Below, in pieces: positions 1-64,000 of a stretch of DNA of 64,000 nucleotides (positions are counted from its first letter, which is position 1; each line of letters begins with the position of its first letter). Location: the NCBI GenBank assembly GCA_964568855.1, contig CAZMSD010000001.1:75197-139196 (forward strand). The letters are read 5' to 3'. The notes beneath the pieces are model-generated. The model had not been told where the DNA came from and did not search any database. It saw nothing but the letters and a program-made list of their open reading frames with translations. Made by a program: the position numbers and the translations under genes. This DNA comes from an uncultured Bacteroidaceae bacterium (GTDB lineage Bacteria; CAIWAD01).

Positions 1-946
1 CCAGGCGGATCATGCCCACCTTGACCTTCTTGCGGCGCGCCATCTCGATACCCATGCGGGCCACCCGGGCAGTGATCCCGTAAGCCAGCACGATCACTTC
101 GGCCCCCTCGAGATCGTGCTCCTCGATGCGGATGATCTCCTCGGCGTTCTTGTTGATCTTATCGATCAGCCGCCGCACGCACTTCTCCTGGCATTCCTCG
201 CTCATCTCCGGGTAGCCCATCTCGTTGTGGGTCAGGCCGGTGGTGTGAAAGCGGTAGCCGTCGCCGGCCCTGGCGAACTCGGGCAGCCAGCCGTCGTTCA
301 CCTCGTAGGGCCGGAACTGCCCGGGCTTCTTTGAGGTGAGCCTGCGCGGCACCACCTCGAGTTCCTCAGCCGCGGGGATGACCACCTTCTCGGTCATGTG
401 CCCCACGCACTCGTCCAGCATGAACATCACGGGCACGCGGTAGAGCTCCGAGAGGTTGTAGGCGTCGATCATCAGGTCGAAGGCCTCCTGGGGCGACTGC
501 GGACAGAGGGCGATCAGCTCGTAGTCGCCGTGGGAGCCCCAGCGCGCCTGCATCACGTCCGCCTGCCCCACCATTGTGGGCAGTCCGGTGGAAGGACCGC
601 CGCGCTGCACGTTGACCACCACGCAGGGGGTTTCCATCATGGCCGCCAGGCCGATGTTTTCCATCATCAGGCTGAAGCCCGGCCCGCTGGTGACCGTCAG
701 GGCCTTGGTGCCCGTCCAGGAGCTGCCCACCACCGCCGCCATGCTGGCCAGCTCGTCCTCCATCTGGATGAAGACGCCGCCCATGAAAGGAAAGCGCTGG
801 GAGATGCGCTCCACCACCTCTGTGGAGGGCGTGATGGGATAGCCGGCGACGAAGCGGCAGCCCGCGGCCATGGCTCCTTCGCCGCAGGCGTAATCGCCGT
901 CGAAATAGTGGACGCCCGTCAGGACGCCCGCGGGATCAGCTTTCAC
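1..946 (-). CDS. 2-oxoacid:ferredoxin oxidoreductase alpha subunit (Kor/Por/Vor A-like); 3' end truncated by window edge
   Basis: Not in the ORF track because it runs off the edge. My reverse-strand translation from GTG at 944-946 (RBS AAAGGAG upstream) gives VKADPAGVLTGVHYFDGDYACGEGAMAAGCRFVAGYPITPSTEVVERISQRF...TSGPGFSLMMENIGLAAMMETPCVVVNVQRGGPSTGLP, typical of OFOR alpha subunits. Confidence 0.8.
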   Translation of the reverse strand, partial: MKADPAGVLTGVHYFDGDYACGEGAMAAGCRFVAGYPITPSTEVVERISQRFPFMGGVFIQMEDELASMAAVVGSSWTGTKALTVTSGPGFSLMMENIGLAAMMETPCVVVNVQRGGPSTGLPTMVGQADVMQARWGSHGDYELIALCPQSPQEAFDLMIDAYNLSELYRVPVMFMLDECVGHMTEKVVIPAAEELEVVPRRLTSKKPGQFRPYEVNDGWLPEFARAGDGYRFHTTGLTHNEMGYPEMSEECQEKCVRRLIDKINKNAEEIIRIEEHDLEGAEVIVLAYGITARVARMGIEMARRKKVKVGMIRL

Positions 947-1015
947 TGCCTTTCTCCTTTTGAGTCGCGGACCGCGCCGCGGCGCGCTTCCGAGGCCGCC
1001 GGGCCCCGGTGACCA

Positions 1016-1297
1016 TCAGCGGGCTTCCACGGTCTCGTCTTCCGGCATCTCGGTGCTGAAGATTGCGAAGTCGGGACAGATCATCTCGCAGAGGTTGCAG
1101 TTGACGCACTCCCCGTGCTTCACCACTTCGGGTGGATGATAGCCCTTGCGGTTGAACTCCTTGGACATCACCAGGACGTCCTTGGGACAGTACTCGACGC
1201 AGAAGCCGCAGCCCTTGCAGCTCTCCACGACGATGTGCACCACGCCGCGGGGAACTTTCACCCGGTCCGCGTCCAGGGGTTTCCGCCAATACTTCAT
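1016..1297 (-). CDS. 4Fe-4S ferredoxin-type delta subunit of 2-oxoacid:ferredoxin oxidoreductase
   Basis: ORF 1016..1327, start moved to internal MKYWRKPLD. Two CxxCxxCxxxCP clusters (CKGCGFCVEYCP, CVNCNLCEMICP). Lies immediately upstream of the alpha subunit on the same strand, in the delta-alpha order typical of por/kor operons. Confidence 0.7.
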   Translation of the reverse strand: MKYWRKPLDADRVKVPRGVVHIVVESCKGCGFCVEYCPKDVLVMSKEFNRKGYHPPEVVKHGECVNCNLCEMICPDFAIFSTEMPEDETVEAR

Positions 1298-1764
1298 CTG
1301 CACCCCCTCGTGCCTCCGGCCGGACACCCGCCTCCAGGAGGAGGGGCCGGCTGCGGATAAAGCACACTTGGAATTCGTGGATTTGCGAGTTGATTCTTAA
1401 TAAGCGCTCGAGTTGCCGGCAGCGGCGCAGTACCGCCGCCCGGTCCTTTGTACAGACCTGCGATAGCTTCGGACTTGCGCGAGGCGCGCTGGATGTCCAA
1501 GATGAACCTCATGATTGCAGGCGAGGCCACTAAATATAACCAATTTTCAAAGCCGTATGTAGACACGTGCGGAAAAGCTGTGGAAAAAAGAACAAGCCCC
1601 TGCTGTACTTGAATAAGTGTGTAACTGGAATATTTCGCACAGCCACGAAATAATATTTCCGATTCCACCATTCTACACCTTAGTAAGGCTTTGGGAAAGG
1701 GATACCGTACAGCATAAGTACGATTTACCGGGGGGATTCGTGGTGATCTCCGACTTGGGCCTGT

Positions 1765-4683
1765 TCAAGGGGACGGCCAGGCGGGCCAGCGCGTGTTGAA
1801 AGCCATGGGATCGATGATCAGCTCGCCCTCGGGACGGGTGGTCTCGCTGCCAATTGCATCCAGGTAGACCGACAGCGCCGTCTTCGCCTCCCCCAGGAAT
1901 GCGTTCCTGAAGGTCTCGCCCAGCTCCCGGGGTTCCAGCACCAGCAGCTCCCGCTTAACCTTCTCGCGATGCTCGAAATCTCCATTGAGCTCGAGCGCCA
2001 GGTATTCCAGGGTCTGCAGTCGCTCGTAGAGGTTGGCGTCGCGACGCTCCAGGTCCTGGACCACCGCGGAACGCAGCTGCTCGAATTCCTCCGGCCGCAT
2101 CTCGCCCAGGCTGGAGATCTCCTGCTCGAGCCAGGTCCAGGCCCGCCGGGCCAGTTCGGCGGCCGGGTACTCGGCGGACTGGATCAGGAACAGGAATCCC
2201 GTTCCCGTGGCCTCGTAGTCCGCCGAGCCGAAGACCGCGTAGCCCAGTTGCTGCTGGGTGCGCAACTCGTTGTAGAAGCCGTGCTCGATCCGGCTCGACC
2301 CGAGCCGCAGCAGGGCCTCCAGGTGCGGGCAGCGGGCTCCGAATTCCACGTAGGTCAGCCAGCAGTGGTTGTCGCTCTGGGTGGAAAAGACCCGCGCCAG
2401 GTGGCGGCCCTCGGGGAGATCCAGGCGCAGTTCGTCCCCGCGCAACTCCCGGGACAGGACGTTCTCCGCCAGGCCGGCATAGAACCGCTCCACCGCCGAC
2501 CGCAGCTCTACGGCTTCCAGGTTGCCGCAGGCCACGCCCTCGAAGGCGCAGTCTTCGTACAGGCCGGCCGCGAATTCGCGCAGCTCCTTAAGCGTGATAC
2601 TTTCCACGAGATCCACCAGGTCGCGGGGATGCAGGCTGCCCCGCGTGAGCAGAACGCTCTCCTCCAGCAGCGCCTGACGGTAGGCGGGGATATACTCGCT
2701 GTTGGCCAGCCTGCGGGCGAGCTCGTCCTTGACGCCCTCCAGGGTCGCCGCGTCGAGGGTGATACGATCCAGGCGCTCCTCAAGATCGCGCAGCAGGGCC
2801 GGCAGGCGCTGGCTGAAGCCCCAGAGGTAGAGGTCCACGCCGTGATCCGTGTCGAGCAGCAGGAACTTGAGTCCCGCCTCCCGCGCGGGATATGCCCATT
2901 CCGCCAGCTCCTGGGTGAGTGCTTTGGCGTAGAGCTTGGTCAGCAGCCGGTTCCGCGGACCGCGCGCCGGCTCGTCGCTCAGCAGGCTCAGCAGGATGCG
3001 GCCCCGGGGCAGCTGGAACACGCTGTCCTGCTCGAACCAGAAGACGCCCCGCTCGTCGTCGATCAGGCGCTGCGGGCGGCATGCCCGGGAGGGCGGAAGG
3101 AGATCCAGGTCGTCCGGGATATAGGGATTGGGCTCGGGGTAGCTCAGGGCGGGATGGCGCTCCGCCGCCCGCGCCCGTCGCAGGGACTCGGGAGACAGGC
3201 GCCGGACCGAGTACTCCACGCCGTAACACGCGTCCGCGTGATCCACCTCCACCTCGGGACTGACGAGCACGGCGTTCAGGCGCTCGGGAACAAGCTGCCC
3301 CAGATAGGCTTGGAACAGCCGCGGGCGATACTCGCGGATCACCATCATGTCCTTCAGGACCTCGGCGCCCGGCCGGAAGTGCATTTCCGAGGCCAGGGTG
3401 GCCACCAGCTCCGCGCCTTCGTACTTGTTCCGGTAGTAGTATCCCAGCTCGCTCATCGTGCGCTCTTCTTCGTAGTAGTAGCGCCTGAGCCCATCCTCGC
3501 GCAGCATGGCCAAGTAAGAGAAGAAGAGCTCGATCACCCGGTCCGTGTCACGCAGGCCCTTCTCGGTCAGGGAGAGATCGACGGTGAAATAACTGCAGTA
3601 ACTGCAGTGCTCCGCGTCCGTCTCGAGGGCCGTGGCCAGGTGCTCGCGCTTGAGCTGGGAGAGCAGCGAGCCGCGACCCTCGTGGCCGATCAGCGAACCC
3701 AGCAGGGCCAGGGGTTTGGAGGCGCTGTGGACCATGGCGGGGGGCAGGGCAAAACCGAGCTGCAGGGTGCGCTGGTCCTGCAGGGGGCGGACGCGGATCA
3801 TCCTGGGCAACTCGCCGGGGTCGTACACTTCTCGGGGAAAACTCGGCTCCTCGAGCTCTCGATCGGGAACCGTCGCGAAGAGCCCTCGCGCCAGCCGCTC
3901 CAGTTCGTCCAGTGACACGACGCCCTGCAGGCAGAGCTTCATCAGGTTGGCCGAATACCAGCGGCGGTGAAACTCCACCATCTCGTCGCGTGATACACCG
4001 CTGAGAGTCTCGCGGTCGCCGGTGGAAAACCTGCGCCGGGGATGGCCCTCCCGGTGCAGCAGCTCCTTGACGCGCTCGATCCTCCAGTAGTCGCTTTCCC
4101 TGTGGATCTGGTGCTCGGAGTGCACCGATTCCAGTTCGCGGTCGATATACTCGGGGTCGAAGAGCGGTGCCGTGAAGAAACCGGCGAAACGGTCCAGGGC
4201 GCCCTCGAAAGCCTCGTGGTTGACCTCGAAGAAGTAGTTGGTCTCCTCGGCGCTGGTGTAGGCGTTGCACTCGCCCTGGTTCTCCGCCAGGTAGCGCTCG
4301 TACTCGTCCACCACCGGGAACTGCTCGGTCCCCATGAACAGCAGGTGCTCGAGGAAGTGGGCCATGCCGGGACGCTCGTCGGGTTCGACGAAGGAGCCCA
4401 CGCCCACGCTCAGGGCTGCGGCGGACTTGTTGGCCTCCGGATCGGAGATCAGCAGCAATTCCATCCCATTGTCCAGGGACAGGACGCGCTGGACGCGGCG
4501 GTCGCCCGGCCGGGGGACGTCCAGGTCCACGATTGACCCGGCGTCGCCCAGATGTCCGCCCTGTGCGGCAGGGACCGTGTCGCGTGACACGTCGGGCGAG
4601 GGGCAGCAGGGAATGCAACCCAGGCACAGGCCGAGCAGCGCCGGCAGGACCGCGCACGCCGCTTTTCGCGTTCTTCCGGTCAT
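1765..4683 (-). CDS. M16 family zinc metallopeptidase (pitrilysin/insulinase-like), secreted
   Basis: HFLEH inverted zinc-binding motif (HxxEH) near the N-terminus and ~970 aa length. Cys-rich signal peptide MTGRTRKAACAVLPALLGLCLGC. Start at ATG 4681-4683 with GGAGGTG RBS; the track ORF extends further upstream in-frame but lacks an RBS. Confidence 0.85.
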   Translation of the reverse strand: MTGRTRKAACAVLPALLGLCLGCIPCCPSPDVSRDTVPAAQGGHLGDAGSIVDLDVPRPGDRRVQRVLSLDNGMELLLISDPEANKSAAALSVGVGSFVEPDERPGMAHFLEHLLFMGTEQFPVVDEYERYLAENQGECNAYTSAEETNYFFEVNHEAFEGALDRFAGFFTAPLFDPEYIDRELESVHSEHQIHRESDYWRIERVKELLHREGHPRRRFSTGDRETLSGVSRDEMVEFHRRWYSANLMKLCLQGVVSLDELERLARGLFATVPDRELEEPSFPREVYDPGELPRMIRVRPLQDQRTLQLGFALPPAMVHSASKPLALLGSLIGHEGRGSLLSQLKREHLATALETDAEHCSYCSYFTVDLSLTEKGLRDTDRVIELFFSYLAMLREDGLRRYYYEEERTMSELGYYYRNKYEGAELVATLASEMHFRPGAEVLKDMMVIREYRPRLFQAYLGQLVPERLNAVLVSPEVEVDHADACYGVEYSVRRLSPESLRRARAAERHPALSYPEPNPYIPDDLDLLPPSRACRPQRLIDDERGVFWFEQDSVFQLPRGRILLSLLSDEPARGPRNRLLTKLYAKALTQELAEWAYPAREAGLKFLLLDTDHGVDLYLWGFSQRLPALLRDLEERLDRITLDAATLEGVKDELARRLANSEYIPAYRQALLEESVLLTRGSLHPRDLVDLVESITLKELREFAAGLYEDCAFEGVACGNLEAVELRSAVERFYAGLAENVLSRELRGDELRLDLPEGRHLARVFSTQSDNHCWLTYVEFGARCPHLEALLRLGSSRIEHGFYNELRTQQQLGYAVFGSADYEATGTGFLFLIQSAEYPAAELARRAWTWLEQEISSLGEMRPEEFEQLRSAVVQDLERRDANLYERLQTLEYLALELNGDFEHREKVKRELLVLEPRELGETFRNAFLGEAKTALSVYLDAIGSETTRPEGELIIDPMAFNTRWPAWPSP

Positions 4684-4721
4684 GATGCACCTCCGCCCTT
4701 CATCCTCGTCGGATGAAGGGT

Positions 4722-5831
4722 TTACTTCAGCAGCGTCAAGGGACGCACGCGCTGCTGGTTGCCCGCGCTGAGCCGGCAGAAGTAGACCCCCGCGGGAAGC
4801 CCGCCCGCATCGAGCAGCAGGCGGTGACGACCAGGGCCGCGGGATGCATCCAGCAGCTGCGCCGCCCGGGCGCCCCGCAGATCGAAGAGCTGCAGGCGGA
4901 CCCGCGCGGGGCGGTCCAGCTCGAACTCGATCCAGGCGATGGGGTTGAAAGGATTGGGCCGGGGAGGCAGCAGGCGGATCCATCCGGGTCGCAGCCCGGT
5001 CGTCTTCCCGTCGAGACCGAGAATCTGCCCGGCGATCTCCTGGTAGAACGCGGCCCGCTCCTCGCTGAGACCGCCTGTGTAACCGAGTCCCTCCGGGCTT
5101 TCTCCCGTGAGGCTGACGTAGAACACACATGCGGTCATGTAGGTGCCCTCGGCGCTCGGGTGGTAGTGGTCCTGCGCCCAGAGCGGAGATTCGGGATCCG
5201 CCGTCAGGGCGGCCCTGAAGCCTTCGCCCGCCGGGGCGATCCCGGCCTCCAGTTCTTCGGCGATGCGGTCGTAGGCCGCCGTCACGGTGTCCTGCATGTG
5301 GAAGTAATCCGCGAATTCAACGGAGCAGCAGTCGTCGATGCACTGCTGCCCGCCGAACTCCCAACCCCAGGTCTGGTAGAACATGGTCGCCGAGTTCTGC
5401 AGGCTGATCAGGCTGTCCAGCAGCCGGGCCGCCGGATACATCCGGGTCTCGCGCCAGTGGTCGATGGTGGGAATCTGACTCTGCTCCTGCAGGATCACGT
5501 GATCCCAGCCGCCCTCGGCGATCAGACCCAGGCTGGTTGGATTCTGGCTGTGTCCTTCCAGCGTGTGTCCGCCGGGCGTGTTGCTCTGAGCCTCGAGGAA
5601 GTGCCCTCCCGACTGTACCAGGTCTTCCAGCTGCCCGGGCAGGTTGTTGAAAAAGGTGTGGCTGTTGCCCAGGAAAAGTACGCGGAGACTGTCCTGTGCG
5701 ACCAGGGAGGGCGCCAGGCTGAAGATCAGTATCGCCGCCAGCGCGGTCCCAGCGGTCGCGATTCCCGTCCGGCCGGTGTCTCCCAGCATCTCCATCGCCT
5801 CAATCCCTGAACCATTCATGTTCATATTCAT
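4722..5831 (-). CDS. SGNH/GDSL-like hydrolase with C-terminal T9SS-type (Por secretion tail) sorting domain
   Basis: GNSHT block after a signal peptide. C-terminal ~75 aa (NPFNPIAWIEFEL...GVYFCRLSAGNQQRVRPLTLLK) matches the type IX secretion CTD pattern. Start is ambiguous between MNMNMN (5831) and MEM (5795). Confidence 0.65.
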   Translation of the reverse strand: MNMNMNGSGIEAMEMLGDTGRTGIATAGTALAAILIFSLAPSLVAQDSLRVLFLGNSHTFFNNLPGQLEDLVQSGGHFLEAQSNTPGGHTLEGHSQNPTSLGLIAEGGWDHVILQEQSQIPTIDHWRETRMYPAARLLDSLISLQNSATMFYQTWGWEFGGQQCIDDCCSVEFADYFHMQDTVTAAYDRIAEELEAGIAPAGEGFRAALTADPESPLWAQDHYHPSAEGTYMTACVFYVSLTGESPEGLGYTGGLSEERAAFYQEIAGQILGLDGKTTGLRPGWIRLLPPRPNPFNPIAWIEFELDRPARVRLQLFDLRGARAAQLLDASRGPGRHRLLLDAGGLPAGVYFCRLSAGNQQRVRPLTLLK

Positions 5832-6228
5832 GAATTTCCAATTCCCTGCCGGCGCGGTCAACAGGAGCAGTCGAAGAACCGCCGCCGGACGCTCTCGCAA
5901 AGCTGAATATCACTTCCCTTAGTATCGGCCGGCAGGCCCCGGCACCTTAGCACGCCTCGCCTGGGGCATGCTGTTCTACCTCGGCCGAGCGGAGATCTAA
6001 AGGCTGAAGACCACGATGGTCACGAAGAAATGAATACGTTGAGCCTCCTACCCTTCGTGTCCCTCGCGGTGAGGTGTTTTGACTCAGTAACAGTGCACTC
6101 GGAATTCGACGGTACTCTGACCTCTGCGTCTGAACCGGGGTTGTGTTACATTCTCATTATCCACGGCGGGCGGACGCTCCTTGCCAACGGTCCGACCAGC
6201 GGATTCGCGTTAATGGATGGAGGCGAGC

Positions 6229-8223
6229 ATGTCTTGTATCACAGCGGATGAATTGCTGCGCATCGAAAAGGCCACGGTTACAGGTCTGGACGAAGTCGCG
6301 CGCGAGGGGCTGCGCCTGGGCATCGTCCAGGTGGCCGAACTCTGGCGCCCCGAGGACGGTGACGCCGCCGCCCTCGAGAATTTCGTACGCCTGCATTTCG
6401 CCTCCCGGCCGGAAGACCGCGAGGCGCTGTACGGGCGCTTCGAGGAGCTGCTGGAAGAGCTGGAAGGCCACCTGAACGAGGTCGAAGTGGCCTTCCGCAG
6501 GCACAGTGATCTCGATACGGGGCCGATGCTGCCGTCGGACGGACTCTTCGCGGCCTTCGACCCGGGGGCCCACCTGGCCGAGGATTTCTTCGCCAGCGGC
6601 CTGGCCTTCGTGGCGCTGCTCAATTTCCCCCTGAGCAGCCTCGAGGACCGTGTTCGAGAGGGCTCGGGCTGGAGCCGCCGCCGCTGGGCGGAGCACCGCC
6701 TGGTCCAGCGCTTCTCCCGGCGGGTTCCCGGCGAAGCGATGCAGCGCCTCGCCGCCGCGGCCGCCCGGGCGGAAGCCCACGTGGCGGGGTGCAACATCCA
6801 TACCCATCAACTGCTGGACGAAGATGGCCGGCGGCCCTTCCCCGCCGGGCAGCGCCTGCTTGCGCACTGGAACCTGCGCGACGAAATCCGCGCCCGCTAC
6901 GCCGACGCCACTGATGGACTGCCGACCCAGCGGATGATTCAACGCGTGATGCAGCGGATCGTCGACCAGAGCATCCCGCCCGAGGTGCTCGACAATCCCG
7001 GCCTGGACTGGAATCCCTTCAGCAACGAGACGCGGAAGGCCGAAGTACATGACATTCCCAGCGCGACCGCAAGCCGGGAGCCGGAAGAGGCGAACGCGCG
7101 TTACGCCCGGCTGCTGGACTGCTTCCAGGCCTGTCGCGCGGTGGACGCCCACTGCCCGCGGACTCCCAGCCTGGTGGCCCGGCGTTTCGAGGAGGACCGC
7201 GAGATCCCGGAGACGCGGATCCGCTCCATGCTCGAGCAGATCCTGACGTCGCCGCTGGTGGGCCGCGCGGTGACGCTCTTGAAGCGCCGCCTGGACCGCC
7301 CGCTGGAGCCCTTCGACATCTGGTACGACGGTTTCCGCCCGCGGCCCCGGATCCCCGAGGGGGAACTGGACGCACTGACGGCCGTCAGGTACCCGGACGC
7401 TGCGGCCTTCCAGCGCGATCTGCCGCGGATCCTCGGCCGTCTGGGTTTCACGCCCGAAAAGGCCGGCTGGCTGGCGCAAAACATCCGAGTGGAAGCGGCC
7501 CGGGGCTCGGGCCACGCCTGGGGTCCCCGCCTGCGCAGCGCCCCGGCCCGCCTACGCACCCGCATCGGGACTGCCGGCATGGACTACAAGGGCTACAACA
7601 TCGCCGTGCACGAACTGGGACACAACGTGGAACAGGTGCTCTCGCTGAAGGCCGTCGACCATTACCTGCTCCACGGGGTTCCGGGCAACGCCTTCAGCGA
7701 AGCGCTGGCCTTCGTGTTCCAGGCGCGGGACCTCGAGCTGCTGGACCTGGATCAGCCCGGTGAAAAGGACCGGTCCCTCGGCGTCCTGGACGAGTTCTGG
7801 GTCAGCTGCGAGATCTCCGCCGTGTCACTCACCGAGATGGAGATCTGGAACTGGCTCTACGAGCACCCGGACACCGACGCGGCCGGATTGCGGGAGGCCG
7901 TGATACGGATCGCGCGCGAAGTCTGGAACCGCAGTTTCGCGGAGCATTTCGAGTTGCGCGACCAGACGCTGCTGGCGGCCTACCAGCACCTGGTGGACTG
8001 CTTTCTCTACCTGCCGGACTACGCGCTGGGGCACCTGATCGCCTTCCAGGTGGGCCGGCAGATCGGTTCCGCGGAGCGGCCCGGCGAGGAATTCGAGCGC
8101 CTGGCCCGCATCGGCAGACTCGGTCCCGATCTGTGGATGGAGACCGCCACCGGTTCGCCCGTGGGCCCCGAGATGCTGCTGGATGCCACCGAAGGGGCGT
8201 TGGATGAACTGGAGACGGTGTGA
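6229..8223 (+). CDS. HEXXH zinc metallopeptidase (gluzincin; M2/M3/M32-like)
   Basis: HELGH followed ~24 aa later by FSEALAF (third-ligand Glu), the gluzincin signature. ATG 6229 has a GGAGG RBS 5 nt upstream; the track's 6217 start lacks one. Confidence 0.7.
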   Translation: MSCITADELLRIEKATVTGLDEVAREGLRLGIVQVAELWRPEDGDAAALENFVRLHFASRPEDREALYGRFEELLEELEGHLNEVEVAFRRHSDLDTGPMLPSDGLFAAFDPGAHLAEDFFASGLAFVALLNFPLSSLEDRVREGSGWSRRRWAEHRLVQRFSRRVPGEAMQRLAAAAARAEAHVAGCNIHTHQLLDEDGRRPFPAGQRLLAHWNLRDEIRARYADATDGLPTQRMIQRVMQRIVDQSIPPEVLDNPGLDWNPFSNETRKAEVHDIPSATASREPEEANARYARLLDCFQACRAVDAHCPRTPSLVARRFEEDREIPETRIRSMLEQILTSPLVGRAVTLLKRRLDRPLEPFDIWYDGFRPRPRIPEGELDALTAVRYPDAAAFQRDLPRILGRLGFTPEKAGWLAQNIRVEAARGSGHAWGPRLRSAPARLRTRIGTAGMDYKGYNIAVHELGHNVEQVLSLKAVDHYLLHGVPGNAFSEALAFVFQARDLELLDLDQPGEKDRSLGVLDEFWVSCEISAVSLTEMEIWNWLYEHPDTDAAGLREAVIRIAREVWNRSFAEHFELRDQTLLAAYQHLVDCFLYLPDYALGHLIAFQVGRQIGSAERPGEEFERLARIGRLGPDLWMETATGSPVGPEMLLDATEGALDELETV

Positions 8224-9020
8224 TACATCATTCAACGAACATGGAGATACCGGCAACCGACAGGCAGTGTCTCAGGACCTTGTTTGAAGACTGTCCTTAT
8301 GACCGGGTCCTGATCGACAGCGTCCTGGAAGGGCACTTCGGGCGAGCTTATGCGGCGCCGGCAACCGGCCCCGAGGTGGCCCGGTTGGATTCCGGAGCAT
8401 TCACCATCCTGGGAGGTGACCCCGACGCAGCCGGCGCGAAGGATCTGCTCCACCTTGCTTCGATCGATTTCGTGACCCCGCAATCGGCCGCATGGCGACG
8501 CTTCCTGCTGGACGAGTTCGGTGCAGGAGTGAAAATCTTGCGCTTCGTTGAATTCTCCTCCCACGCTCTGGATCGGTCGCACCTGCATGGAATCATCAGG
8601 GGACTCGCGCCGGATTTCATGCTCGAGCGCGTCGATAGAGCACTGGCGGAGCGACTGTCTCCGGACACGGGCAACGAGTATTTTCTGGAGAACTTCCATT
8701 CCATCGATGACTTTCTGGCACGCGGCATCGGTTATTGCATTGTTCACCGGGACATGATCGTCAGCGCAGCCACGTCCATGGTCCGGAGCCGGGGGGCCAT
8801 CGACGTCGAGATCGAGACGGTGCCCGATTACCGCGGACGGGGCTTGGCGGCCGTCGTCGGCGCGCGGCTTGTCGCACATTGCCTGGAGCTGGAAATCAAG
8901 CCTCACTGGCTGGCCGCGAACACTGCGTCGGAGCGTCTGGCGCTCAAGCTGGGCTATGTTCGCGGAGGCAGCTACGAGACCCTGGAGATCGAAGCCGGGG
9001 AACAGCTCCCTGCTTCGTGA
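8220..9020 (+). CDS. GNAT family N-acetyltransferase
   Basis: C-terminal acetyl-CoA binding fold (RGRGLAAVVGARLVAHCL...). GTG start overlaps the upstream stop (GTGA), so it is translationally coupled to the peptidase. Confidence 0.6.
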   Translation: MIHHSTNMEIPATDRQCLRTLFEDCPYDRVLIDSVLEGHFGRAYAAPATGPEVARLDSGAFTILGGDPDAAGAKDLLHLASIDFVTPQSAAWRRFLLDEFGAGVKILRFVEFSSHALDRSHLHGIIRGLAPDFMLERVDRALAERLSPDTGNEYFLENFHSIDDFLARGIGYCIVHRDMIVSAATSMVRSRGAIDVEIETVPDYRGRGLAAVVGARLVAHCLELEIKPHWLAANTASERLALKLGYVRGGSYETLEIEAGEQLPAS

Positions 9021-9229
9021 GGCCCCGGATCAATCGGGCACCGAAATCCGACGAGAATCACTGGCTGGTAAATCCTGCCCACATAGGTCTCACAGACGCT
9101 GACATCAGCCAACCGACAAATTGGGTCTTCCGCAGAAGGCGGCGGACCATCGCTCGCACCACGGTGTTCCGGTCGATGCCTCCGGCGAAGCACTGCTGTC
9201 GGCCGCGGATGGAGTGCCGGCGAACTGGT

Positions 9230-11539
9230 TCACTGCTGATCGCTGACCACCGCACGGAAGAAACGCCGCTCACCTGGTTCCGGGGCATAAGTGAAGAAGG
9301 TCTCTTCCACAGTATCCAACAGGTTTTCCGCGCCGCAAGAGAAGTACGGCTCCTCTGATGAGTGGATCCTGTACCACACGCCGTTCAGTTCCGGGTAGGA
9401 GTTCCCCTGGTGGCTGCCTTCCGTGATGGCCTCCCAACTCAGCAGCAGCTCTCCCCCCTCGCGGGCAATGGACAGTTCCTGCACGGCGTCGGGCGCGATG
9501 TTGTCCACGGAGTATCCTCCCGCCAGCTCCGAAACGTAGTACCAGGGCGGTGTGGCGGTGTGCGCGGAGACGAAGAAGAGCGAGATGTTGTCCTCGACGC
9601 CACTGGAATCGCGGAAGGTCCCCGCCAGAACCGAGTACTCGTCCCATTGCATGGCCGCCAGGTAGGTGATCAGCACCCAGGTGGTGTCGTCGCGCAGGTA
9701 GTCCCGTCCGGGATCGACCAGGGCCTCACGCAGATTCTGTGTCACAACACGATCCCGAAGCGGAAAAGGATACATCTCCCAGAGATTGTAGCCGGTGACG
9801 GGCAGGTCCGATCCAGCGAAATCCAGCGGACTGCGTTGCCAGGTAACGATGACCTGACGACCCTGGTCCTCGGGCACGTCGCTGACGGCGCTGATCACAG
9901 GCGATCCCTCCCGGTGGTCGTAGAAGAAGGCTCCCATGTCCGCCGGGCTCCCGTCCGGATCGAGCGGAGAACCCGGATCGCCGCTGTCGATGCAGGGAGA
10001 ATTGTAACACAGGCGGAAGTCGCCGGAAGCGGCGTCCCGGAACTGGGGATCGGCATCGATGTTGCCTGTGCCCGGCCAGCCGCCCTCCACGTCGGAGTAG
10101 TCGACGCTGAGCCCTCCGTCGCTGACCAGCCCGCTCGAATTCCAGAAGACCGAGTTGGAAACGGTGCATACGCTGGATTGGCTGTAGACGTTGTAGACAG
10201 TGCCGTAAAAAGTGCAGTTGCCGACTTCAACCGGCGTGGAACACCCATTCAGTACGAGGCCGCGGTCCGCGTTCTCGTAGATCGAGCAGTAGTTGAGCGT
10301 GACAGTGGAATTATTGCAGTACAAGCCTATGGAGGTCTGGTGATGGATCCGGCAACTGTCCAGCTCGGGGGCCGCTCCGGCAGCGCAGTAGACTCCGGCT
10401 CCGCCGCCCTGCCGGATTTCCACGTTCTTCAGCGTGGGCGAGCTGCCGTTGCAGTAGACGGGCTCCCAGGAGCTGTACCCGGCGTACTCCACGATGCACC
10501 ACTGAAGCCTGAGCAGCGAGTCCACAGCATGCTGCGCGAAGTAGATTCCATCCCAGGTACCTGGATTCTCGCTCACAGTGGTGAACAGGATCGACGCTTC
10601 CTCCGTGCCCAGGGCCAGCAGCCCCCCCGGCAGGTCGGGATTGTCGTCGTCGCCCACGATGATCCCTGCCTGTGAACTAATTTCCAGCGTGATACCAGCC
10701 GCGAGTTCCAGCGTGGTCACCCCATCCGCGCCATACTGGCCCTGAACGTAGGTTTCGCCCGCCATCACGTAGAGAATTCCTGCGTTTTCCCAGAAGCTGT
10801 CTCGCGTGACCGTACCACCCCAGATATGGAAAAATTCGTTCGTGTGACCAGAATAGCTGTTGCCGGAGAAGCCTCCCATCTGTCCCGAATATGCGGAGAC
10901 GGGACAGCCGTTGGAGACGAAATCGCAATCGACCACCTGGGGATGAGGCGCGGGATCGTCCAGGATAATGCCGTAACTACCGTTGGACTCGATCCGGCAA
11001 TCGGCGAACACCGCTTCGGAGAAACCGGCAACCAGGATGCCGTAGCCGTTGTTGGTGCTGATCTCGCAGTCGCTGATTGCGGGAGAAGCATCCTGCAAGT
11101 AGGCACCGGCCCAGGAGTTGCCTGTAATCCGGCAGTGGCTTAGGGTGGGGCTCGCGCCGCTTAAGTAGAGACCGCCGCCGACTTCGACCTCTTCCGCCCC
11201 CCGGATCTCGAATCCTCTGACGATGCTGCCCGGACCCTCGCCGCTCTGGAAGACCAGGGTGCTTATACCTATCACAGGGCCGCCCGAGATCACCGTCTGG
11301 CTTACGTAGGATGTATCACCGGTTGTCAAGTAGAGCGATCCGAGCGTGAGCTGGCGGCCGCCGAAGTCGACGGATTCCGCGTAGTCGCCGGGCTGCACAA
11401 GAACCGTGTCTCCTGGCGAGCTGGCCATGATTCCATCGAGGATGGTGGGTTGCTCCGTCGGTACGTGAATGATGGTGGACCGGGCGGGCAGGCTCAATCC
11501 GACCACGACAAGCAGGAATGGAAAGTTGAAGCCTCGCAT
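9230..11539 (-). CDS. secreted right-handed parallel beta-helix repeat protein
   Basis: Signal peptide MRGFNFPFLLVVVGLSLPARS. Many NxxGxG / CxIxxN beta-helix turns and Cys-rich repeats. Start ATG 11537-11539 with AAGGAGG RBS. Confidence 0.75.
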   Translation of the reverse strand: MRGFNFPFLLVVVGLSLPARSTIIHVPTEQPTILDGIMASSPGDTVLVQPGDYAESVDFGGRQLTLGSLYLTTGDTSYVSQTVISGGPVIGISTLVFQSGEGPGSIVRGFEIRGAEEVEVGGGLYLSGASPTLSHCRITGNSWAGAYLQDASPAISDCEISTNNGYGILVAGFSEAVFADCRIESNGSYGIILDDPAPHPQVVDCDFVSNGCPVSAYSGQMGGFSGNSYSGHTNEFFHIWGGTVTRDSFWENAGILYVMAGETYVQGQYGADGVTTLELAAGITLEISSQAGIIVGDDDNPDLPGGLLALGTEEASILFTTVSENPGTWDGIYFAQHAVDSLLRLQWCIVEYAGYSSWEPVYCNGSSPTLKNVEIRQGGGAGVYCAAGAAPELDSCRIHHQTSIGLYCNNSTVTLNYCSIYENADRGLVLNGCSTPVEVGNCTFYGTVYNVYSQSSVCTVSNSVFWNSSGLVSDGGLSVDYSDVEGGWPGTGNIDADPQFRDAASGDFRLCYNSPCIDSGDPGSPLDPDGSPADMGAFFYDHREGSPVISAVSDVPEDQGRQVIVTWQRSPLDFAGSDLPVTGYNLWEMYPFPLRDRVVTQNLREALVDPGRDYLRDDTTWVLITYLAAMQWDEYSVLAGTFRDSSGVEDNISLFFVSAHTATPPWYYVSELAGGYSVDNIAPDAVQELSIAREGGELLLSWEAITEGSHQGNSYPELNGVWYRIHSSEEPYFSCGAENLLDTVEETFFTYAPEPGERRFFRAVVSDQQ

Positions 11540-11724
11540 AGTGCCCTCCTTGCGGAATGAAGTATTCTGCAGGGGCGGCAGGATGGCGTCGGCCCCTGCG
11601 CTGTGCAATGAGAATCAAGCAAAAACCGCGCCTCAAGATAAGGCCAGGTTATTTAAACACTTGAGGTCATGCCAATATTGTCGTTGTTCAATAACCGACG
11701 CCGCTGTAATACAGAGAAATGAAA

Positions 11725-11752
11725 CCGCCCCCGCGATATATCGCGGGGGCGG
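11725..11752 (-). terminator. rho-independent terminator downstream of asnA
   Basis: Perfect GC-rich palindrome CCGCCCCCGCGATAT/ATATCGCGGGGGCGG, followed on the minus strand by a T-rich run (rc of gaaatgaaa). Confidence 0.6.
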
Positions 11753-11785
11753 CGTGTATTACGGAATCGTGTCGCGGATCCCGTG

Positions 11786-12916
11786 CTACTCCAGCACGTG
11801 GATGTTCTTCTCGCGGCACATCTCCTTGAGGATCTTCGGCCACACGGTAACGCTCACCTCGCCCAGGTGGGCCTTGCGCAACAGCAGCATGTAGGTGCGC
11901 GACTGCCCGATGCCGCCGCCGATGGCCAGGGGCAGCTCGCCCGAGACGATGGACTTGTGATACGGCAGCTCGAGGAATTCGGTCTGGCCGGTGATCTCGA
12001 GCTGCTTCTTAAGCGTGTCGGCGTTGACGCGAATGCCCATCGAGGTCAGCTCGTGACGGCGCTGGGTCAGGTGGTTCCAGACCAGGATGTCGCCGTTCAG
12101 GCCGTGCATGGGCCGCCCGTCCTCTGAATAGGTCTCGGTGACCCAGTCGTCGTAGTCCGGGGCGCGCATCTCGTGCGGGTAGCCGTCCTCCAGGGTCCAG
12201 CCGATGCCGTAGATGAATACGGCGCCGCACTCCTGAAGGATCTTGGTCTCGCGGGCCTTGCGCGGCAGATCGGGGTACCTGGCCAGCAGGTCCTCGGCGT
12301 GGATGAAGACCAGCTCCTCGGGCAGGTTGGGATAGCGCTCGTCCACCAGCTGGGGAAACAGCTCCTGGGCATGGCGCTCGGCGCCGCAGAGCACTTTCCA
12401 GATCCGCTGCACCGTGTCCTTCAGGTACTCCAGGTTGCGGTGCTCTTCGGTGATCACGCGCTCCCAGTCCCACTGGTCCACGTATGCGCTGTGGTCGTGA
12501 TCCAGGAAGTAGTCCTTGCGCACCGCGTGCATGTCGGTGAAGAGGCCCTCCCCCGCTTCCATCTCGAACTGCTTCAGCGCCACGCGCTTCCACTTGGTGG
12601 CCGCCTGCACCACCTGGGCGTCGATGGGGTTCTTGCCGCGATCGTTGGAGATGTGAAACTCGATGGGCGTGCGCGAACCGTCGCGGTCCAGGTAGTCGTT
12701 GACGCCGCTTTCCACGTCCACGATCAGCGGCACCGTGACGCGGATCAGGTTGAGCTCGCGGCAGAGGCCCTGCTCGATGCAGTCCTTCACCGCCGTGATG
12801 GCCTGCTGGGTTTCCTTGGGATTCAGCAGCGAGCCGTAGTTGTGCGGCAGAACCTCGCGCAGTTCATCGTAACTGCCGATGCCCGGTCCCGCCAGATCGT
12901 CTTGCTTGTGGGTCAT
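11786..12916 (-). CDS. asnA: aspartate--ammonia ligase (asparagine synthetase A)
   Basis: Full-length similarity pattern to AsnA including the C-terminal GGGIGQSRTYMLLL block; 376 aa. Confidence 0.85.
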   Translation of the reverse strand: MTHKQDDLAGPGIGSYDELREVLPHNYGSLLNPKETQQAITAVKDCIEQGLCRELNLIRVTVPLIVDVESGVNDYLDRDGSRTPIEFHISNDRGKNPIDAQVVQAATKWKRVALKQFEMEAGEGLFTDMHAVRKDYFLDHDHSAYVDQWDWERVITEEHRNLEYLKDTVQRIWKVLCGAERHAQELFPQLVDERYPNLPEELVFIHAEDLLARYPDLPRKARETKILQECGAVFIYGIGWTLEDGYPHEMRAPDYDDWVTETYSEDGRPMHGLNGDILVWNHLTQRRHELTSMGIRVNADTLKKQLEITGQTEFLELPYHKSIVSGELPLAIGGGIGQSRTYMLLLRKAHLGEVSVTVWPKILKEMCREKNIHVLE

Positions 12917-12999
12917 TCTGCTTCTTCCTATCTGCTGATTATGTGTTCTAAAAGGACGGCTGTCAAGCTACAAACAGCAGTCTGCATGAACAATATGGA

Positions 13000-15900
13000 T
13001 CAGGCCTCGGACTTCCGCGGGTCCGCTTTCCCGCCGAGTCCCCGGCCGATGATGGGCAAAGTCCGTTCCTTGTGGAAGGCGATGACGCGCTCCACTTCCT
13101 CCATCATGGCGACCTTCTTTTCGCCGGAGGCGCGGTAACGCATGTCCACGATCTCGGCACCGGCGATTCCTTCGCCGCCCAGGAATACGCCGCCCATCAC
13201 CAGCATGTGATCCGGGAGGGCGTCGATGCGGTTGGCCGCGGCCCAGGCCCGGCACCAGGCCCGTGAGGTGGCCTTGAGATCGTAGCCCCCACCGCCCAGC
13301 AGGAGCAGGTGCATGCTGTAGTTGCGCAGGTGCTTGAGGGCGCTTTCCATGCCGTTGTTGGTGAAGTGCAGGTTGGCCAGCGGGTCCGACTTGTGGGTAT
13401 CTGCGCCTATCACGGCCACCACCACGTAGGGAGCGAAGCGTGTCACGGCCGGGGTGATCACTTCATCGAAGACCTTCTCGAGGACTTCGTCGTCGCTTTC
13501 CTCGGGCAGCGGCAGATTGATCGTGAAGCCCTGGCCCATGTCCTCGCCGATCTCGGTCTCGAAACCGCTCCAGGGGTAGATAGTCTTGCCCGTCTGGTGC
13601 AGCGAGACGGTCAGCACGCGGTCGTCGCGGTAGTAGGCGTCCTGGACGCCGTTGCCGTGGTGGGCGTCGATGTCGATGTAGGCCACCCGGAAGCCCCGGG
13701 CGATAAACATGTCGATGGCCGCCACCGCGTCATTGACGTAGCAGAATCCCTCGGCGTGGGAACGGCTGGCGTGATGGAATCCGCCCAGGGGATTGAAGAC
13801 CACGTTGGCGTTGTCCTCGATGATCAGCTCGGCGGCGGTGATGGTGGCCGAAGAGTACAGCAGCACATAGTCGAAGAGGCTCCGGAAGACCGGGCAGTCC
13901 TCCACGCCTAGGTTGAACTGCAGGTACTCCTCTTTCCACTGCCCGTCGTTGGCCTCCTCGAGAGCGTCGATGAAGGCCGGGCTGTGCGACTCGATCAGGC
14001 GCTGCTTGGTGACCATCCGCGGCTCCTCCACGCGCATCCAGGGTTCATTGAGGTAGCCCTGCTGGTTGATCAGGTTCAGCGCGGCCCGCGCGCGGCCGGG
14101 ATCGAAGGGATGCTCGTCGCCGTATGAGAAGTCGCCGAAACGCCCCGAATAGACGATGATGCTGTCCTTGGGACGCATCACGTCCTCGGCGGGGAAGCAG
14201 ACGGTGAAGATCGTGGTGCCCGATTCGGAGAGCCGGGTGGCCGTGGGCCAGGCGCGGTTGAGCAGCGATATGGTGGGCGCGTTCTCGGGAATCACCTCGG
14301 CGTAGACGCCCGCAAGGCCCCGCGAGTAGGCGATCTTGCTCAGGTAGTTAGCCAGAGTGGTGCCGATACCCCGCTTCCAGTAGCTCTCGAGCACCACGAT
14401 GTCGAACTCGCCCATCTTGTTGGCCGGGTTGTACATGTAGCGCCCCTCGGCCACGATCTTCGGATTCCTCCAGGGACCCACCAGACCCACGATGGCCATG
14501 TCCCGGCTGTAATCGATGGCGGCCAGCTCCTGGGCCATCTCGTGGCTCAGGGCCTTGACCGTCCCGTGATACCTCATCCGGATCGTCTCCGGGGATAGGG
14601 AATAGAACATCCGCTGCAGGCGGTGCGCGTCGCAGGGGCGCACGGGGCGGTAGCGGATCTCGGTGCCGTCCTCGCAGGTCTGGGAGAATTCGTACTGGTG
14701 CGGATAGACGCAGCCGGTCTCGGGAGGTATGGGCTGCTCCGCGCTGACGTACTTGTGCTGCACGGCTTCCTCCAGCAGCTGCTGGCGGAACTTGGGGTGG
14801 GCGATGGAGATCAGAGTGATGGCCCGCTCGCGGATCGACAGGCCGTAGAGGTTGACGATGCCGTACTCCGTGACCACGTAGTCGATCTTGCCCCGGTCGA
14901 AAACCACGCCGCGGCCGAAACTGGCGCCCACGATGCGCGAGTGCTGACCGTCGGGCGTGGTGGAGGGCAGGGCCGTAATGGTGAAGCCGTTCCGGGAAGC
15001 CCGGGCGCCGTCGATGAAATCCATGCTGCTGGGCAGGCTGCTCTTCTGCAAAGCGTGCTCCGTCATCCCGCGGGCCATCCCCGTGAGTTCCATTTCCCGA
15101 ACAGAGTGGATCGCCACCATGCTGTCGTTCCGCGCGACGAGGCTCGGGTAGCCCACCTCGTCCACCGGCAGGAACTCGATGTAGGGATTACGGTCCAGGG
15201 CCTTGTACAATTCACGGGAACCCATGGCCATTGAGGCCACGGTCTTCCCCTTATGGACCTGCTTCTTCATGTTCGTCACGGCACCGGTGCGGATCAGGCG
15301 CAGGATGTCGTCCGTGAGGATGTCCGTGTGAATGCCCAGGTCCCGCCGGGTGTCCAGGTAGCGCATTGTGGCGGCGCTGATGGGGCCGCGGCCGAAGTGC
15401 AGCGTCATGCCGTCGGAGATCAGGCTGGCGATGTGCCGGCCTATGGTCAGCGACACGGGATCCAGCTCGGGCACGGGCACCTCGAGCAGCTCCGTGTTGC
15501 CCTCCACCAGGCAGTCGAGGCCCTCCACCGGCACCAGGGTGTCGCCGATGGTCACCGGCATGTGTTCGTTGACCTGGGCGATCACCAGGCCGGCGTTTTC
15601 CACGGCGGCCTTGGTGGCGTCGACGGCCACGCCCAGACTGCAGCGGCCGAATTCATCGGGCGGTGATACCTGCACCAGGGCGATGTCCACTTCCACGATA
15701 CCCTCGGCCATGGCCTTGGGCAGTTCGCTTACGCGCATGGGAGTGAAATCGGTCAGCAGGTCGGCGTCGGTCCCGGAACCGTGGCGACCGATGTAGAAGC
15801 TGTTGTAGCGGATGCTGTTCTTCAGCCCGCTGCCCGCCAGCCGGGATTCCTCGCGGGCGGTGGCCAGGTGGATCACCTCGATGTCGCGGAACCGGGAAGC

Positions 15901-16047
15901 CATCTCGGCCAGCGTGTCCGTCAGCAGCAGGGGCTCGCCGGCTCCCGAACCGATTACGATGGTCCGGCCGTTGCTGATGCGGGACAGCGCTTCCCCCGCC
16001 GAACACACCTTGGCGCCGTAGAGGTCCTTCCAGTTCGAGCTGCTCAT
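13000..16047 (-). CDS. three-domain fusion: acetyl-CoA hydrolase/CoA-transferase family domain + GNAT acetyltransferase + HDAC-type (AcuC-like) deacetylase
   Basis: N-terminal ~440 aa resembles 4-hydroxybutyrate/acetyl-CoA transferases. Middle has GNAT motif A (WKRGIGTTL). C-terminal ~370 aa has DIDAHHGNGVQ and GGGGY, the class I/II HDAC metal-binding and catalytic-Tyr motifs. Start has a GGAGGAG RBS. Confidence 0.8.
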   Translation of the reverse strand: MSSSNWKDLYGAKVCSAGEALSRISNGRTIVIGSGAGEPLLLTDTLAEMASRFRDIEVIHLATAREESRLAGSGLKNSIRYNSFYIGRHGSGTDADLLTDFTPMRVSELPKAMAEGIVEVDIALVQVSPPDEFGRCSLGVAVDATKAAVENAGLVIAQVNEHMPVTIGDTLVPVEGLDCLVEGNTELLEVPVPELDPVSLTIGRHIASLISDGMTLHFGRGPISAATMRYLDTRRDLGIHTDILTDDILRLIRTGAVTNMKKQVHKGKTVASMAMGSRELYKALDRNPYIEFLPVDEVGYPSLVARNDSMVAIHSVREMELTGMARGMTEHALQKSSLPSSMDFIDGARASRNGFTITALPSTTPDGQHSRIVGASFGRGVVFDRGKIDYVVTEYGIVNLYGLSIRERAITLISIAHPKFRQQLLEEAVQHKYVSAEQPIPPETGCVYPHQYEFSQTCEDGTEIRYRPVRPCDAHRLQRMFYSLSPETIRMRYHGTVKALSHEMAQELAAIDYSRDMAIVGLVGPWRNPKIVAEGRYMYNPANKMGEFDIVVLESYWKRGIGTTLANYLSKIAYSRGLAGVYAEVIPENAPTISLLNRAWPTATRLSESGTTIFTVCFPAEDVMRPKDSIIVYSGRFGDFSYGDEHPFDPGRARAALNLINQQGYLNEPWMRVEEPRMVTKQRLIESHSPAFIDALEEANDGQWKEEYLQFNLGVEDCPVFRSLFDYVLLYSSATITAAELIIEDNANVVFNPLGGFHHASRSHAEGFCYVNDAVAAIDMFIARGFRVAYIDIDAHHGNGVQDAYYRDDRVLTVSLHQTGKTIYPWSGFETEIGEDMGQGFTINLPLPEESDDEVLEKVFDEVITPAVTRFAPYVVVAVIGADTHKSDPLANLHFTNNGMESALKHLRNYSMHLLLLGGGGYDLKATSRAWCRAWAAANRIDALPDHMLVMGGVFLGGEGIAGAEIVDMRYRASGEKKVAMMEEVERVIAFHKERTLPIIGRGLGGKADPRKSEA

Positions 16048-16306
16048 GGGGCTCTCCTCCGCTGTGGCCGGCCTCTTGGGGAATGCTCCCGGCGCCGGCG
16101 CAGCGGCAATTTGCAGAAAAGTGCCGATAAGGGCCGCGCCCTCCGCGGGAACCGCGGGAGTGAAGGGGGGACGGCTCCGCGGAACCGTCCCCCGATGATG
16201 TACTTAACAGCGGACTGTGGAAGCGGGTCGCGGTTTGTGACACGTACCCTTGCTTCCCGGTGATAAGCCTGGCAATCCCGGATACGATCGGGACCGGGAT
16301 CCCGCC

Positions 16307-18280
<1,974 letters not shown>

Positions 18281-18449
18281 GAATAACCTCCCTAGCGGTA
18301 TTTGGTGAGCGCCGGTTTCGGGCGGAGGCTTGGGGCCCGCCCTCTCCGGCGATCCGGCCTCGCGGCGCAACCGAGTGCGGCCCGGCCGGCATTTGCCTTT
18401 ATCCTATCGGCAGTTGAACTGCCGGAATCGTCTCGTCCTCCCGATTCTC

Positions 18450-19748
18450 TCAGGCGGCCCGGTGATGGGGGCGCTTCACGAGGAAAGACACCACCGCGGC
18501 CACCAGGCATACGATGCCGGAAATGATGAAGGCCGGCATCCAGGCATTCACGCCTTTGGACACCCCCGCGTCGCGGAAAATGCCCGCCATGATGGGACCG
18601 ACGATACCGCCCACTCCGTAGGCCAGGAAGACCCAGCCGTAGTTCTTGCCCACGTTCTTGGTGCCGAAGGTGTCGGCCGTGGCCACGGGAAAGAGGGCGA
18701 AGTTGCCGCCGAAGTTGAAACCGATGATGGCGGAGCCCACGTACAGGAGAATCACGCTGGAGCCCATCCAGAAGAAGAGCAGCATGATCAGGCCCTGCAG
18801 GGCGCACATGATCACCACCGAGCGGCGCCAGCCGAGGAAGTCGGAAATGGTGCCCCAGGCGATGCGGCCGATGCCGTTGGCCAGCGAGAAGAATACCGCC
18901 ATGGCCGTTCCCGCGATGGCGCTGGCCTTCACTGCGTCGTAGCCGCTGCTCTTCAGGGCGTCGATACCGAAGAGCTTGATGATGCCGATGGTCATCAGGC
19001 CCGCCATGGCCGAGAAGATGAAGGTGATGAGAATCATGTAATACTGCTTGGTGCCCAGCATCTCGCCCGATTCGAAATCCGCTGCGGGAGCTTCGTGGCC
19101 GCTCTGGTTCGGGTCGGGCGGCGTCCATCCGGCGGGCTGCCAGCCATCGGGAGGATAGACCATCCAGACGGCGCCGATGCAGACCATCACCATGAAGATG
19201 ATCCCGTAGAGGAAGAAGACGCTCTGGACCGTGGGCAGGCCGAAGAGGATGAAGTTCTCGAGCAGCTTGCCCCAGGCGCCGGCCAGCTTGACCCAGCCCA
19301 TGGCGCCGAAGCCGAAGCCGGCCACGGCCAGACCGGTGATGAAACCTTTCTTGTCGGGGAACCAGCGCATGCCCACCGCAATGGGTGTGACGTAGGCCAG
19401 GCCGATGCCCGCGCCGCCAAGCAGTCCGATGAAGATGAACTGCGCGGCGAAGTTGCCGCCCAGGACACCGGCCAGCATGTAGCCCGCGCCGAGGACCACG
19501 CCGCCGGCCAGGGCCACCGTGCGGGGACCCACCCGGGCCATCCAGCGTCCGGCCAGCACCATGACCACGGCGAAGGCCGCCAGTCCGGCCGAGAAGATGA
19601 CCTGCGTCTGGGTGGCGGTGAAGCTGTAGGGTGCCGCTTTCAGCAGCGGCGTGAAGACCGACCAGGCATAGATCGCTCCCAGCGCCAGCTGGATCAGCAG
19701 GGCTCCCACCACCACAAGCCAGCGGTTCATCACTCTGTCGTCACTCAT
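18450..19748 (-). CDS. MFS transporter, oxalate/formate antiporter (OFA) family; possible monocarboxylate carrier
   Basis: 12-TM hydrophobic profile, and the IYAWSVF motif typical of OFA-family MFS. Confidence 0.75.
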   Translation of the reverse strand: MSDDRVMNRWLVVVGALLIQLALGAIYAWSVFTPLLKAAPYSFTATQTQVIFSAGLAAFAVVMVLAGRWMARVGPRTVALAGGVVLGAGYMLAGVLGGNFAAQFIFIGLLGGAGIGLAYVTPIAVGMRWFPDKKGFITGLAVAGFGFGAMGWVKLAGAWGKLLENFILFGLPTVQSVFFLYGIIFMVMVCIGAVWMVYPPDGWQPAGWTPPDPNQSGHEAPAADFESGEMLGTKQYYMILITFIFSAMAGLMTIGIIKLFGIDALKSSGYDAVKASAIAGTAMAVFFSLANGIGRIAWGTISDFLGWRRSVVIMCALQGLIMLLFFWMGSSVILLYVGSAIIGFNFGGNFALFPVATADTFGTKNVGKNYGWVFLAYGVGGIVGPIMAGIFRDAGVSKGVNAWMPAFIISGIVCLVAAVVSFLVKRPHHRAA

Positions 19749-20262
19749 TGCTACCTCTTGCTCTCAGCAAAGCGGGTCCACCTTTCGGTCCGCCTCCGCC
19801 GCCGTGGCCCGGAGCGTGAACGGAAGCGACTCAGCGAAGCTCTTCGCGCCGTGGCGAAGAGAATCCAAAGTATCATGTTAAGCTACTAACACAGTGCAGG
19901 AAACACAATATCAGGGCTCCTGGCCACGCCTGAAAGCGCTCCCTCGACACCCCGCCAGGTGCGAATCCATTGAGCTGGACGATCTGGATAGCCTGCAGGT
20001 TATTCGGTCCAATTAACATCCGTGTTGTTAATCAACCAATAAAATGCGTGGTTCAGCATTGGGGAGAACGGGTATGGAAATTGCAGTTCTTCACCTCGTC
20101 GCAACCGTCGGGCTCCCGATCCGCTCGCCAGCGCGCGTGGAGCGGAAGAGACGACACGCAGTCCGCATCCGGCACTTCTCAAGCTACTGCATGCCTGCCC
20201 GCCCGGCGGTTTCCGGTCCACCCGCGAACCGATCACATCATCCGATACAGAAAGGGGGAAGC

Positions 20263-22569
20263 ATGAGAACCTGTTTGATCGCCTTCTGCCTTCTGACGGT
20301 CGCCCGGCTCAGCGCCGGACCGCGGATCTTCCTCGACGCAGTCCACGGCAATCCCGAACTGGAGATGCTCTCCGAGACCAGCCTGGCCGAGTTGATGGAG
20401 CTCCTGCCCGAGGCCGAATTCGAACTCTACGGCCCCGCGGACCTGCCCATCTGCCGCCTGTTGCTGGACCTGGAGCTGCCGGCTCCCGGCGTCTACGAGT
20501 TCAACGTGCCCGAAGAGAGCAGCGAGTTCCTGCGCTTCCTCTACGCCAGGATCGAAGAGGAAGGAGGCGGATTCCAGCTGGGCTACCATCGCCTGGAGAG
20601 CCCTTCGGGAACCCCGTACTACGCTTTCGAGAACGGCATCCTGCTGGAGGAACCGGAACCGGGCGCCTGGACTTTCACCCTGGACGAATTCACCCAGGGA
20701 GCCATTACTCGCGTGGAGGTGGGCCTGGGACCGTGTTTCCTGGAAACATACCCCTTGCAGCACTACGACCTGCTGCTCAACCTGCCCAATTACGTGATGC
20801 AGCTCTTCCGGGGCACGCCGACGCCCTACAGCGAGGCCGAGAACCAGATCCTGATGGACTTCATGACGGGGGGCGGGTCGATCATGGTGGCCCGGGCCTC
20901 GGGCATCTTCGCCGAGAAGCCCATCGTCCAGCTTTACGGAATCCAGCAGCCGGCCACCTGGGAGGTCTGCTTCCCCGGGCGCCTGAGTTACGCCAGTCCC
21001 TGGTTGCGCAGCGTCCGCCGCGCCGGCGACTGGTGCTTCTCGCTGCCCCTGGATCCGGCGCCCCGAAAGACGATCTACTACGAAGCCCTGCTCGACCGGC
21101 CCCATCGCCCGCTCACTTTCCAGGCCGCGGGAGACGAGATCTGGATTACGAACCACTCGGGCGGAACGGTGGATCCCTGCCTGCTCTACCGGCTCGCGGA
21201 CGCTAAGCAGGTGGAGGTCAGGTCCTACGCCGCCCTCGTCCCGGGCGGTACCCTCGAACGCGCGCTCGATAAATTCCGTGTCCCGCTGGCCGAGTGGACC
21301 GATTTTCTGCGCGACACGATGGGCGAGGCGGAGCTCCGGCAGGGGCTGAGCCTTCGGGAATCGCGTGACTTCGCCGAAAACTGGCACTGGGCGGAGCGGA
21401 TCCGCGAGGAGCTGGACGGGCGCTGGCAGGGGCTTGTACTGTATCACACGGACGCCTACGACGAGCTGATTCCCGCGGGCGGCACGGGAAGGATCGAGAC
21501 CGTGCGCCTGCTCTGGCACCTGCTCGATCCTCTGCCCCTGGGCCTGCCGGCCGGCTTCGCGCCGCCGCATCCGCCCCCCGCGACGGAGCCCGTCTGCGAT
21601 GTGTATCACGAGTACGGCGTGCTCTGGGACGGCGACCGGCGCGACCAGCTGGACCAGCAGTTCTGGAGCATGAACTTCCACGACATCGGCCTGCACGACC
21701 CCACCGACTACTGGGAGTACGTGGATCACATCGTGTTCCACATGGGCCAGAGCGGGTCCGACCTGGCCCAGGAGATCTGGGCCGCGGCGGAGCAGCTGCA
21801 CGGGCGCCTGGCCACGGGCATCTCCGGCGAGGGCCTGGACCTGCTGGTGACCGGGGACGAGGACACCCAGGACGGGGTGGAATTCCCCGCGGGCAGCTAT
21901 CCGCCGGTGCTGGCGGCGGAGTATCACGGAAGCGGACAGCTGATCGGCCTCTCCGACCAGGGCCTGCTGGCCGAGGGCGCCGACAACCACGCGCTGGTGG
22001 AGACGCTCTTCGAGTACATGGACCGTCCGGGAGTGGGCGATGATTCATGGCTGCGCAGCTACCCGCCGGTGCAGGAGCTGATTCTCGAGAGTCCGGAACG
22101 CGAGGTGGTTGAATTCGCGCTGCTCAACATGGGTCCCGACACGGTGGCCCCCGCCGCCGGCACGCACGGCGTGCCCTGGCTGGTGCTCGAATCGCTCGCT
22201 CCGCCGCTGGTAGCTCCGGGCGAGTTCGCCCTGGCCCGCTGGGAGGTGGACTTCGCGCAGATCGAAAACGGTGATTTCGACATCAGCCTGCCGGTGGAAC
22301 CGGGAGGGCTTTCCTTCCTGCACGCCGTGGTGAACCTGGACCTCCTGCCCCCCGCCGATCTGCGGATCGAGATCGAGGGTCCGGACATCCATCTGAGCTG
22401 GGCGCCCGGTGAAGAGGTTCTCTGGAATGTCTATCGCCTGGAGGGACCCTGGCAGGAGATCGATCCGGGCTGTTGCCAGGCGACGGTGGATCAACCGTAT
22501 TACACCGACCCGGGGGCGCTGGCCCTGGGCCGGGCCTGGTACGTGGTGACCGTGCTGCGCGGGGAGTAG
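20263..22569 (+). CDS. secreted hypothetical protein
   Basis: ATG 20263 with AAAGGGGGAAG RBS and signal peptide MRTCLIAFCLLTVARLSAGP; 768 aa with no motif I recognise. The upstream 73 codons of the track ORF have no RBS. Confidence 0.6.
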   Translation: MRTCLIAFCLLTVARLSAGPRIFLDAVHGNPELEMLSETSLAELMELLPEAEFELYGPADLPICRLLLDLELPAPGVYEFNVPEESSEFLRFLYARIEEEGGGFQLGYHRLESPSGTPYYAFENGILLEEPEPGAWTFTLDEFTQGAITRVEVGLGPCFLETYPLQHYDLLLNLPNYVMQLFRGTPTPYSEAENQILMDFMTGGGSIMVARASGIFAEKPIVQLYGIQQPATWEVCFPGRLSYASPWLRSVRRAGDWCFSLPLDPAPRKTIYYEALLDRPHRPLTFQAAGDEIWITNHSGGTVDPCLLYRLADAKQVEVRSYAALVPGGTLERALDKFRVPLAEWTDFLRDTMGEAELRQGLSLRESRDFAENWHWAERIREELDGRWQGLVLYHTDAYDELIPAGGTGRIETVRLLWHLLDPLPLGLPAGFAPPHPPPATEPVCDVYHEYGVLWDGDRRDQLDQQFWSMNFHDIGLHDPTDYWEYVDHIVFHMGQSGSDLAQEIWAAAEQLHGRLATGISGEGLDLLVTGDEDTQDGVEFPAGSYPPVLAAEYHGSGQLIGLSDQGLLAEGADNHALVETLFEYMDRPGVGDDSWLRSYPPVQELILESPEREVVEFALLNMGPDTVAPAAGTHGVPWLVLESLAPPLVAPGEFALARWEVDFAQIENGDFDISLPVEPGGLSFLHAVVNLDLLPPADLRIEIEGPDIHLSWAPGEEVLWNVYRLEGPWQEIDPGCCQATVDQPYYTDPGALALGRAWYVVTVLRGE

Positions 22570-22650
22570 GCGCCGGATGCCGGATCACGCGAAATGGTGG
22601 ATTCCGCACGGAAGCACTCCACGGAACATTGTCACACAAAGCTTGAGAAA

Positions 22651-22685
22651 ACACAGAGCCCGGCCGGCGGCCGGGCTCTGTGTTT
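22651..22685. terminator. bidirectional rho-independent terminator between convergent genes
   Basis: 14-16 bp GC-rich stem ACACAGAGCCCGGCC/GGCCGGGCTCTGTGT flanked by AAA on one side and TTT on the other. Confidence 0.7.
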
Positions 22686-22729
22686 CGATTCCCGTGACGC
22701 AGTTGTATCACGGGACGTCTCCTCGCTGA

Positions 22730-23842
22730 TCAGATGCGGATGTTCAGGCCGGCGGTGAAGGAATTGTACTTGCCGATGTTGTAGTCCGCGTTGATGTTCA
22801 GCATCAGCAGCTTGACGCTCAGGCCCAGCGTGATACGGGACTTGTTCTCGCCAGTGATCTCGAAGTTGATCGGTTGCGTCATGGGGCCGGTAGGCGTATC
22901 GATGATGTAATCGTAGTTCACCTCCATCTTGGCTGATTCGAACATCAGGCCCGCGTAGGGCGTGATGTTGGCCAGCCCGGCGCCGAACTTCTTGCTGGCG
23001 TTGACGCCGAAGGCGGTGGTCTTGGTGGTGAACATGTCGCCGACCTTGATGTTCTGCGAGAAGAAGCTGGCGGCCAGGTCCACGGGAAGGTCGATTTCCA
23101 TCCAGGCGGCCGGATTGTGCTGCAGGCCGAAACCGAAGTAGTTGAAGCTGCCCAGGTCGCTGCTCAGCTCCACGCTGGGCAGGAAACGGATGGTTAACTG
23201 GGTGCCGAAAACCGTGCCCAGGCTGAACTGGGGCGTCATGAGGGGCAGAAGGTTCGCGCCTGACAGATTGCCGTAGCCGCCGATGGGCAGTACGATCGTC
23301 GTGGGATCGAGTTCCACCGAATCCGGCAGGCCCACGTCGTAGCTTCCCCCGCCGAAGGCGATGGTGATCAGATCATCTTCCGAGCCGATGACGGTGGCGC
23401 CCGAGATTCCCACGCTGGAGGATTGACTGGTCAATTGGTCGAGGAGTTCGTCGAACACCAGGGGCGCGTTCATTTCCAGATCCGGGTCCGTGGCCTCGAT
23501 CAGGTCCCTCGCCTCGTCTTCGCTGAAGGTAAAAGAACCGTTGATACTGAAGTTCGTTGCATCCGAAGGAAAGAAGGAACCCATGGCCACGAAGCCGAAT
23601 TCCAGGTCCAGTCCCAGTTTCTTGGCCTCGGGAGCACGGTGGAACCAGCCCCCGTTGAGGTCCGCCCCCATGGCCGAGGAGATGGGCTTGAGGTAGGAAG
23701 CGGCCGCGTCGGCGGAGAGTTCATTGAGAGTCTCCTCCAGCGTCTGGGCGGGGACCGTCAGCGGCAGCCCCGCGACGCAGGCGGCAAGCAGACAGGCCAG
23801 ACAGCCCCGCCGCGAGAGAAATGAAGTGTAGGAAAACGTCAT
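22730..23842 (-). CDS. outer-membrane beta-barrel / porin-like hypothetical protein
   Basis: Signal peptide MTFSYTSFLSRRGCLACLLAACVAGLPLTVPAQT. Alternating hydrophobic and Gly/Asn/Ser-rich amphipathic strands to the C-terminus. Confidence 0.55.
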   Translation of the reverse strand: MTFSYTSFLSRRGCLACLLAACVAGLPLTVPAQTLEETLNELSADAAASYLKPISSAMGADLNGGWFHRAPEAKKLGLDLEFGFVAMGSFFPSDATNFSINGSFTFSEDEARDLIEATDPDLEMNAPLVFDELLDQLTSQSSSVGISGATVIGSEDDLITIAFGGGSYDVGLPDSVELDPTTIVLPIGGYGNLSGANLLPLMTPQFSLGTVFGTQLTIRFLPSVELSSDLGSFNYFGFGLQHNPAAWMEIDLPVDLAASFFSQNIKVGDMFTTKTTAFGVNASKKFGAGLANITPYAGLMFESAKMEVNYDYIIDTPTGPMTQPINFEITGENKSRITLGLSVKLLMLNINADYNIGKYNSFTAGLNIRI

Positions 23843-23952
23843 ACGGTCCTCCTGTTCTGTTGAAAGGGAGTTCATGGGGACCCTTATCGATACGGAGCGA
23901 ATTGTTCTGTTCCGCCGTCATACGCTGAAAGTGTCGAACTGCCGACTGGGGA

Positions 23953-25068
23953 TCAAGCCGTACCCGCACGTTCCCGGCCTCGCAGGCAGAGCCGGACCAG
24001 CCAGAGCATCAGCGGCACCTCGATCAGCACCCCCACCACCGTGGCCAGCGCGGCCCCGGAGGCGAGTCCGAACAGCATGGCCGCCGTGGCGATGGCCACC
24101 TCGAAGTGATTGGAAGCGCCGATCAGTGCGCTGGGCGCTGCGTCCTCGTAGCGCAGGCCCAGGCGGCGGGCCATGGTCCAGGTGAGGCCGAAGATCAGCA
24201 GGGTCTGCAGGGCCAGCGGGACGGCGATCCAGAGAATCGTCAGGGGCCTGCCGAGAATGGTCTCGCCCTTGAAGGAGAACAGCAGCACGAGTGTCACGAG
24301 CAGCGCAACGATGGTGAGGGGCGTCAGCAGGTGCAGGAAGCGTTCCTCGAACCAGCGCTCGCCCTTAAGTCTCAACAGCAGCTTGCGGGAGAGGTAACCC
24401 GCCGCCAGCGGCAGGGCCACGTAGACGCTGATGGACAGCAGCAGCGCCTCCCAGGGTATCGGCATGCGTCCCAGCCCCAGCAGCAGGCCGCCGAGGGGAC
24501 CGTAGAGGCCCAGCATCACCAGGGAATTGATGGCCACCATGACCAGCGTATGCCCGTCGTTGCCCCTGGCGAGGTAGCCCCAGACCAGCACCATCGCCGT
24601 GCAGGGAGCGATGCCGAGCAGGATGCAGCCGGCCAGGTAGCTGCGCCAGAGGGGAACCTCCAGCATCCGCAGCCCCTCGTGAATCACGACCCGCCCCTCG
24701 CCGTAGACCGCGCCGGCCTGCAGCTCCAGGCCCAGCGGGTACTTGACCAGGTCCGTCGCCTCAGCGCCGATCAGGCCCTTGAACAGCCAGCCGAGGAACA
24801 GCATGGAGATGGCCAGCATGGTGAAGGGCTTGATGGCCCAGTTGACGAAGAGGGTCAGCGCCACCGGACGCAGGTTGCGTCCCGCGCGCAGCACCTGCCC
24901 GAAGTCGATCTTGACCATGATGGGATACATCATCAAGAACAGGCAGGCCGCAATGGGCAGGGATACCACGGGTGCGCCGCCCACGCTGATGGACATCGCG
25001 TCCAGGGCCCGGGCCGCGCCCGGCGCCAGACGCCCGAGCAGGATCCCCGCCCCGATGCACAGAATCAC
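23953..25068 (-). CDS. acr3: arsenite efflux permease ACR3 family (N-terminus apparently frameshifted; ATG at 25124-25126 in the +1 frame)
   Basis: [15 protein letters not shown]...[11 protein letters not shown] and ten TM segments typical of Acr3/ArsB(YqcL). In-frame upstream codons read [13 protein letters not shown] (the canonical Acr3 N-terminus) but contain no start codon. Confidence 0.75.
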
Positions 25069-25272
25069 CCACAGGCTGAGATAGCGCTCGAAGAAACCCA
25101 GGCCCGCCGGCCGTTTCGTGATACATGACTCTCCGGCCAGTTTCCAGCTCCTTTCTCGAGGGACGATTGGATCAGTCGGTGTAGCACAAGGAATCGTGGA
25201 CGTCTTTCCCGCCGGCGATATCCCTGCCCGGAATTGAATCCACCACGCGGCGGCCTGGCCTGCTCTGCCGTA

Positions 25273-25743
25273 TCACCCGTCGTTGGGACCGCCGGGCCGG
25301 TTGCGATCCAGGCATTCCGGCAGGCTCAGAACGTATTCGCGGATCTCGTCCCGCACGCGCCGGTAGTGCGCCAGGGCCTCTTCTTGGCTGGCTGCGTTCC
25401 GGGCCAGCCGCGGCGGATCGTCGAAACCCGCGTGCGCCGTCCGCGCGCCCCCGGGAAACACGGGGCAATTCTCGCGGGCGTGGTCGCAGACCGTGACCAC
25501 CCAGTCGAGGGGAAGCCGGGGAAGCTCCGCCAGCCGCTTGGATTTCTGCCTCGAGATATCCACGCCCGCTTCGGTCATCACCCGGACCGCCCGGGGATCG
25601 ATCCCCTGCCGCTCGATGCCCGCCGACCAGGCCTCGATCCGATCGCCACGCAGGGCCCGGACCCAGCCTTCGGCCATCTGGCTCCGGCAGGAGTTCCCCG
25701 TGCAGAGGAACAGGATCTTCAGTTTCGATTCCGTGTCACGCAT
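25273..25743 (-). CDS. arsC: arsenate reductase, LMW-PTP / thioredoxin-coupled type
   Basis: LCTGNSCRSQMAEG P-loop (CX5R) and downstream Cys residues; 156 aa. Confidence 0.85.
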   Translation of the reverse strand: MRDTESKLKILFLCTGNSCRSQMAEGWVRALRGDRIEAWSAGIERQGIDPRAVRVMTEAGVDISRQKSKRLAELPRLPLDWVVTVCDHARENCPVFPGGARTAHAGFDDPPRLARNAASQEEALAHYRRVRDEIREYVLSLPECLDRNRPGGPNDG

Positions 25744-25940
25744 CTCCGGTTTCCCTTCCGATCCCGGGAAATGTAGCGCTGCTCGTGCTTTGTTCCGCGA
25801 AGCCGCGGAAATCTCGACATCCGGTGATGATTCCCTGCGGACCGAAGGCGGGAGGAATCCTTGGATTGGCCTTTCGTAGGTATATTCCAGACGATCAAGA
25901 ATGGAATCGGGATGCAGGACATCGCCGGAGGATCCGAATC

Positions 25941-26264
25941 ATGGCCGAGCGCATCGACGACATCAGCATCGAGTACGTGGAACCCACCAGCGGCAAGCAG
26001 CGAGTCAAGCAACTGGACAAGCAGGTGCTCACGCGGGGAGCCTGGTCCACGATCGTGTTTCGCTACCGGGACCTGGACCAGCGCGCCGATGAGTACGGAC
26101 CGGTCAAGTACCGCATCGGCCGCTACCGCAAGCGGGGCGGCGAGTTCCTCCCCCAGTCCAAGTTCAATATCTCCTCGGCCGAGCAGGCGCGCCAGCTGAT
26201 CGAGATCCTGCAGCGCTGGCTGGAGCAGGACGCCGGCACCGCCAATGAGGCGGACCGGGAATGA
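25941..26264 (+). CDS. small hypothetical protein (107 aa)
   Basis: ATG 25941 with GGAGGA RBS. Basic/KR-rich. Its stop overlaps the ATG of the downstream thioesterase (ATGA). Confidence 0.5.
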   Translation: MAERIDDISIEYVEPTSGKQRVKQLDKQVLTRGAWSTIVFRYRDLDQRADEYGPVKYRIGRYRKRGGEFLPQSKFNISSAEQARQLIEILQRWLEQDAGTANEADRE

Positions 26265-26689
26265 GCGCCTTCCGTCACCGCGCGATCCTGAGAATGAGCC
26301 ACTGCGACGCGGCGGGCGTCCTGTTCTTCCCGCGGCTCTTCGAGCTGGCCAACGAGGCCTACGAGGAGCTGCTCAGGGAGGCGGGCAGCCCCCTGGCCGG
26401 CCACCTGCCGCCGGAAGGCCGGCCGCTGCCCGTGGTGCACGCCGAGGCGGAATACCATCATCCCATGCGTCCCGGCCAGGAAGTGGAACTGCTTGTATCA
26501 CTGCTCGCCATGGGCAGGACTTCCTTCCGCCTGGCCTGCGAATTCCGGAATCGGGAAGAGCATCGTCTTGCGCGGGTAGAAACCGTGCACGTGGTCCTCT
26601 CCGGCCGAACCTGGAGCCCGACGCCGATTCCCGATTCGCTGCGCGGAGGATTGACGAGCCTGCTCGGCGACCCGTCCGCCGATGGGTGA
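26261..26689 (+). CDS. hotdog-fold acyl-CoA thioesterase (candidate 1,4-dihydroxy-2-naphthoyl-CoA hydrolase, MenI-like)
   Basis: 4HBT-like pattern (HCDAAGVLFFPRLFELANEAYEELL...VELLVSLLAMGRTSFRLACEFR); convergent with the men operon. Confidence 0.6.
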   Translation: MSAFRHRAILRMSHCDAAGVLFFPRLFELANEAYEELLREAGSPLAGHLPPEGRPLPVVHAEAEYHHPMRPGQEVELLVSLLAMGRTSFRLACEFRNREEHRLARVETVHVVLSGRTWSPTPIPDSLRGGLTSLLGDPSADG

Positions 26690-26709
26690 GGGCAAGGATC
26701 GCCCGATCC

Positions 26710-28320
26710 TCAGGTTCTTCTCCCACCTTCAGCAGACAGCAGTCTCCCGGCCATCGCGGCGAAGCGCGTCCTGTCCGGTTTCAGGGTAGAGCCGCGGGCG
26801 GCCGCGCCCGCGGACTCGGCGGGCCAGTTCCAGATCCGTCGGGGCAGCTTGTAGGAGGCCAGCCGGTCCCTCAGACTCAGGCGAAGCCGCTCATCGTCGA
26901 AGACACAGTCCTCGGCCAGTTTCACGAAGGCGCCGGGCAGGGCGCCGAATTCCTCGTCGGGCAGCGGCACCACCAGGGCGCTGAGCACCCCGGGACAAGC
27001 GCAGAGCGCCTGCTCGATCTCCTCGGGGTGCAGGTTTTCCCCGCCGCAGATGAACATGTTGTCGCAGCGTCCCAGGACCCGCAGGTTGCCGCGGTCGTCC
27101 AGGCTTCCCAGGTCTCCGGTGTGGAAATATCCCTCGGCGTCCCGTGGATCAGCGATCCGGCGCGTGCCGCGGTCAAGGTAGCCCGCCATCAGGCAACTCC
27201 CGCGCAGCAGGATCTCGCCCTCGGCCGAGAACGCCAGTTCCCTCCCGGGCAGAGGCCGGCCGGCGGCCAACGGCTCGCCCGCCCGCGCTCCCGTCCCGGC
27301 GTCGGGAAAGGCCGTCGCCGTGACCGTGGAGGCCATTTCCGTCAGGCCGTAGGTATGGACCAGGGGGACGCCGGCCCGCCGCGCCGCCTCCTGCCGGTCG
27401 AAAGCCAGCGGGCCGCCGCCCACCAGCACGGCGCGCGCGCCGGCCAGCGCCCGGCACGCGGACTTGCGCGCCAGCAGGCGCCCCAGCTGCGTTTCCACCA
27501 GCGAGATGTGTGTCACGCCATCTCCGGGAGCCGGTTCGAGCAGAGCTTGTCCCCGGGGAAGCAGGACGCCCCCTCCGGTGCAGAGAGCCCTGAACAGGAT
27601 CGCCAATCCTCCCGTGTGATACACCGGCAGCGTCAGGGCCCACAGATCTCCCGGTCCGAAATCCAGGTGGCGGCAGACGGCCAGGGCGCTGGCCCAGTGG
27701 GCGGCCAGGCCGTGCACCACGAGCTTGGGTCCCCCGCTGCTGCCCGAGGTGGCCAGCACTGTTGCCGGATCGTACGGGCACCGCGGGACGGGTTCAGGGC
27801 TGGAAATCTCCCGCGGATTCACCGCGTCCAGGGCCAGTTCACGAATTTCGGAGGGATCCACGACGCACGCCTCCCGGGGCAGGCGCCGCCACTCGGAGGA
27901 CCTGCAGAACAGGTGACGACAACCCAGCTCTTCGAGCAGCGCGGCGTGATCCTCCCGGCGTTCACGCCGGTGCAGGGGCAGCACCGCCGCGCCGGTTTCG
28001 ATGCCGGCCAGCAGGACCAGGACGGTCTCGACCGCCGGCGGCGCGTCCACCGCCAGCAGGACGCCCGGTCCCAGTCCCGTATCACGCAGCAGGGCGGTCA
28101 AGCGGCGGATCGCCGCCGCCGCCTCGCCCCGTGTGATACAGGCGCCCTTGTCCCCCGCCGTGCCGGAGGGACCGTCGGGCGAGGCGGTCGTCTCGCCTTT
28201 CGTGGATTCCCTGAGCAGAACCTGCTCCGGCAGGCGGGCCAGCATCTGCAACGGGGAGCCGGACCGGCCGTCAGGAAAGGTCTCCCGGCGGTCTCGGGAA
28301 GTCCCGGGTTCTGCGTTCAT
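26710..28320 (-). CDS. menE: o-succinylbenzoate--CoA ligase
   Basis: AMP-binding motifs TSGSSGGPKL, YGLTEMA and GDLG...GR. Sits in the men operon. Start ATG overlaps the menC stop (ATGA); the track ORF 26710..29337 is a read-through in the wrong frame upstream. Confidence 0.8.
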   Translation of the reverse strand: MNAEPGTSRDRRETFPDGRSGSPLQMLARLPEQVLLRESTKGETTASPDGPSGTAGDKGACITRGEAAAAIRRLTALLRDTGLGPGVLLAVDAPPAVETVLVLLAGIETGAAVLPLHRRERREDHAALLEELGCRHLFCRSSEWRRLPREACVVDPSEIRELALDAVNPREISSPEPVPRCPYDPATVLATSGSSGGPKLVVHGLAAHWASALAVCRHLDFGPGDLWALTLPVYHTGGLAILFRALCTGGGVLLPRGQALLEPAPGDGVTHISLVETQLGRLLARKSACRALAGARAVLVGGGPLAFDRQEAARRAGVPLVHTYGLTEMASTVTATAFPDAGTGARAGEPLAAGRPLPGRELAFSAEGEILLRGSCLMAGYLDRGTRRIADPRDAEGYFHTGDLGSLDDRGNLRVLGRCDNMFICGGENLHPEEIEQALCACPGVLSALVVPLPDEEFGALPGAFVKLAEDCVFDDERLRLSLRDRLASYKLPRRIWNWPAESAGAAARGSTLKPDRTRFAAMAGRLLSAEGGRRT

Positions 28321-29519
28321 CGGTGAATCTCCTCCGCGGATTCCGCCGTCGCGGTTCCCCGCCAGCGCGCACCGGCCAGGAACTCGGCGGACGGCCGGAC
28401 CGGCCTGCGCGGCAGCACCAGTACCCCGGAGCTCGATGAATAGGGCGGATCGGCCAGATCCTCCGCCAGGAAGCGGTCCGTGCCCAGGCCCGTGGCCGGC
28501 GCGCCATGTTCCTCCCCTGCCGCGCAGGCGGCGATCCGGGCCAGGTTCCAGAGTCCCAGGCCGCTTTCGAAGACGGAACTGACCACCGCCGCCGTGCCGG
28601 GCGGCACCTGCCGCAGCAGGCGCAGTGTCTCGGGCAGTCCGCGGAGGGCGGGCTTGACGATCCAGGCCGCAACCAGGGGCTCCCGCCACAGGCCCCGCAG
28701 GGCGGGATCCAGCAGGCTCTCGTCCAGAGCCACCGGCAGGCCCGTTCGCTGGTGGAACTCCTGCAGCCTTGCGGGATCCGCCAGCGGTTCCTCGATCCAG
28801 CGGACTCCGCAGAGCCGTGCTTCCCGGGCAAGTTCCACAGCGTTCTCGAAGGCAAGGGAGCGGTTGGCGTCCAGGCGCAACTCGAGGGAGTCTCCCAGTT
28901 CGGAGCGCAGACTCCGCAGCGTCCGGATTTCCGTTCGGGGATCCCGCCGGCCCACTTTCACCTTGACGGCGCTCCATCCCCCGGGCGGGGCTGCCTGCAC
29001 GAATGCTTGCAGGTCTGCTTCGTCCCCGTCGAAGAGCGCGTTGACCCGCAGCCGCCTGGCGGCCCCGGGGCAGAGCAGGTCCGCGGGAGTGCGGCCACTC
29101 CCTTCCGCGCAGAGATTCAGCAGGGCGCTTCCCAGGGCCCAGCGCAGGCTCGGGGCCAGACCGCCGTAGCCCGGGAGCTCCTCGTCCAGCGATTCGAAGA
29201 GGGTCGGCACGGCGGGGGAACCAGGATCCCGCCGAGGGGGCGATTCCAGATCCAGGGGCAGCAGCTCCGCCCAGTCCACGAGCTGGGCCCGGACCCGCTC
29301 CAGGGACTCGGCGTGCAGGCCCGGCAAGGGAGCGCATTCGCCGTAGCCCCGCGCGCCGGCCTCGTCGCCCAGGCGCAGCAGCAGGCCCTCACGGTGCCGC
29401 AGTATCCATCCTCCCACGCGCAAAGGTCCGCGCAGCTCCAGGCGGTAGTAAGTCCACTGCAGTTCCCTCAGTCGCAGGCCCGCCATCCCTTGCTTCTCCA
29501 AGTACGGTTGAGCCGTCAT
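28317..29519 (-). CDS. menC: o-succinylbenzoate synthase (enolase superfamily)
   Basis: MR/MLE-type enolase-superfamily pattern with the KVKVGRRD lysine region; position between menA and menE. Confidence 0.75.
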   Translation of the reverse strand: MTAQPYLEKQGMAGLRLRELQWTYYRLELRGPLRVGGWILRHREGLLLRLGDEAGARGYGECAPLPGLHAESLERVRAQLVDWAELLPLDLESPPRRDPGSPAVPTLFESLDEELPGYGGLAPSLRWALGSALLNLCAEGSGRTPADLLCPGAARRLRVNALFDGDEADLQAFVQAAPPGGWSAVKVKVGRRDPRTEIRTLRSLRSELGDSLELRLDANRSLAFENAVELAREARLCGVRWIEEPLADPARLQEFHQRTGLPVALDESLLDPALRGLWREPLVAAWIVKPALRGLPETLRLLRQVPPGTAAVVSSVFESGLGLWNLARIAACAAGEEHGAPATGLGTDRFLAEDLADPPYSSSSGVLVLPRRPVRPSAEFLAGARWRGTATAESAEEIHR

Positions 29520-30421
29520 CCGCCGGACAGGATCGCCAGCGACAACAGCAGAGAATAGACCATGTTCTGACGCCCCGTGGCACCCAGGGCGGCGTTCATC
29601 CGCGCCCCGAAATCAAGCGCTTCCGGAGAGACCCGCAGGATGTCCCGCGCGGCGGGCCAGAGCAGCGCACAGGAAGCGCCGGCCAGCAGGCTCCACGGAG
29701 GGAGGCCGCCCCACAGCATCAGGGAAACGGGCAGCAGCGCGGCGCCCGCCACGCAGCACAGGTATTCGCCGCGCGAGAAAGCCGCGCCGAAACGCACGGC
29801 CGGACTGCGCTTGCCCGCCCGAATATCGGCGGCGCGGTCGCGGTGGTTGTTGACAGTGAGCAGGGCCAGGGAGAACAGCCCGGGAGCCAGGCCGGCCGCC
29901 AGGCTGAGCCCGCTGAGCTTCAGCGCCTGCACGTAGTAGGTGCCGGCGACGGCGATGGGTCCGAACCAGGCGAAGGCAAAGAAATCGGCCAGTCCCAGGT
30001 AGGCCAGCGACCAGGGCCCGCCCGTGTAGACCACGCCCAGCAGCAGCGAACTGAGGCCGATCAGCAGGATCGGCCAGCCTCCGCGCCAGAGCAGGTAGAC
30101 GCCGATGAGCAGCGCCAGGGCGAAGGCGGCGATGAAGGCCCGGCGCGTGGCCCCGGGAGCGATCAGGCCGGCCTGGGTGGCCCGTACCGGACCCAGGCGC
30201 TCCGCGGTGTCGGCCCCCTTGAAGTGGTCGAAGTAGTCGTTGGCCAGGTTGGTTCCCACCTGGATGCAGATCGCCGCCGCCAGAACCGCGAGTGCTGCCG
30301 GCAGGTGTTCGAGACCCTCCGCCCGCGCGATAGCCGTTCCCAGCAGCACGGGGGCAACGGCAGCCCAGAGCGTTTTGGGCCGGGCGGCCTGGATCCAGGC
30401 TTTGAGCACGGAAGCTTGCAT
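29516..30421 (-). CDS. menA: 1,4-dihydroxy-2-naphthoate polyprenyltransferase (UbiA family)
   Basis: [11 protein letters not shown] Asp-rich UbiA motif, polytopic membrane profile. Start taken as [21 protein letters not shown]; the track ORF has a 26-aa extension overlapping menB. Confidence 0.8.
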
Positions 30422-30443
30422 GCCTGCCCCTGGACGCGAGGAC

Positions 30444-31283
30444 TCAGGGTCGCTTCGGGAAACGCCCGAAGTCGGGCCGGCGCTTCTCGACGAAAGCATT
30501 GCGGCCCTCCTGCCCCTCCTCCGTCATGTAATACAGCATGGTGGTGTTGCCCGCCAGCTCCTGCAGGCCCGCCTGGCCGTCGCAGTCCGCGTTGAGCGCC
30601 GCCTTGAGGCAGCGCAGTGCCAGGGGTGAATTGGCCAGCATCTCGCGGCACCAGGCCACGGTTTCCGCCTCAAGCCGGTCCAGCGGCACCACGGAGTTCA
30701 CCAGGCCCATCTGCAGCGCCTGCCCGGCGTCGTACTGGCGGCAGAGGAACCAGATCTCGCGTGCCTTCTTCTGTCCCACCACGCGGGCCAGGTAGCTGGA
30801 ACCGTAACCGCCGTCGAAGGAGCCCACCCGCGGTCCCGTCTGGCCGAAGCGGGCGTTGTCGGCGGCGATGGTCAAATCGCAGATCAGGTGCAGAACGTGT
30901 CCGCCCCCGATGGCGTAGCCCGCCACCATGGCCACGACGGGTTTTGGGCAGGCGCGGATCTCGCGCTGGAGTTCGAGCACGTTGAGTCGATGGACGCCGG
31001 TCTCGTCGCGATAGCCGGAGTCCCCGCGGATCCGCTGGTCGCCGCCGGAACAGAAGGCCTTCTCCCCCCGGCCGCAGAGGATCACGACGCCCACCTCCGG
31101 ATCCTCGCGGGCCTCGCCCAGCGCGCGGCGTAGTTCTTCCACCGTCAGGGGGCGGAAGGCGTTGCGCACCTCCGGCCGGTTGATGGTGATTCTGGCGACG
31201 CTCCGGGCCGGACTCTCCGGATGGCCCTTGTGATACAAAACGTCCTCAAACGAACCGGCCTCCGTCCAGCGGATCTCATCCAT
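30444..31283 (-). CDS. menB: 1,4-dihydroxy-2-naphthoyl-CoA synthase (crotonase fold)
   Basis: Crotonase-superfamily blocks [43 protein letters not shown], and the C-terminal MenB-specific tail. Confidence 0.9.
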
Positions 31284-32076
31284 CGCTCGATTCCTCCACC
31301 TCTTCCAGGAAATTCCTCATCCGCTTCGCGCAGCCCTCCGTCGCCTCGAGGTGCAGCGCGTGTCCCGCCGCCGCCACGATTTCCAGCCGCGCCGCCGGGC
31401 AGGCGGCGGCCAGGCGTCGGCCCAGTTCCACGTACTTGTGGTCCAGCTCCCCGGCCAGGAACAGCAGTGGCCGGGCCAGCCTCCCCAGCGCGGGCCAGAG
31501 GTTCTCCTGGATCCCAGCACCCAGTCCGCGGAGCAGCCCCGCCTGTCGGCCCGCGTCCAGGCTCCGCCGCCTGCGCAGGGCGCTAGGGAAGGCCTCGCAG
31601 CTGCTGAAGGACCGAAAGAGCGGCTGGTCGTACCAGTCCTCGAGAAAGGCCTCCAATCCTTCCCGCTCCAGCCCGGCGGCGAGCTGCAGCTCCCGCCGGC
31701 GCCTCAAGGAGCGCTCGCGCTCGTCGACGATTCCCGGCGAGGCCGCCAGCAGGCAGAGACTGCGCAGCCGCCCGGGATGCCGGAGGGCCAGGTCCAGGGC
31801 CAGCCGGCCGCCCATGGAATAGCCGGTCAGGTGGAAGGCGCCTTCGATCCGCCCCTCCAGATCTTGCAGCAGCGCTCCCGCGCACTCCTCGAAGGCCGCT
31901 CTGTCTGCACCGGCGGGCACGGGCAGCTCGGGCGCCAGGCAGCGGCGCCCACCCTCGAAGCGCTCCATCAGCGGAAGCCAATCCTCCGGGCAACCAAGGA
32001 AGCCGTGCAGCAGGACCAGCGGTTCGCGCCGGCATGCCGCCGGTTTCTTGCCGCCAGGTCCGCGCTCGAGCATCAT
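31276..32076 (-). CDS. menH: 2-succinyl-6-hydroxy-2,4-cyclohexadiene-1-carboxylate synthase (alpha/beta hydrolase)
   Basis: LVLLHGFLG and GYSMGGRLA nucleophile elbow. True start is the internal MMLERGPGG (index 372 of the 637-aa track ORF); the upstream part of that ORF is an out-of-frame overlap with menD. Start overlaps the menD stop (ATGA). Confidence 0.75.
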
Positions 32077-33824
32077 GCCCCCGCAGCGGCATCGCGGATC
32101 CCGCGCCGGATCCGCTCCGCCAGCAGAGCATGTCCCCCGCGGAGGCAACAGGCTTCGATCAGGCAGGGTCCCTCGCCGGCCAGCGCGCTCTCCCAGGCCG
32201 CGCGAAAGGCTTCCCGGCTCTCGGCCCCCCGGGCGGATATGCCGAATTCCCGGGCGATCCCGGCCAGACGAAGCTCGTGGGCCGCGTCGCACCAGGGACT
32301 GAGTACCTGCGGATGCCCGGCCAGGGGAAGCAACGAGAAGATGCCCCCGCCGCCGTTGTTGACCAGCACGATCACCAGGCGTTCCCGCAGATCGCGCAGG
32401 ATCCACAGGCTGCCCAGGTCGTGCAGCAGCGAAAGGTCGCCCAGCACCAGCACGCCCGGGCGTCGAGCTCCCGCGACAGCGCCCGCGGCGGTGGCCAGCA
32501 ACCCGTCGATGCCGCTGGCCCCGCGGTTGCCCAGCACTACAGGTCCCTCCCCGCGACGATCGGCCAGACCGTCCGCCTGCCTCACCGGCAGGCTGTTGCC
32601 CAGGAAGAGCAGGTATTCCCCCGGCGTCCACTCGCAGACCCGGCGCAGCAGCCAGGCCTCGCTGAATTCCACGCCCTCGTCCACCTCGCGGGCGATGACG
32701 CGGGCGGCGCGGCGGTCGATTTCCTGCCAGCTCCTGAATAAACCTCCCTTGTGCGACGCGGCGCCCCCCGCAGAGAGCTCCAGGCGCGCCGCCAGAGCCG
32801 CGGGAGAGAGGGTCAGGCGCTCGGATACGGCGTGCAGCGGATCCAGTCGCTCGGGGTCTTCGTCCACCAGGATCCAGGGACAGGAGAGCCCGGCCAGGTA
32901 TTCCTGGATGCGGCGCGAGACCAGCCTCCCCCCGAGCTGGATCACCAGGTCGGGCTCCTCCGGCGGGGGCTCCCAGAGATCGAAGTGGCGCAGCAGTCCG
33001 GGATGTTCGCCCAGGCGCAGGCCCGAACAGATGTCGGCCAGGAAGGGCCAGGCCAGACGCTCGACCAGCCCGGTGACGGCTTCCCGGTCGGCGCGGCGCC
33101 GCAGGCCGCCGGCCACCAGCAGGCCCCGCCGCGCCCGGTCGATCCGCCCGGACAGCTCCGCCGCCGCGGCGCCATCCTGTGTGAAGCACGGCGGAGGGCA
33201 GACCGTGCGTGGTCCCCCGCCCTCAAGCCAATCCGCCAGGGGCGCAAGATACTCGCCGGACCAGGCCCGGCGCTCCGGGGCCAGGGGCTCGCGGAACATG
33301 CAGTTGAGCTGCACCGGACCCGCGGGGTGCTGGGTCGCCCGCCGCCAGAGCTGGTCGGCGGTGTCCAGCACGAAGGCCGCGGGAATCTTCTCCGTGGGAC
33401 AGGGCATGTCGAACTGCCAGCGCAGGCGTCCCTGGAAGAGACCCAGCTGCTCGACGCTCTGGTTGGCCCCGCAGCGCCGCTTTTCCGGCGGCCGGTCGGC
33501 GCTGAGCAGGATCAGCGGCTGCAGGTCCAGGTCCGCTTCCACCACCGCCGGCAGCAGGTTGACCGCGGCCGTGCCGGAGGTGGTGATCACCGCGGCGGGC
33601 GCATCCCCGCCCCGCGCGCATCCCAGGGCGAAATAGGCCGCCGCCCGCTCGTCCACCCAGAGACAGAGTTCGAAGCGCCCGTCAGCAGCGGCCGCCGCCG
33701 CCAGCGGGGCGGAGCGCGAACCGGGCGCCAGGGCGATTCTTCGCAGGCCGCAACGCCACAGTTCCTCCAGCAGCAGGGCGCTCCAGGCGGCGTTCAGGTT
33801 GGGCAGGCCCTCGATTCCGCTCAT
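32073..33824 (-). CDS. menD: SEPHCHC synthase (ThDP-dependent)
   Basis: ThDP-binding GDLSLLHDLGSL...LVNNGGGGIF motif; MenD-like N-terminal region; operon position. Confidence 0.85.
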   Translation of the reverse strand: MSGIEGLPNLNAAWSALLLEELWRCGLRRIALAPGSRSAPLAAAAAADGRFELCLWVDERAAAYFALGCARGGDAPAAVITTSGTAAVNLLPAVVEADLDLQPLILLSADRPPEKRRCGANQSVEQLGLFQGRLRWQFDMPCPTEKIPAAFVLDTADQLWRRATQHPAGPVQLNCMFREPLAPERRAWSGEYLAPLADWLEGGGPRTVCPPPCFTQDGAAAAELSGRIDRARRGLLVAGGLRRRADREAVTGLVERLAWPFLADICSGLRLGEHPGLLRHFDLWEPPPEEPDLVIQLGGRLVSRRIQEYLAGLSCPWILVDEDPERLDPLHAVSERLTLSPAALAARLELSAGGAASHKGGLFRSWQEIDRRAARVIAREVDEGVEFSEAWLLRRVCEWTPGEYLLFLGNSLPVRQADGLADRRGEGPVVLGNRGASGIDGLLATAAGAVAGARRPGVLVLGDLSLLHDLGSLWILRDLRERLVIVLVNNGGGGIFSLLPLAGHPQVLSPWCDAAHELRLAGIAREFGISARGAESREAFRAAWESALAGEGPCLIEACCLRGGHALLAERIRRGIRDAAAGA

Positions 33825-35323
33825 CTTCCGCACTCCCGCAAATCAGCCCTGATCCTTGATGCAGGGCTCGGATCTTCCGCGGCCCGGAAAGTGGACTCCT
33901 CGAGCAGCATGCGCAGCAACTGCATCTTGTTCCCGGTTTCCTCCCACTCGGCATCCGGTCGGGAATCGGGCAGGATGCCCGCCCCGGCGAAAAGACGCAG
34001 GTCCCGTCCCTTTAGCAGGGCGGAGCGGATGGCCACCGCCACTTCGGAGGACTCCGCGCCGAAGCAGCCCAGCGGCCCGGCGAAGTGACCTCGGTCGAAG
34101 TCCTCCAGTCGCCGGATCTCGGCCAGGGCGGCTCCGGTGGGCAGGCCGCAGACCGCCGGCGAAGGGTGCAGACCGGCCAGCAACTCACGATCGCAGAGTT
34201 CGCGCTCCGGTCGGGCGATGATCCGGGTGCAGAGGTGCTGTACGCGGGCCAGGCGCCGCAGCGCAGGGCCCTCGGCGGCTTCGATCCGGCAGCCCAGATC
34301 CTGGAGCCGCTCGCGGATCCATTCCTCCACCATGGCCTGCTCGCGCAGCTCCTTGGGACTGTTCAGCAGCTCCTGCGCCAGGCGGCGGTCTTCCACAGAC
34401 TCCCTGGCCCGCGGCCTGGTTCCAGCCAGGGCTTCGCTCTCGATTCCACCGGCACCTCGACGGTACAGTCGTTCGGGAGAGGCGCCGAAGAAGTGGTCCC
34501 CGGAATCCGACTGGATCAGGAAGCGGTAGCTGTCCGGCTGGGCCCGCCGCAGGCGACGCAGCAGTTCGAAGGGATTCAGGGGGCGGTCCGCCCGCAGGTC
34601 CAGAACCCTGGACAGGACGACCTTCTCCGGTCCTCCGCGCTCGAAGCGGCAATGGAGTTCCTCCACCTGCTCCCGCCACCTGCGACAGGCACTGGTGGTG
34701 GAACCGTACTCCAGGGTCGCCGGGTGATACGATCCCCCCGGCGATCCGGGGATGGAGATCAAGTCCTCCAGCAGCCGACGAGCCTCCTCCAGAGCTGTGC
34801 CGGGATCCGGGAACGACGCTTCGCCGCCCGCCGCGGGCTCCTGCTCCTGCAGGGGCAGGTTGCAGGCCAGCCGGAGCCCTTCGCGATCGCGCCGCAGCTC
34901 CACCAGGGGCAGGTGGATCCGGCAGCGGCCGAAACCAGCCCATTTGGGCCCTGTTGATCCGGCCGGATCGAAGCGGCCCGCGCCGATCCAGCGCAGCCGT
35001 GCGGCTTCTTCGCCGGCGGGATCCAGGCCAAGCAGCCTCAACGGGCTGTCCAGGCGCTCCCAAGCTGAGGCTTCCAGGACGAGGGCCGCGCCGGCGCCGG
35101 CCAGCTCCAGGTTGCCCTCCCTGTCGGCCCAGTAGATGCGCTGAGAGCTCCGGAAGCATTCCAGGCAATCCAGAAGGTCCGGCGAGGGAGATCCAGCGGA
35201 AGCCACGGGAGATTCAAGGCGTTGGAAACCCCGGACTCCGCGCCCGGCCGTTTCGAGCAGCCGGCCGGTTAATCGCACTGCCGCTTCGCGCAGGCGGGCT
35301 GTCGGAGGAGCCTCATCCCGCAT
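33821..35323 (-). CDS. menF: isochorismate synthase
   Basis: Chorismate-binding family blocks (GTRPRAR...ELLNSPKELREQAMV...AGAGILPDSRPDAEWEET); GGAGGAGG RBS; first gene of the men cluster. Confidence 0.8.
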   Translation of the reverse strand: MRDEAPPTARLREAAVRLTGRLLETAGRGVRGFQRLESPVASAGSPSPDLLDCLECFRSSQRIYWADREGNLELAGAGAALVLEASAWERLDSPLRLLGLDPAGEEAARLRWIGAGRFDPAGSTGPKWAGFGRCRIHLPLVELRRDREGLRLACNLPLQEQEPAAGGEASFPDPGTALEEARRLLEDLISIPGSPGGSYHPATLEYGSTTSACRRWREQVEELHCRFERGGPEKVVLSRVLDLRADRPLNPFELLRRLRRAQPDSYRFLIQSDSGDHFFGASPERLYRRGAGGIESEALAGTRPRARESVEDRRLAQELLNSPKELREQAMVEEWIRERLQDLGCRIEAAEGPALRRLARVQHLCTRIIARPERELCDRELLAGLHPSPAVCGLPTGAALAEIRRLEDFDRGHFAGPLGCFGAESSEVAVAIRSALLKGRDLRLFAGAGILPDSRPDAEWEETGNKMQLLRMLLEESTFRAAEDPSPASRIRADLRECGR

Positions 35324-35359
35324 GTCGGGCCTCCTCCGATCCTGCCCTCCGGATTTTGC

Positions 35360-36487
35360 TCATTCTTCCAAGCCCTGGTTTTCCTCCGCTGGATACTGAG
35401 CGGCCGTTCGAAGGTTACGGTCCACCGCCTCGGCCACCGGCGCCAGGCGCTCCATGAATCGCCGGAAGGCTTCAGGCGTGATACTCTGCTCGCCGTCGCT
35501 GCGGGCCCGGCGGGGATCGGCGTGCACTTCCAGCATCAGCCCGTCCGCCCCGGCCGCGACGGCCGCCAGGGCCACCGCTTCCACGAGCCCCGCGTCCCCC
35601 GTCCCGTGCGAAGGATCGGCCACCACGGGCAGGTGGACGGAACGCTTCAGGAGAGGCAGGGCGTTGATGTCGAAGGTGAACCGCGTGGAGGGATCGAAAC
35701 CCCGCACGCCGCGCTCGCAGAGAATCACCCGGGGATTGCCGCTCAGCATCACGTACTCGGCGCCGTTGACCAGTTCCTCCAGCGTGCAGCCGAAGCCGCG
35801 TTTCAGCAGGACAGGCTTGGACTCACGGCCCAGCCTGCGCAGGAGGGGGAAGTTCTGCGAGCTGCGGGAGCCCACCTGGAAAACGTCCGTGAACCGGCCC
35901 ACCAGCTCCACGTCCTCGGCCTGCAGCACTTCCGTGATCACCGGCAGCCCCGTGCTGTCGCCGGCCTCGCGCAACAGCTCAAGGCCCCTGAGTCCCAGGC
36001 CCTGGAAGCGATAGGGATTGCTGCGCGGCTTGAAGGCTCCGCCGCGTAGCCAGCCGGCCCCGGCCTCCTTGACCGCCAGGGCGGTTTCAAGCATCTGCTC
36101 CCGATCCTCTACGCTGCAGGGCCCGGCGATGATCGCCAGCCCCCTGCCGCCAACTTCGTTCCCGCGGCAGGAGAATCGGCTGGCCTCGGCGTGCCAGTTG
36201 CGGGAGGCGAGCACGAATTCGTCCTCCTGCAGAAAGGCGCGGCGCAGGCCCCTCCGGCCGGTCAACCGTTCGGGCAGTCCCGCGTAATCGCCCTGAACCC
36301 GGGCCAGGGCGAAGCAGAATCCAGCGCCTCGCTTAAGGACCAGCTCCAGTCCCAGGCGACGTCCATCGACCAGCAGATCGCGGTAATCGGCCTCGCCGAT
36401 TCCCGGTTCCAGCTCCAGAACCAAAGTGGGAGGACCGGCCGAACCGCTGCAGCGTCCCAGGCCGGGCGTCCAGGTTTCATTTCCCAT
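35360..36487 (-). CDS. 3-deoxy-7-phosphoheptulonate (DAHP) synthase, type I-beta with N-terminal regulatory extension
   Basis: IIAGPCSVE...LRGGAFKPRSNPYRFQGLG and KPVLLKRG...DPSH typical of the DAHPS/KDO8PS I-beta family; ~110-aa N-terminal extra domain. Confidence 0.8.
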   Translation of the reverse strand: MGNETWTPGLGRCSGSAGPPTLVLELEPGIGEADYRDLLVDGRRLGLELVLKRGAGFCFALARVQGDYAGLPERLTGRRGLRRAFLQEDEFVLASRNWHAEASRFSCRGNEVGGRGLAIIAGPCSVEDREQMLETALAVKEAGAGWLRGGAFKPRSNPYRFQGLGLRGLELLREAGDSTGLPVITEVLQAEDVELVGRFTDVFQVGSRSSQNFPLLRRLGRESKPVLLKRGFGCTLEELVNGAEYVMLSGNPRVILCERGVRGFDPSTRFTFDINALPLLKRSVHLPVVADPSHGTGDAGLVEAVALAAVAAGADGLMLEVHADPRRARSDGEQSITPEAFRRFMERLAPVAEAVDRNLRTAAQYPAEENQGLEE

Positions 36488-37190
36488 GCGGGACCGCTCC
36501 TCTCTTGTGGACCGCTTCAGGTGTGCACAGGCCCCGGCTCACCAGGGTCAGGAAACAGCGGACCCAGCGCTCCTGCTCGCTTCGGTCCGCCTGGAAGAGC
36601 CGGGATTCCGGATCGAGATGCTCCAGGTAGAATGCCCGCAGCAGGCCCTCGAACATGGTGTTGAGCAGGAAGGCGCTGCGCTCGAGATCCAGGTTCTCGG
36701 CCAGCTCGCCGGAATCCCGGGCCTCGGCCAGCATCTCGACCAGGAATTCCTGGCTCCGCCGGCTGAGATAGCGCAGTCGCTCCGTGCCGAAGGGCGCGTC
36801 GCCTGAATGCAGCAGGTGGAAGTAGATCCTGGCCAGCCGTGGATGTTCCCGGATGAAGCGGAACCCGGAGCGCAGCAGCATTTCCAGGCGCTCGGGAAGA
36901 TCGCGGCCCTCGCTCTCGGCGCGCACATTCCGCAGGGTGCTCTTCACGCGGTTGAAGGCTACGCGAACGATGCCGTCGAACAGTTCGGGCTTGGAGCGGA
37001 AATACTGGAAGAGGCTGCCCTTGCTGATGCCGGCCTTGCGCACCAGGCTGTTCATGGATGCGCTGCTGTAGCCATGGGTGGCGAATTCGTCCACGGCGGC
37101 GCTGTAGATGCACTCCTGTTTCTCCGCGCTCAGGGTCTCGAAAGCGCGGGTTCCAGGCGAGAGTTGCAGTTTTTCCTTGGATCGAGGCAT
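36477..37190 (-). CDS. TetR/AcrR family transcriptional regulator
   Basis: N-terminal HTH (AAVDEFATHGYSSASMNSLVRKAGISKGSLFQYF) plus a TetR_C-like helical domain. Stop overlaps the DAHPS start by 11 nt. Confidence 0.85.
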   Translation of the reverse strand: MPRSKEKLQLSPGTRAFETLSAEKQECIYSAAVDEFATHGYSSASMNSLVRKAGISKGSLFQYFRSKPELFDGIVRVAFNRVKSTLRNVRAESEGRDLPERLEMLLRSGFRFIREHPRLARIYFHLLHSGDAPFGTERLRYLSRRSQEFLVEMLAEARDSGELAENLDLERSAFLLNTMFEGLLRAFYLEHLDPESRLFQADRSEQERWVRCFLTLVSRGLCTPEAVHKRGAVPHGK

Positions 37191-37191
37191 C

Positions 37192-37221
37192 TGACCACCC
37201 GGTCATTGACCAGGTGGTCAA
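37192..37221. promoter_or_regulatory. tandem palindromic operator-like sites immediately upstream of the tetR start
   Basis: TGACCAcccGGTCA followed by TTGACCAggTGGTCAA; the TGACCA/TGGTCA half-site is repeated four times in alternating orientation. Confidence 0.5.
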
Positions 37222-37237
37222 GTTACCACGGAATGCT

Positions 37238-37285
37238 CGCGGGTGCAAGCGCGGGTGCAAGCGCGGGTGCAAGCGCGGGTGCTTG
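37238..37285. repeat. 12-bp direct tandem repeat (CGCGGGTGCAAG) x 3.7
   Basis: Three perfect copies plus a partial fourth, read directly from the sequence; about 50 bp upstream of tetR. Confidence 0.8.
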
Positions 37286-37499
37286 CTGTGGTAGCTGACC
37301 GTGCCAAAATGAGCAGGGCGTCCGTGACGCCCTGTCTCATCCCGATGATTTTGCACGCGCACAATGTGCGCTCGTACACCAAGACGCGCACGCACCCAGA
37401 AGTGCGCGTGCACAGGTAGTGCACGTGGCTGTCGGAGCGTTTCCGACAACCTGATTCGCGATGCGGTCAGCGACGGCAGCCGCTCTGCCCCGCGGACTT

Positions 37500-37775
37500 C
37501 GCAAGTGGACCGATTCACATGGATCGAGCGGTTCTGAGCGCGTCCAGGCAGTTCAATGCAAGACGCGCCGCCGCAGGAATAGCCCAGCTATTTCAAGAAG
37601 GCGCAACGCCGCAGTGGGCTGCCTGGTGCGCTCCCTTCGGGCTTGCCGCAAAGCGGCCATCTTCAGCGTTACATCTGCTTGAAGTAGGCAAACTACATCT
37701 GCGCAGATGCGCCTTGAATCTGACCACTTTCCGGCAAGCAGAACCCGTCGCTCCATGTGAATCGGTCCACTTGCG
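37500..37775. mobile_element. MITE-like non-autonomous element: 24-bp perfect terminal inverted repeats flanking ~230 bp of non-coding, internally self-complementary sequence
   Basis: cGCAAGTGGACCGATTCACATGGA at 37500-37523 is the exact reverse complement of TCCATGTGAATCGGTCCACTTGCg at 37752-37775. No convincing ORF between them. Local GC drops. Confidence 0.45.
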
Positions 37776-38047
37776 CCGGTCTGCCCAACCGGCGGTGAAG
37801 GAGGGCGCTGCAGAACCCGGGCCAGAGTGTTATCACCTGTATTTCATGGAATTAGATTCCACGCTCAGCCGCAGCCCCTGGTCGTCTTGCACCGGATCGC
37901 GTCAAGTGAACTGGTTCCAGGAGTCCTGGAATTCTGGATCCTCAGGGCCTCCCGAAGTGGTTCAAGTTATCTGACTCCTTCATCAGAATCATTGTGTGAT
38001 CCAGCTGCACATCAATGAATTAACCTCTGGGATGCAGGACTAACGGA

Positions 38048-40168
38048 CTAGCGCAACAGCATGATCCTTCCGTGGAGTTCGACCGGATTCCCGCCGTCGT
38101 CCCCCAGGGACCGCAGGCGCAGCAGGTAGGTGCCGGATGCGTTTCCGCTGAGATCCAGCCGGGTGCTTGCGCCCTGCGCCCGCTGCTGAATGTGCAGGCG
38201 ACCGAGCAGGTCGTAAAGCTCTAGCCGCCAGGTTCTCCCGGCCCCGGCGGGCATTTGCACCTGAAAGGCCCCGTTCCCGGGATTGGGCCGGATCATGAGC
38301 ACTCTGTCCCAGGGATCCGAACTCCCTCCAGCACTCAGCCGGGTTTCGTCCAGCGGGGGCAGGGGCAGGTCCATCCAGCCCGCCTCCGAGACCAGGCGCA
38401 GGGAGTCCATCCAGACCTGCATCTCCCCGGTCATGGGCAGCCACTGCTCCCAGTCCGTGGTGCGGGGCGCCCCGTCCAGCAGCCCGGCCTGGATCAGCCG
38501 GCCGCCATCCTCGAGCATCAGCAGGCGGTCCGCGGCCCGCCGACAGAGCCGGGCGCAGGGAGGGGCCAGGTGCGGCTCGCTCCAATCCGCCAGGCAGCCC
38601 TGAGCGAGATCCCAGACCTCCAGGCCCTCGGGCAGGCAGAGCAGGAGGCGGTCCTCCACCACCAGCATATCTCCGCAGTCGTCGGGAAGCTCCCGGGAAT
38701 CGACCCACTGAGGACTCCAGGGATGCAGGCAGTCCACCAGGTGAACTTCCCCGCTGCCGCGGGCCGCCAGCCAGCGCAGGCCGGTCCGCAGCTCGCGAAT
38801 GCCGGGCAGGGTGATGGCCGATTGGAGCCAGGGCAGCTCTTCTCCGGTCCAGAAGCTGTAGAGGGAATCCTCGTCACAGGCCAGCAGGTAATCCTCGCGG
38901 GACATCGCGCAGACCAGTCCCTCCTGCGCGAGGGTTCCCAGGAGTGCCCCGCCTTCACTGAAGGCGAGAATCTCGTCTTCCAGGATCAACAGGGGACCGC
39001 CGCCGGCCCAGGCCAGGATCCGGGCATCGGGCCAGACGCCCACCGGGCGCGCTTCTCCGCCGGAGAGGCGCAGCAGCAGGCCTTCCGCCTGCAGCCTCCA
39101 TTCCGCGTCCCAGCGGAACTGCCGCTGCAGCGTGCGCAAGGGTCGTCGCCAGTGCCGCTCGTGGCTCCAGGCGTCGTCCCCGCCTCCCATCCAGCTCAAT
39201 AGATCCCGCCTGCAGCTGCCCTGAACCAGGATCCTCCGCTCGTCCAGGGGAAGCAGATCCGGCGGGTCTGCCACTTCGGGAGCGGGCGGCGGGGGACCAA
39301 GGCACTCGGGGGCGGGTTTGCCCTCCGGATGGCGCCAGAGCGCGCCCTGAGCGTCCTCGATCCAGGTCACGCAGGGCAGGGCCCACAGCCTGGTGAATTC
39401 AACGTCCTCCTCCAGGCGGTGGCGCGAGCCGGGTCCGCCCTCGTCCAGCTCGACCAGCCGGCCCTCGGCGTCCAGCAGCAGGACCTGCTTCTCCGCCGCA
39501 TACCAGCCGCGGTGCCCGGGAGGCAGTTCCCCTGCCAGGCGAAGGGTGCCGCGGTCCAAATAGTAGATCCTGAGGTCCAGGCGCAGCCAGAGCCGCCCCC
39601 CCGCTCCGCGCAGCTCCGGCGGCGAAGTCGGATCGGGCTGCCAGGGAGCCAGGGACAGCTGCTCGATGATCAGCGGCTGGAAATCCGCTTCCACCTTGAG
39701 CAGCCTCCCGGATTCCGCCACCCAGACATTGCGGCCGCCCTCGTCCGGCCAGTAGTCCACGATGGGGCCGCCGCACTGCCAGGTGGAGCACCAGCCGCCG
39801 GCGTTGAAGGCCCGCCAGGCTCCCGAGGCGCAGAGCATCCAGCAGCGGTCGCCCGGGGGCAGCGCCCCCAGCAACATGTCCGCGGTGGAGATCACGCGGA
39901 CTTCCTCGCCGGTGTTTCGCTCGATTTGGATATGTCGCAGACCCCAGGCGAATTCCAGCTCACCGCAGCTTTCCAGGCCCTGCCAGGCTTCGTTCCACTC
40001 GACAGCGCTTAGGGAGGTCGCCAGCAGCAGCCCCGCCCCCCGCAGGACCCAGCGCGGGCACTTTTCGACCGTGGCCTTCCTTCGCAGCGGATCTCCTCGC
40101 TCGACTGGTTCCTTCCAGCCGCTGCGGACGCCGCGCTCAACCGTTCCACCCCTTCCATTCCAGATCAT
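38048..40168 (-). CDS. secreted repeat (beta-propeller-like) hypothetical protein with C-terminal T9SS-type sorting domain
   Basis: C-terminal IRPNPGNGAFQV...GTYLLRLRSLGDDGGNPVELHGRIMLLR matches the Por secretion tail; Trp-rich internal repeats. Confidence 0.6.
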   Translation of the reverse strand: MIWNGRGGTVERGVRSGWKEPVERGDPLRRKATVEKCPRWVLRGAGLLLATSLSAVEWNEAWQGLESCGELEFAWGLRHIQIERNTGEEVRVISTADMLLGALPPGDRCWMLCASGAWRAFNAGGWCSTWQCGGPIVDYWPDEGGRNVWVAESGRLLKVEADFQPLIIEQLSLAPWQPDPTSPPELRGAGGRLWLRLDLRIYYLDRGTLRLAGELPPGHRGWYAAEKQVLLLDAEGRLVELDEGGPGSRHRLEEDVEFTRLWALPCVTWIEDAQGALWRHPEGKPAPECLGPPPPAPEVADPPDLLPLDERRILVQGSCRRDLLSWMGGGDDAWSHERHWRRPLRTLQRQFRWDAEWRLQAEGLLLRLSGGEARPVGVWPDARILAWAGGGPLLILEDEILAFSEGGALLGTLAQEGLVCAMSREDYLLACDEDSLYSFWTGEELPWLQSAITLPGIRELRTGLRWLAARGSGEVHLVDCLHPWSPQWVDSRELPDDCGDMLVVEDRLLLCLPEGLEVWDLAQGCLADWSEPHLAPPCARLCRRAADRLLMLEDGGRLIQAGLLDGAPRTTDWEQWLPMTGEMQVWMDSLRLVSEAGWMDLPLPPLDETRLSAGGSSDPWDRVLMIRPNPGNGAFQVQMPAGAGRTWRLELYDLLGRLHIQQRAQGASTRLDLSGNASGTYLLRLRSLGDDGGNPVELHGRIMLLR

Positions 40169-40244
40169 GGCGTGTTCCTCCTGGAGTTGATGTTTGTCCG
40201 AGGTTGGAGCGGGAGCACGGAAGACTGCCAGTTTCTCTTGTCCT

Positions 40245-42821
40245 TCACCTCCTTCGCCGAATGCCGCCGGGAAAAGTCCAGGGGATTACGCGACGCCAAT
40301 CGCGGATGCTCAAGCCTTCCCGGCGCAGCTCAAGCCAGACAGCGCCCTCCCGGTCGGTTCGCAGCACTTCCATACCACGCTGCTCGCAGCGATCGAGCAC
40401 CTCTTCGGCGGGGTGGCCGAAATGATTGTCCCTGCCGCAGGAAACCAGTCCCAGCCCTGCGCCCACCAGGTCCAGGAAAGAAGCGCCGCTGGAGGTCTTT
40501 GATCCGTGGTGACCGAGCTTGAGCACCCGGGCGCGCAGCCAGCCGCCCCAGCCTTCAAGCCAGACTTCCTCTCTTTCTCCGGCGTCGCCGGTCATCAGGA
40601 CACAGCCCGCCGGACACTCCAGGCGCAGGACCACGCTGCGGTCGTTGCCGGGACGGCAGATTCCCCGCGGCGGCGGCCCAAGCACCCTCAGGCATGCGCC
40701 GGGCTCCTTCAGCAGGACCATCCCCGGCACGGCCTCGCGGACAGGAATCGATCGCTCCCGCAGCAGAGCCCGGATCCTGCGGCAACTGCCCGTGTCGCGC
40801 CATTCGCCGTTCGTCAGCACGCTGTCCACGGGCAGGGTACGCAGCAGCACCTCCGCGCCGCCGATGTGGTCCTGGTCCGGGTGGGTAAGCACCAGCCAGT
40901 CCAGACCCTCCGGCGCCAGGGTCGCCAGGGCGGGCAGCAAGCGCTGCTTGCCCGCGTCCCAGCCGCCGCCGGGGCGGCGGTAACCGGCATCCACCAGGAT
41001 CCGCGCGCCGCCCGGGCTGCGAATCAGCGTGGCATCGCCCTGGCCCACGTCGAAGAACACCAGCTCCGTGCACCGGGACGCGCTCAGCCGCGGTCCCAGG
41101 TCGGCGGCGGTCAGCAACAGCGCCAGCGCGGAAACCATCCTCAGGCGCATGCGCAGGATCCCCTGCAGGGCCGGCAGCAGCAGCCCGGCGCCCAGCAGCA
41201 GGGCCTGCAGCGGAGCGGGCTTCCAGTGCAGCACGGGAGCGGTGCTCCCGGCGCCCCACCGCGCCAGCGTGTCCAGCCAGGACAGCAGAAGCTCCAGCAG
41301 CGCCGCCGCGGGCTCCCCGGGCAGCGGCAGGCAGAGGTGCAGGAGACCCGTCACCAGCAGGGCCGCCGTCAACGGTATCGCGCCCAGGTTGAGCAGGATC
41401 CCCGCCGGGGGCAGGCGGCCGAAGTGATACAGGAGCGGGGCGGCCGTGGCCAAGCTGACCGCCAGGCTGGCCGCCAGGGAACTCAGCGCCCAGCGACAGA
41501 TCCTCTGGAGCACCCTCCCCAGGGCCGCCCGTGGAGAGCTTGCGGGCGTTCCGGAGCTCCGGCGACCGGCCCGTATTCGTTCTTTTTCGGGCAGCAGCCG
41601 CTGGAAGATCGGCCCCATCCTGAGCAGGCCGAAGACGGCCAGGTAGGAGAGCTGAAATCCGGCCGACTGCAAGGTCGCCGGGTGGACCAGCAGGGCGCAG
41701 ACCGCGCTGAGCAGCAGGGCCTGTTCAGCGTCCTGCGGCCGCTCCAGGATCCTCCCGGCCAGCAGCAGGCTGGCCATCCCCACGGCGCGCAGTACACTTG
41801 GCCTGGCGCCGCAGAGGGGCACGTAAGCCCAGAGAATCAGCAGCAGCAACAGGCCCCGGACCTTGACCGGCAGGGGCGACAGGGCCAGCAGGAGCTCGAA
41901 GCAGAGCGCCAGCAGGCCCACGTGCAGCCCGGAAACCGCCAGGAGATGGGCCAGCCCGCTGTGCCGATAGTCCTCCCGGCGATCCTGTTCGAGCCCACCG
42001 CGCCGCCCCAGCAGCACCGCCTTGAGGAAGGACGCCGTCCCCGGCCGCAGGCCGCGCTCGATCCTGCGGCCCAGCCATTCTCGCAGCTTCTCGAAACCCA
42101 GTCCCATCGCCAGATCCGGTGAGAGCCGGGAGGAACCGCAGTACTCGAGTCCGCCCGCCGCTTCGGACGACAAGCTACCCAGCAGTCCCTGGCCCTGATG
42201 GATCCTCCGCCAGTCGGGCGCCCCCGGGTTGGCCGGCGGCCCCGGCGCCCGCCAGGGAACTTCGTCCCCGGAATCCTCGTAGCTGTCCCGACAGGCATAG
42301 AGTCCACCCGGACACAGCTCGTCACCATCCTCTCCCTGGCGCAGGCGCAGTTTCCCGGGCAGCCTGCTCCAGGTTCCAGGACCGTTGCGCCGCCAGGCCT
42401 CTGCCACCCAGTTCCGGCCGCCCTCGGCGCGGAGTTCGCAGCGCAGGGGCACCAGAAACAGGGACCTGCCGCTCTTTTCAAGGGCTGGTGGACTTGTCCT
42501 GCCCAGCGGAGCCGCAGGACCGTGCAGGCAGACGATCACCAGGGCCAGCAGCAAGCCCGCGCACAGGTCACCAATCGCCCCCCTCGCGCGCCAGGTGGCC
42601 AGCGCCAGTAAGAGCGTCAGCGCCCAGCAGGGAATCGCCGGAGGATTGAGTTCGGGCCGGAGGGCCAGCAGGGCTCCGACAAGCGCCCAGGGCAGCAGCC
42701 AGCCGGCCGGACTGAAGGCGCGCGGACCGGCCGGCGCGAACTCGGCGCCGCCTGCATTCGCCTGCTCCCGGGATCCGGACCTGCGCCGGAGGATCGAGGA
42801 TTTCCCAACCGGCACGGTCAC
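40245..42821 (-). CDS. comEC: DNA internalization-related competence protein ComEC/Rec2
   Basis: Polytopic N-terminal competence domain plus C-terminal metallo-beta-lactamase domain (LVLTHPDQDHIGGA...HHGS). Confidence 0.85.
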   Translation of the reverse strand: MTVPVGKSSILRRRSGSREQANAGGAEFAPAGPRAFSPAGWLLPWALVGALLALRPELNPPAIPCWALTLLLALATWRARGAIGDLCAGLLLALVIVCLHGPAAPLGRTSPPALEKSGRSLFLVPLRCELRAEGGRNWVAEAWRRNGPGTWSRLPGKLRLRQGEDGDELCPGGLYACRDSYEDSGDEVPWRAPGPPANPGAPDWRRIHQGQGLLGSLSSEAAGGLEYCGSSRLSPDLAMGLGFEKLREWLGRRIERGLRPGTASFLKAVLLGRRGGLEQDRREDYRHSGLAHLLAVSGLHVGLLALCFELLLALSPLPVKVRGLLLLLILWAYVPLCGARPSVLRAVGMASLLLAGRILERPQDAEQALLLSAVCALLVHPATLQSAGFQLSYLAVFGLLRMGPIFQRLLPEKERIRAGRRSSGTPASSPRAALGRVLQRICRWALSSLAASLAVSLATAAPLLYHFGRLPPAGILLNLGAIPLTAALLVTGLLHLCLPLPGEPAAALLELLLSWLDTLARWGAGSTAPVLHWKPAPLQALLLGAGLLLPALQGILRMRLRMVSALALLLTAADLGPRLSASRCTELVFFDVGQGDATLIRSPGGARILVDAGYRRPGGGWDAGKQRLLPALATLAPEGLDWLVLTHPDQDHIGGAEVLLRTLPVDSVLTNGEWRDTGSCRRIRALLRERSIPVREAVPGMVLLKEPGACLRVLGPPPRGICRPGNDRSVVLRLECPAGCVLMTGDAGEREEVWLEGWGGWLRARVLKLGHHGSKTSSGASFLDLVGAGLGLVSCGRDNHFGHPAEEVLDRCEQRGMEVLRTDREGAVWLELRREGLSIRDWRRVIPWTFPGGIRRRR

Positions 42822-42985
42822 CTGAACCCTTCGTCTTTACCAGCGGCGGAGCATCCAAGGCAAGACGCGGGCCAGGGCCGCAGGACGAGAACATGGGCTT
42901 TGCCCGGGAATGGCGCGGCGATTCTGAAAAGGAAGAAAGGAACCTCAGAATCGAGATTCAGGGTGGGATTCGCGACGAGCGGAAC

Positions 42986-43474
42986 TCAGAGGATCCCCGC
43001 CGATGCGGACGAGCGCGGATCGGTGAGCAGCAGTTCCGGTGGGCAGATATTCTCGTGGAGCACGATGCGCGGCGGCCGGCGATTCAATTCCACGGTCAGC
43101 AGGTCGATCAGCACTTCGTTCCAAGCGTATCCGGCTTGCGCCGCGCCACGCTCTGCGAGCCACTGTTCGAGAGTCCGCAGCAGGCGCAGCAGCTTGCGCC
43201 GGTCCAATCGCTGCATCAACTCCCCGGGGCCACTGTCGGAGCGGCTCCCGCACTTCACTTCCACGAGATGCAATTCACGGTCCCGGCAGGCCAGGATGTC
43301 CAGTTCGCCCTGGTACCTGCGCCGGTAATTACGGTGCAGCACGCGGAAGCCCCGGCGGCGCAGCCAGCGGACGGCATGGCCCTCTCCCGCGGCGCCGAGG
43401 GCGCGATGCGGAATTCCCCGAGGCCTTCCGCTCGATTGGTCCGGACTTCTGCGCCTGGGACTTCTTTCGCTCAT
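42986..43474 (-). CDS. yraN: YraN family (UPF0102) endonuclease-like protein
   Basis: GEGHAVRWLRRRGFRVLHRNYRRRYGELDILA...LHLVEVK core. Start chosen at MSERS; the track ORF carries a 71-aa N-terminal extension I do not trust. Confidence 0.55.
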   Translation of the reverse strand: MSERSPRRRSPDQSSGRPRGIPHRALGAAGEGHAVRWLRRRGFRVLHRNYRRRYQGELDILACRDRELHLVEVKCGSRSDSGPGELMQRLDRRKLLRLLRTLEQWLAERGAAQAGYAWNEVLIDLLTVELNRRPPRIVLHENICPPELLLTDPRSSASAGIL

Positions 43475-43586
43475 ACAGGGAGAATCGTCCCGCCGGGCGG
43501 GCGGTTCCCGCCCTCGCATCTCCCGGGGCATTACGGGGTGGGAACGTATGCGGAGCTTGACGGATGCAAGCTCCCGCGACAAACTT

Positions 43587-46500
43587 CTAGGGCCCGGCGA
43601 CCCGGAAACTGCGCGAGGGAGACGGGGTTTCCCTGCCCGTCCCGTCAATGGCCACCACCCGCCAGCTGTAATCGCCGGCTTCGCCAAGTTCCAGCTCCGC
43701 CTGGGTGTCCCCTGTCATCCGCTGGATCGGGCCTTCCTGGTCGCGGCTGACTTCGAGGCGGTAGCGCACGCGGTCCCCGGGATCGGGATCCTCCGCCGCG
43801 CTCCAGCTGAAGGTGGCGCCGCCCCGCAGCTCCCGTCCATCGGCCGGCGACCTGAGTTCGGGAGCACCGGGCGCTTCCTGCTGGGCGTCGACCACGTAGT
43901 GCACGGCCGGGCACCAGTCGCTGGCGGCTTGTCCCTGGTCGTAGGCCCGGGCCCGCAGCCAGCGCTCGTGGTTCTCGCGCACCCGCACCTGGCCCTGCCC
44001 CGCAGAGGCCGGGAAGCGCTTGGTCACGAGTACCTGGCCGAAAGCCCGGTCGGCCGCGATCTCGATTTCCACGCCAAGTTCCTGTGGTCGGCGATCGGGA
44101 TCCTTCGGCGGGGACCAGCGGACCAGGGGTTCGTTCTCGCGCATCTTGCCCGAGGCCGGGCTCAGCTTTCCCTGCCAGCCGGGAGCTTCGTTCAAGGCGT
44201 CCCAGACGATACCCAGCATGTTGCTCCAGACCCCGGTGATTCCCTGGTCGTCGCGAGCCCGCACACGGAGGAAGGCCTCGCCGTTCTCCGTCAAGCGCGA
44301 GGCCAGACGTCCCGCGGAGAGCCGCGTGGAGGAGGTCTCCACGGTCGTCGCGTCGGCGAAGGAGCGCCCCCGGGCGGCCTGGACCTCGTATACGAGCACG
44401 TCGTTCGGATCCGGATCAACGGCCGCGTTCCAGCTCAGTTCGTCTTCCGAGCCGAGTATCACACCGTCCACACCCGCGAGCTGGACCGCACCCGGCGTCG
44501 TGTCCACGGTGAAGGAGGCCGGCTGGGAAGCGGATTCCAGGCCGGTTTCGTCCACCGCCACCACGCGCAGCAAGTAAGAGGCGCCGTTCTCCAGGGCCTG
44601 ATTCCAGCGCAGGTCCGTCTCCTCGGTTTCGCGTACGGACGCCCTGCCGGCTCCAGCCCGATCCAGCTCGAGCCGGTAGCTGAGCTTCGCATCCACGTCC
44701 GGATCCTGGGAAGGACTGAAACGCACGTGCAGACCGTCCAGGTCGAAGTGTGATACGCGGTTGGCCGGGATCAGCAGCCCGGGAGCCGTGGGCGGATCGT
44801 CGGCGAGGTTGACCACCAGGCGCAGGGTCTCGCTCCAGGCGGAGGCGCTGCCCTCGTCGTCGGTTGCACGCAGGCGCAGGAACCAGCGGGTGTTGTCGCT
44901 GAGATTGAGGCCGCTGACGGCGGCGACTCCGGGCGGGATCCGCAGCACCTGGGGATTCCTGAAATCGCCGCTGGTGGCGAACTGCAGCTCGTGGCCCAGG
45001 GATTCGGGCGGATCCGAGGGATCGGGGTCCGCGGCGCCTCCGAAAGGCAGCTGCGGCGACTGCTGCTGCCAGACTGCGTTGTCCGCAAGGTCCGAGCTGA
45101 AATGCGGCGCGCCCGGCGCTTCGTTCACGCGGTTGAACCAGAAGGCGCCCCCCGTGCCCTCGGCGCTCAGGCCGTGCGGATCCCGGGCGATCACCTTCCA
45201 GCCCAGGCGGATGTTGTCCTCGAGCCCCTTGACGCCGGGCAGCTGGCCCAGAACCACGTTCGTCCCCGGAAAGCCTTCCACCTCGACCAGCGGCCGCCCG
45301 CCGGGATCCGTCAGCAGGACCGTGTAAGCCAGGCGGTCGTTGGGATTCGGATCGCGGGAGGCCTCCCAGCTCAGGTGGTCGTCCAATCCCAGCTCCTCCG
45401 CCATCGGCGCCGGCACCGGGGGACTGGGATGGCTGTCCACACTGATTCGGTGAACCGGGGCGAGGGTTTCGAGTCCCGTGTCGTCCACCGCCCGCAGGCG
45501 CACCCAGTAGTCCCGGCGGCTCTCCAGGGCCAGCCGGGGCTCGGCCGTGGTATTGGAGGTCTCACCGCGGGCCACCAGCTGGCTGAAAGCTTCGTCTCCG
45601 GCCACTTCCCAGAAGTAGGTCAGGCTGGAATTCCAGTCCGGATCCTCGCTGGCCGCCCAGACCAGGAACATCCGGTCCAGGAGATAGGGCCGGGAACCGG
45701 AGGCGGGTTCCTGGATCACGAAGGGCGCCGGTGGATCCTCGCCCCGATTGTAGACGAAGCTCTGCAGGGGTGACCATTCCGAGGCGGCTCCCTCGTCGTC
45801 GCGGGCCTGGACCCGCCAGTGCCAGAGCTGGTTGTCGGGGATCAGCGAGCCCGCGTCGAGTCGCGTGTCGGGCCCCAGAATGCGCTCGATGATCTCGCCG
45901 CTGAAATCTTCGCTGGCGGCGAGCTGCACCGCGTAGCGCAGGGTATGGGGTGGATCGCTGTGGTCGGTATCGCTCGAGGGCTGCCAGAGCAGGGGCGGCA
46001 ATTCCGTCACCGTGATACCTTCGCCCGGGCTCAGCCCGGACTCGGGACGGCTGGGCGGGTCGTTGCGCCGGTTGAACCAGAAGGCCTTGACCTTGGACCA
46101 CTCGGAGGCGGCGCCGTGGTTGTCCACCGCCCGCAGGCGCCAGAAGTATCGCCGGTCGTCGCTGAGCAGCCGGGCTTCGGGGTAGGCGTCGATGCCGGTG
46201 ACAGCCAGGTCCTGAACGGTCAGGTCGCGCCAGAAGACCAGCGGCCGGTCGAAGTCTCCGTCCCCGCTGAGCTGGATCTCGTAGCTCAGGCGATCCTCCG
46301 GCCAGGGATCGGTACTCTCCGTGATACGGAAGACCTCGTCCGCCCGGATCTCTTTGTCGTCCTCGGGAAACAGGGCCACCGGCCGGCTGGGAGTGGTGTC
46401 CACCAGGATCTCGCGGGCCTGCGCGGCGCGTTGCGAGCGGCCGGTGTTGTCCACCGCCTCGACCGTCCAGTACAAGCGGCTTAGATTCGCGATCTCGCCG

Positions 46501-48881
46501 GGCCGCTGGAACTCGAGCGCTTCCAGGCCCGTCACACGCTCAGCCTCTCCCAGATCCTGCCGGCTGCTCAGCAGGAATGTATAGCTCACGCTGGAGCCGG
46601 GATCGGGATCCCGGGCTTCCTCCCAGCGAAAGAGGGGTGATACATCGGCGATCCGGCCCTCCGGCTCGAGCAGGCCGAAGACCGCGGGCGCCTGCTCCAC
46701 GGGATTGAGGTAGAAGTGCCTCGCCGCGCTCCATTCGCCCGTCTCGTAACCGTCGTAGACCCGAACGCGCCAGTAGTAGCTCCCGTTGTCCTGCAGGTCG
46801 ATTTCGGGCGACCAGCGAGGCTCGATCTGCGCCTGCCGGTCGCTGGAGGCTACGACCTGCCTGAAGTACTCGGATGGCGAGACCTGGAACTCGTAGTACA
46901 CGGGATCACCTTCCAGGTCGGCGACCGCATCCACGGACAGGCCGGGCCTGGTCACCGGCAGGATGCTCTCCTCCGCCGGCTGCAGCAGCGCCGGTACCGG
47001 GGGCAGCGAATTCAACCGGAAGCTGAACTCCGGATTGTCGCTGCGCACCATGAAGGTGCGCCAGGCCGACCAGGCTCCGCCGCCCTTGATCCGCATGCGG
47101 AAGAAATAGCGCTCCCCGTCGCGCAGGTCGCTGCCCGCGTAGGTCGCTTCGCGGGATCCGGCGCCCGTGGTCCTCTCCCCGGAATCCCATTGATCGGGAG
47201 GATCGAAGAGCGAATCCCCGCCGACCTGCAGTTGCCAGGCCTGCTGCGCGTGTCCCAGCAGGTCGAAGTACTCCCAGCTCACCCGCAGTTGATGCTCGAT
47301 CAGGTGCGTCGGGTCCGGGTCGCTGACGATGGCCATGTCGTGGACCACCGGCCGAGCCAGGTCGACGCGGTAGAGCTGCTTGGCCTTCTCCTCCACCGCG
47401 CTGACCAGCAGGAGATGCTCGCCCACCAGGGGCCAGATCACGGGGATCTCCGTGTCGGCCTCGCGTGATACATAGAACTTGGCGCGGAACACGCCGCTGG
47501 CAGCGTCCGTCTCCAACAGGATCAGGGTCAGGCGCTGGTCGGGGCGCTCGAGTACGCTCGCTACCACCGCGGTCTGGTCCACGGCGTATGGATTGCGGTC
47601 CACCGCGCGGATCTCCACGCGGGCCAGGCATGTCTCCACCAGGTCGAAGGAGAGCGTATCGGCCCAGCTCTTGTCGGTCAGCACCTGCAGGCTGTGGATC
47701 TCCACCGGCTGGGTCAGCAGGTTCTCCGGCGGCTTGTCCAGCCAGGGATCCGCCGTGACCCTGGATTCACGCCCCCGTGCGCGCTGGTGGATCTTGGTGT
47801 CGATCAGCAGCGGATTCTCGGTGCCCCACCAGTTTTCGCTGAGATCCAGGTCGTAGCTCAGGTTGAGGCCCAGGACTTCAATTTCTCCTGAAAGCAGGGA
47901 ATTGCCGCGCACCTCGGGCTGGCAGTCGGACTGGAAAACGATGCCCGTGCTGCGCTCCTGCGCCCGGTGCTGAAACAGGGCGTTGTCGAGCACCCGCGGC
48001 GAGGAGCTCGAAATGAACATGGCGCCCCCGTACATCCCGGCGGCGTTGTCGATCAGGGCGTTCTGGCTGATCACGGGCGAGGAGACTGAGACGTAGATTC
48101 CCCCGCCGTTTCTGGCGGAGACATTGTGCACGATGAAGTTGCGGCTGATCACCGCGTCGCTGTAGAAGAAGCAATAGATCGCCCCGCCGTCGTCCAGCAG
48201 GGCTTCGTTCTCCTCGAAAGTGCAGCCCTCGATCAGGGGCGTGGCGAAGTTGTGACACACGACGCCGCCGCCGCGCTCCGCCGCGTTGTCGCGAAACAGG
48301 CAGTCCCGGACGACGGGCGCGCTGCCGTTGAGATACAAGGCGCCGCCGTCGTACTCCACGTCGGGCACCAGGCCGCCGCCCAGGAAATCGCAGCTCAGCA
48401 GGCGGCTGCCGCCGCCCTCGATGTAGTTGTAGTCGCCGTCGTAACTGGGCAGGTCCTTGTTGCCGATGATCTTCAGGTTGCCCCAGCGCAGACCCTCGTC
48501 GAGCGCCCGGAAGACGATCCGCTCGCGCCGCTCGCCCAGGGCCTGGATCTCGCCTTCCACAACGATGCAGGCCCCCTCGCCCAACCGGAACTCCACGCCC
48601 GGCTCGATGGACAGGATCAGGCCCTCGGGAACGCGCAGTCCCTGCCGGACGAGCACGGGCGAGTCGGCGGCGTTCAGGTGCAGATCCGTCGGCAGGTCGC
48701 CGTCCAGGTCGCGGGCCCAGGGCGAACCCGCCAGCAGGACGAACGCCGGGATGAAGAACGCCAGCCGCCCGGAGCCCCGCAGCCTTCGCCGGTCTCCGCA
48801 GTCGAACCGCCGCCCTGCGGCGCGGCAGGTCATCCACCAGGAACTTCTCGCGAACATGATACCCCCGAGATCTGCGGTCAC
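43587..48881 (-). CDS. giant secreted surface protein: N-terminal parallel beta-helix domain followed by ~11 fibronectin type III-like repeats
   Basis: Repeated ~100-aa modules each ending in the (Y/W)xWR(V/L)RAxDxxGxxSxWS ... PP motif. N-terminal Gly/Asn-rich beta-helix turns. Start uncertain (several in-frame M near the 5' end). Confidence 0.7.
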   Translation of the reverse strand: MTADLGGIMFARSSWWMTCRAAGRRFDCGDRRRLRGSGRLAFFIPAFVLLAGSPWARDLDGDLPTDLHLNAADSPVLVRQGLRVPEGLILSIEPGVEFRLGEGACIVVEGEIQALGERRERIVFRALDEGLRWGNLKIIGNKDLPSYDGDYNYIEGGGSRLLSCDFLGGGLVPDVEYDGGALYLNGSAPVVRDCLFRDNAAERGGGVVCHNFATPLIEGCTFEENEALLDDGGAIYCFFYSDAVISRNFIVHNVSARNGGGIYVSVSSPVISQNALIDNAAGMYGGAMFISSSSPRVLDNALFQHRAQERSTGIVFQSDCQPEVRGNSLLSGEIEVLGLNLSYDLDLSENWWGTENPLLIDTKIHQRARGRESRVTADPWLDKPPENLLTQPVEIHSLQVLTDKSWADTLSFDLVETCLARVEIRAVDRNPYAVDQTAVVASVLERPDQRLTLILLETDAASGVFRAKFYVSREADTEIPVIWPLVGEHLLLVSAVEEKAKQLYRVDLARPVVHDMAIVSDPDPTHLIEHQLRVSWEYFDLLGHAQQAWQLQVGGDSLFDPPDQWDSGERTTGAGSREATYAGSDLRDGERYFFRMRIKGGGAWSAWRTFMVRSDNPEFSFRLNSLPPVPALLQPAEESILPVTRPGLSVDAVADLEGDPVYYEFQVSPSEYFRQVVASSDRQAQIEPRWSPEIDLQDNGSYYWRVRVYDGYETGEWSAARHFYLNPVEQAPAVFGLLEPEGRIADVSPLFRWEEARDPDPGSSVSYTFLLSSRQDLGEAERVTGLEALEFQRPGEIANLSRLYWTVEAVDNTGRSQRAAQAREILVDTTPSRPVALFPEDDKEIRADEVFRITESTDPWPEDRLSYEIQLSGDGDFDRPLVFWRDLTVQDLAVTGIDAYPEARLLSDDRRYFWRLRAVDNHGAASEWSKVKAFWFNRRNDPPSRPESGLSPGEGITVTELPPLLWQPSSDTDHSDPPHTLRYAVQLAASEDFSGEIIERILGPDTRLDAGSLIPDNQLWHWRVQARDDEGAASEWSPLQSFVYNRGEDPPAPFVIQEPASGSRPYLLDRMFLVWAASEDPDWNSSLTYFWEVAGDEAFSQLVARGETSNTTAEPRLALESRRDYWVRLRAVDDTGLETLAPVHRISVDSHPSPPVPAPMAEELGLDDHLSWEASRDPNPNDRLAYTVLLTDPGGRPLVEVEGFPGTNVVLGQLPGVKGLEDNIRLGWKVIARDPHGLSAEGTGGAFWFNRVNEAPGAPHFSSDLADNAVWQQQSPQLPFGGAADPDPSDPPESLGHELQFATSGDFRNPQVLRIPPGVAAVSGLNLSDNTRWFLRLRATDDEGSASAWSETLRLVVNLADDPPTAPGLLIPANRVSHFDLDGLHVRFSPSQDPDVDAKLSYRLELDRAGAGRASVRETEETDLRWNQALENGASYLLRVVAVDETGLESASQPASFTVDTTPGAVQLAGVDGVILGSEDELSWNAAVDPDPNDVLVYEVQAARGRSFADATTVETSSTRLSAGRLASRLTENGEAFLRVRARDDQGITGVWSNMLGIVWDALNEAPGWQGKLSPASGKMRENEPLVRWSPPKDPDRRPQELGVEIEIAADRAFGQVLVTKRFPASAGQGQVRVRENHERWLRARAYDQGQAASDWCPAVHYVVDAQQEAPGAPELRSPADGRELRGGATFSWSAAEDPDPGDRVRYRLEVSRDQEGPIQRMTGDTQAELELGEAGDYSWRVVAIDGTGRETPSPSRSFRVAGP

Positions 48882-51646
48882 TTGACCAACAGCAGCTTAT
48901 CGACCCGCGTCCGCGCGCCGGATCGAATTCTTAGGAAATACAGACCGGCGGCGCGGTCGCTGAAATCCAGCCACTTAAGATGCGTCCCTGCGGCGTAGGG
49001 CCGCGCGGGCGCGTCCATGATTCTCCGGCCCAGTAGATCGTAGACTTCCCACTGGACTTCCCCCGGCGCGGACAGGTGCATCCGCAGCCGCGTACCCGGG
49101 TTGAAGGGATTAGGCGCCACGGTCGCATGAAAATCACCGGGAACCGGCAGCGGCCGCTCAACCGGCAGCTCCTCGCGCCACTGGATCGCCGCCTCGGCGG
49201 CCTCGCGCAGGCCGCTGAGACTCTCCGCGGCCAGGATCCCGAAGGAGAGCAAGCGCTCGGAGCCGGGATCCAGATCCTCTGAGGCGCCCGCCATCAGGCA
49301 CTGCCAGTCGTCCGGCCCGTCGCTCTCGATCTGTTGAAACCCTTCGCCCATGTAGAAACACAGTTCGTCGTCCGTCAGTCCGCCCTGGGACCAGTCGTCC
49401 CAGCGACAAAGTCGAAAAGAAGCGGCGGGCTCCGACAGCAGCGACACGCCCAGGTAACGCCCGCTGTCGTCGGTCTGCCAGCATAGCGACAGGTCTTCTT
49501 CCCAGCCGCCTCCGTCGTCGCCCCAGCTTCCATCCACGTCGAAGTCCATCCAGACTCCGGGGCGCAGGTTTTCCAGAACGGATTCGCCTGCGTTCCAGAT
49601 GTGATACTCCACCAGCACCACGCCTTCCAGCTCCTCGTCGATGCGGCTGCGGCTGACCAGGTTCACTTCGATCCCTGGATCGGGCTCCATCCCGCAGGTG
49701 CAGAAAGCCGCCTCGATCCGCTGTTCTTCGCCCGAGTCGCTGAGCTGGATGTCTCCTCCCTCAAGGGGCTGGAAGTCGCCGGCACTTCCGATCAGGTAAC
49801 TGGCCATGTCCGCCACCCGGCAATCATTCAGCGCGATCAGCAGGCTTCCGTGATACAAGTGGCCGGGGCCCCCCTGCGGATACAGCAGGCCCAGGCCCAC
49901 GGACTGGTTCTCTTCGAAGTCGTAGTAGCCGATGGCGCCGTGCCCGGACAGACTCAGCGTAATCTGGCCGTTATCGTGGGAGGCGTAGGTGGGCGCGACC
50001 ACCAGCGTGGCGTATTGCAGATGCGAGTAGCCGCCCGTGGCCGAGACGGCGAAGCGCAGGAGAATCGGCTGGCCGTGCTCGGCCTGCGCATCCACTTCGA
50101 TCAGGAATGGTTCGGCGGCGTTGTCGGTCGTGCCGCCCTCCTCGACGGGTGGAAAGGTCGCCTGGCCATCCAGTACCTCGCCTCCGCCTTCGGGCATGCT
50201 GAGCTGGACCTGTACGGACTCGAAATCGCCCAGCATGGCGGCCAGCGTGATCACGATCTCCACCTCTTCGCCGGGATCGGCAACGCCGTTCTGGTCGGCG
50301 TCCTCGAAAGTCCAGTCGTCCAGGACCAGGGCCTCGGGCGAAGCGGTCATGGCCTGCAGAGCGTTGATCCGGCCGCGGCCCAGTTGTTCCTCGTATCCGG
50401 GATTCACGTCATCGATGTTGTCACACGTGAAGACCACGTGCTCGCGCGCCTGGGCGGGTCCGTAGGCCGGATGCCGGCTGCGCACCAGGCCGCAGAGCGA
50501 GGTGACGTGGGGCGTGGCCATGGAAGTGCCGCTCTTGGTGCCATAGCTCCCGCCGATCATGGTGGAGTAGATCAGCGATCCCGGCGCCGCCAGATCCACC
50601 CAGGAGCCGTACTGGCTGCTGCCCAGCTTGACGTCGTCCGGGTTGGTGGCCGCCACGCAGAGCACGCCCTCGTAGGCCCCGGGATAGTGTTCGCGGTCGT
50701 TTCCGGCGTTGCCCGCCGAGGCCACCACCAGGGCGCCCAACTCGCCGGCCAGGGCGATGACTTCCTGCTCGTAATGGCTGTAGGAATCACCACCCCAGGA
50801 GCAGTTGATCACCTCGGCCCCGTTGACCGCCGCGTAGTAGATGCCCTCCACGCCGTCGCTGATCAGCGAACCGTGACCCGCGCGCAGGGCCATCAGCCGG
50901 GCGTCCCAGACGATGCTGGATACACCGGTCGTGTTGTCGGTGGCGCAGGCCGCAGTGCCGGCCACGTGGGTGCCGTGGCTCTGGTCGCCAGGCTCGGGAT
51001 TGGGATCGCCGTCCCCGTCCCGGGTGTCGTAGCCGTGCACGTCGTCCACCCAGCCGTTCCCGTCGTCGTCCACGCCCGGGCTGCCCTGCAGCTCGTCTTC
51101 GTTGACCCAAAGCGCTTCCTCAAGGTCTTCGTGGTCGAGCTCCACGCCCGTATCCACCACCGCGATCACGACCTCGCCGCCCCCGATGTGCTGGTCCCAG
51201 GCGGCGGGTGCTTCCACGCGCGGCAGGGCCCAGAGCTCGGAATAATAAGGATCGTCGGGAACTAGGTCGCAGCGCCGCTCGGGCGGCCGCTCGGCCCAGA
51301 CCACGGCCGGATCGGCCTTCAGCGTGCCAAGCAGTTTCTCGAGCTCGCCGCCATACTCTTCCGGTAACTCGGCGCGCAGTAAGGCGCGCTGAACTGAGGC
51401 GCACTCTGGAGAGTGGGATGCACCGCCGGGCAGGGCCGCGCCCAGCTCCGTACCCTCGGGAAACAGCTTCCACAGCGGATCTGCTCCAGCGAGTAGAGCC
51501 TCACTGCGCAGAGCATCGTCCAGTTTGAAGATGAGCTGATTACGGTGGTTCTCCGCAGCCGTGGAATGCCGAACAAGACCGCCGCCCAGAAGGGAGACAC
51601 TGAAGGCGAGCAGAAGTGTGGAATGGATGCCGTGTCGAAAATTCAT
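48878..51646 (-). CDS. S8 family subtilisin-like serine protease with C-terminal T9SS-type sorting domain
   Basis: Catalytic triad blocks VVDTG, HGTHVAG, GTSMATPHV. Signal peptide. C-terminal PNPFNPGTRLRMHL...GLYFLRIRSGARTRVDKLLLVK tail. Confidence 0.85.
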   Translation of the reverse strand: MNFRHGIHSTLLLAFSVSLLGGGLVRHSTAAENHRNQLIFKLDDALRSEALLAGADPLWKLFPEGTELGAALPGGASHSPECASVQRALLRAELPEEYGGELEKLLGTLKADPAVVWAERPPERRCDLVPDDPYYSELWALPRVEAPAAWDQHIGGGEVVIAVVDTGVELDHEDLEEALWVNEDELQGSPGVDDDGNGWVDDVHGYDTRDGDGDPNPEPGDQSHGTHVAGTAACATDNTTGVSSIVWDARLMALRAGHGSLISDGVEGIYYAAVNGAEVINCSWGGDSYSHYEQEVIALAGELGALVVASAGNAGNDREHYPGAYEGVLCVAATNPDDVKLGSSQYGSWVDLAAPGSLIYSTMIGGSYGTKSGTSMATPHVTSLCGLVRSRHPAYGPAQAREHVVFTCDNIDDVNPGYEEQLGRGRINALQAMTASPEALVLDDWTFEDADQNGVADPGEEVEIVITLAAMLGDFESVQVQLSMPEGGGEVLDGQATFPPVEEGGTTDNAAEPFLIEVDAQAEHGQPILLRFAVSATGGYSHLQYATLVVAPTYASHDNGQITLSLSGHGAIGYYDFEENQSVGLGLLYPQGGPGHLYHGSLLIALNDCRVADMASYLIGSAGDFQPLEGGDIQLSDSGEEQRIEAAFCTCGMEPDPGIEVNLVSRSRIDEELEGVVLVEYHIWNAGESVLENLRPGVWMDFDVDGSWGDDGGGWEEDLSLCWQTDDSGRYLGVSLLSEPAASFRLCRWDDWSQGGLTDDELCFYMGEGFQQIESDGPDDWQCLMAGASEDLDPGSERLLSFGILAAESLSGLREAAEAAIQWREELPVERPLPVPGDFHATVAPNPFNPGTRLRMHLSAPGEVQWEVYDLLGRRIMDAPARPYAAGTHLKWLDFSDRAAGLYFLRIRSGARTRVDKLLLVK

Positions 51647-51700
51647 CAGTACCGGTGTGCCCCTCACTGTGAACCGGTTTCCCCGGGCTCGCGTGAATTC

Positions 51701-52210
51701 TCAATCCGTCATGAATCCGGCCAGCAGCTCGAGGAGGGTGCTGCGCTTGGCCAGGGAAATCTCGCGACCGGAAAGGGGGAAATGCTCGATCGAGCGCGCC
51801 AGGGCCCGGAGTTCGCGAACGCTTAGCCGGTTCAGGTCCGTGGAAACGGGTAGGGCCGGAACCGCCGCTTCTGGTGCCGCACTTACTCGCGTCGCGGGCC
51901 CGCTGCCTCCGCCCTCCAGTCTCCACGAGTCGCGGCTGAGGGACTGCACCATGTCCATGATTCCCGCGGCGGGCTGAGGGATTACGTGCGTGGAAAGAAC
52001 CAAGCCCACTCGCGCCGCCGCGCGTTCGCCCGCGTTCACCGCAGCCTTGACGGCGGCTACATCACCCGATACGCAGATGGTCACGATGGCCGGCCAGGTC
52101 AATTGGCGCTTTACCAGACTGACTCGAGCGGCCTTGAGCATGGCATCGCAGGCTTCGACCGCGGCCACGAGACCTCGCGTTTCGATCATGCCCAGGGCCT
52201 GATTCTTCAT
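51701..52210 (-). CDS. BMC-H microcompartment shell protein (PF00936 type) with ~85-aa C-terminal extension
   Basis: ALGMIETRGLVAAVEACDAMLKAARVSL...IVTICVSGDVAAVKAAVNAGERAA...VIPQP is a BMC domain, followed by an extra helical-looking tail (LSVRELRALARSIEHF...LLELLAGFMTD). Confidence 0.75.
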   Translation of the reverse strand: MKNQALGMIETRGLVAAVEACDAMLKAARVSLVKRQLTWPAIVTICVSGDVAAVKAAVNAGERAAARVGLVLSTHVIPQPAAGIMDMVQSLSRDSWRLEGGGSGPATRVSAAPEAAVPALPVSTDLNRLSVRELRALARSIEHFPLSGREISLAKRSTLLELLAGFMTD

Positions 52211-52247
52211 GGAATGCCGGCGGAGGGGCGGCCCGTCCGCCTGAAAA

Positions 52248-52526
52248 TCAGCCCTTGCGGGGCAGAATCGACTCCACTTCGGCATGCGGGCGCGGAATCA
52301 CGTGGACCGAAACCACTTCGCCCACCTTCTCCGCTGCGGTGGCGCCGGCGTCCGTGGCGGCCTTGACGGCACCCACGTCTCCTCGCACCATCACGGTTAC
52401 ATAACCGCCGCCCACCTGCTCGCGCCCGATCAACTCGACCTTTGCAGCCTTGACCATGGCATCCGCAGCCTCGACGGCACCCACGAGACCTCTGGTTTCC
52501 ACCATGCCGAGGGCTTCAAGCGACAT
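52248..52526 (-). CDS. BMC-H microcompartment shell protein (PduA/EutM/CcmK-like)
   Basis: [34 protein letters not shown]...[23 protein letters not shown]...VHVIPRPH is a near-canonical PduA-type sequence. GGAGGAT RBS 5 nt upstream of the ATG. Confidence 0.85.
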
Positions 52527-52733
52527 CTGACATCCTCCAAGCTGTATTGAAGCAGCGCCGTCCCGACCGGTCCTGAGGGCTCGTTCCGCCCCGGAAATTG
52601 AATGAGATAACTTAGGAAAATCAGGTCTTTCCGCCTGCTTCGGCAGACAGCCGCGGCTTGAGGTCACACCTCTGCCCCGCCGCACGAAGGATGGCGGGAC
52701 CGGACCGTGGAGAGGGAACGCTCTTAAGGGGAG

Positions 52734-53429
52734 CTACTCGAACAGGTGATAGTATTCCTGGAAGTATTCCACCACTTCGCTGGGCGTGTCCAGGATTTTG
52801 AAGATCTTGAGGTCCTTCTCGTCGACCAGTTCCTGCGCCAGCAACTCACCCTTCAGCCAATGCACCAGGCCTTTCCAGAATTCGGAATTGTAGAAGACGA
52901 TGGGCACGCGCTCGATCTTCTTGGTCTGGATCAGCGTGAGCACCTCGAAGAGCTCATCCAGCGTTCCGTAACCGCCCGGCATCATCACGAATCCGGCGGA
53001 GAACTTCACGAACATCACCTTGCGCACGAAGAAATAGCGAAAGTCCAGCCCAGTGTCGAGGAAGGGATTGCTTTCCTGTTCGTGGGGCAGGTCGATGTTA
53101 AGTCCAATGGATTCGGCCGGACTCTCGAAGCTGCCCTTGTTGGCCGCCTGCATCACTCCCGGCCCTCCGCCGGTGATCACGCTGAATCCCAGGTGGCCCA
53201 GCCCACAGGCGATGGCCGAGGCGGACTGGTAGATCTCGTCGTCGGGCGTGGCGCGGGCGCTGCCGAACATGGCGATGGCGTGCCGCACGTGCCACAGCGA
53301 CTCGAAACCGTCCACGAATTCGCTCATGATGCGGAAGATCCGCCAGGTTTCATTGGACATGGAAGCGGAACGCTCGAAGAGGTTGGCGTTGAGCCGCATT
53401 CCGTGATTCAGTTTCTTCGTGTGATTCAT
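52734..53429 (-). CDS. LOG family protein (TIGR00730 Rossmann fold; cytokinin riboside 5'-monophosphate phosphoribohydrolase-like)
   Basis: GGGPGVMQAANKG and PGGYGTLDELFE motifs. Start uncertain (M at 53429 or 53360). Confidence 0.75.
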   Translation of the reverse strand: MNHTKKLNHGMRLNANLFERSASMSNETWRIFRIMSEFVDGFESLWHVRHAIAMFGSARATPDDEIYQSASAIACGLGHLGFSVITGGGPGVMQAANKGSFESPAESIGLNIDLPHEQESNPFLDTGLDFRYFFVRKVMFVKFSAGFVMMPGGYGTLDELFEVLTLIQTKKIERVPIVFYNSEFWKGLVHWLKGELLAQELVDEKDLKIFKILDTPSEVVEYFQEYYHLFE

Positions 53430-53472
53430 TTCAGTCCATTCGGTCGGGAGCTGTTGCCGGGACGCGGCGGGT

Positions 53473-53859
53473 TCAGTCGAGGTCGCGTTTCCTGACCTTG
53501 GCCAGGCAGGCCTCCACCACGCGTTTCAGGTAGGGCAGTCGCCAGGGCTTCTTGATGAAATCCGTGGCCCCGGCCAGCAGGAGGTCGCGGGCGATCTCCT
53601 CGTTCTCGTGGGCCGTGATCATCACCACGGGAATCTCCGGGTCGGTCTGTCGCACGCGGCGTATCACATCGAGACCCGACCAGCCGGGCATGTAGATATC
53701 GAGGAACATCATCTGGGGCTTGATTTCAGCCAGCAATCGCAGGCCCGTGTCGCCGTCGGCCGCCGCGAACACCTCGTAGCCTTCACCTTCGAGGAAGTCG
53801 GTCAGCGATTCCCGGACGCCTTCCTCGTCGTCGATGATCAGGATCCTGGTCGTATCCAT
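53473..53859 (-). CDS. single-domain response regulator (CheY-like receiver)
   Basis: DD acidic pocket, phospho-acceptor Asp in FLDIYMPG, and Lys in DFIKKP. Confidence 0.85.
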   Translation of the reverse strand: MDTTRILIIDDEEGVRESLTDFLEGEGYEVFAAADGDTGLRLLAEIKPQMMFLDIYMPGWSGLDVIRRVRQTDPEIPVVMITAHENEEIARDLLLAGATDFIKKPWRLPYLKRVVEACLAKVRKRDLD

Positions 53860-53886
53860 GGCTTCTCCGCTGGGTCCCGGCGGATC

Positions 53887-54276
53887 TCAGCCGGGTCGTT
53901 CATCGGAAAACAGCCGCTCGATCACGACGGCGATGCTTTCCATCCTGAAAGGTTTGAAGATCGTCTCCTCGACCCGGTAGGGTTCGAGCAGGGGAAGGTG
54001 ATCTTCCTTGATCCATCCGCTGATCACGATTATCGGCAGGTCCTGGTCCTTCTCGCGGATCTGTTCCATCAGTTCCATGCCGCTGATCTCGGGCATGTTG
54101 ATGTCCGTGATCAGCAGATCGACCGGGTGCTGCTCGAAAAGCTCGAGCGCCATCCGGCCGTTGCCCGCCTGGTACACCGGGTCGAAGCCGTAGAGGGTCA
54201 TGAAGCGGGCGAGGATCTCCAGGAAGGACTGGTCGTCGTCCACCACCAGGACCGACTTGTTCTTCACCAGCTTCAT
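53887..54276 (-). CDS. single-domain response regulator (CheY-like receiver)
   Basis: VVDDD, LLITDINMP and IFKPF receiver signatures. Confidence 0.85.
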   Translation of the reverse strand: MKLVKNKSVLVVDDDQSFLEILARFMTLYGFDPVYQAGNGRMALELFEQHPVDLLITDINMPEISGMELMEQIREKDQDLPIIVISGWIKEDHLPLLEPYRVEETIFKPFRMESIAVVIERLFSDERPG

Positions 54277-57209
54277 GGTTCCTCTCGAGCGTTCGAGGCC
54301 CCGGCGGTCTGCGCGCGGCGATTCCCCCCGCTGCGCTTGAGTTTCGACGGGCCGGAAGCCTTGCCGCGGCGGGCGCCCTTGCTCCCGGATCGGCCCTTTC
54401 CCGCGGGGGCGCTCTTCCCGGCGTCCCGGGCCTCCTTCGCCTTCCGCGGCGGCTCATCCTCTTTCAGATCAAGATCGTACATATCGACGTTTGGTAAACC
54501 GTACTCCTTGATCCTCGCGTTCTTCTGGGAATTCAACTGGTCGAGGATGTGCTTGATATGAAAGACCTGAGCTTCGATTTCCCTGAGTGAATTATCGGTT
54601 TCCCGGCCCAGGTTCTTCTGCGTCAGGCGCACCAGCTCGAGGTGGGCCATGATCACGCTCAGGGGCGTGTTGATCCGGTCGGAGACCGTGACGGCCATCC
54701 GCTCCAGCCCGCTAAGCCGTTCCGCTTCCAGCCGGGCCGCTTCGAGTTTCTTGAGCTCGGTGAAGTCCTTGGCCACACCCAGGATGCCGGTGATCCGGCC
54801 GCTTGTATCACGCAGCCAGTTCAGGTTGAGCTGGACCGGAACCTCGCGGCCGTCGGCCGCCCGCAGGCTGGTCTCGAAGGACAGGTGCGAGTTGCCGTTG
54901 CGCAGGGCCCTGCGAATCCGCCAAAGGATGTTTCCGGTGTCGTGGTAGAACTCCGGGACCGGCCGGCCCAGGACCTCCTGCTCGCGCAGGCCCAGCATCT
55001 TCTCCGCTCCCGCGTTGAACAGGGTGATCCGGCCCTGGCGGTCGGTGACCACGATGGCGTCGGTGGCCGAGGAGATCACGCTGTGCAGGAATTCCTGTCC
55101 CGACAGGTTCTGCGCCAGCAGGGACTCGCGACGGATGGCGCTGGCCGCCTGCATGGCCAGCACGCTGACGAAGCTCTCGTCGGCGTCCATCACCTGCAGC
55201 CGTTCATCCCAGTAGAGCAGCAGCAGGCCGTGGAATTCCCCTCCCTCAGCCACGGGCAGGGCCAGCAGGGAGACCCGCTCCCCTTTGCCGGAGGGAATCC
55301 AGTCGGGCAGGCGCTTGGGCAGCGGGCTGTAGCGCAGCAGCGTCTCCCGGTCGCGGATCAGATACTGCAGGGGATCCTCCGGCGGCAGATGAGTCGAGAT
55401 CAGGTGCTGAGCCTCTTCAAGTTCGAGACCCTCGCTGACCTGGCAGGCCAGGCGCAGCTGCTCCTCGTCCGCGCGGTACTCGTAGGCCACCGCGGCGCGC
55501 GCTCCCGTGAGACGCAGCGCCTGGCGCGTGAAGAGCTCTAGAATCTGCACCTCGGTGTGCACCCCGGAAACCTCGCGAGAGAGATCGAGCAGACCTCGCA
55601 GGCGATTGGTCTCCAGCCGGGTGGTGGAATAAAGGCGGGAGTTCTCGATCGCCAGCGCGGCCTGGGTGGCGAAGGTCCGGCTGAGGCGCAGGTCCTGCCG
55701 GTCGAAGAGGCGCTCGGGATCGTGGCTGTCCACGCGCAGGACGCCCAGCACCTCGTCCTGAACCTTGAGCGGCACCATGATGCAGCTCTGCAGGCTATCC
55801 GGAGCTTCGGGCAGGAATTGTCTCACCGACATGTGATTCCCCAGCAGCAAGGGTTTGCGCTGCCTGACCACGATGCCCTCCGGGCATTCGCTGAGGGGAA
55901 CCAGGGCGCTCTGCTCCTCCCCCGGCCGCCTGCTTCCGGGCTTCCAGCGGCGCAATCCCCCGCCGTCGGCGGAGAGTAGCATCACGCAGCCGTCGCTGGC
56001 CTCCAGCAGGTGCAGGATCCGTTTCAGCACGCGCTCGAGCACCTGCTGCACGTCCAGGCTGCTGCTGATTTCCACCGCGGCGTCGAAGAGAGCGTTGAGG
56101 CGATAGTTCAGCCGCGTCAGCTCGCGGTGCACGCGGACCCGGCGCTCGATGCTGCGGAAGATGCAGAGGTAGCCCAGCGTTTCTCCACCGGCGCCCGCGA
56201 TGGGGCTGGCGTTGACCGAGGCATGGACCACGCCGCCGCCGGAATGTGCCAGCTGCACGTCGTGGTCCCGCACGGGCAGGCCCCCGGTGAGCGTCTGTTC
56301 GAGTTCTTCCGCGCCTTCCTCGCTCAGGAAGCTGCTGCCGATGCGCGTGTTGAGCACGTTGCCGGGCTGAAAACCCAGCAAGTGCTCGAGGATCGGCGAA
56401 ATCAGAATGACTTCCAGCTCGGGACTCAGCACAACTATCAGGTCGTCGCTCGAGTTGACGATGCTCTGGAAGAAGTCCCGGACGTCCTGCAGCTCGCGGC
56501 TCTGTTCCAGGACCTTGTGCTGAAAACTCTCGCTCAGGCGGGCCTTGCTGAGGGCCAGGGCGACCGAGTCGCAGAGCAGGTTGAGCAGGTGTTCGTCGTC
56601 CGGATCGAAACGGCCCGCCTCAGGGTGCGAGAGGTTGAGCACTCCGAAGATCCGGTCTCCCGCCCTGAGCGGAGCGCAGAGCAGAGAGCGCACGGCGGCG
56701 GTCTCCTCGCGCTCCTCGAATTGCGGATCTCGTGTCACATCCAGGGAAAGCCGACTGCGGCCGGTCTCCGCCACCAGACCCGAAATACCCTGTCCCAGCG
56801 GGACCGCGCGCCCCCTTAGATCCTCCCGGTGGTCATCCAGGTCGGCTCCCACGTACTCCAGGCAGTTGCTGCTTCTGTCCAGCAGCATCATCGAGCAGGA
56901 GGCGGCGCCGAAGCAGCGTCGTAGAAATGCGGGGAGATTATTGAAGAGGGCTTCGCAGCTTTCCTGCCGGTTGAGGAAGCGGCCCAGGTCTCGCATCCAG
57001 GACAGCTGCCCCAGCCTGCCGTGAAGTTCTTCCATCAGGTCGCGCAGCGCCGCGCGCTGCCGCAGCTGCTTGCGTTCCTGGCTGCGCAACACGTGGTCCA
57101 GCCTGAGCAGGAGCAGCTGCAGGTCTTCGGGCGGCGTGGAGTCCGCCTCGAGACCGTCCAGGGCGCGGGCCAGCGCCCGCTGCAGCTCCTTCAGGGAAGG
57201 CTCAGGCAT
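54273..57209 (-). CDS. multi-sensor GAF/PAS signalling protein with HisKA-like dimerisation/phosphoacceptor region but no recognisable HATPase domain
   Basis: Several GAF and PAS-like segments. C-terminal H-box-like block INTPLSVIMAHLELV, followed only by a Lys/Arg/Gly-rich tail. Start ATG 57207-57209 with GGAGGAGG RBS, overlapping the upstream stop. Confidence 0.7.
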   Translation of the reverse strand: MPEPSLKELQRALARALDGLEADSTPPEDLQLLLLRLDHVLRSQERKQLRQRAALRDLMEELHGRLGQLSWMRDLGRFLNRQESCEALFNNLPAFLRRCFGAASCSMMLLDRSSNCLEYVGADLDDHREDLRGRAVPLGQGISGLVAETGRSRLSLDVTRDPQFEEREETAAVRSLLCAPLRAGDRIFGVLNLSHPEAGRFDPDDEHLLNLLCDSVALALSKARLSESFQHKVLEQSRELQDVRDFFQSIVNSSDDLIVVLSPELEVILISPILEHLLGFQPGNVLNTRIGSSFLSEEGAEELEQTLTGGLPVRDHDVQLAHSGGGVVHASVNASPIAGAGGETLGYLCIFRSIERRVRVHRELTRLNYRLNALFDAAVEISSSLDVQQVLERVLKRILHLLEASDGCVMLLSADGGGLRRWKPGSRRPGEEQSALVPLSECPEGIVVRQRKPLLLGNHMSVRQFLPEAPDSLQSCIMVPLKVQDEVLGVLRVDSHDPERLFDRQDLRLSRTFATQAALAIENSRLYSTTRLETNRLRGLLDLSREVSGVHTEVQILELFTRQALRLTGARAAVAYEYRADEEQLRLACQVSEGLELEEAQHLISTHLPPEDPLQYLIRDRETLLRYSPLPKRLPDWIPSGKGERVSLLALPVAEGGEFHGLLLLYWDERLQVMDADESFVSVLAMQAASAIRRESLLAQNLSGQEFLHSVISSATDAIVVTDRQGRITLFNAGAEKMLGLREQEVLGRPVPEFYHDTGNILWRIRRALRNGNSHLSFETSLRAADGREVPVQLNLNWLRDTSGRITGILGVAKDFTELKKLEAARLEAERLSGLERMAVTVSDRINTPLSVIMAHLELVRLTQKNLGRETDNSLREIEAQVFHIKHILDQLNSQKNARIKEYGLPNVDMYDLDLKEDEPPRKAKEARDAGKSAPAGKGRSGSKGARRGKASGPSKLKRSGGNRRAQTAGASNAREEP

Positions 57210-57939
57210 GCTCCGCCTCCTCCAGCAGCTTACCCAGGCTCCAGGGCTGCAGGTCCAGAATGGACCAGACCTGCGGATCGCAGTCCAGGTCCCCGTTGCC
57301 CAGCTTGCCTCCCCCCGCGGACAGACCGCCCGCCAGCGCCAGTGCAAGGTGCAACGCGGCCGCGTCCTGCCGGACTGAATCGACTCCGGCGGAAGCCGGG
57401 TCGGCCACCGCCGCCGAAGCCTCACCCAGGGCAGGGCTCAGGCCGGGTGAAGCAGTCAGTAGACGGAATAACCGGTCTCCCCAGGTTTTCCACTGCGGCA
57501 GCGGTTCTCCGCGCCGCTCAGTCAGCAGGGGCACCAGCTCCAGCAGCCGCAGCAGCGTGGCCGCCGCCCGGCCTTCCAGCGCGGGACAGTGCTGCAGCAC
57601 CGTCAGGCCCATGCTGCGCAACCGGGGAATCAGCGAAGAACTCAGCGGCAGCAGGGGCTGCGGGGGCAGGAGCTGCAGGACGGAACCCAGATAGCGGCGC
57701 GCCCGCTCACCGCCCAGGCAGCGGACCGCGGACAGCGCGTCCTCGGGAGGGCGGTGGGCGTGGTAATAACTGTAGGAGGCATAGTTCAGCAACACCAGCA
57801 GCAGCACTGGAGATCCCTGGATCCGATTCAGGAATTCACCGTCAGCGCAACCGGAATCCAGCGACTCCTCCACCTCGACGGCCACGGCCGGCGGCAATCC
57901 GAGCTCGAGTAGATCGTCCAGCCCCTGACGGGCGCTCAT
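57202..57939 (-). CDS. hypothetical protein (245 aa, Leu/Ala-rich)
   Basis: ORF with stop/start coupling to the downstream sensor gene; no motifs recognised. Confidence 0.45.
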   Translation of the reverse strand: MSARQGLDDLLELGLPPAVAVEVEESLDSGCADGEFLNRIQGSPVLLLVLLNYASYSYYHAHRPPEDALSAVRCLGGERARRYLGSVLQLLPPQPLLPLSSSLIPRLRSMGLTVLQHCPALEGRAAATLLRLLELVPLLTERRGEPLPQWKTWGDRLFRLLTASPGLSPALGEASAAVADPASAGVDSVRQDAAALHLALALAGGLSAGGGKLGNGDLDCDPQVWSILDLQPWSLGKLLEEAEHA

Positions 57940-58177
57940 CGCTGCTCCCAGTTCTGATTCTGCAGGTCGAAACGGGCACGACCCGATACGATATCCACCG
58001 ATTTTTCCTTAACGGCATGGTAATATATCAGCCTTTGATTCGCAGATCTTAAGCCCGGAACACCAAAAAAGCCAAGCTGTGCAGCTTCAGTACCAAATAA
58101 GACTGAATGAAATTCAGATTGTCGAGTTGCGCTGGAGAATTCGCTTAACAGCGGAGGGTGGTTTCCGGATGGATCCA

Positions 58178-58248
58178 AGGCGGCGACCAGATTCGAACTG
58201 GTGATGGAGCTTTTGCAGAGCTCTGCCTTACCACTTGGCTACGCCGCC
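58178..58248 (-). tRNA. tRNA-Cys: tRNA-Cys (anticodon GCA)
   Basis: Cloverleaf folded by hand: acceptor GGCGGCG/CGCCGCC, D-arm GCC..GGC, anticodon loop CTGCAAA, T-arm ACCAG-TTCGAAT-CTGGT. Coordinates anchored to the neighbouring track ORFs. Confidence 0.85.
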
Positions 58249-58272
58249 GCAGAGTGCCTTTCGGCGGTCTGA

Positions 58273-58345
58273 AGCGAGAGACGGGATTCGAACCCGCGAC
58301 AACCACGTTGGCAACGTGGCACTCTACCAACTGAGTTACTCTCGC
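58273..58345 (-). tRNA. tRNA-Gly: tRNA-Gly (anticodon GCC)
   Basis: Acceptor GCGAGAG/CTCTCGC, anticodon stem-loop CCACG-TTGCCAA-CGTGG, T-arm GCGGG-TTCGAAT-CCCGT. Confidence 0.85.
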
Positions 58346-58414
58346 AAGGCCTGTCGCGGGCACAAGAAAGGGAATCCGGAGCTCCCCGTCAAGCGCTCGC
58401 CTAAGCGATTCCGA

Positions 58415-58487
58415 TGGAGCATAGCGGGATCGAACCGCTGACCTCTTGACTGCCAGTCAAGCGCTCTCCCAGCTGAGCTAATGCCCC
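58415..58487 (-). tRNA. tRNA-Ala: tRNA-Ala (anticodon GGC)
   Basis: Acceptor GGGGCAT/ATGCTCC with the G3:U70 wobble pair that defines Ala identity; anticodon loop CTGGCAG; T-arm AGCGG-TTCGATC-CCGCT. Confidence 0.85.
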
Positions 58488-58530
58488 GACGAACGAAAGA
58501 CTTCAATTTTATCGCTTCCGGCACTCAATG

Positions 58531-61248
58531 TCAAGGCGTCCCGGATGGCGTCTCGGGGCGGTCTTCAACGGCGGTGTCAGCCGGCAGGTCCGCGCCCAGC
58601 TCGCTTAAGATCCGGGTAATCTCGCGTACGCCCTCTATCACCTGCCGGATCGAGCGCTCATCCGGTCGCGCCCCGTGGAGCAGCAGTTCTCCCCGCCCGC
58701 TGATGACCTGCAGGTGCTGGGCGATGCGGCCGAAGATGTCCTTGGCCACCCGCATCCGCAGGCGCCGGTGCTCTTCCGCAAGGATCCTGCGATCGATCAT
58801 GTTCTCGAGCAGGATCATCACGTAGTGCTCGCCCTCCTCGAGCCGGGCGGGCAGGATGCTCAGCTTGTGCAGCGCGCTGGACTCGGCGCCGGCGTACTTG
58901 AGCCAGATGTCGTTGATCGTCACCGGCTCCCCGGTCTGTTCCACGTGGGTCAGGGCGTTGCTGAGGCGCGGGTTGTCCAGGATCGGCACGGCGTTGAAGA
59001 TGCCCCGGCCCAGGCAGCGGTCCTCGTCCAGGTCGAGCATCTCCGCGGCCAGCCGGTTGATCTGCACGACCTTGAGCTGGGAATCCACCATTACGGCCCC
59101 GCGGGTGGGGTGCTCGATGCTGCGCCGGTTGAACTCCTGCATGATCCGCAGGTCCCGAGCGCTGCGCACGAATTCGCGGCGCACTTCGCGTGATACACGC
59201 TCCAGCTCGTCGTGGATGCTCGACTCCCGGGCCTCCCCGGCCGGTTCCCCGCTGAGCAGGCGGAAGCGCTTGGTGAAGGCCTTCTCGACGCACTGACGAA
59301 TCTCCTCGGCGCCGTAGGGTTTGACGATGTAGTCGTCCGCGCCCAGGCGGATGGCCTCCACCGCTGACTGGATCTCGTCCACGACCGTGATCACGATCAC
59401 CGGCAGCAGCGGATCCCGCTCCTTGAGCCGCTTGAGCAGTTCGAGGCTCTGGATGCCCTCCAGCTCGAGATCGAGGATCACCAGGTCGGGCGAGAGGGTC
59501 CGCGTGGCGCTGAGGGCTTTGTTGCCGTCATGACTGAGCAGGGTCTTGTAGCCCATGCCGTCGAACAGGCCGGCCAGGGCCAGGTGCTCTCCGTCCGCCC
59601 CTCCGGCCAGCAGGATGTGGAAGCCGAGCTTGCTGCTCAAGGGTCGCTGCTCGCGGGCGCCGCCCAGCGAGTCGGCCATGCGGAAGAGGAATTCGCTGCT
59701 GGAACTCAACCGCTCCCGGTCGGCCGTATCCTCGGGCGGTGTGTCACCGGTCGAGGTCGAAGGCTTGACGCCCTGGGGCGAGTAAATGCTGACCCTGTTC
59801 CTGCCGCCCTCCTTGGAGACGAAGAGCGCGGTATCGGCGCGGCGGATCACCTCCTCGACGGTGTGCTTGCGCCCGTGACACGTGGCCAGCCCGGTGGAGA
59901 CGGTCAGGCGGCCCACACCGCCGCCGGTGCGCCCCAGGTCGAGCCGTTCGACCATCAGCCGGATCCGCTCGGCCACGTAGTTCGCGCCCTGCTCGTCCGT
60001 GTCGGGCAGCAGCACCGCGAATTCCTCTCCGCCGAAGCGTCCCACCACGTCGACCTCGCGCAGGCAGGCGCGGATCACCTGCGAGACCATCTTGAGCACT
60101 TCGTCGCCCACCAGGTGGCCGTAGGTGTCGTTGTACACCTTGAAATGGTCGATGTCGATCATCAACAGGGAAAGCGGCTGGCTGCGGCGCTCGCTGCGCA
60201 CCAGCTCCTCCTCGAAACGCTGGACCCAGTAGGTGCGGTTGTAGACCTGGGTCAGCGGATCGATGAAGGCCAATTGCTGCAATTCGCGCATCGCCCGCGC
60301 CTGGTCGATGGCGATCGTGGCCTCCTGGGAGAGCAGGATCAGCAGCCGGAAGGTCCGCTGGTGCATTCGCGGGTATTCGACGTTGAGCAGGTACAGCCGG
60401 CCTAGGATGCGGTAACCGAAGACCAGCGGAACCACCATGCAGGACCGGGCGAGCGCGTGATCGGCGAGCAGGCGCAGCGGATGGCCGGAGGGCAGCACGT
60501 CGAGGTCCTCGTGATACTCAGGTTCGGCCTGAGAGAAGAAATCGTGGCCGGAACAGTCCTTGAGATCCTCGATGGCCTGCTCCAGCAGTCCGCCGTCCAG
60601 GTTGTGGCCCGCCCAGGAGTGGTATTTCCTGCCGCTGGGCTCGAAGACCGTGGCGAACGACGATTCGCAGCCCGTCAGCTCGCGGGCGCAGGACAGCAGC
60701 AACTCGAGGATCTTCGACAACTCGCGCGTCGAGCCGAAGATCCTCGAGAAGGCCAGCACGCGGTCCTGCTCGTTGATCCGCTCGTCGCGCTCGCTGCCCA
60801 CGCGCTCCACCTCGAGGATCTGCGACACGCTGCGGGAGAACGAGATAGCCGTGTCACGCAGCTCGTCGCCCCACTCCCGTCCGCCCTTGCGGGACAGGTT
60901 GAGCGTACCGACCACTCCCCGGCCGGTGGTCAGGGGCATGATCAGCGATTCGTCGAGTGGCAGACCGTCCTCCCGGGATCCCTGCATATGCACCGGCTGG
61001 CCCTCGACGAGCACCCTGCCGGCGACGCCCTCCCCGGGAGCCACCTTCGTGTTGCGTACGACATCGTCGGGAAGGCCGCGGGCGTGACGGATCCGCAGCA
61101 CGCGTCCGGCGCCGTCCAGCAGCATGATCGAACCGCGCTGGCCGCCCACCAGGCCCAGGGCTGAGTCCAGCATGGTGTCGAGCAGGCTCATCAGTCCGCC
61201 CGGCGGCTCGCCGTTCTTCCCGCGCCGCTGTTCGCGTTCCTGCATCAC
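58531..61248 (-). CDS. multidomain diguanylate cyclase: GAF-GAF-GGDEF-REC-PAS
   Basis: GGEEF active-site motif (RFGGEEFAVLL). N-terminal GAF-like regions. Internal receiver domain (LVILDLEL...VITVVDEI...IVKPY). C-terminal PAS-like region. Confidence 0.8.
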   Translation of the reverse strand: MMQEREQRRGKNGEPPGGLMSLLDTMLDSALGLVGGQRGSIMLLDGAGRVLRIRHARGLPDDVVRNTKVAPGEGVAGRVLVEGQPVHMQGSREDGLPLDESLIMPLTTGRGVVGTLNLSRKGGREWGDELRDTAISFSRSVSQILEVERVGSERDERINEQDRVLAFSRIFGSTRELSKILELLLSCARELTGCESSFATVFEPSGRKYHSWAGHNLDGGLLEQAIEDLKDCSGHDFFSQAEPEYHEDLDVLPSGHPLRLLADHALARSCMVVPLVFGYRILGRLYLLNVEYPRMHQRTFRLLILLSQEATIAIDQARAMRELQQLAFIDPLTQVYNRTYWVQRFEEELVRSERRSQPLSLLMIDIDHFKVYNDTYGHLVGDEVLKMVSQVIRACLREVDVVGRFGGEEFAVLLPDTDEQGANYVAERIRLMVERLDLGRTGGGVGRLTVSTGLATCHGRKHTVEEVIRRADTALFVSKEGGRNRVSIYSPQGVKPSTSTGDTPPEDTADRERLSSSSEFLFRMADSLGGAREQRPLSSKLGFHILLAGGADGEHLALAGLFDGMGYKTLLSHDGNKALSATRTLSPDLVILDLELEGIQSLELLKRLKERDPLLPVIVITVVDEIQSAVEAIRLGADDYIVKPYGAEEIRQCVEKAFTKRFRLLSGEPAGEARESSIHDELERVSREVRREFVRSARDLRIMQEFNRRSIEHPTRGAVMVDSQLKVVQINRLAAEMLDLDEDRCLGRGIFNAVPILDNPRLSNALTHVEQTGEPVTINDIWLKYAGAESSALHKLSILPARLEEGEHYVMILLENMIDRRILAEEHRRLRMRVAKDIFGRIAQHLQVISGRGELLLHGARPDERSIRQVIEGVREITRILSELGADLPADTAVEDRPETPSGTP

Positions 61249-61251
61249 GGC

Positions 61252-62649
61252 TCAGCCCTGTTCCTTCTCTACCTTCTCTTCCTCTTCGTTGTCGCGCAGG
61301 CCCAGCTTGACCATCTTGGAGTACAAAGTGCCGCGGCTGATCTCCATCAGCTTGGCCGTCTGGGAGAGGTTCCATTTCGTCAGGTTGAGGCAATGGGTAA
61401 TCAGCGCCGACTCGGTTTCCTGAAGGCTGAGCGACTTCAGCTTCAGGTTGTAGCCGTCCTGGCGCGAATCGCCGATCATGTCGCTGGCAATGTCGGCGAT
61501 GTTCAACTGGCGGCTTTCGCAGAACACCACGGCCCGCTCGATCACGTTTCGCAGCTCGCGGATGTTGCCGGGCCAGTCGTAGTTCATCAGCTCGGTCATC
61601 GCCGATTTCGAGATCTTCTCGATGCGCTTGCCCATCTCCTCGCAGAACTCGCGCAGGAAATGGTTGGTCAGCAGCGGAATGTCCTCGCGGCGCTCGCGCA
61701 ACGGGGGGATGTGGATCGGTATCACGTTCAGTCTGTAATACAGGTCCTCGCGGAACTTGGAGTCCTGGATCATCTGGCGGATGTTGCGGTGGGTGGCGGC
61801 GATCAGCCGCACGTCGACGGTGATGGTGTCCGTGCCGCCTACCCGCTCGAACTCCTTGGTTTGTAACACGCGAACCAGCTTGGTCTGCGTGTGCAGCGGG
61901 ATGTCGCCCACCTCGTCGAGAAACAGGGTGCCCGTGTTGGCCAGCTCGAAGCGCCCCTTGCGCTGTTCCACCGCGTGTGTGAAGGCCCCCCGCTCGTGGC
62001 CGAAGAGCTCCGATTCGAGCACGCCCTCGCCGAAGCTGGCGCAGCTGGTCTTGATGAACGGCCGGTTGGCCCGGTTGCTGAAATAGTGCACTACGTGAGC
62101 CACGAGCTCCTTGCCAGTCCCCGATTCGCCTGTGACCAGGATACTGGCGTTGGACTTCGCCGCCGTGGCCACCTTCTTGAACACGTCCATCAGGGCTTCG
62201 CTGTTGCCGACGATGGAGTCGAAACCGTAAGTCGCGGAAAGCTCCGTCATGAAGGCCGAGTCGCGGAAGGGCCCGTGCATGAGTTCGTCCAGGCGGTTGA
62301 TCGTCTCCAGCGCCTCCTCCGGCTGGAAGGGCTTGAGAATGAAGTCGTATGCGCCCATGCGCATCGCCTGGACTGCACTCTCGATGGAACCGTGACCGGT
62401 GAGCACGATGGTGCTTAGACTCGGCCAGCGCTCGCTGACCGTCTCGAGCAGCTCGATGCCCGACATCTTGGGCATCTTCAGGTCGGTGATCATCAGGTCG
62501 TAGCCGGGTTCCTTCTCGAGGCGCATCAGAGCCTCGGCGCCGGAGCTGGCGGTAGCCACCTGAAAGCGCTCGGCGCGTAATACATCCCCGAGCGATTCGA
62601 GCATGTTTATTTCGTCGTCTACCAGCAGAATGCGCAAGCGTTGCGTCAT
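61252..62649 (-). CDS. sigma-54-dependent response regulator (NtrC/AtoC family)
   Basis: Receiver (ILLVDDE...ITDLKMP), AAA+ sigma54-interaction domain (GESGTGKE, GAFTHA variant of the GAFTGA loop, DxxL...RxR) and C-terminal Fis-type HTH. Confidence 0.9.
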   Translation of the reverse strand: MTQRLRILLVDDEINMLESLGDVLRAERFQVATASSGAEALMRLEKEPGYDLMITDLKMPKMSGIELLETVSERWPSLSTIVLTGHGSIESAVQAMRMGAYDFILKPFQPEEALETINRLDELMHGPFRDSAFMTELSATYGFDSIVGNSEALMDVFKKVATAAKSNASILVTGESGTGKELVAHVVHYFSNRANRPFIKTSCASFGEGVLESELFGHERGAFTHAVEQRKGRFELANTGTLFLDEVGDIPLHTQTKLVRVLQTKEFERVGGTDTITVDVRLIAATHRNIRQMIQDSKFREDLYYRLNVIPIHIPPLRERREDIPLLTNHFLREFCEEMGKRIEKISKSAMTELMNYDWPGNIRELRNVIERAVVFCESRQLNIADIASDMIGDSRQDGYNLKLKSLSLQETESALITHCLNLTKWNLSQTAKLMEISRGTLYSKMVKLGLRDNEEEEKVEKEQG

Positions 62650-62665
62650 GGAATCCTCTTGACTT

Positions 62666-63973
62666 CTATTGTCCGGCCGGCAGGTAGATCCGCACGGTGG
62701 TGCCCGCGCCGGGAACGCTCTCGATGCTCAGGTCCCCGCCCGCTCGCTTGATGAAGGAGTGGGTCAGCGAGAGGCCCAGCCCCGTGCCCACACCCGGGTC
62801 CTTCGTCGTGAAAAAGGGATTGAGGACGTTGGCCATGTCCTCCTTGTTGATGCCCTGTCCGGTGTCCTCGAAACTGAGCCTGATCCGCTCCTCGTCGCGG
62901 TTGCTGCGGATGCGCAGGGTTCCGCCCTCGGGCATCGCCTGGGTGGAGTTGAGAATGATGTTCAGGAAAGCCTGCTTGAGTTCGTCCACGTTGAGGTGCA
63001 GCGAGGGCAGCGCGGCAAGTTCGGTTTCCAGCTGGATGTTGTTCACCAGCAGCTCTTTCTTGACCAGGTCGAGTGTGACACGCAGCAGGTCGTTCAGGTC
63101 CACCAGCTCCCGGTCGTGGCTGGAGACGCGGGAGAAGGACAGCAGGTTCTCGATGATCTTCTGCGAGCGGGAGACTTCGTTCTTGATGATCCCCAGGTGC
63201 TTGCGCAACTGGTCGCTCTGCGGAAGATCTTCCTTCTCCATCACCGAGTTGACGTAATACAAGGAAGAATTGATGATCCCCAGCGGATTGCGCAGTTCGT
63301 GGGCGATGCCCGCCGACAACTGGCCCAGCCCGGCCAGCTTCTGGCTCTGGATCAGCGAGAACTCCAGGGCCTGCTTCTCCGTCACGTCGCGGTAGAAGCT
63401 CTGCAGCACCGGCCGTCCGTCGAACTCGCTGAACATTGAGTCGTACTCGACGTAGACCGTCGCCCCGTCCTTGCGCAGCAGCGGTATGTTTTCGAAGGAA
63501 GTGGCCTCGCGGCGCACGGTTTTCAGCCAGTTGCGACGGGCCGTATCACGGAAGTCCGCGGCGCGGATCTCCCAGATGCGGCGTCCCACCAGCTCGCTGC
63601 TGGAGTAGCCCGTGAGGCGCTCGGCCTCCCGGTTGACGTCCAGGATGCGGCCGTCCTCCAGGTCGACGATGATGATCGAGTACTTGGCGTTTTCGTAGAG
63701 CGTGCGGTACTTCTCCTCGGTCCGCCTGACCTGTCGCTCCAGCTCGAGCTCGTCCAGCGAGAGGGCCACCTGGCGCAGCATCATCTCCACGATGCGCACC
63801 TGGGCTTCGTTGGGGATCTTGCTGTCGCGGCTGCCCTCCAGCCGCAGGCGGCCCATCACACCGCTGTCCCGACCCTCGATCGGCATCAGCAGGTAGGCGT
63901 CCGCCTCCCATTGCTCGGGCTGGAAATCCGCCTCCCGTGAGGGAAAGACCAGGGTAGCCCCCGCGCGCTCCAT
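62666..63973 (-). CDS. sensor histidine kinase with PAS domain (HisKA + HATPase_c); 5' end may extend beyond the window
   Basis: H-box IAHELRNPL, N/G1/G2 boxes (NIILNSTQAM...DTGQGI...GTGLGLS), PAS region. No in-frame stop between the first M and the window edge. Confidence 0.8.
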   Translation of the reverse strand: MERAGATLVFPSREADFQPEQWEADAYLLMPIEGRDSGVMGRLRLEGSRDSKIPNEAQVRIVEMMLRQVALSLDELELERQVRRTEEKYRTLYENAKYSIIIVDLEDGRILDVNREAERLTGYSSSELVGRRIWEIRAADFRDTARRNWLKTVRREATSFENIPLLRKDGATVYVEYDSMFSEFDGRPVLQSFYRDVTEKQALEFSLIQSQKLAGLGQLSAGIAHELRNPLGIINSSLYYVNSVMEKEDLPQSDQLRKHLGIIKNEVSRSQKIIENLLSFSRVSSHDRELVDLNDLLRVTLDLVKKELLVNNIQLETELAALPSLHLNVDELKQAFLNIILNSTQAMPEGGTLRIRSNRDEERIRLSFEDTGQGINKEDMANVLNPFFTTKDPGVGTGLGLSLTHSFIKRAGGDLSIESVPGAGTTVRIYLPAGQ

Positions 63974-64000
63974 CGTGCAGGGCCCCGGTTGCTCGCATCG

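Follow-up and report, generated by a model that had tools for sequence, protein, structure and literature searches.

The 64,000-nt stretch of DNA analysed here (the window) contains, in an 857-bp gap between two minus-strand genes, an extended inverted repeat that the first-pass annotation read as a miniature transposable element with inverted repeats (MITE) or the remnant of a pair of insertion sequence (IS) ends, placed where it could affect the expression of a tetR-aroG-men operon. Is this palindrome a mobile element and, if so, of which kind, or is it a regulatory hairpin of the adjacent operon?

The inverted repeat and its surroundings

The two 24-nt blocks originally described as perfect terminal inverted repeats (TIRs; positions 37500-37523 and 37752-37775) are exact reverse complements of each other. 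The outer repeat is longer than first noted and uses 37 nt on each side (37500-37536 and 37739-37775) with 92% complementarity. The arm 23-mer has two matches in the window, compared with 0.00 expected from 100 dinucleotide-preserving shuffles. The outermost positions 37500-37503 (CGCA) are host flank that fortuitously extends the pairing with 37772-37775 (TGCG), and the site would have read CGCA|TGCG before the insertion. The plus orientation assigned to the element is the one that matches the family profile better (nhmmer, 229.9 bits on the plus strand and 110.1 bits on the minus strand). The features of the locus are as follows.

37504-37771, plus strand: element proper, 268 nt, AGTGGACC...GGTCCACT; boundaries from the family alignment and the filled/empty site of locus L045
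37500-37536, unstranded: outer stem, 5' arm; a run of 24 perfect pairs is followed by runs of 3 and 6-7
37536-37633, unstranded: hairpin A, 98 nt; from the fold, with covariation in helices 3-6
37634-37640, unstranded: central mini-hairpin CC-TTC-GG inside the conserved CTCCC-NNN-GGG; helix 7, invariant
37641-37739, unstranded: hairpin B, 99 nt; from the fold, helices 8-11
37715-37729, unstranded: internal motif TGAATCTGACCACTT within hairpin B; from local alignment
37739-37775, unstranded: 3' arm of the outer stem, paired with the 5' arm
37314-37334, minus strand: context only; terminator-like hairpin plus T-run that separates the element from tetR

The interior had been described as a long imperfect hairpin. 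Its self-complementarity is indeed strong, but the minimum-energy fold is branched rather than a single hairpin, as RNA or as DNA and on either strand. The fold consists of four parts (the outer stem, hairpin A, the CC-TTC-GG mini-hairpin and hairpin B), which meet in a junction with almost no unpaired bases. Relative to shuffled controls, the fold z-scores are -13.2 for RNA of the plus strand, -12.1 for RNA of the minus strand and -11.3 for DNA. G.U pairs make up 4 of the 108 pairs in the window copy, and the symmetry is of the Watson-Crick type. Hairpin A displays the conserved motifs CAAGGCGC, represented by the variant CAAGACGC in the window, and GCAACG..GCAGTGG, and hairpin B displays GCGTT and GCGCCTTGAATCT. 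The TGAATCTGACCACTT motif in hairpin B shares 13 of 15 positions with TGAATCGGTCCACTT of the right outer arm (P of about 0.002 compared with shuffles) and, judging from this local similarity, is a possible internal repeat of the terminal motif.

The interior contains no real gene, consistent with the earlier statement that it holds no credible open reading frame. One plus-strand frame is open across the whole window element; a Pfam search of this frame yielded no match, and in family members parts of it are read in shifted frames. The lower GC content ascribed to the element is observed (58.7% versus 65.8% for the window) but is not specific to it, because the whole 857-bp intergenic region has a GC content of ~59%.

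On the minus strand, the upstream gene encodes a 706-aa protein with a T9SS sorting domain, and its stop codon ends at position 38048. The downstream gene encodes a TetR regulator with its start at position 37190 and is followed by DAHP synthase and menaquinone genes. In minus-strand order, the stop codon of the T9SS gene is followed by a 272-nt spacer, the element, a 165-nt spacer and the terminator-like hairpin, beyond which a 12-nt tandem repeat and an operator-like palindrome adjoining the tetR start are located. The order of stop codon, element and terminator therefore places the element in the 3' region of the upstream gene and not in the tetR promoter. The proposed effect on the promoter of the tetR-aroG-men operon is unsupported. 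The element is 310 bp away from the tetR start, on its upstream side, and the terminator-like hairpin (37334-37314, minus strand) and the operator-like palindrome intervene before tetR. A search for promoter-like sites in the region 37000-38200 detected none. The element is antisense to both neighbouring genes. Should the window copy be transcribed, the long duplex might structure the end of a transcript or be a target of RNase III, by analogy with reports on other bacterial MITEs.

Related copies and their shared fold

Further copies were found in other hosts but not elsewhere in the 64-kb window, where neither exact and three-mismatch searches with the arm nor a sensitive BLAST search detected a second one. 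Plasmids and phages (BLAST of the window copy) and viral contigs (pattern scans) also gave no matches. A scan with the arm 18-mer retrieved 15 stretches from genome contigs and 20 from metagenome contigs, and the window's own locus is absent from the matches in both collections, which places the source genome outside them. Most of the matches are due to chance or lie in coding sequence, including the metG HIGH-motif and Bryobacteraceae genes. Seven of the genome matches cluster in the MAGs OY769902.1 and CAXXQY01.

To stand in for a search at the DNA level, the translated plus-strand open frame was compared with 1.84 billion representative proteins, and 16 matches were obtained (best E=2.5e-21). 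The matches are Arg/Ala-rich 'ORFs' of 81-89 aa, in which the ATG is located in the left arm and the stop codon is formed at the right terminus. Some matches are partly frame-shifted, and one is a tail fused to a genuine radical-SAM enzyme. The shifted frames and the fused tail indicate that the matches represent a translated conserved nucleotide element and no protein. The DNA of the protein matches was retrieved and then searched with nucleotide (nhmmer) profiles.

Twelve distinct full-length copies of the family were recovered (the window copy, L042-L044, L045, L047-L050, L053, L054 and L004; the sequence of L046 equals that of L045). The copies are 265-268 nt long, except for one decayed copy of 255 nt. 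The decayed copy L004 is found in the MAG OY769902.1, and its right end is an exact arm 18-mer; L054 is hosted by Variovorax paradoxus 2u118. The DNA of L042 and L043 is 76-77% identical to the window copy, and the identity of the others declines to remote levels. Each locus contains one copy (the 64-kb window and loci of 5-20 kb), with no others in the ~440 kb of retrieved DNA, and the complete 1.3-Mb Variovorax replicon contains a single full copy. The family is thereby shown to occur across distantly related bacteria, including an FCB-type marine organism and Beta- and Gammaproteobacteria, with host GC contents from about 50% to 70%. The copies occupy unrelated contexts, namely the skp-lpxD interval, the region after mnmE in the neighbourhood of dnaA, the space separating sdhD from the next gene, the space separating a methyltransferase gene from the gene gap, the inside of the stop codon of a Variovorax gene and, in L045, the radical-SAM gene of a Thioalbus relative. 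Their orientation relative to the adjacent genes is mixed. An association of the palindrome with T9SS-cargo genes was considered and rejected, as it is not universal.

The copies share the termini 5'-AG...CT-3', usually in the form AGTG...CACT. Nine of 12 copies have AGTG as the terminal head, the sub-lineage of the window has GTGG, and the 3' end is CT in 11 of 12 copies. The interior motifs common to the copies are CAAGGCGC, GCAACG, CTCCC-NNN-GGG and GCCTTG. The outer stem spans 25-35 bp and differs in sequence in most copies, with only L042 and L043 being close to each other; despite this divergence, 96% of its pairs across the copies are of the Watson-Crick type. In 10 copies, standard pairs occupy 91.3% of the cells in the named structure, compared with 33-40% when the partners are slid by 1-3 columns, and the covariation score is 0.636, compared with about 0.1 for slid partners. 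The observed pairing and covariation values were reached by none of 500 shuffles. Double compensatory changes are found at 74 of 95 pairs in the 11 intact copies. As seen in the alignment, the predicted four-helix fold is shown to be maintained through compensatory changes.

Both strands yield stable consensus folds (-145.9 kcal/mol for the plus strand and -152.1 kcal/mol for the reverse strand). On the plus-strand structure, G.T combinations outnumber A.C combinations by 42 to 15. Because both strands fold equally well, the G.T excess is no proof that only one strand is functional. Some copies, including the window copy, have TTC in the loop of the mini-hairpin, and others, including L042 and L043, have the reverse complement GAA. 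This swap fits the template-switch events that are typical of DNA palindromes, and template switching could generate part of the arm-to-arm covariation without selection.

Insertion, decay and probable spread of the element

Insertion is shown at L045. The element starts at codon 206 of the radical-SAM gene and is followed by an unannotated 84-aa ORF, and its in silico removal restores a single reading frame. When the reconstructed radical-SAM protein was used as a query for an intact ortholog, a 295-aa radical-SAM protein with 96% identity and 100% coverage was identified in Thioalbus denitrificans P0151. The empty site of T. denitrificans reads CAGCT|GGGTCTC, and the filled site of L045 reads CAGCT[AGTGTAC...GTACACT]GAGGCTG. 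The insert is exactly 266 nt long and lies between T and G, and the DNA flanks are 95-97% identical. This pair of filled and empty sites demonstrates insertion, that is, mobility, of the element. In a comparison meant to show whether the split gene is still under constraint, synonymous and nonsynonymous changes stood at 16:8 for its N-terminal part and at 6:5 for its C-terminal part.

No target-site duplication is observed in the L045/T. denitrificans pair, which is the single decisive locus, and the empty site (CTGG) contains no TA. In the right flank of L045, 3 of 10 nt are substituted. At the window copy, the lack of direct repeats in the flanks, which had been recorded as a weakness of the mobile-element reading, is confirmed, with flanks of AA...TT that are complementary to each other, and appears to be a property of the family. 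A host T adjoins the left end of 8 of the 10 copies in the alignment (P=1.6e-4) and also of L053 and L054, and in 5 of the 10 this T follows a C. The right host base is A or G in 9 of 10. The window copy is preceded by CA and has the host bases A on the left and T on the right. Among population variants of the window locus, the identity of 99.9-100% throughout is too high to be informative. No orthologous empty site was found for the window; the closest homolog of its TetR shares 57% identity and lacks synteny.

Short palindromes related to the element also occur. A compact palindrome of the arms, CTAGTGGACCGATTCA-CA-TGGATCGGTCCACTAG, is found in OY769902.1, CAXXQY01 and the metagenome-scan loci L031 and L039. 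The compact palindromes are intergenic and are located just after stop codons in both orientations. At an orthologous locus with flanks of 97.6-97.9% identity, V. paradoxus 2u118 contains the full 266-nt element and SPNA7 contains a 51-nt palindrome, which consists of the outer parts of both arms and 10 extra nucleotides of the right arm. The deletion has removed about 210 nt of interior sequence. Because the SPNA7 stub replaces a full element at the same locus, the short palindromes of the MAGs are best read as deletion remnants. Their arms match those of the window at 22-29 nt, which would place them in the same sub-lineage, and the terminal 20 nt of the window 3' arm are identical to the right end of L004 and to the MAG compact palindromes. 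The window arms are identical to sequences in genomes of much lower GC content, whereas the arms generally differ between copies. This identity suggests recent horizontal spread.

In the MAG OY769902.1, one compact palindrome is flanked by a 1.17-kb IS630-type IS, which is inserted at CTAG and is bordered by TA duplications. The possibility that the palindrome is the end of this 1.17-kb repeat (L001/L004) was rejected, since the repeat is an IS630-type IS with its own, unrelated TIRs (GTGCCAGTTTAGATCAAG).

Proposed mobilisation, alternative readings and known systems

The best explanation, with a probability of roughly 0.55, is that 37504-37771 is an intact non-autonomous copy of a ~266-bp mobile family that moves as single-stranded DNA (ssDNA) by an HUH/Y1-type route. 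Its movement would depend on an enzyme acting in trans, for which the fold, and not a fixed terminal sequence, would be the recognition feature. Action in trans is proposed because no transposase is encoded in the 64-kb window; its ORFs of at least 100 aa contain no transposase domain, Y1_Tnp or other. In the most likely route, a single-stranded intermediate would be cut and rejoined at ...CT|AG... by an HUH/Y1-type transposase, with REP/BIME and IS200/IS605 serving as the model. Insertion would favour a site after T (often CT) and before a purine. The interior can be deleted, with a short palindrome left behind. The HUH-like reading is derived from the lack of a duplication at L045, the CT ends and the T/CT preference on the left. 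Comparable behaviour is known for the Y1 TnpA-REP enzymes, which act on folded ssDNA and cleave at CT or CA beside a hairpin with a GTAG or GTGG guide in front of it, leaving no duplication (PMC8266576).

Several observations speak against an HUH enzyme. Copies are few, with one in the 64 kb analysed here and a single full one in 1.3 Mb of Variovorax, and both strands give equally good consensus folds. The host bases tend to T|A on both sides, a symmetric arrangement that also fits a TA-targeting DDE enzyme. The conclusion that no duplication is formed comes from one filled/empty pair with a substituted right flank. In the gene tables of the loci, no HUH/Y1 gene was seen near any copy. A broader proposal, which we put forward tentatively, is that the family constitutes a new class, in which a folded four-way-junction ssDNA (or cruciform) of ~266 nt would be recognised by its shape, its AG...CT termini and its interior, and would be spread across phyla at ~1 copy/Mb by an enzyme tied to no known repeat family; alternatively, the interior would be a functional RNA carried between hosts.

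The initial assignment as a MITE or IS end pair holds in a broad sense. The element is small, non-coding, non-autonomous, mobile and bounded by inverted repeats, and it is MITE-like to this extent, but it fails the classical test and is neither a classical MITE nor an IS end pair. The terminal inverted repeats of a classical MITE are present. However, the duplication is absent from the L045 pair, and the many near-identical copies per genome of a MITE are replaced by one copy in the window and one full copy in the Variovorax replicon. No IS with matching ends was found in the window or beside any copy. Moreover, the MITE pattern is reversed, in that the interior is conserved and the 'TIR' sequence varies freely yet remains self-complementary.

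A classical DDE MITE of the IS630/Tc1-mariner type would extend from GTG to CAC, lie at a duplicated TA and move as double-stranded DNA via its TIRs. CTAG/TA is the target of IS630. Nine of 12 copies have TA before GTG and 7 of 12 have it after CAC, and the flanks often read CTA|...|TAG. The IS630-family IS with TA duplications beside the compact palindrome of OY769902.1 points in the same direction, and bacterial MITEs typically exhibit TA termini, TIRs, stem-loop transcripts and ORF fusions (PMC2229807). TA-dinucleotide targets have also been linked to IS630-Spn1 and RUP (Delihas review, PMC2229807). However, TA is present on both sides in 5 of 12 copies, and the only filled/empty pair has TG in the empty site (CTGG) and TA...TG in the filled site. 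At L045, a model with a target-site duplication requires one or two extra substitutions, and a model without it requires none. The deviations are mostly found at the outer (host) positions (6 versus 2), and the AA...TT of the window is complementary and not a direct repeat. The GTGCCAGTTTAGATCAAG TIRs of the IS630-type IS of OY769902.1 are unrelated to the element. The arms are the least conserved part of the element, which is the opposite of transposase-bound TIRs. The absence of a target-site duplication at this single decisive locus sets the element apart from the classical or IS630-type MITEs, and we regard this reading as rather unlikely.

A further reading, in which the plus strand is above all the source of a functional structured RNA, or of a mobile element based on RNA, and mobility is a secondary property, is improbable. 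Such a function would account for the strong covariation in all helices, the conserved loops and bulges and a U.G pair in hairpin B (pair 174:217) that is present in all 11 intact copies. The G.T excess over A.C on the plus-strand structure, the gene-like occurrence of one copy per locus at low copy number and a length that is kept within 3 nt are compatible with it as well. However, Rfam searches of window positions 36000-39000 and of L042, L044 and L046 gave nothing relevant at E<=1 beyond hairpin hits attributable to chance, the fold of the reverse strand is just as good, and the copies adopt mixed orientations relative to adjacent genes, with the window copy antisense to both. Neither the window copy nor its vicinity shows a promoter-like site. 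A coding gene is split by one copy, and of a second copy only a stub is left in a sister strain. A near-perfect duplex of 28-35 bp is also unusual for a stable functional RNA.

A folded ssDNA substrate of a site-specific tyrosine or serine recombinase, as exemplified by the attC sites of integrons and the forked hairpin of the CTX phage, would likewise integrate without duplication, in agreement with the L045 pair. The conservation of structure with free stem sequence resembles attC, and the conserved termini and branched-hairpin fold suit such a substrate. Nevertheless, attC R-box motifs, cassette arrays and an adjacent integrase are missing, and the insertion sites are diverse with no single att or dif site, which makes this reading highly improbable. 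A chance palindrome, or a locus-specific regulatory hairpin or operator of the tetR-men operon, would fit a single intergenic copy upstream of tetR but can be dismissed in view of the homologous copies at unrelated loci and hosts, the filled/empty site, the expectation of zero chance matches, the separate operator-like palindrome abutting the tetR start and the intervening terminator-like hairpin. Retron, riboswitch/sRNA, attC and CIR identities were also rejected. The element is flanked by the TetR and T9SS-cargo genes with no reverse transcriptase downstream, no Rfam match supports a riboswitch or sRNA, and the features of attC and CIR differ.

Small non-autonomous elements of bacteria are usually lineage-restricted, present in high copy number and defined by conserved ends, and the family inverts this pattern. 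Its ends vary yet always pair, and its interior and four-helix shape are conserved at low copy number. Together with the absence of a duplication at the one testable insertion, the inverted pattern points to a mobilisation machinery that reads structure and possibly to a cargo function. The cultured host V. paradoxus 2u118 and the natural full, deleted and empty alleles make the mechanism directly testable. For annotation, the family produces spurious 'hypothetical proteins' of 81-89 aa and false C-terminal extensions, and the elements can split genes.

A literature search, whose coverage was not exhaustive, found no description of a 266-nt branched cross-phylum element, and the ~266-bp family is apparently undescribed so far. 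The closest parallels are examined below with the REP/BIME/REPIN systems, in which RAYT (TnpA-REP) is a Y1 HUH enzyme. Like these repeats, the element is non-coding, palindromic and mostly intergenic just 3' of genes, and its two terminal units are inverted and able to form a single long hairpin by pairing. The short conserved head at the foot of its stem, AGTG or GTGG, may correspond to the head of REPs, which is GTAG, with GTGG tolerated in one system (PMC8266576). Both also have CT at the junctions, and action in trans is proposed here as for REPs. In contrast, REPs are 20-50 nt and REPINs about 100 nt long, with hundreds of copies and a largely lineage-specific distribution, whereas the element is 266 nt long, contains two extra conserved internal hairpins and occurs across phyla at a copy number far from the tens to hundreds per genome of REPs and REPINs. 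Its head is not GTAG and is base-paired in the stem with the other end. The low copy number and the lack of a visible RAYT gene near any copy mean that the element is not a demonstrated REPIN.

The ends of Correia elements begin with TATAGTGGATT, which appears to resemble CTAGTGGA(C/T) over the first ~9 nt of the TIR. The Correia/NEMIS and RUP MITEs further share with the element the TIRs, TA-like termini, long stem folds, insertion beside or fusion with genes (spurious ORF fusions) and size variants of an internal segment (PMC2229807). However, these MITEs are shorter than 200 bp, A+T-rich, high-copy and genus-confined, with TA duplications and a simple hairpin (PMC2229807), and the element is GC-rich, 266 bp long, branched, low-copy and cross-phylum, with no duplication at the testable site. 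The Correia elements (CREE/NEMIS) in particular are Neisseria-specific and 100-155 bp long, with a TIR of ~24-26 bp and a TA duplication (PMC2229807), a combination from which the element departs.

IS200/IS605 elements and their non-autonomous derivatives (PATEs) resemble the element in the lack of a duplication, the use of DNA secondary structure, the cleavage beside a hairpin that is proposed for the element, and insertion 3' of a short target. They differ in having distinct, non-complementary subterminal hairpins and a conserved 4-5-nt target. The ends of the element pair with each other, and only T at -1 and partly C at -2 are preferred; lacking distinct left and right hairpins and a fixed target, it is not a PATE. 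The attC sites are similar in that the stem is conserved in structure over sequence, the terminal boxes are conserved and recombination occurs without duplication. They are 57-141 bp long and contain RYYYAAC/GTTRRRY boxes in cassette-boundary arrays beside an integrase, none of which is seen here; the termini of the element are AG...CT, and its contexts are unrelated single insertions. Without R-boxes or cassette arrays, it is therefore not an attC site. The Caulobacter CIR elements, which are about 110 bp long, lack a closing outer stem, are defined by GANTC methylation sites and are limited to alphaproteobacteria, nonetheless resemble the element in their two independently folding arms joined by a linker and in their conservation between species.

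Insertion sites and hosts of the element copies

The Variovorax paradoxus 2u118 copy of the element is placed inside the TAA stop codon of the upstream gene, between T and AA (L054 2848-2853 / L055). The 5' AG of the element re-forms a TAG stop at this site, and the host ORF is thus unaltered. Another full-length copy is located on contig JBOGRZ010000869.1 of GCA_050749845.1 (locus L049), which is labelled as a Candidatus Micrarchaeaceae archaeon. Despite this label, the contig contains bamA-skp-lpxD, a Gram-negative bacterial operon, and the archaeal assignment probably reflects a binning error. On the Thioalbus-like contig whose copy splits a gene (L045), Cas3-like helicase, HIRAN, WYL and PIN/MazE genes lie a few kilobases away. 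This gene cluster (L045 1-3304) may represent a defence or mobile island. The gene content of Thioalbus denitrificans (L051) differs from that of L045 past a common NTP-transferase gene.

The central mini-hairpin (columns 150-156 of the copy alignment A4; window 37634-37640) has a loop of 3 nt that varies between copies. Some copies have TTC or TTT at this place, others GAA, the reverse complement of TTC. Judged from these sequences, it appears as if the central mini-palindrome flips separately from the rest of the element.

A 23/23-nt match to the arm of the window's element, including the CGCAA flank, was found at L023 6040-6062, a locus from another genome. At L023 the matching 23 nt are part of the coding sequence for a methionyl-tRNA synthetase and specify its HIGH-motif region, ASGPIHMG; one reading frame of the window's arm gives ASGPIHM. 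The match was judged a coincidence.

Features of the tetR upstream region and elsewhere in the window

The following features were observed between tetR and the element.

37192-37220: operator-like palindrome TGACCACCCGGTCA / TGACCAGGTGGTCA, with 2 nt between it and the downstream start codon of tetR (37190, minus strand)
37238-37285: perfect 12-nt tandem repeat CGCGGGTGCAAG, ~4 copies, between the tetR start and the terminator-like hairpin (37334-37314)
37340-37420: stretch rich in GCGCAC/GTGCGC that contains several short inverted repeats, between this hairpin and the element

The operator-like palindrome is probably a TetR autoregulatory site. Two neighbouring genes for microcompartment shell proteins with BMC domains, and a cluster of tRNA-Cys/Gly/Ala genes (51701-52685 and 58178-58487, respectively), are also found in the window, without relation to the element.

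Surroundings of the compact palindromes

At L012, a locus with one of the short, arm-only compact palindromes, two further palindromes follow.

L012 5146-5165: mini version of the compact palindrome, GTGGATTGATCCAC, directly 3' of it
L012 5184-5213: second palindrome, AACCGGCGATGTCA-TT-TGATATCGCCGGTT, slightly beyond the mini version

The second palindrome, with 14-nt arms and a 2-nt spacer, is similar in layout to the compact palindrome and looks like a terminator.

The metagenome-assembled genome OY769902.1 has an IS630-family IS in two copies with 99.9% identity to each other, both beside compact palindrome remnants.

L001 ~4420-5577: IS630-family IS
L004 ~3696-4853: IS630-family IS

The IS contains HTH_32 and DDE_3 ORFs, with an A8 slippery run between them, and is bounded by terminal inverted repeats (GTGCCAGTTTAGATCAAG) and TA duplications. 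Both copies have GGTCCAC-TA as their left host flank. As this sequence is the terminus of a remnant compact palindrome, such remnants may be preferred IS630 targets.

Follow-up and report, generated by a model that had tools for sequence, protein, structure and literature searches.

The microcompartments (BMCs) closest to the locus described here are the fragmented, or FRAG, types catalogued by Sutter et al. 2021 (Nat Commun 12:3809, PMC8217296), in which as many as six separate places in the genome hold shell genes. According to the catalogue, FRAG shell genes lie mostly apart from enzymes, and neither encapsulation peptides nor enzymes were detected in FRAG genomes (PMC8217296). The FRAG1 type comprises 57 loci from Ignavibacteria, Ca. 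Kryptonia, Bacteroidetes, Chlorobi, and Rhodothermaeota (PMC8217296, Supplementary Data 2). Its hallmark is a pair consisting of a BMC-H gene and a gene for a BMC-H with an extension, and all 57 FRAG1 genomes are catalogued with a BMC-P triplet (green, grey, and orange clades) elsewhere in the genome (PMC8217296). The catalogue also associates the shell HMM H_teal2c with FRAG1, has in its BMC-H tree a satellite protein of FRAG1, 229 aa long and encoded in an Ignavibacteria MAG, and reports a BMC-H with an extension of approximately 50 aa in FRAG3 and FRAG8 (PMC8217296). Delongbacteria are not named in the portions of the catalogue's text and supplements available here. Later literature on FRAG1 was not found.

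Two other kinds of extended BMC-H protein are relevant. EutK is a BMC-H protein whose C-terminus carries a helix-turn-helix domain that binds nucleic acid (PF16365), whereas in PduK and in H_pumpkin of GRM6 the C-terminal extension of the BMC-H bears a Cys/metal motif. In this study, two adjacent shell genes, called H1 and H2, were analyzed in a 64,000-nt stretch of DNA (the window). The pair is very probably a module of the FRAG1 type. Measured against the available portions of the catalogue, what is new is the Delongbacteria-like host lineage of this catalogued pair; the system itself is already known.

The two shell proteins

H1 (52248..52526, minus strand) encodes a canonical single-domain BMC-H shell protein of 92 aa that starts with MSLEALG, and the ribosome-binding site GGAGGA lies 7 nt 5' of its ATG. 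The protein matched PF00936 with an E value of 1.7e-29 (102 bits; gathering cutoff 24.5) and is 71% identical to PduA of Salmonella, in agreement with an earlier note on this DNA that had called one of the two proteins near-canonical and PduA-like. The edge residue Lys26 and the PRPH motif are kept, and the pore loop reads VGGGY. The EutM equivalog model gave H1 a score of 131.3 bits, slightly below its cutoff of 133. Judging from its identity to PduA, H1 probably adopts the canonical BMC fold; a structural model was made for H2 alone. No other gene of the neighbourhood comes close to H1 in conservation: its identity is 94-97% among the Delongbacteria loci and still 78-88% in Ignavibacteria, Rhodothermia, and Bacteroidota, while the genes that flank the pair (LOG, receiver, S8, and beta-helix) show 38-72% identity and a more distal sigma54 regulator shows 73-85%. 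Such exceptional conservation is expected of a tiling shell protein.

H2 (51701..52210, minus strand) begins 37 nt past the H1 stop and encodes a 169-aa BMC-H protein with a C-terminal extension, starting with MKNQALG. Its BMC domain (residues 1-90; 51941..52210, minus strand) matched PF00936 over residues 5-80 (E 2.1e-26, 92.1 bits; cutoff 24.5) and is 50% identical to Salmonella PduA. The AlphaFold model of H2 (AF2) had a mean pLDDT of 82.7, with values mostly above 90 in the BMC domain. In a Foldseek comparison, this model superposed on the BMC-H of HO, CutN, EutM, and PduA (5v74, 7mmx, 3i6p, 4ppd) with an rmsd of approximately 0.9 A and TMt values of 0.84-0.94, and the superposition revealed the canonical order of the alpha/beta fold, not a permuted one. 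The Pfam matches of both proteins, together with this model, bear out the claim that the locus holds two bona fide BMC-H genes. The range once given for the pair, 51701-53429, needs correction, as it includes the LOG gene (52734-53429); the pair ends at 52526.

Lys26 is kept in H2 as well, and is invariant in H1 and H2. The pore loop of H2 is LTWPAI in place of IGSGL, and this bulkier, altered loop suggests that H2 is not the main metabolite conduit. The edge position 79 is occupied by Gln in the H2 of the window (PQPA), whereas PduA has Arg79 and most relatives read PRPA. Gln79 could weaken tiling.

The extension of H2

The extension was previously described as an 85-aa, helical-looking tail. 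Its length is of that order (approximately 80-89 aa), but it is not one long helix; it consists of a disordered linker followed by a 44-aa three-helix domain. The linker (residues 91-125; 51836..51940, minus strand) is composed of a short helix after the BMC domain, a conserved DSW motif, and a disordered spacer, and residues 97-122 had pLDDT values below 50. Linkers range from 10 to 245 aa across 120 family members (median 76) and are acidic on average; that of the window H2 is short, at approximately 35 aa. AT-hook-like GRPRK motifs are found in the linkers of just 3 of 120 relatives, so the AT-hook was rejected as a family feature.

The C-terminal domain (residues 126-169; 51704..51835, minus strand) is basic, with a pI of 10.6 in the window protein and a mean net charge of +3.8 in the family. 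In the model of the entire H2 protein, residues 126-168 fold compactly with a pLDDT of approximately 95. Modelled by itself, the domain reached a pLDDT of 95.4, with helices at 7-16, 24-29, and 32-43. The motif L..L.VR.LR.LAR....FP..GR.IS.A.R.ELL is conserved across phyla, and V131, R135, A138, R139, G148, R149, and I151 are invariant in 24 sequences. Four arginines are conserved in the tail: R135, R139, and R149 do not vary between phyla, and R156 is constant among the Delongbacteria-type proteins.

The tail of the window H2 matched no Pfam family, PF16365 included, even at E<=10. Among 24 homologous tails, seven matched Rho_N (best E 0.0056) and four matched SAP (best E 0.012), all below threshold, and lone tail homologues showed weak matches to Fan1_SAP, FANC_SAP, and Ish1. 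The best PDB profile match of the tail was the SAP domain of Ku70 (E 0.045). With hhalign, 36 columns were aligned to Ku70 SAP at 31% identity and with a 7-residue loop insertion (P 0.0014); an alignment with E. coli Rho_N alone covered merely 12 columns and was uninformative. On these sub-threshold sequence matches and the predicted structure, the tail resembles the helix-extended-loop-helix (HeH) domains of the SAP/LEM/Rho_N kind. Compared with such domains, for example Ku70 SAP (1jjr), it has the 7-residue insertion (FPxxGRE), which adds a short helix to the loop.

An exhaustive search of 1.84 billion representatives with the tail profile returned 573 proteins (cluster representatives at 50% identity) at E<=1e-3. 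Nearly all of the 150 best matches carry the domain at their C-terminal end or close to it, and in 108 of the 150 a BMC domain precedes it at the N-terminus; the remainder are mostly short fragments or divergent BMC proteins, apart from one spurious multihaem cytochrome. The tail is thus confined almost entirely to BMC-H fusions, indicating that it is essentially a BMC-H accessory domain.

In its architecture, H2 is similar to EutK, in that a BMC-H domain is followed by a small, folded, basic domain of a type tied to nucleic-acid binding. However, the predicted fold of the H2 tail resembles the SAP-like helix-extended-loop-helix rather than a winged helix, and the gene lies outside any eut operon. 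The NCBIfam EutK model covered only residues 4-100 of H2 (71.7 bits; cutoff 218); since this model spans the BMC part alone and PF16365 gave no match, the identification of H2 as EutK was rejected. H2 also shares with PduK and H_pumpkin the arrangement of an extended BMC-H encoded beside a standard one, but the sequence of its tail lacks a cysteine motif, and a link to PduK was rejected on this ground. The PduK-type proteins of three loci (L020, L104, and L153) gave no match to the tail profile. All three were discarded as candidate tail-bearing loci: L020, from a Propionibacteriaceae MAG and considered as a tail-bearing H beside BMC-P, is a classical locus whose 193-aa protein has no tail match, and the other two, L104 and L153, proved to be Pdu loci of enterobacteria that encode PduJ, PduK, and PduN.

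The basic charge and the conserved arginines may point to nucleic-acid binding by the tail, a proposal that we make tentatively and rate somewhat below even. SAP/LEM-like domains sometimes bind proteins; MANF/CDNF, for example, bind the nucleotide-binding domain of BiP, and LEM binds BAF. By analogy, it is possible that the H2 tail has a protein partner instead of nucleic acid.

Solved shells have the concave face of BMC-H, with its two termini, on the outside (PMC6787980). With the termini on this outer concave face, the six tails of an H2 hexamer would project into the cytosol. We infer the outward orientation by analogy with these shells. The earlier note had proposed that the extension serves as a tether, which is plausible in light of this anatomy: BMC-H termini on the outside (PMC6787980), a disordered linker of 10-245 aa, and a basic folded domain at its end. 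Conversely, the tail could face the lumen as a built-in recruiter of cargo or scaffold, an encapsulation peptide in inverse. A flexible linker with a small domain is also typical of cargo adaptors, and the FRAG genomes, which the catalogue describes as having no recognizable encapsulation peptides, would need another loading device. However, the termini are outside in solved shells, and engineers needed circular permutation of BMC-H to gain access to the lumen (PMC6787980); H2 is not permuted. The lumenal orientation is therefore unlikely.

Distribution and genomic surroundings of the pair

A protein search with H2 revealed a family of 156-198-aa proteins whose matches extend through the tail and span over 90% of the query. 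The adjacent pair, H1 then H2, was found in 12 Delongbacteria-type loci; some of the contigs are labelled Delongbacteria, one of them being 3.72 Mb in length. A scan of GTDB species genomes showed that the pair is conserved across phyla, occurring in the same order in Cytophagia, Rhodothermia/Rhodothermales, Ignavibacteria, and Bacteroidota MAGs. Full-length tblastn matches that include the tail were obtained at L014-L019, L021, L023, and L024. Identity among the H2 relatives is 33-60%, and the Ignavibacteria homologues are 224-241 aa long, in agreement with the 229-aa Ignavibacteria protein of the catalogue; a cluster look-up yielded no accession that linked the matches to the catalogue's UniProt entry. 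The identical arrangement is seen in several samples, on 10 or more independent contigs. This rules out a chimeric contig, one of the explanations considered for the pair.

These results show how closely the locus follows the FRAG1 type as catalogued. The same pair of H and extended H is present, its shell genes stand alone without enzymes, and H2 is homologous over its whole length, tail included, to proteins from FRAG1 host taxa (Ignavibacteria, Rhodothermia, and Bacteroidota). The window differs in its Delongbacteria-like host and in its linker, approximately 35 aa against up to 245 aa. Synteny differs as well: a YbbR-like gene is located 3' of the pair in most loci outside Delongbacteria, whereas an S8 peptidase gene and a beta-helix protein gene are located 3' of the window pair. 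Moreover, the BMC-P triplet is catalogued for FRAG1, whereas the window pair is known from approximately 83 kb of its genome.

The nearest gene upstream of the pair belongs to the LOG/Lysine_decarbox family (52734..53429). Pfam searches confirmed this and the other neighbours that had been named, namely two Response_reg proteins and a GAF/PAS/HisKA sensor. The untranslated 207-nt region between the LOG gene and H1 (52527..52733, minus strand) is likely the promoter/5'UTR of the pair; it had no Rfam match at E<=1, and no convincing sigma-70 site or terminator was found in it. The order in the Delongbacteria-type loci is H1 (92-95 aa), tailed H2, an S8 peptidase of approximately 900-920 aa, a beta-helix protein of 1500-2000 aa, and UPF0102.

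The surroundings could be taken to mean that the pair works with local genes, either as a compartment under LOG/CheY/GAF-PAS control or as an operon with the secreted S8 peptidase and the giant beta-helix protein. LOG lies directly upstream of the pair in L001, L005, L009, L011, and L012, and in an Ignavibacteriales MAG (L032) the pair is likewise preceded directly by LOG and a PAS kinase. In each of the 12 Delongbacteria-type loci, the S8 and beta-helix genes lie 3' of the pair and share its strand, separated by gaps of 18-143 nt. However, the upstream genes are replaced even among the Delongbacteria loci (PRK in L007; PCMT, GT2, and IPPT in L008; biotin carboxylase in L010), and the signalling link to LOG and CheY that had been suggested finds no support here. 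Outside Delongbacteria, the S8 and beta-helix genes are absent beside the pair, and a YbbR-like gene lies 3' in 8 of 11 loci; one housekeeping context reads RelA/SpoT-RuvX-H1-H2-YbbR-Tmk-S41 protease. The N-terminus of the S8 protein resembles a signal peptide, and the protein weakly matches the type-IX secretion tail Por_Secre_tail at a score below threshold (E 1.3e-4, 22.6 bits; cutoff 27), suggesting that it is probably exported and not encapsulated. H1 and H2 are the only constant unit, which indicates that both the S8/beta-helix and the LOG/CheY neighbours reflect synteny at the lineage level. A functional partnership with these genes is highly improbable.

No BMC-P gene was found in the window, either by tblastn with five BMC-P sequences or with an HMM built from these five queries and approximately 60 BMC-P genes of other loci. 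As a positive control, the same searches recovered BMC-P in approximately 60 other loci. None of the 39 window genes matched PF03319, PF00171, or PF06130 in Pfam searches, and no BMC genes were found in the approximately 9 kb past either window end on a 183.6-kb JGI contig. The contiguous sequence of approximately 83 kb therefore contains H1 and H2 as its only shell genes. BMC-P, BMC-T, aldehyde dehydrogenase, and phosphotransacylase are absent from it, which extends the earlier observation that BMC-P and aldehyde dehydrogenase genes are missing nearby. The rest of the window codes for menaquinone synthesis, acetyl-CoA metabolism, ComEC, secreted proteins, and two-component systems; beyond it, one flank carries 2-oxoacid:ferredoxin oxidoreductase and Hdr-like genes, and the opposite flank carries SmpB, TyrRS, LPS glycosyltransferases, and a hybrid kinase. 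By tblastn and with the HMM, no BMC-P was detected within 10 kb of any of the tail-bearing H2 loci, which fits a fragmented organization.

Wider searches for BMC-P gave the following results. A profile of HO-type and related BMC-P was run against 5.8 billion proteins, and the matches listed were only from Christensenellales, Oscillospiraceae, Synergistaceae, and myxobacteria; the 3,721,866-bp Delongbacteria contig was absent among the matches listed. A scan of metagenome contigs with a GC-rich BMC-P DNA pattern yielded at least 120 matches, none of those listed being from samples that hold the window organism.

BMC-H proteins by themselves form sheets and tubes in vitro. H1 and H2 might likewise assemble into sheets, tubes, or open scaffolds that lack BMC-P, enclose no metabolism, and are held in place by the SAP-like domain. 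This explanation draws on that property of BMC-H, on the absence of BMC-P, BMC-T, and enzyme genes from approximately 83 kb and of BMC-P from within 10 kb in the homologous loci, and on the catalogue's report that FRAG genomes have no encapsulation peptides or enzymes. On the other hand, all 57 FRAG1 genomes are catalogued with a BMC-P triplet elsewhere, the window pair is clearly homologous to theirs, and absence from 83 kb says little for a genome of approximately 3.7 Mb. Pentamer-less use is thus rather unlikely. It is similarly doubtful that the two proteins form, in this lineage, a cargo-less and pentamer-less lattice or open shell that the SAP-like domain docks to the nucleoid or another structure; if true, this would mean a structural or organizational role of microcompartment shell proteins outside metabolism. 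We consider it likely that BMC-P genes are present elsewhere in the host genome.

Proposed organization and significance

Taken as a whole, we favour with moderate confidence the explanation that the pair supplies the hexamers of a fragmented BMC of the FRAG1 type in a Delongbacteria-like genome, with the H2 tail as an outward tether and BMC-P encoded elsewhere. A satellite or scattered shell locus was one of the options raised before, and it is favoured here because the pair matches the FRAG1 hallmark as catalogued and tail-bearing homologues occur in FRAG1 host taxa. In such a compartment, H1 would be the bulk hexamer that forms the facets, and H2, with its altered and bulkier pore loop, would be a specialized minor hexamer embedded among the H1 hexamers. 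Through the H2 tails, the compartment may be attached to a partner protein or to nucleic acid, in the latter case most likely the nucleoid. Anchoring of this kind would serve compartment positioning or inheritance, and would be analogous in purpose to the nucleic-acid-binding domain of EutK. The BMC-P triplet and any cargo would be encoded at other genomic sites, as in the catalogued FRAG1 genomes.

In sum, the result for the window is mainly a clarification: the "orphan" pair of shell genes is a module that recurs and has been catalogued before, and a Delongbacteria-like lineage is now added to its hosts. FRAG-type microcompartments are functionally unexplained, as the catalogue reports neither enzymes nor encapsulation peptides for them and follow-up literature was not found. 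They are nevertheless widespread, the tail domain alone being represented by 573 clusters at 50% identity. Borne on a variable spacer and found nearly only in BMC-H proteins, the basic SAP/LEM/Rho_N-like domain offers a testable handle on how these compartments may be positioned or attached.

Genes adjoining the shell pair

The gene that follows the adjacent hexamer genes H1 (canonical) and H2 (with a linker and SAP-like tail) differs between lineages. In the window, two genes lie after the shell pair on the same strand (43587-51667, minus strand): one encodes an S8 peptidase, the other a 1764-aa beta-helix/fn3/Ig protein. Both occur downstream of H1-H2 in the same orientation in all 12 Delongbacteria-type loci, and neither was found after the shell pair in the loci of other phyla examined. 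The peptidase of the window has a signal-peptide-like N-terminus; a match to a type-IX secretion tail was weak and sub-threshold. In the loci of Rhodothermia, Ignavibacteria and Bacteroidota, the next gene after H2 encodes a YbbR-like protein (PF07949, 300-347 aa) in 8 of 11 cases (L015, L016, L017, L018, L019, L022, L024 and L032). Homologs of this protein are absent from the window and from the Delongbacteria loci.

On the upstream side, a 245-aa ORF without a Pfam family (57202-57939, minus strand) shares 8 nt with the beginning of the GAF/PAS sensor gene. This ORF is kept at the same position in four other loci (L005, L007, L009 and L011), where it is 231-246 aa long. In L032 (7907-9615, plus strand), an Ignavibacteriales MAG locus, genes for a LOG-family protein and for a PAS histidine kinase are located directly upstream of H1-H2, which resembles the LOG and sensor layout of the window; the resemblance may be due to chance or may be remnant synteny.

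Metabolic genes and long ORFs in the window

A 1015-aa fusion protein (13000-16047, minus strand) combines acetyl-CoA hydrolase/transferase domains with a GNAT acetyltransferase and a histone-deacetylase-type domain, an unusual pairing of acetylation and deacetylation modules on one chain. Its gene directly adjoins that of an acetyl-CoA synthetase (16307-18370, minus strand). A menaquinone-type set (26710-35323) comprises a MenE-like AMP-binding enzyme, a UbiA/MenA prenyltransferase, a MenB-like enoyl-CoA hydratase and a MenF-like chorismate-binding enzyme. In Rhodothermia loci, MenF and MenD-like genes are also found a few kb away from the shell pair.

Three long plus-strand ORFs have no Pfam family: one of 668 aa (6217-8223), also called as a gene on the 183.6-kb JGI contig covering the window; one of 841 aa (20044-22569); and an Arg-rich one of 761 aa (31351-33636), which may be a spurious frame in GC-rich DNA.

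Linker motifs and codon usage of the shell genes

A second short conserved motif, approximately RLR(R/K)EALGIK, is common to the linkers of the long-linker (Ignavibacteria-type) H2 proteins. It was read in H2 of L017, L019, L021 and L024 and in the proteins P0134 and P0135, and is not present in the H2 of the window. The motif looks like an amphipathic helix. Three other H2 relatives of 190-198 aa (P0012, P0019 and P0026) carry AT-hook-like GRPR(K/R) motifs in their linkers, which is suggestive of DNA contact. With a strict regular expression, 3 of 120 family members had the motif, versus 0.17 expected from shuffles; so small a share rules it out as a family trait of H2.

H1 and H2 (51701-52526) each have a GC3 of 0.74, lower than the mean of 0.847 (sd 0.046) for 26 Pfam-supported genes of the window, and H1 identity across phyla is 78-97%. 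Taken together, these values could stem from codon choice linked to expression or from transfer in the past.
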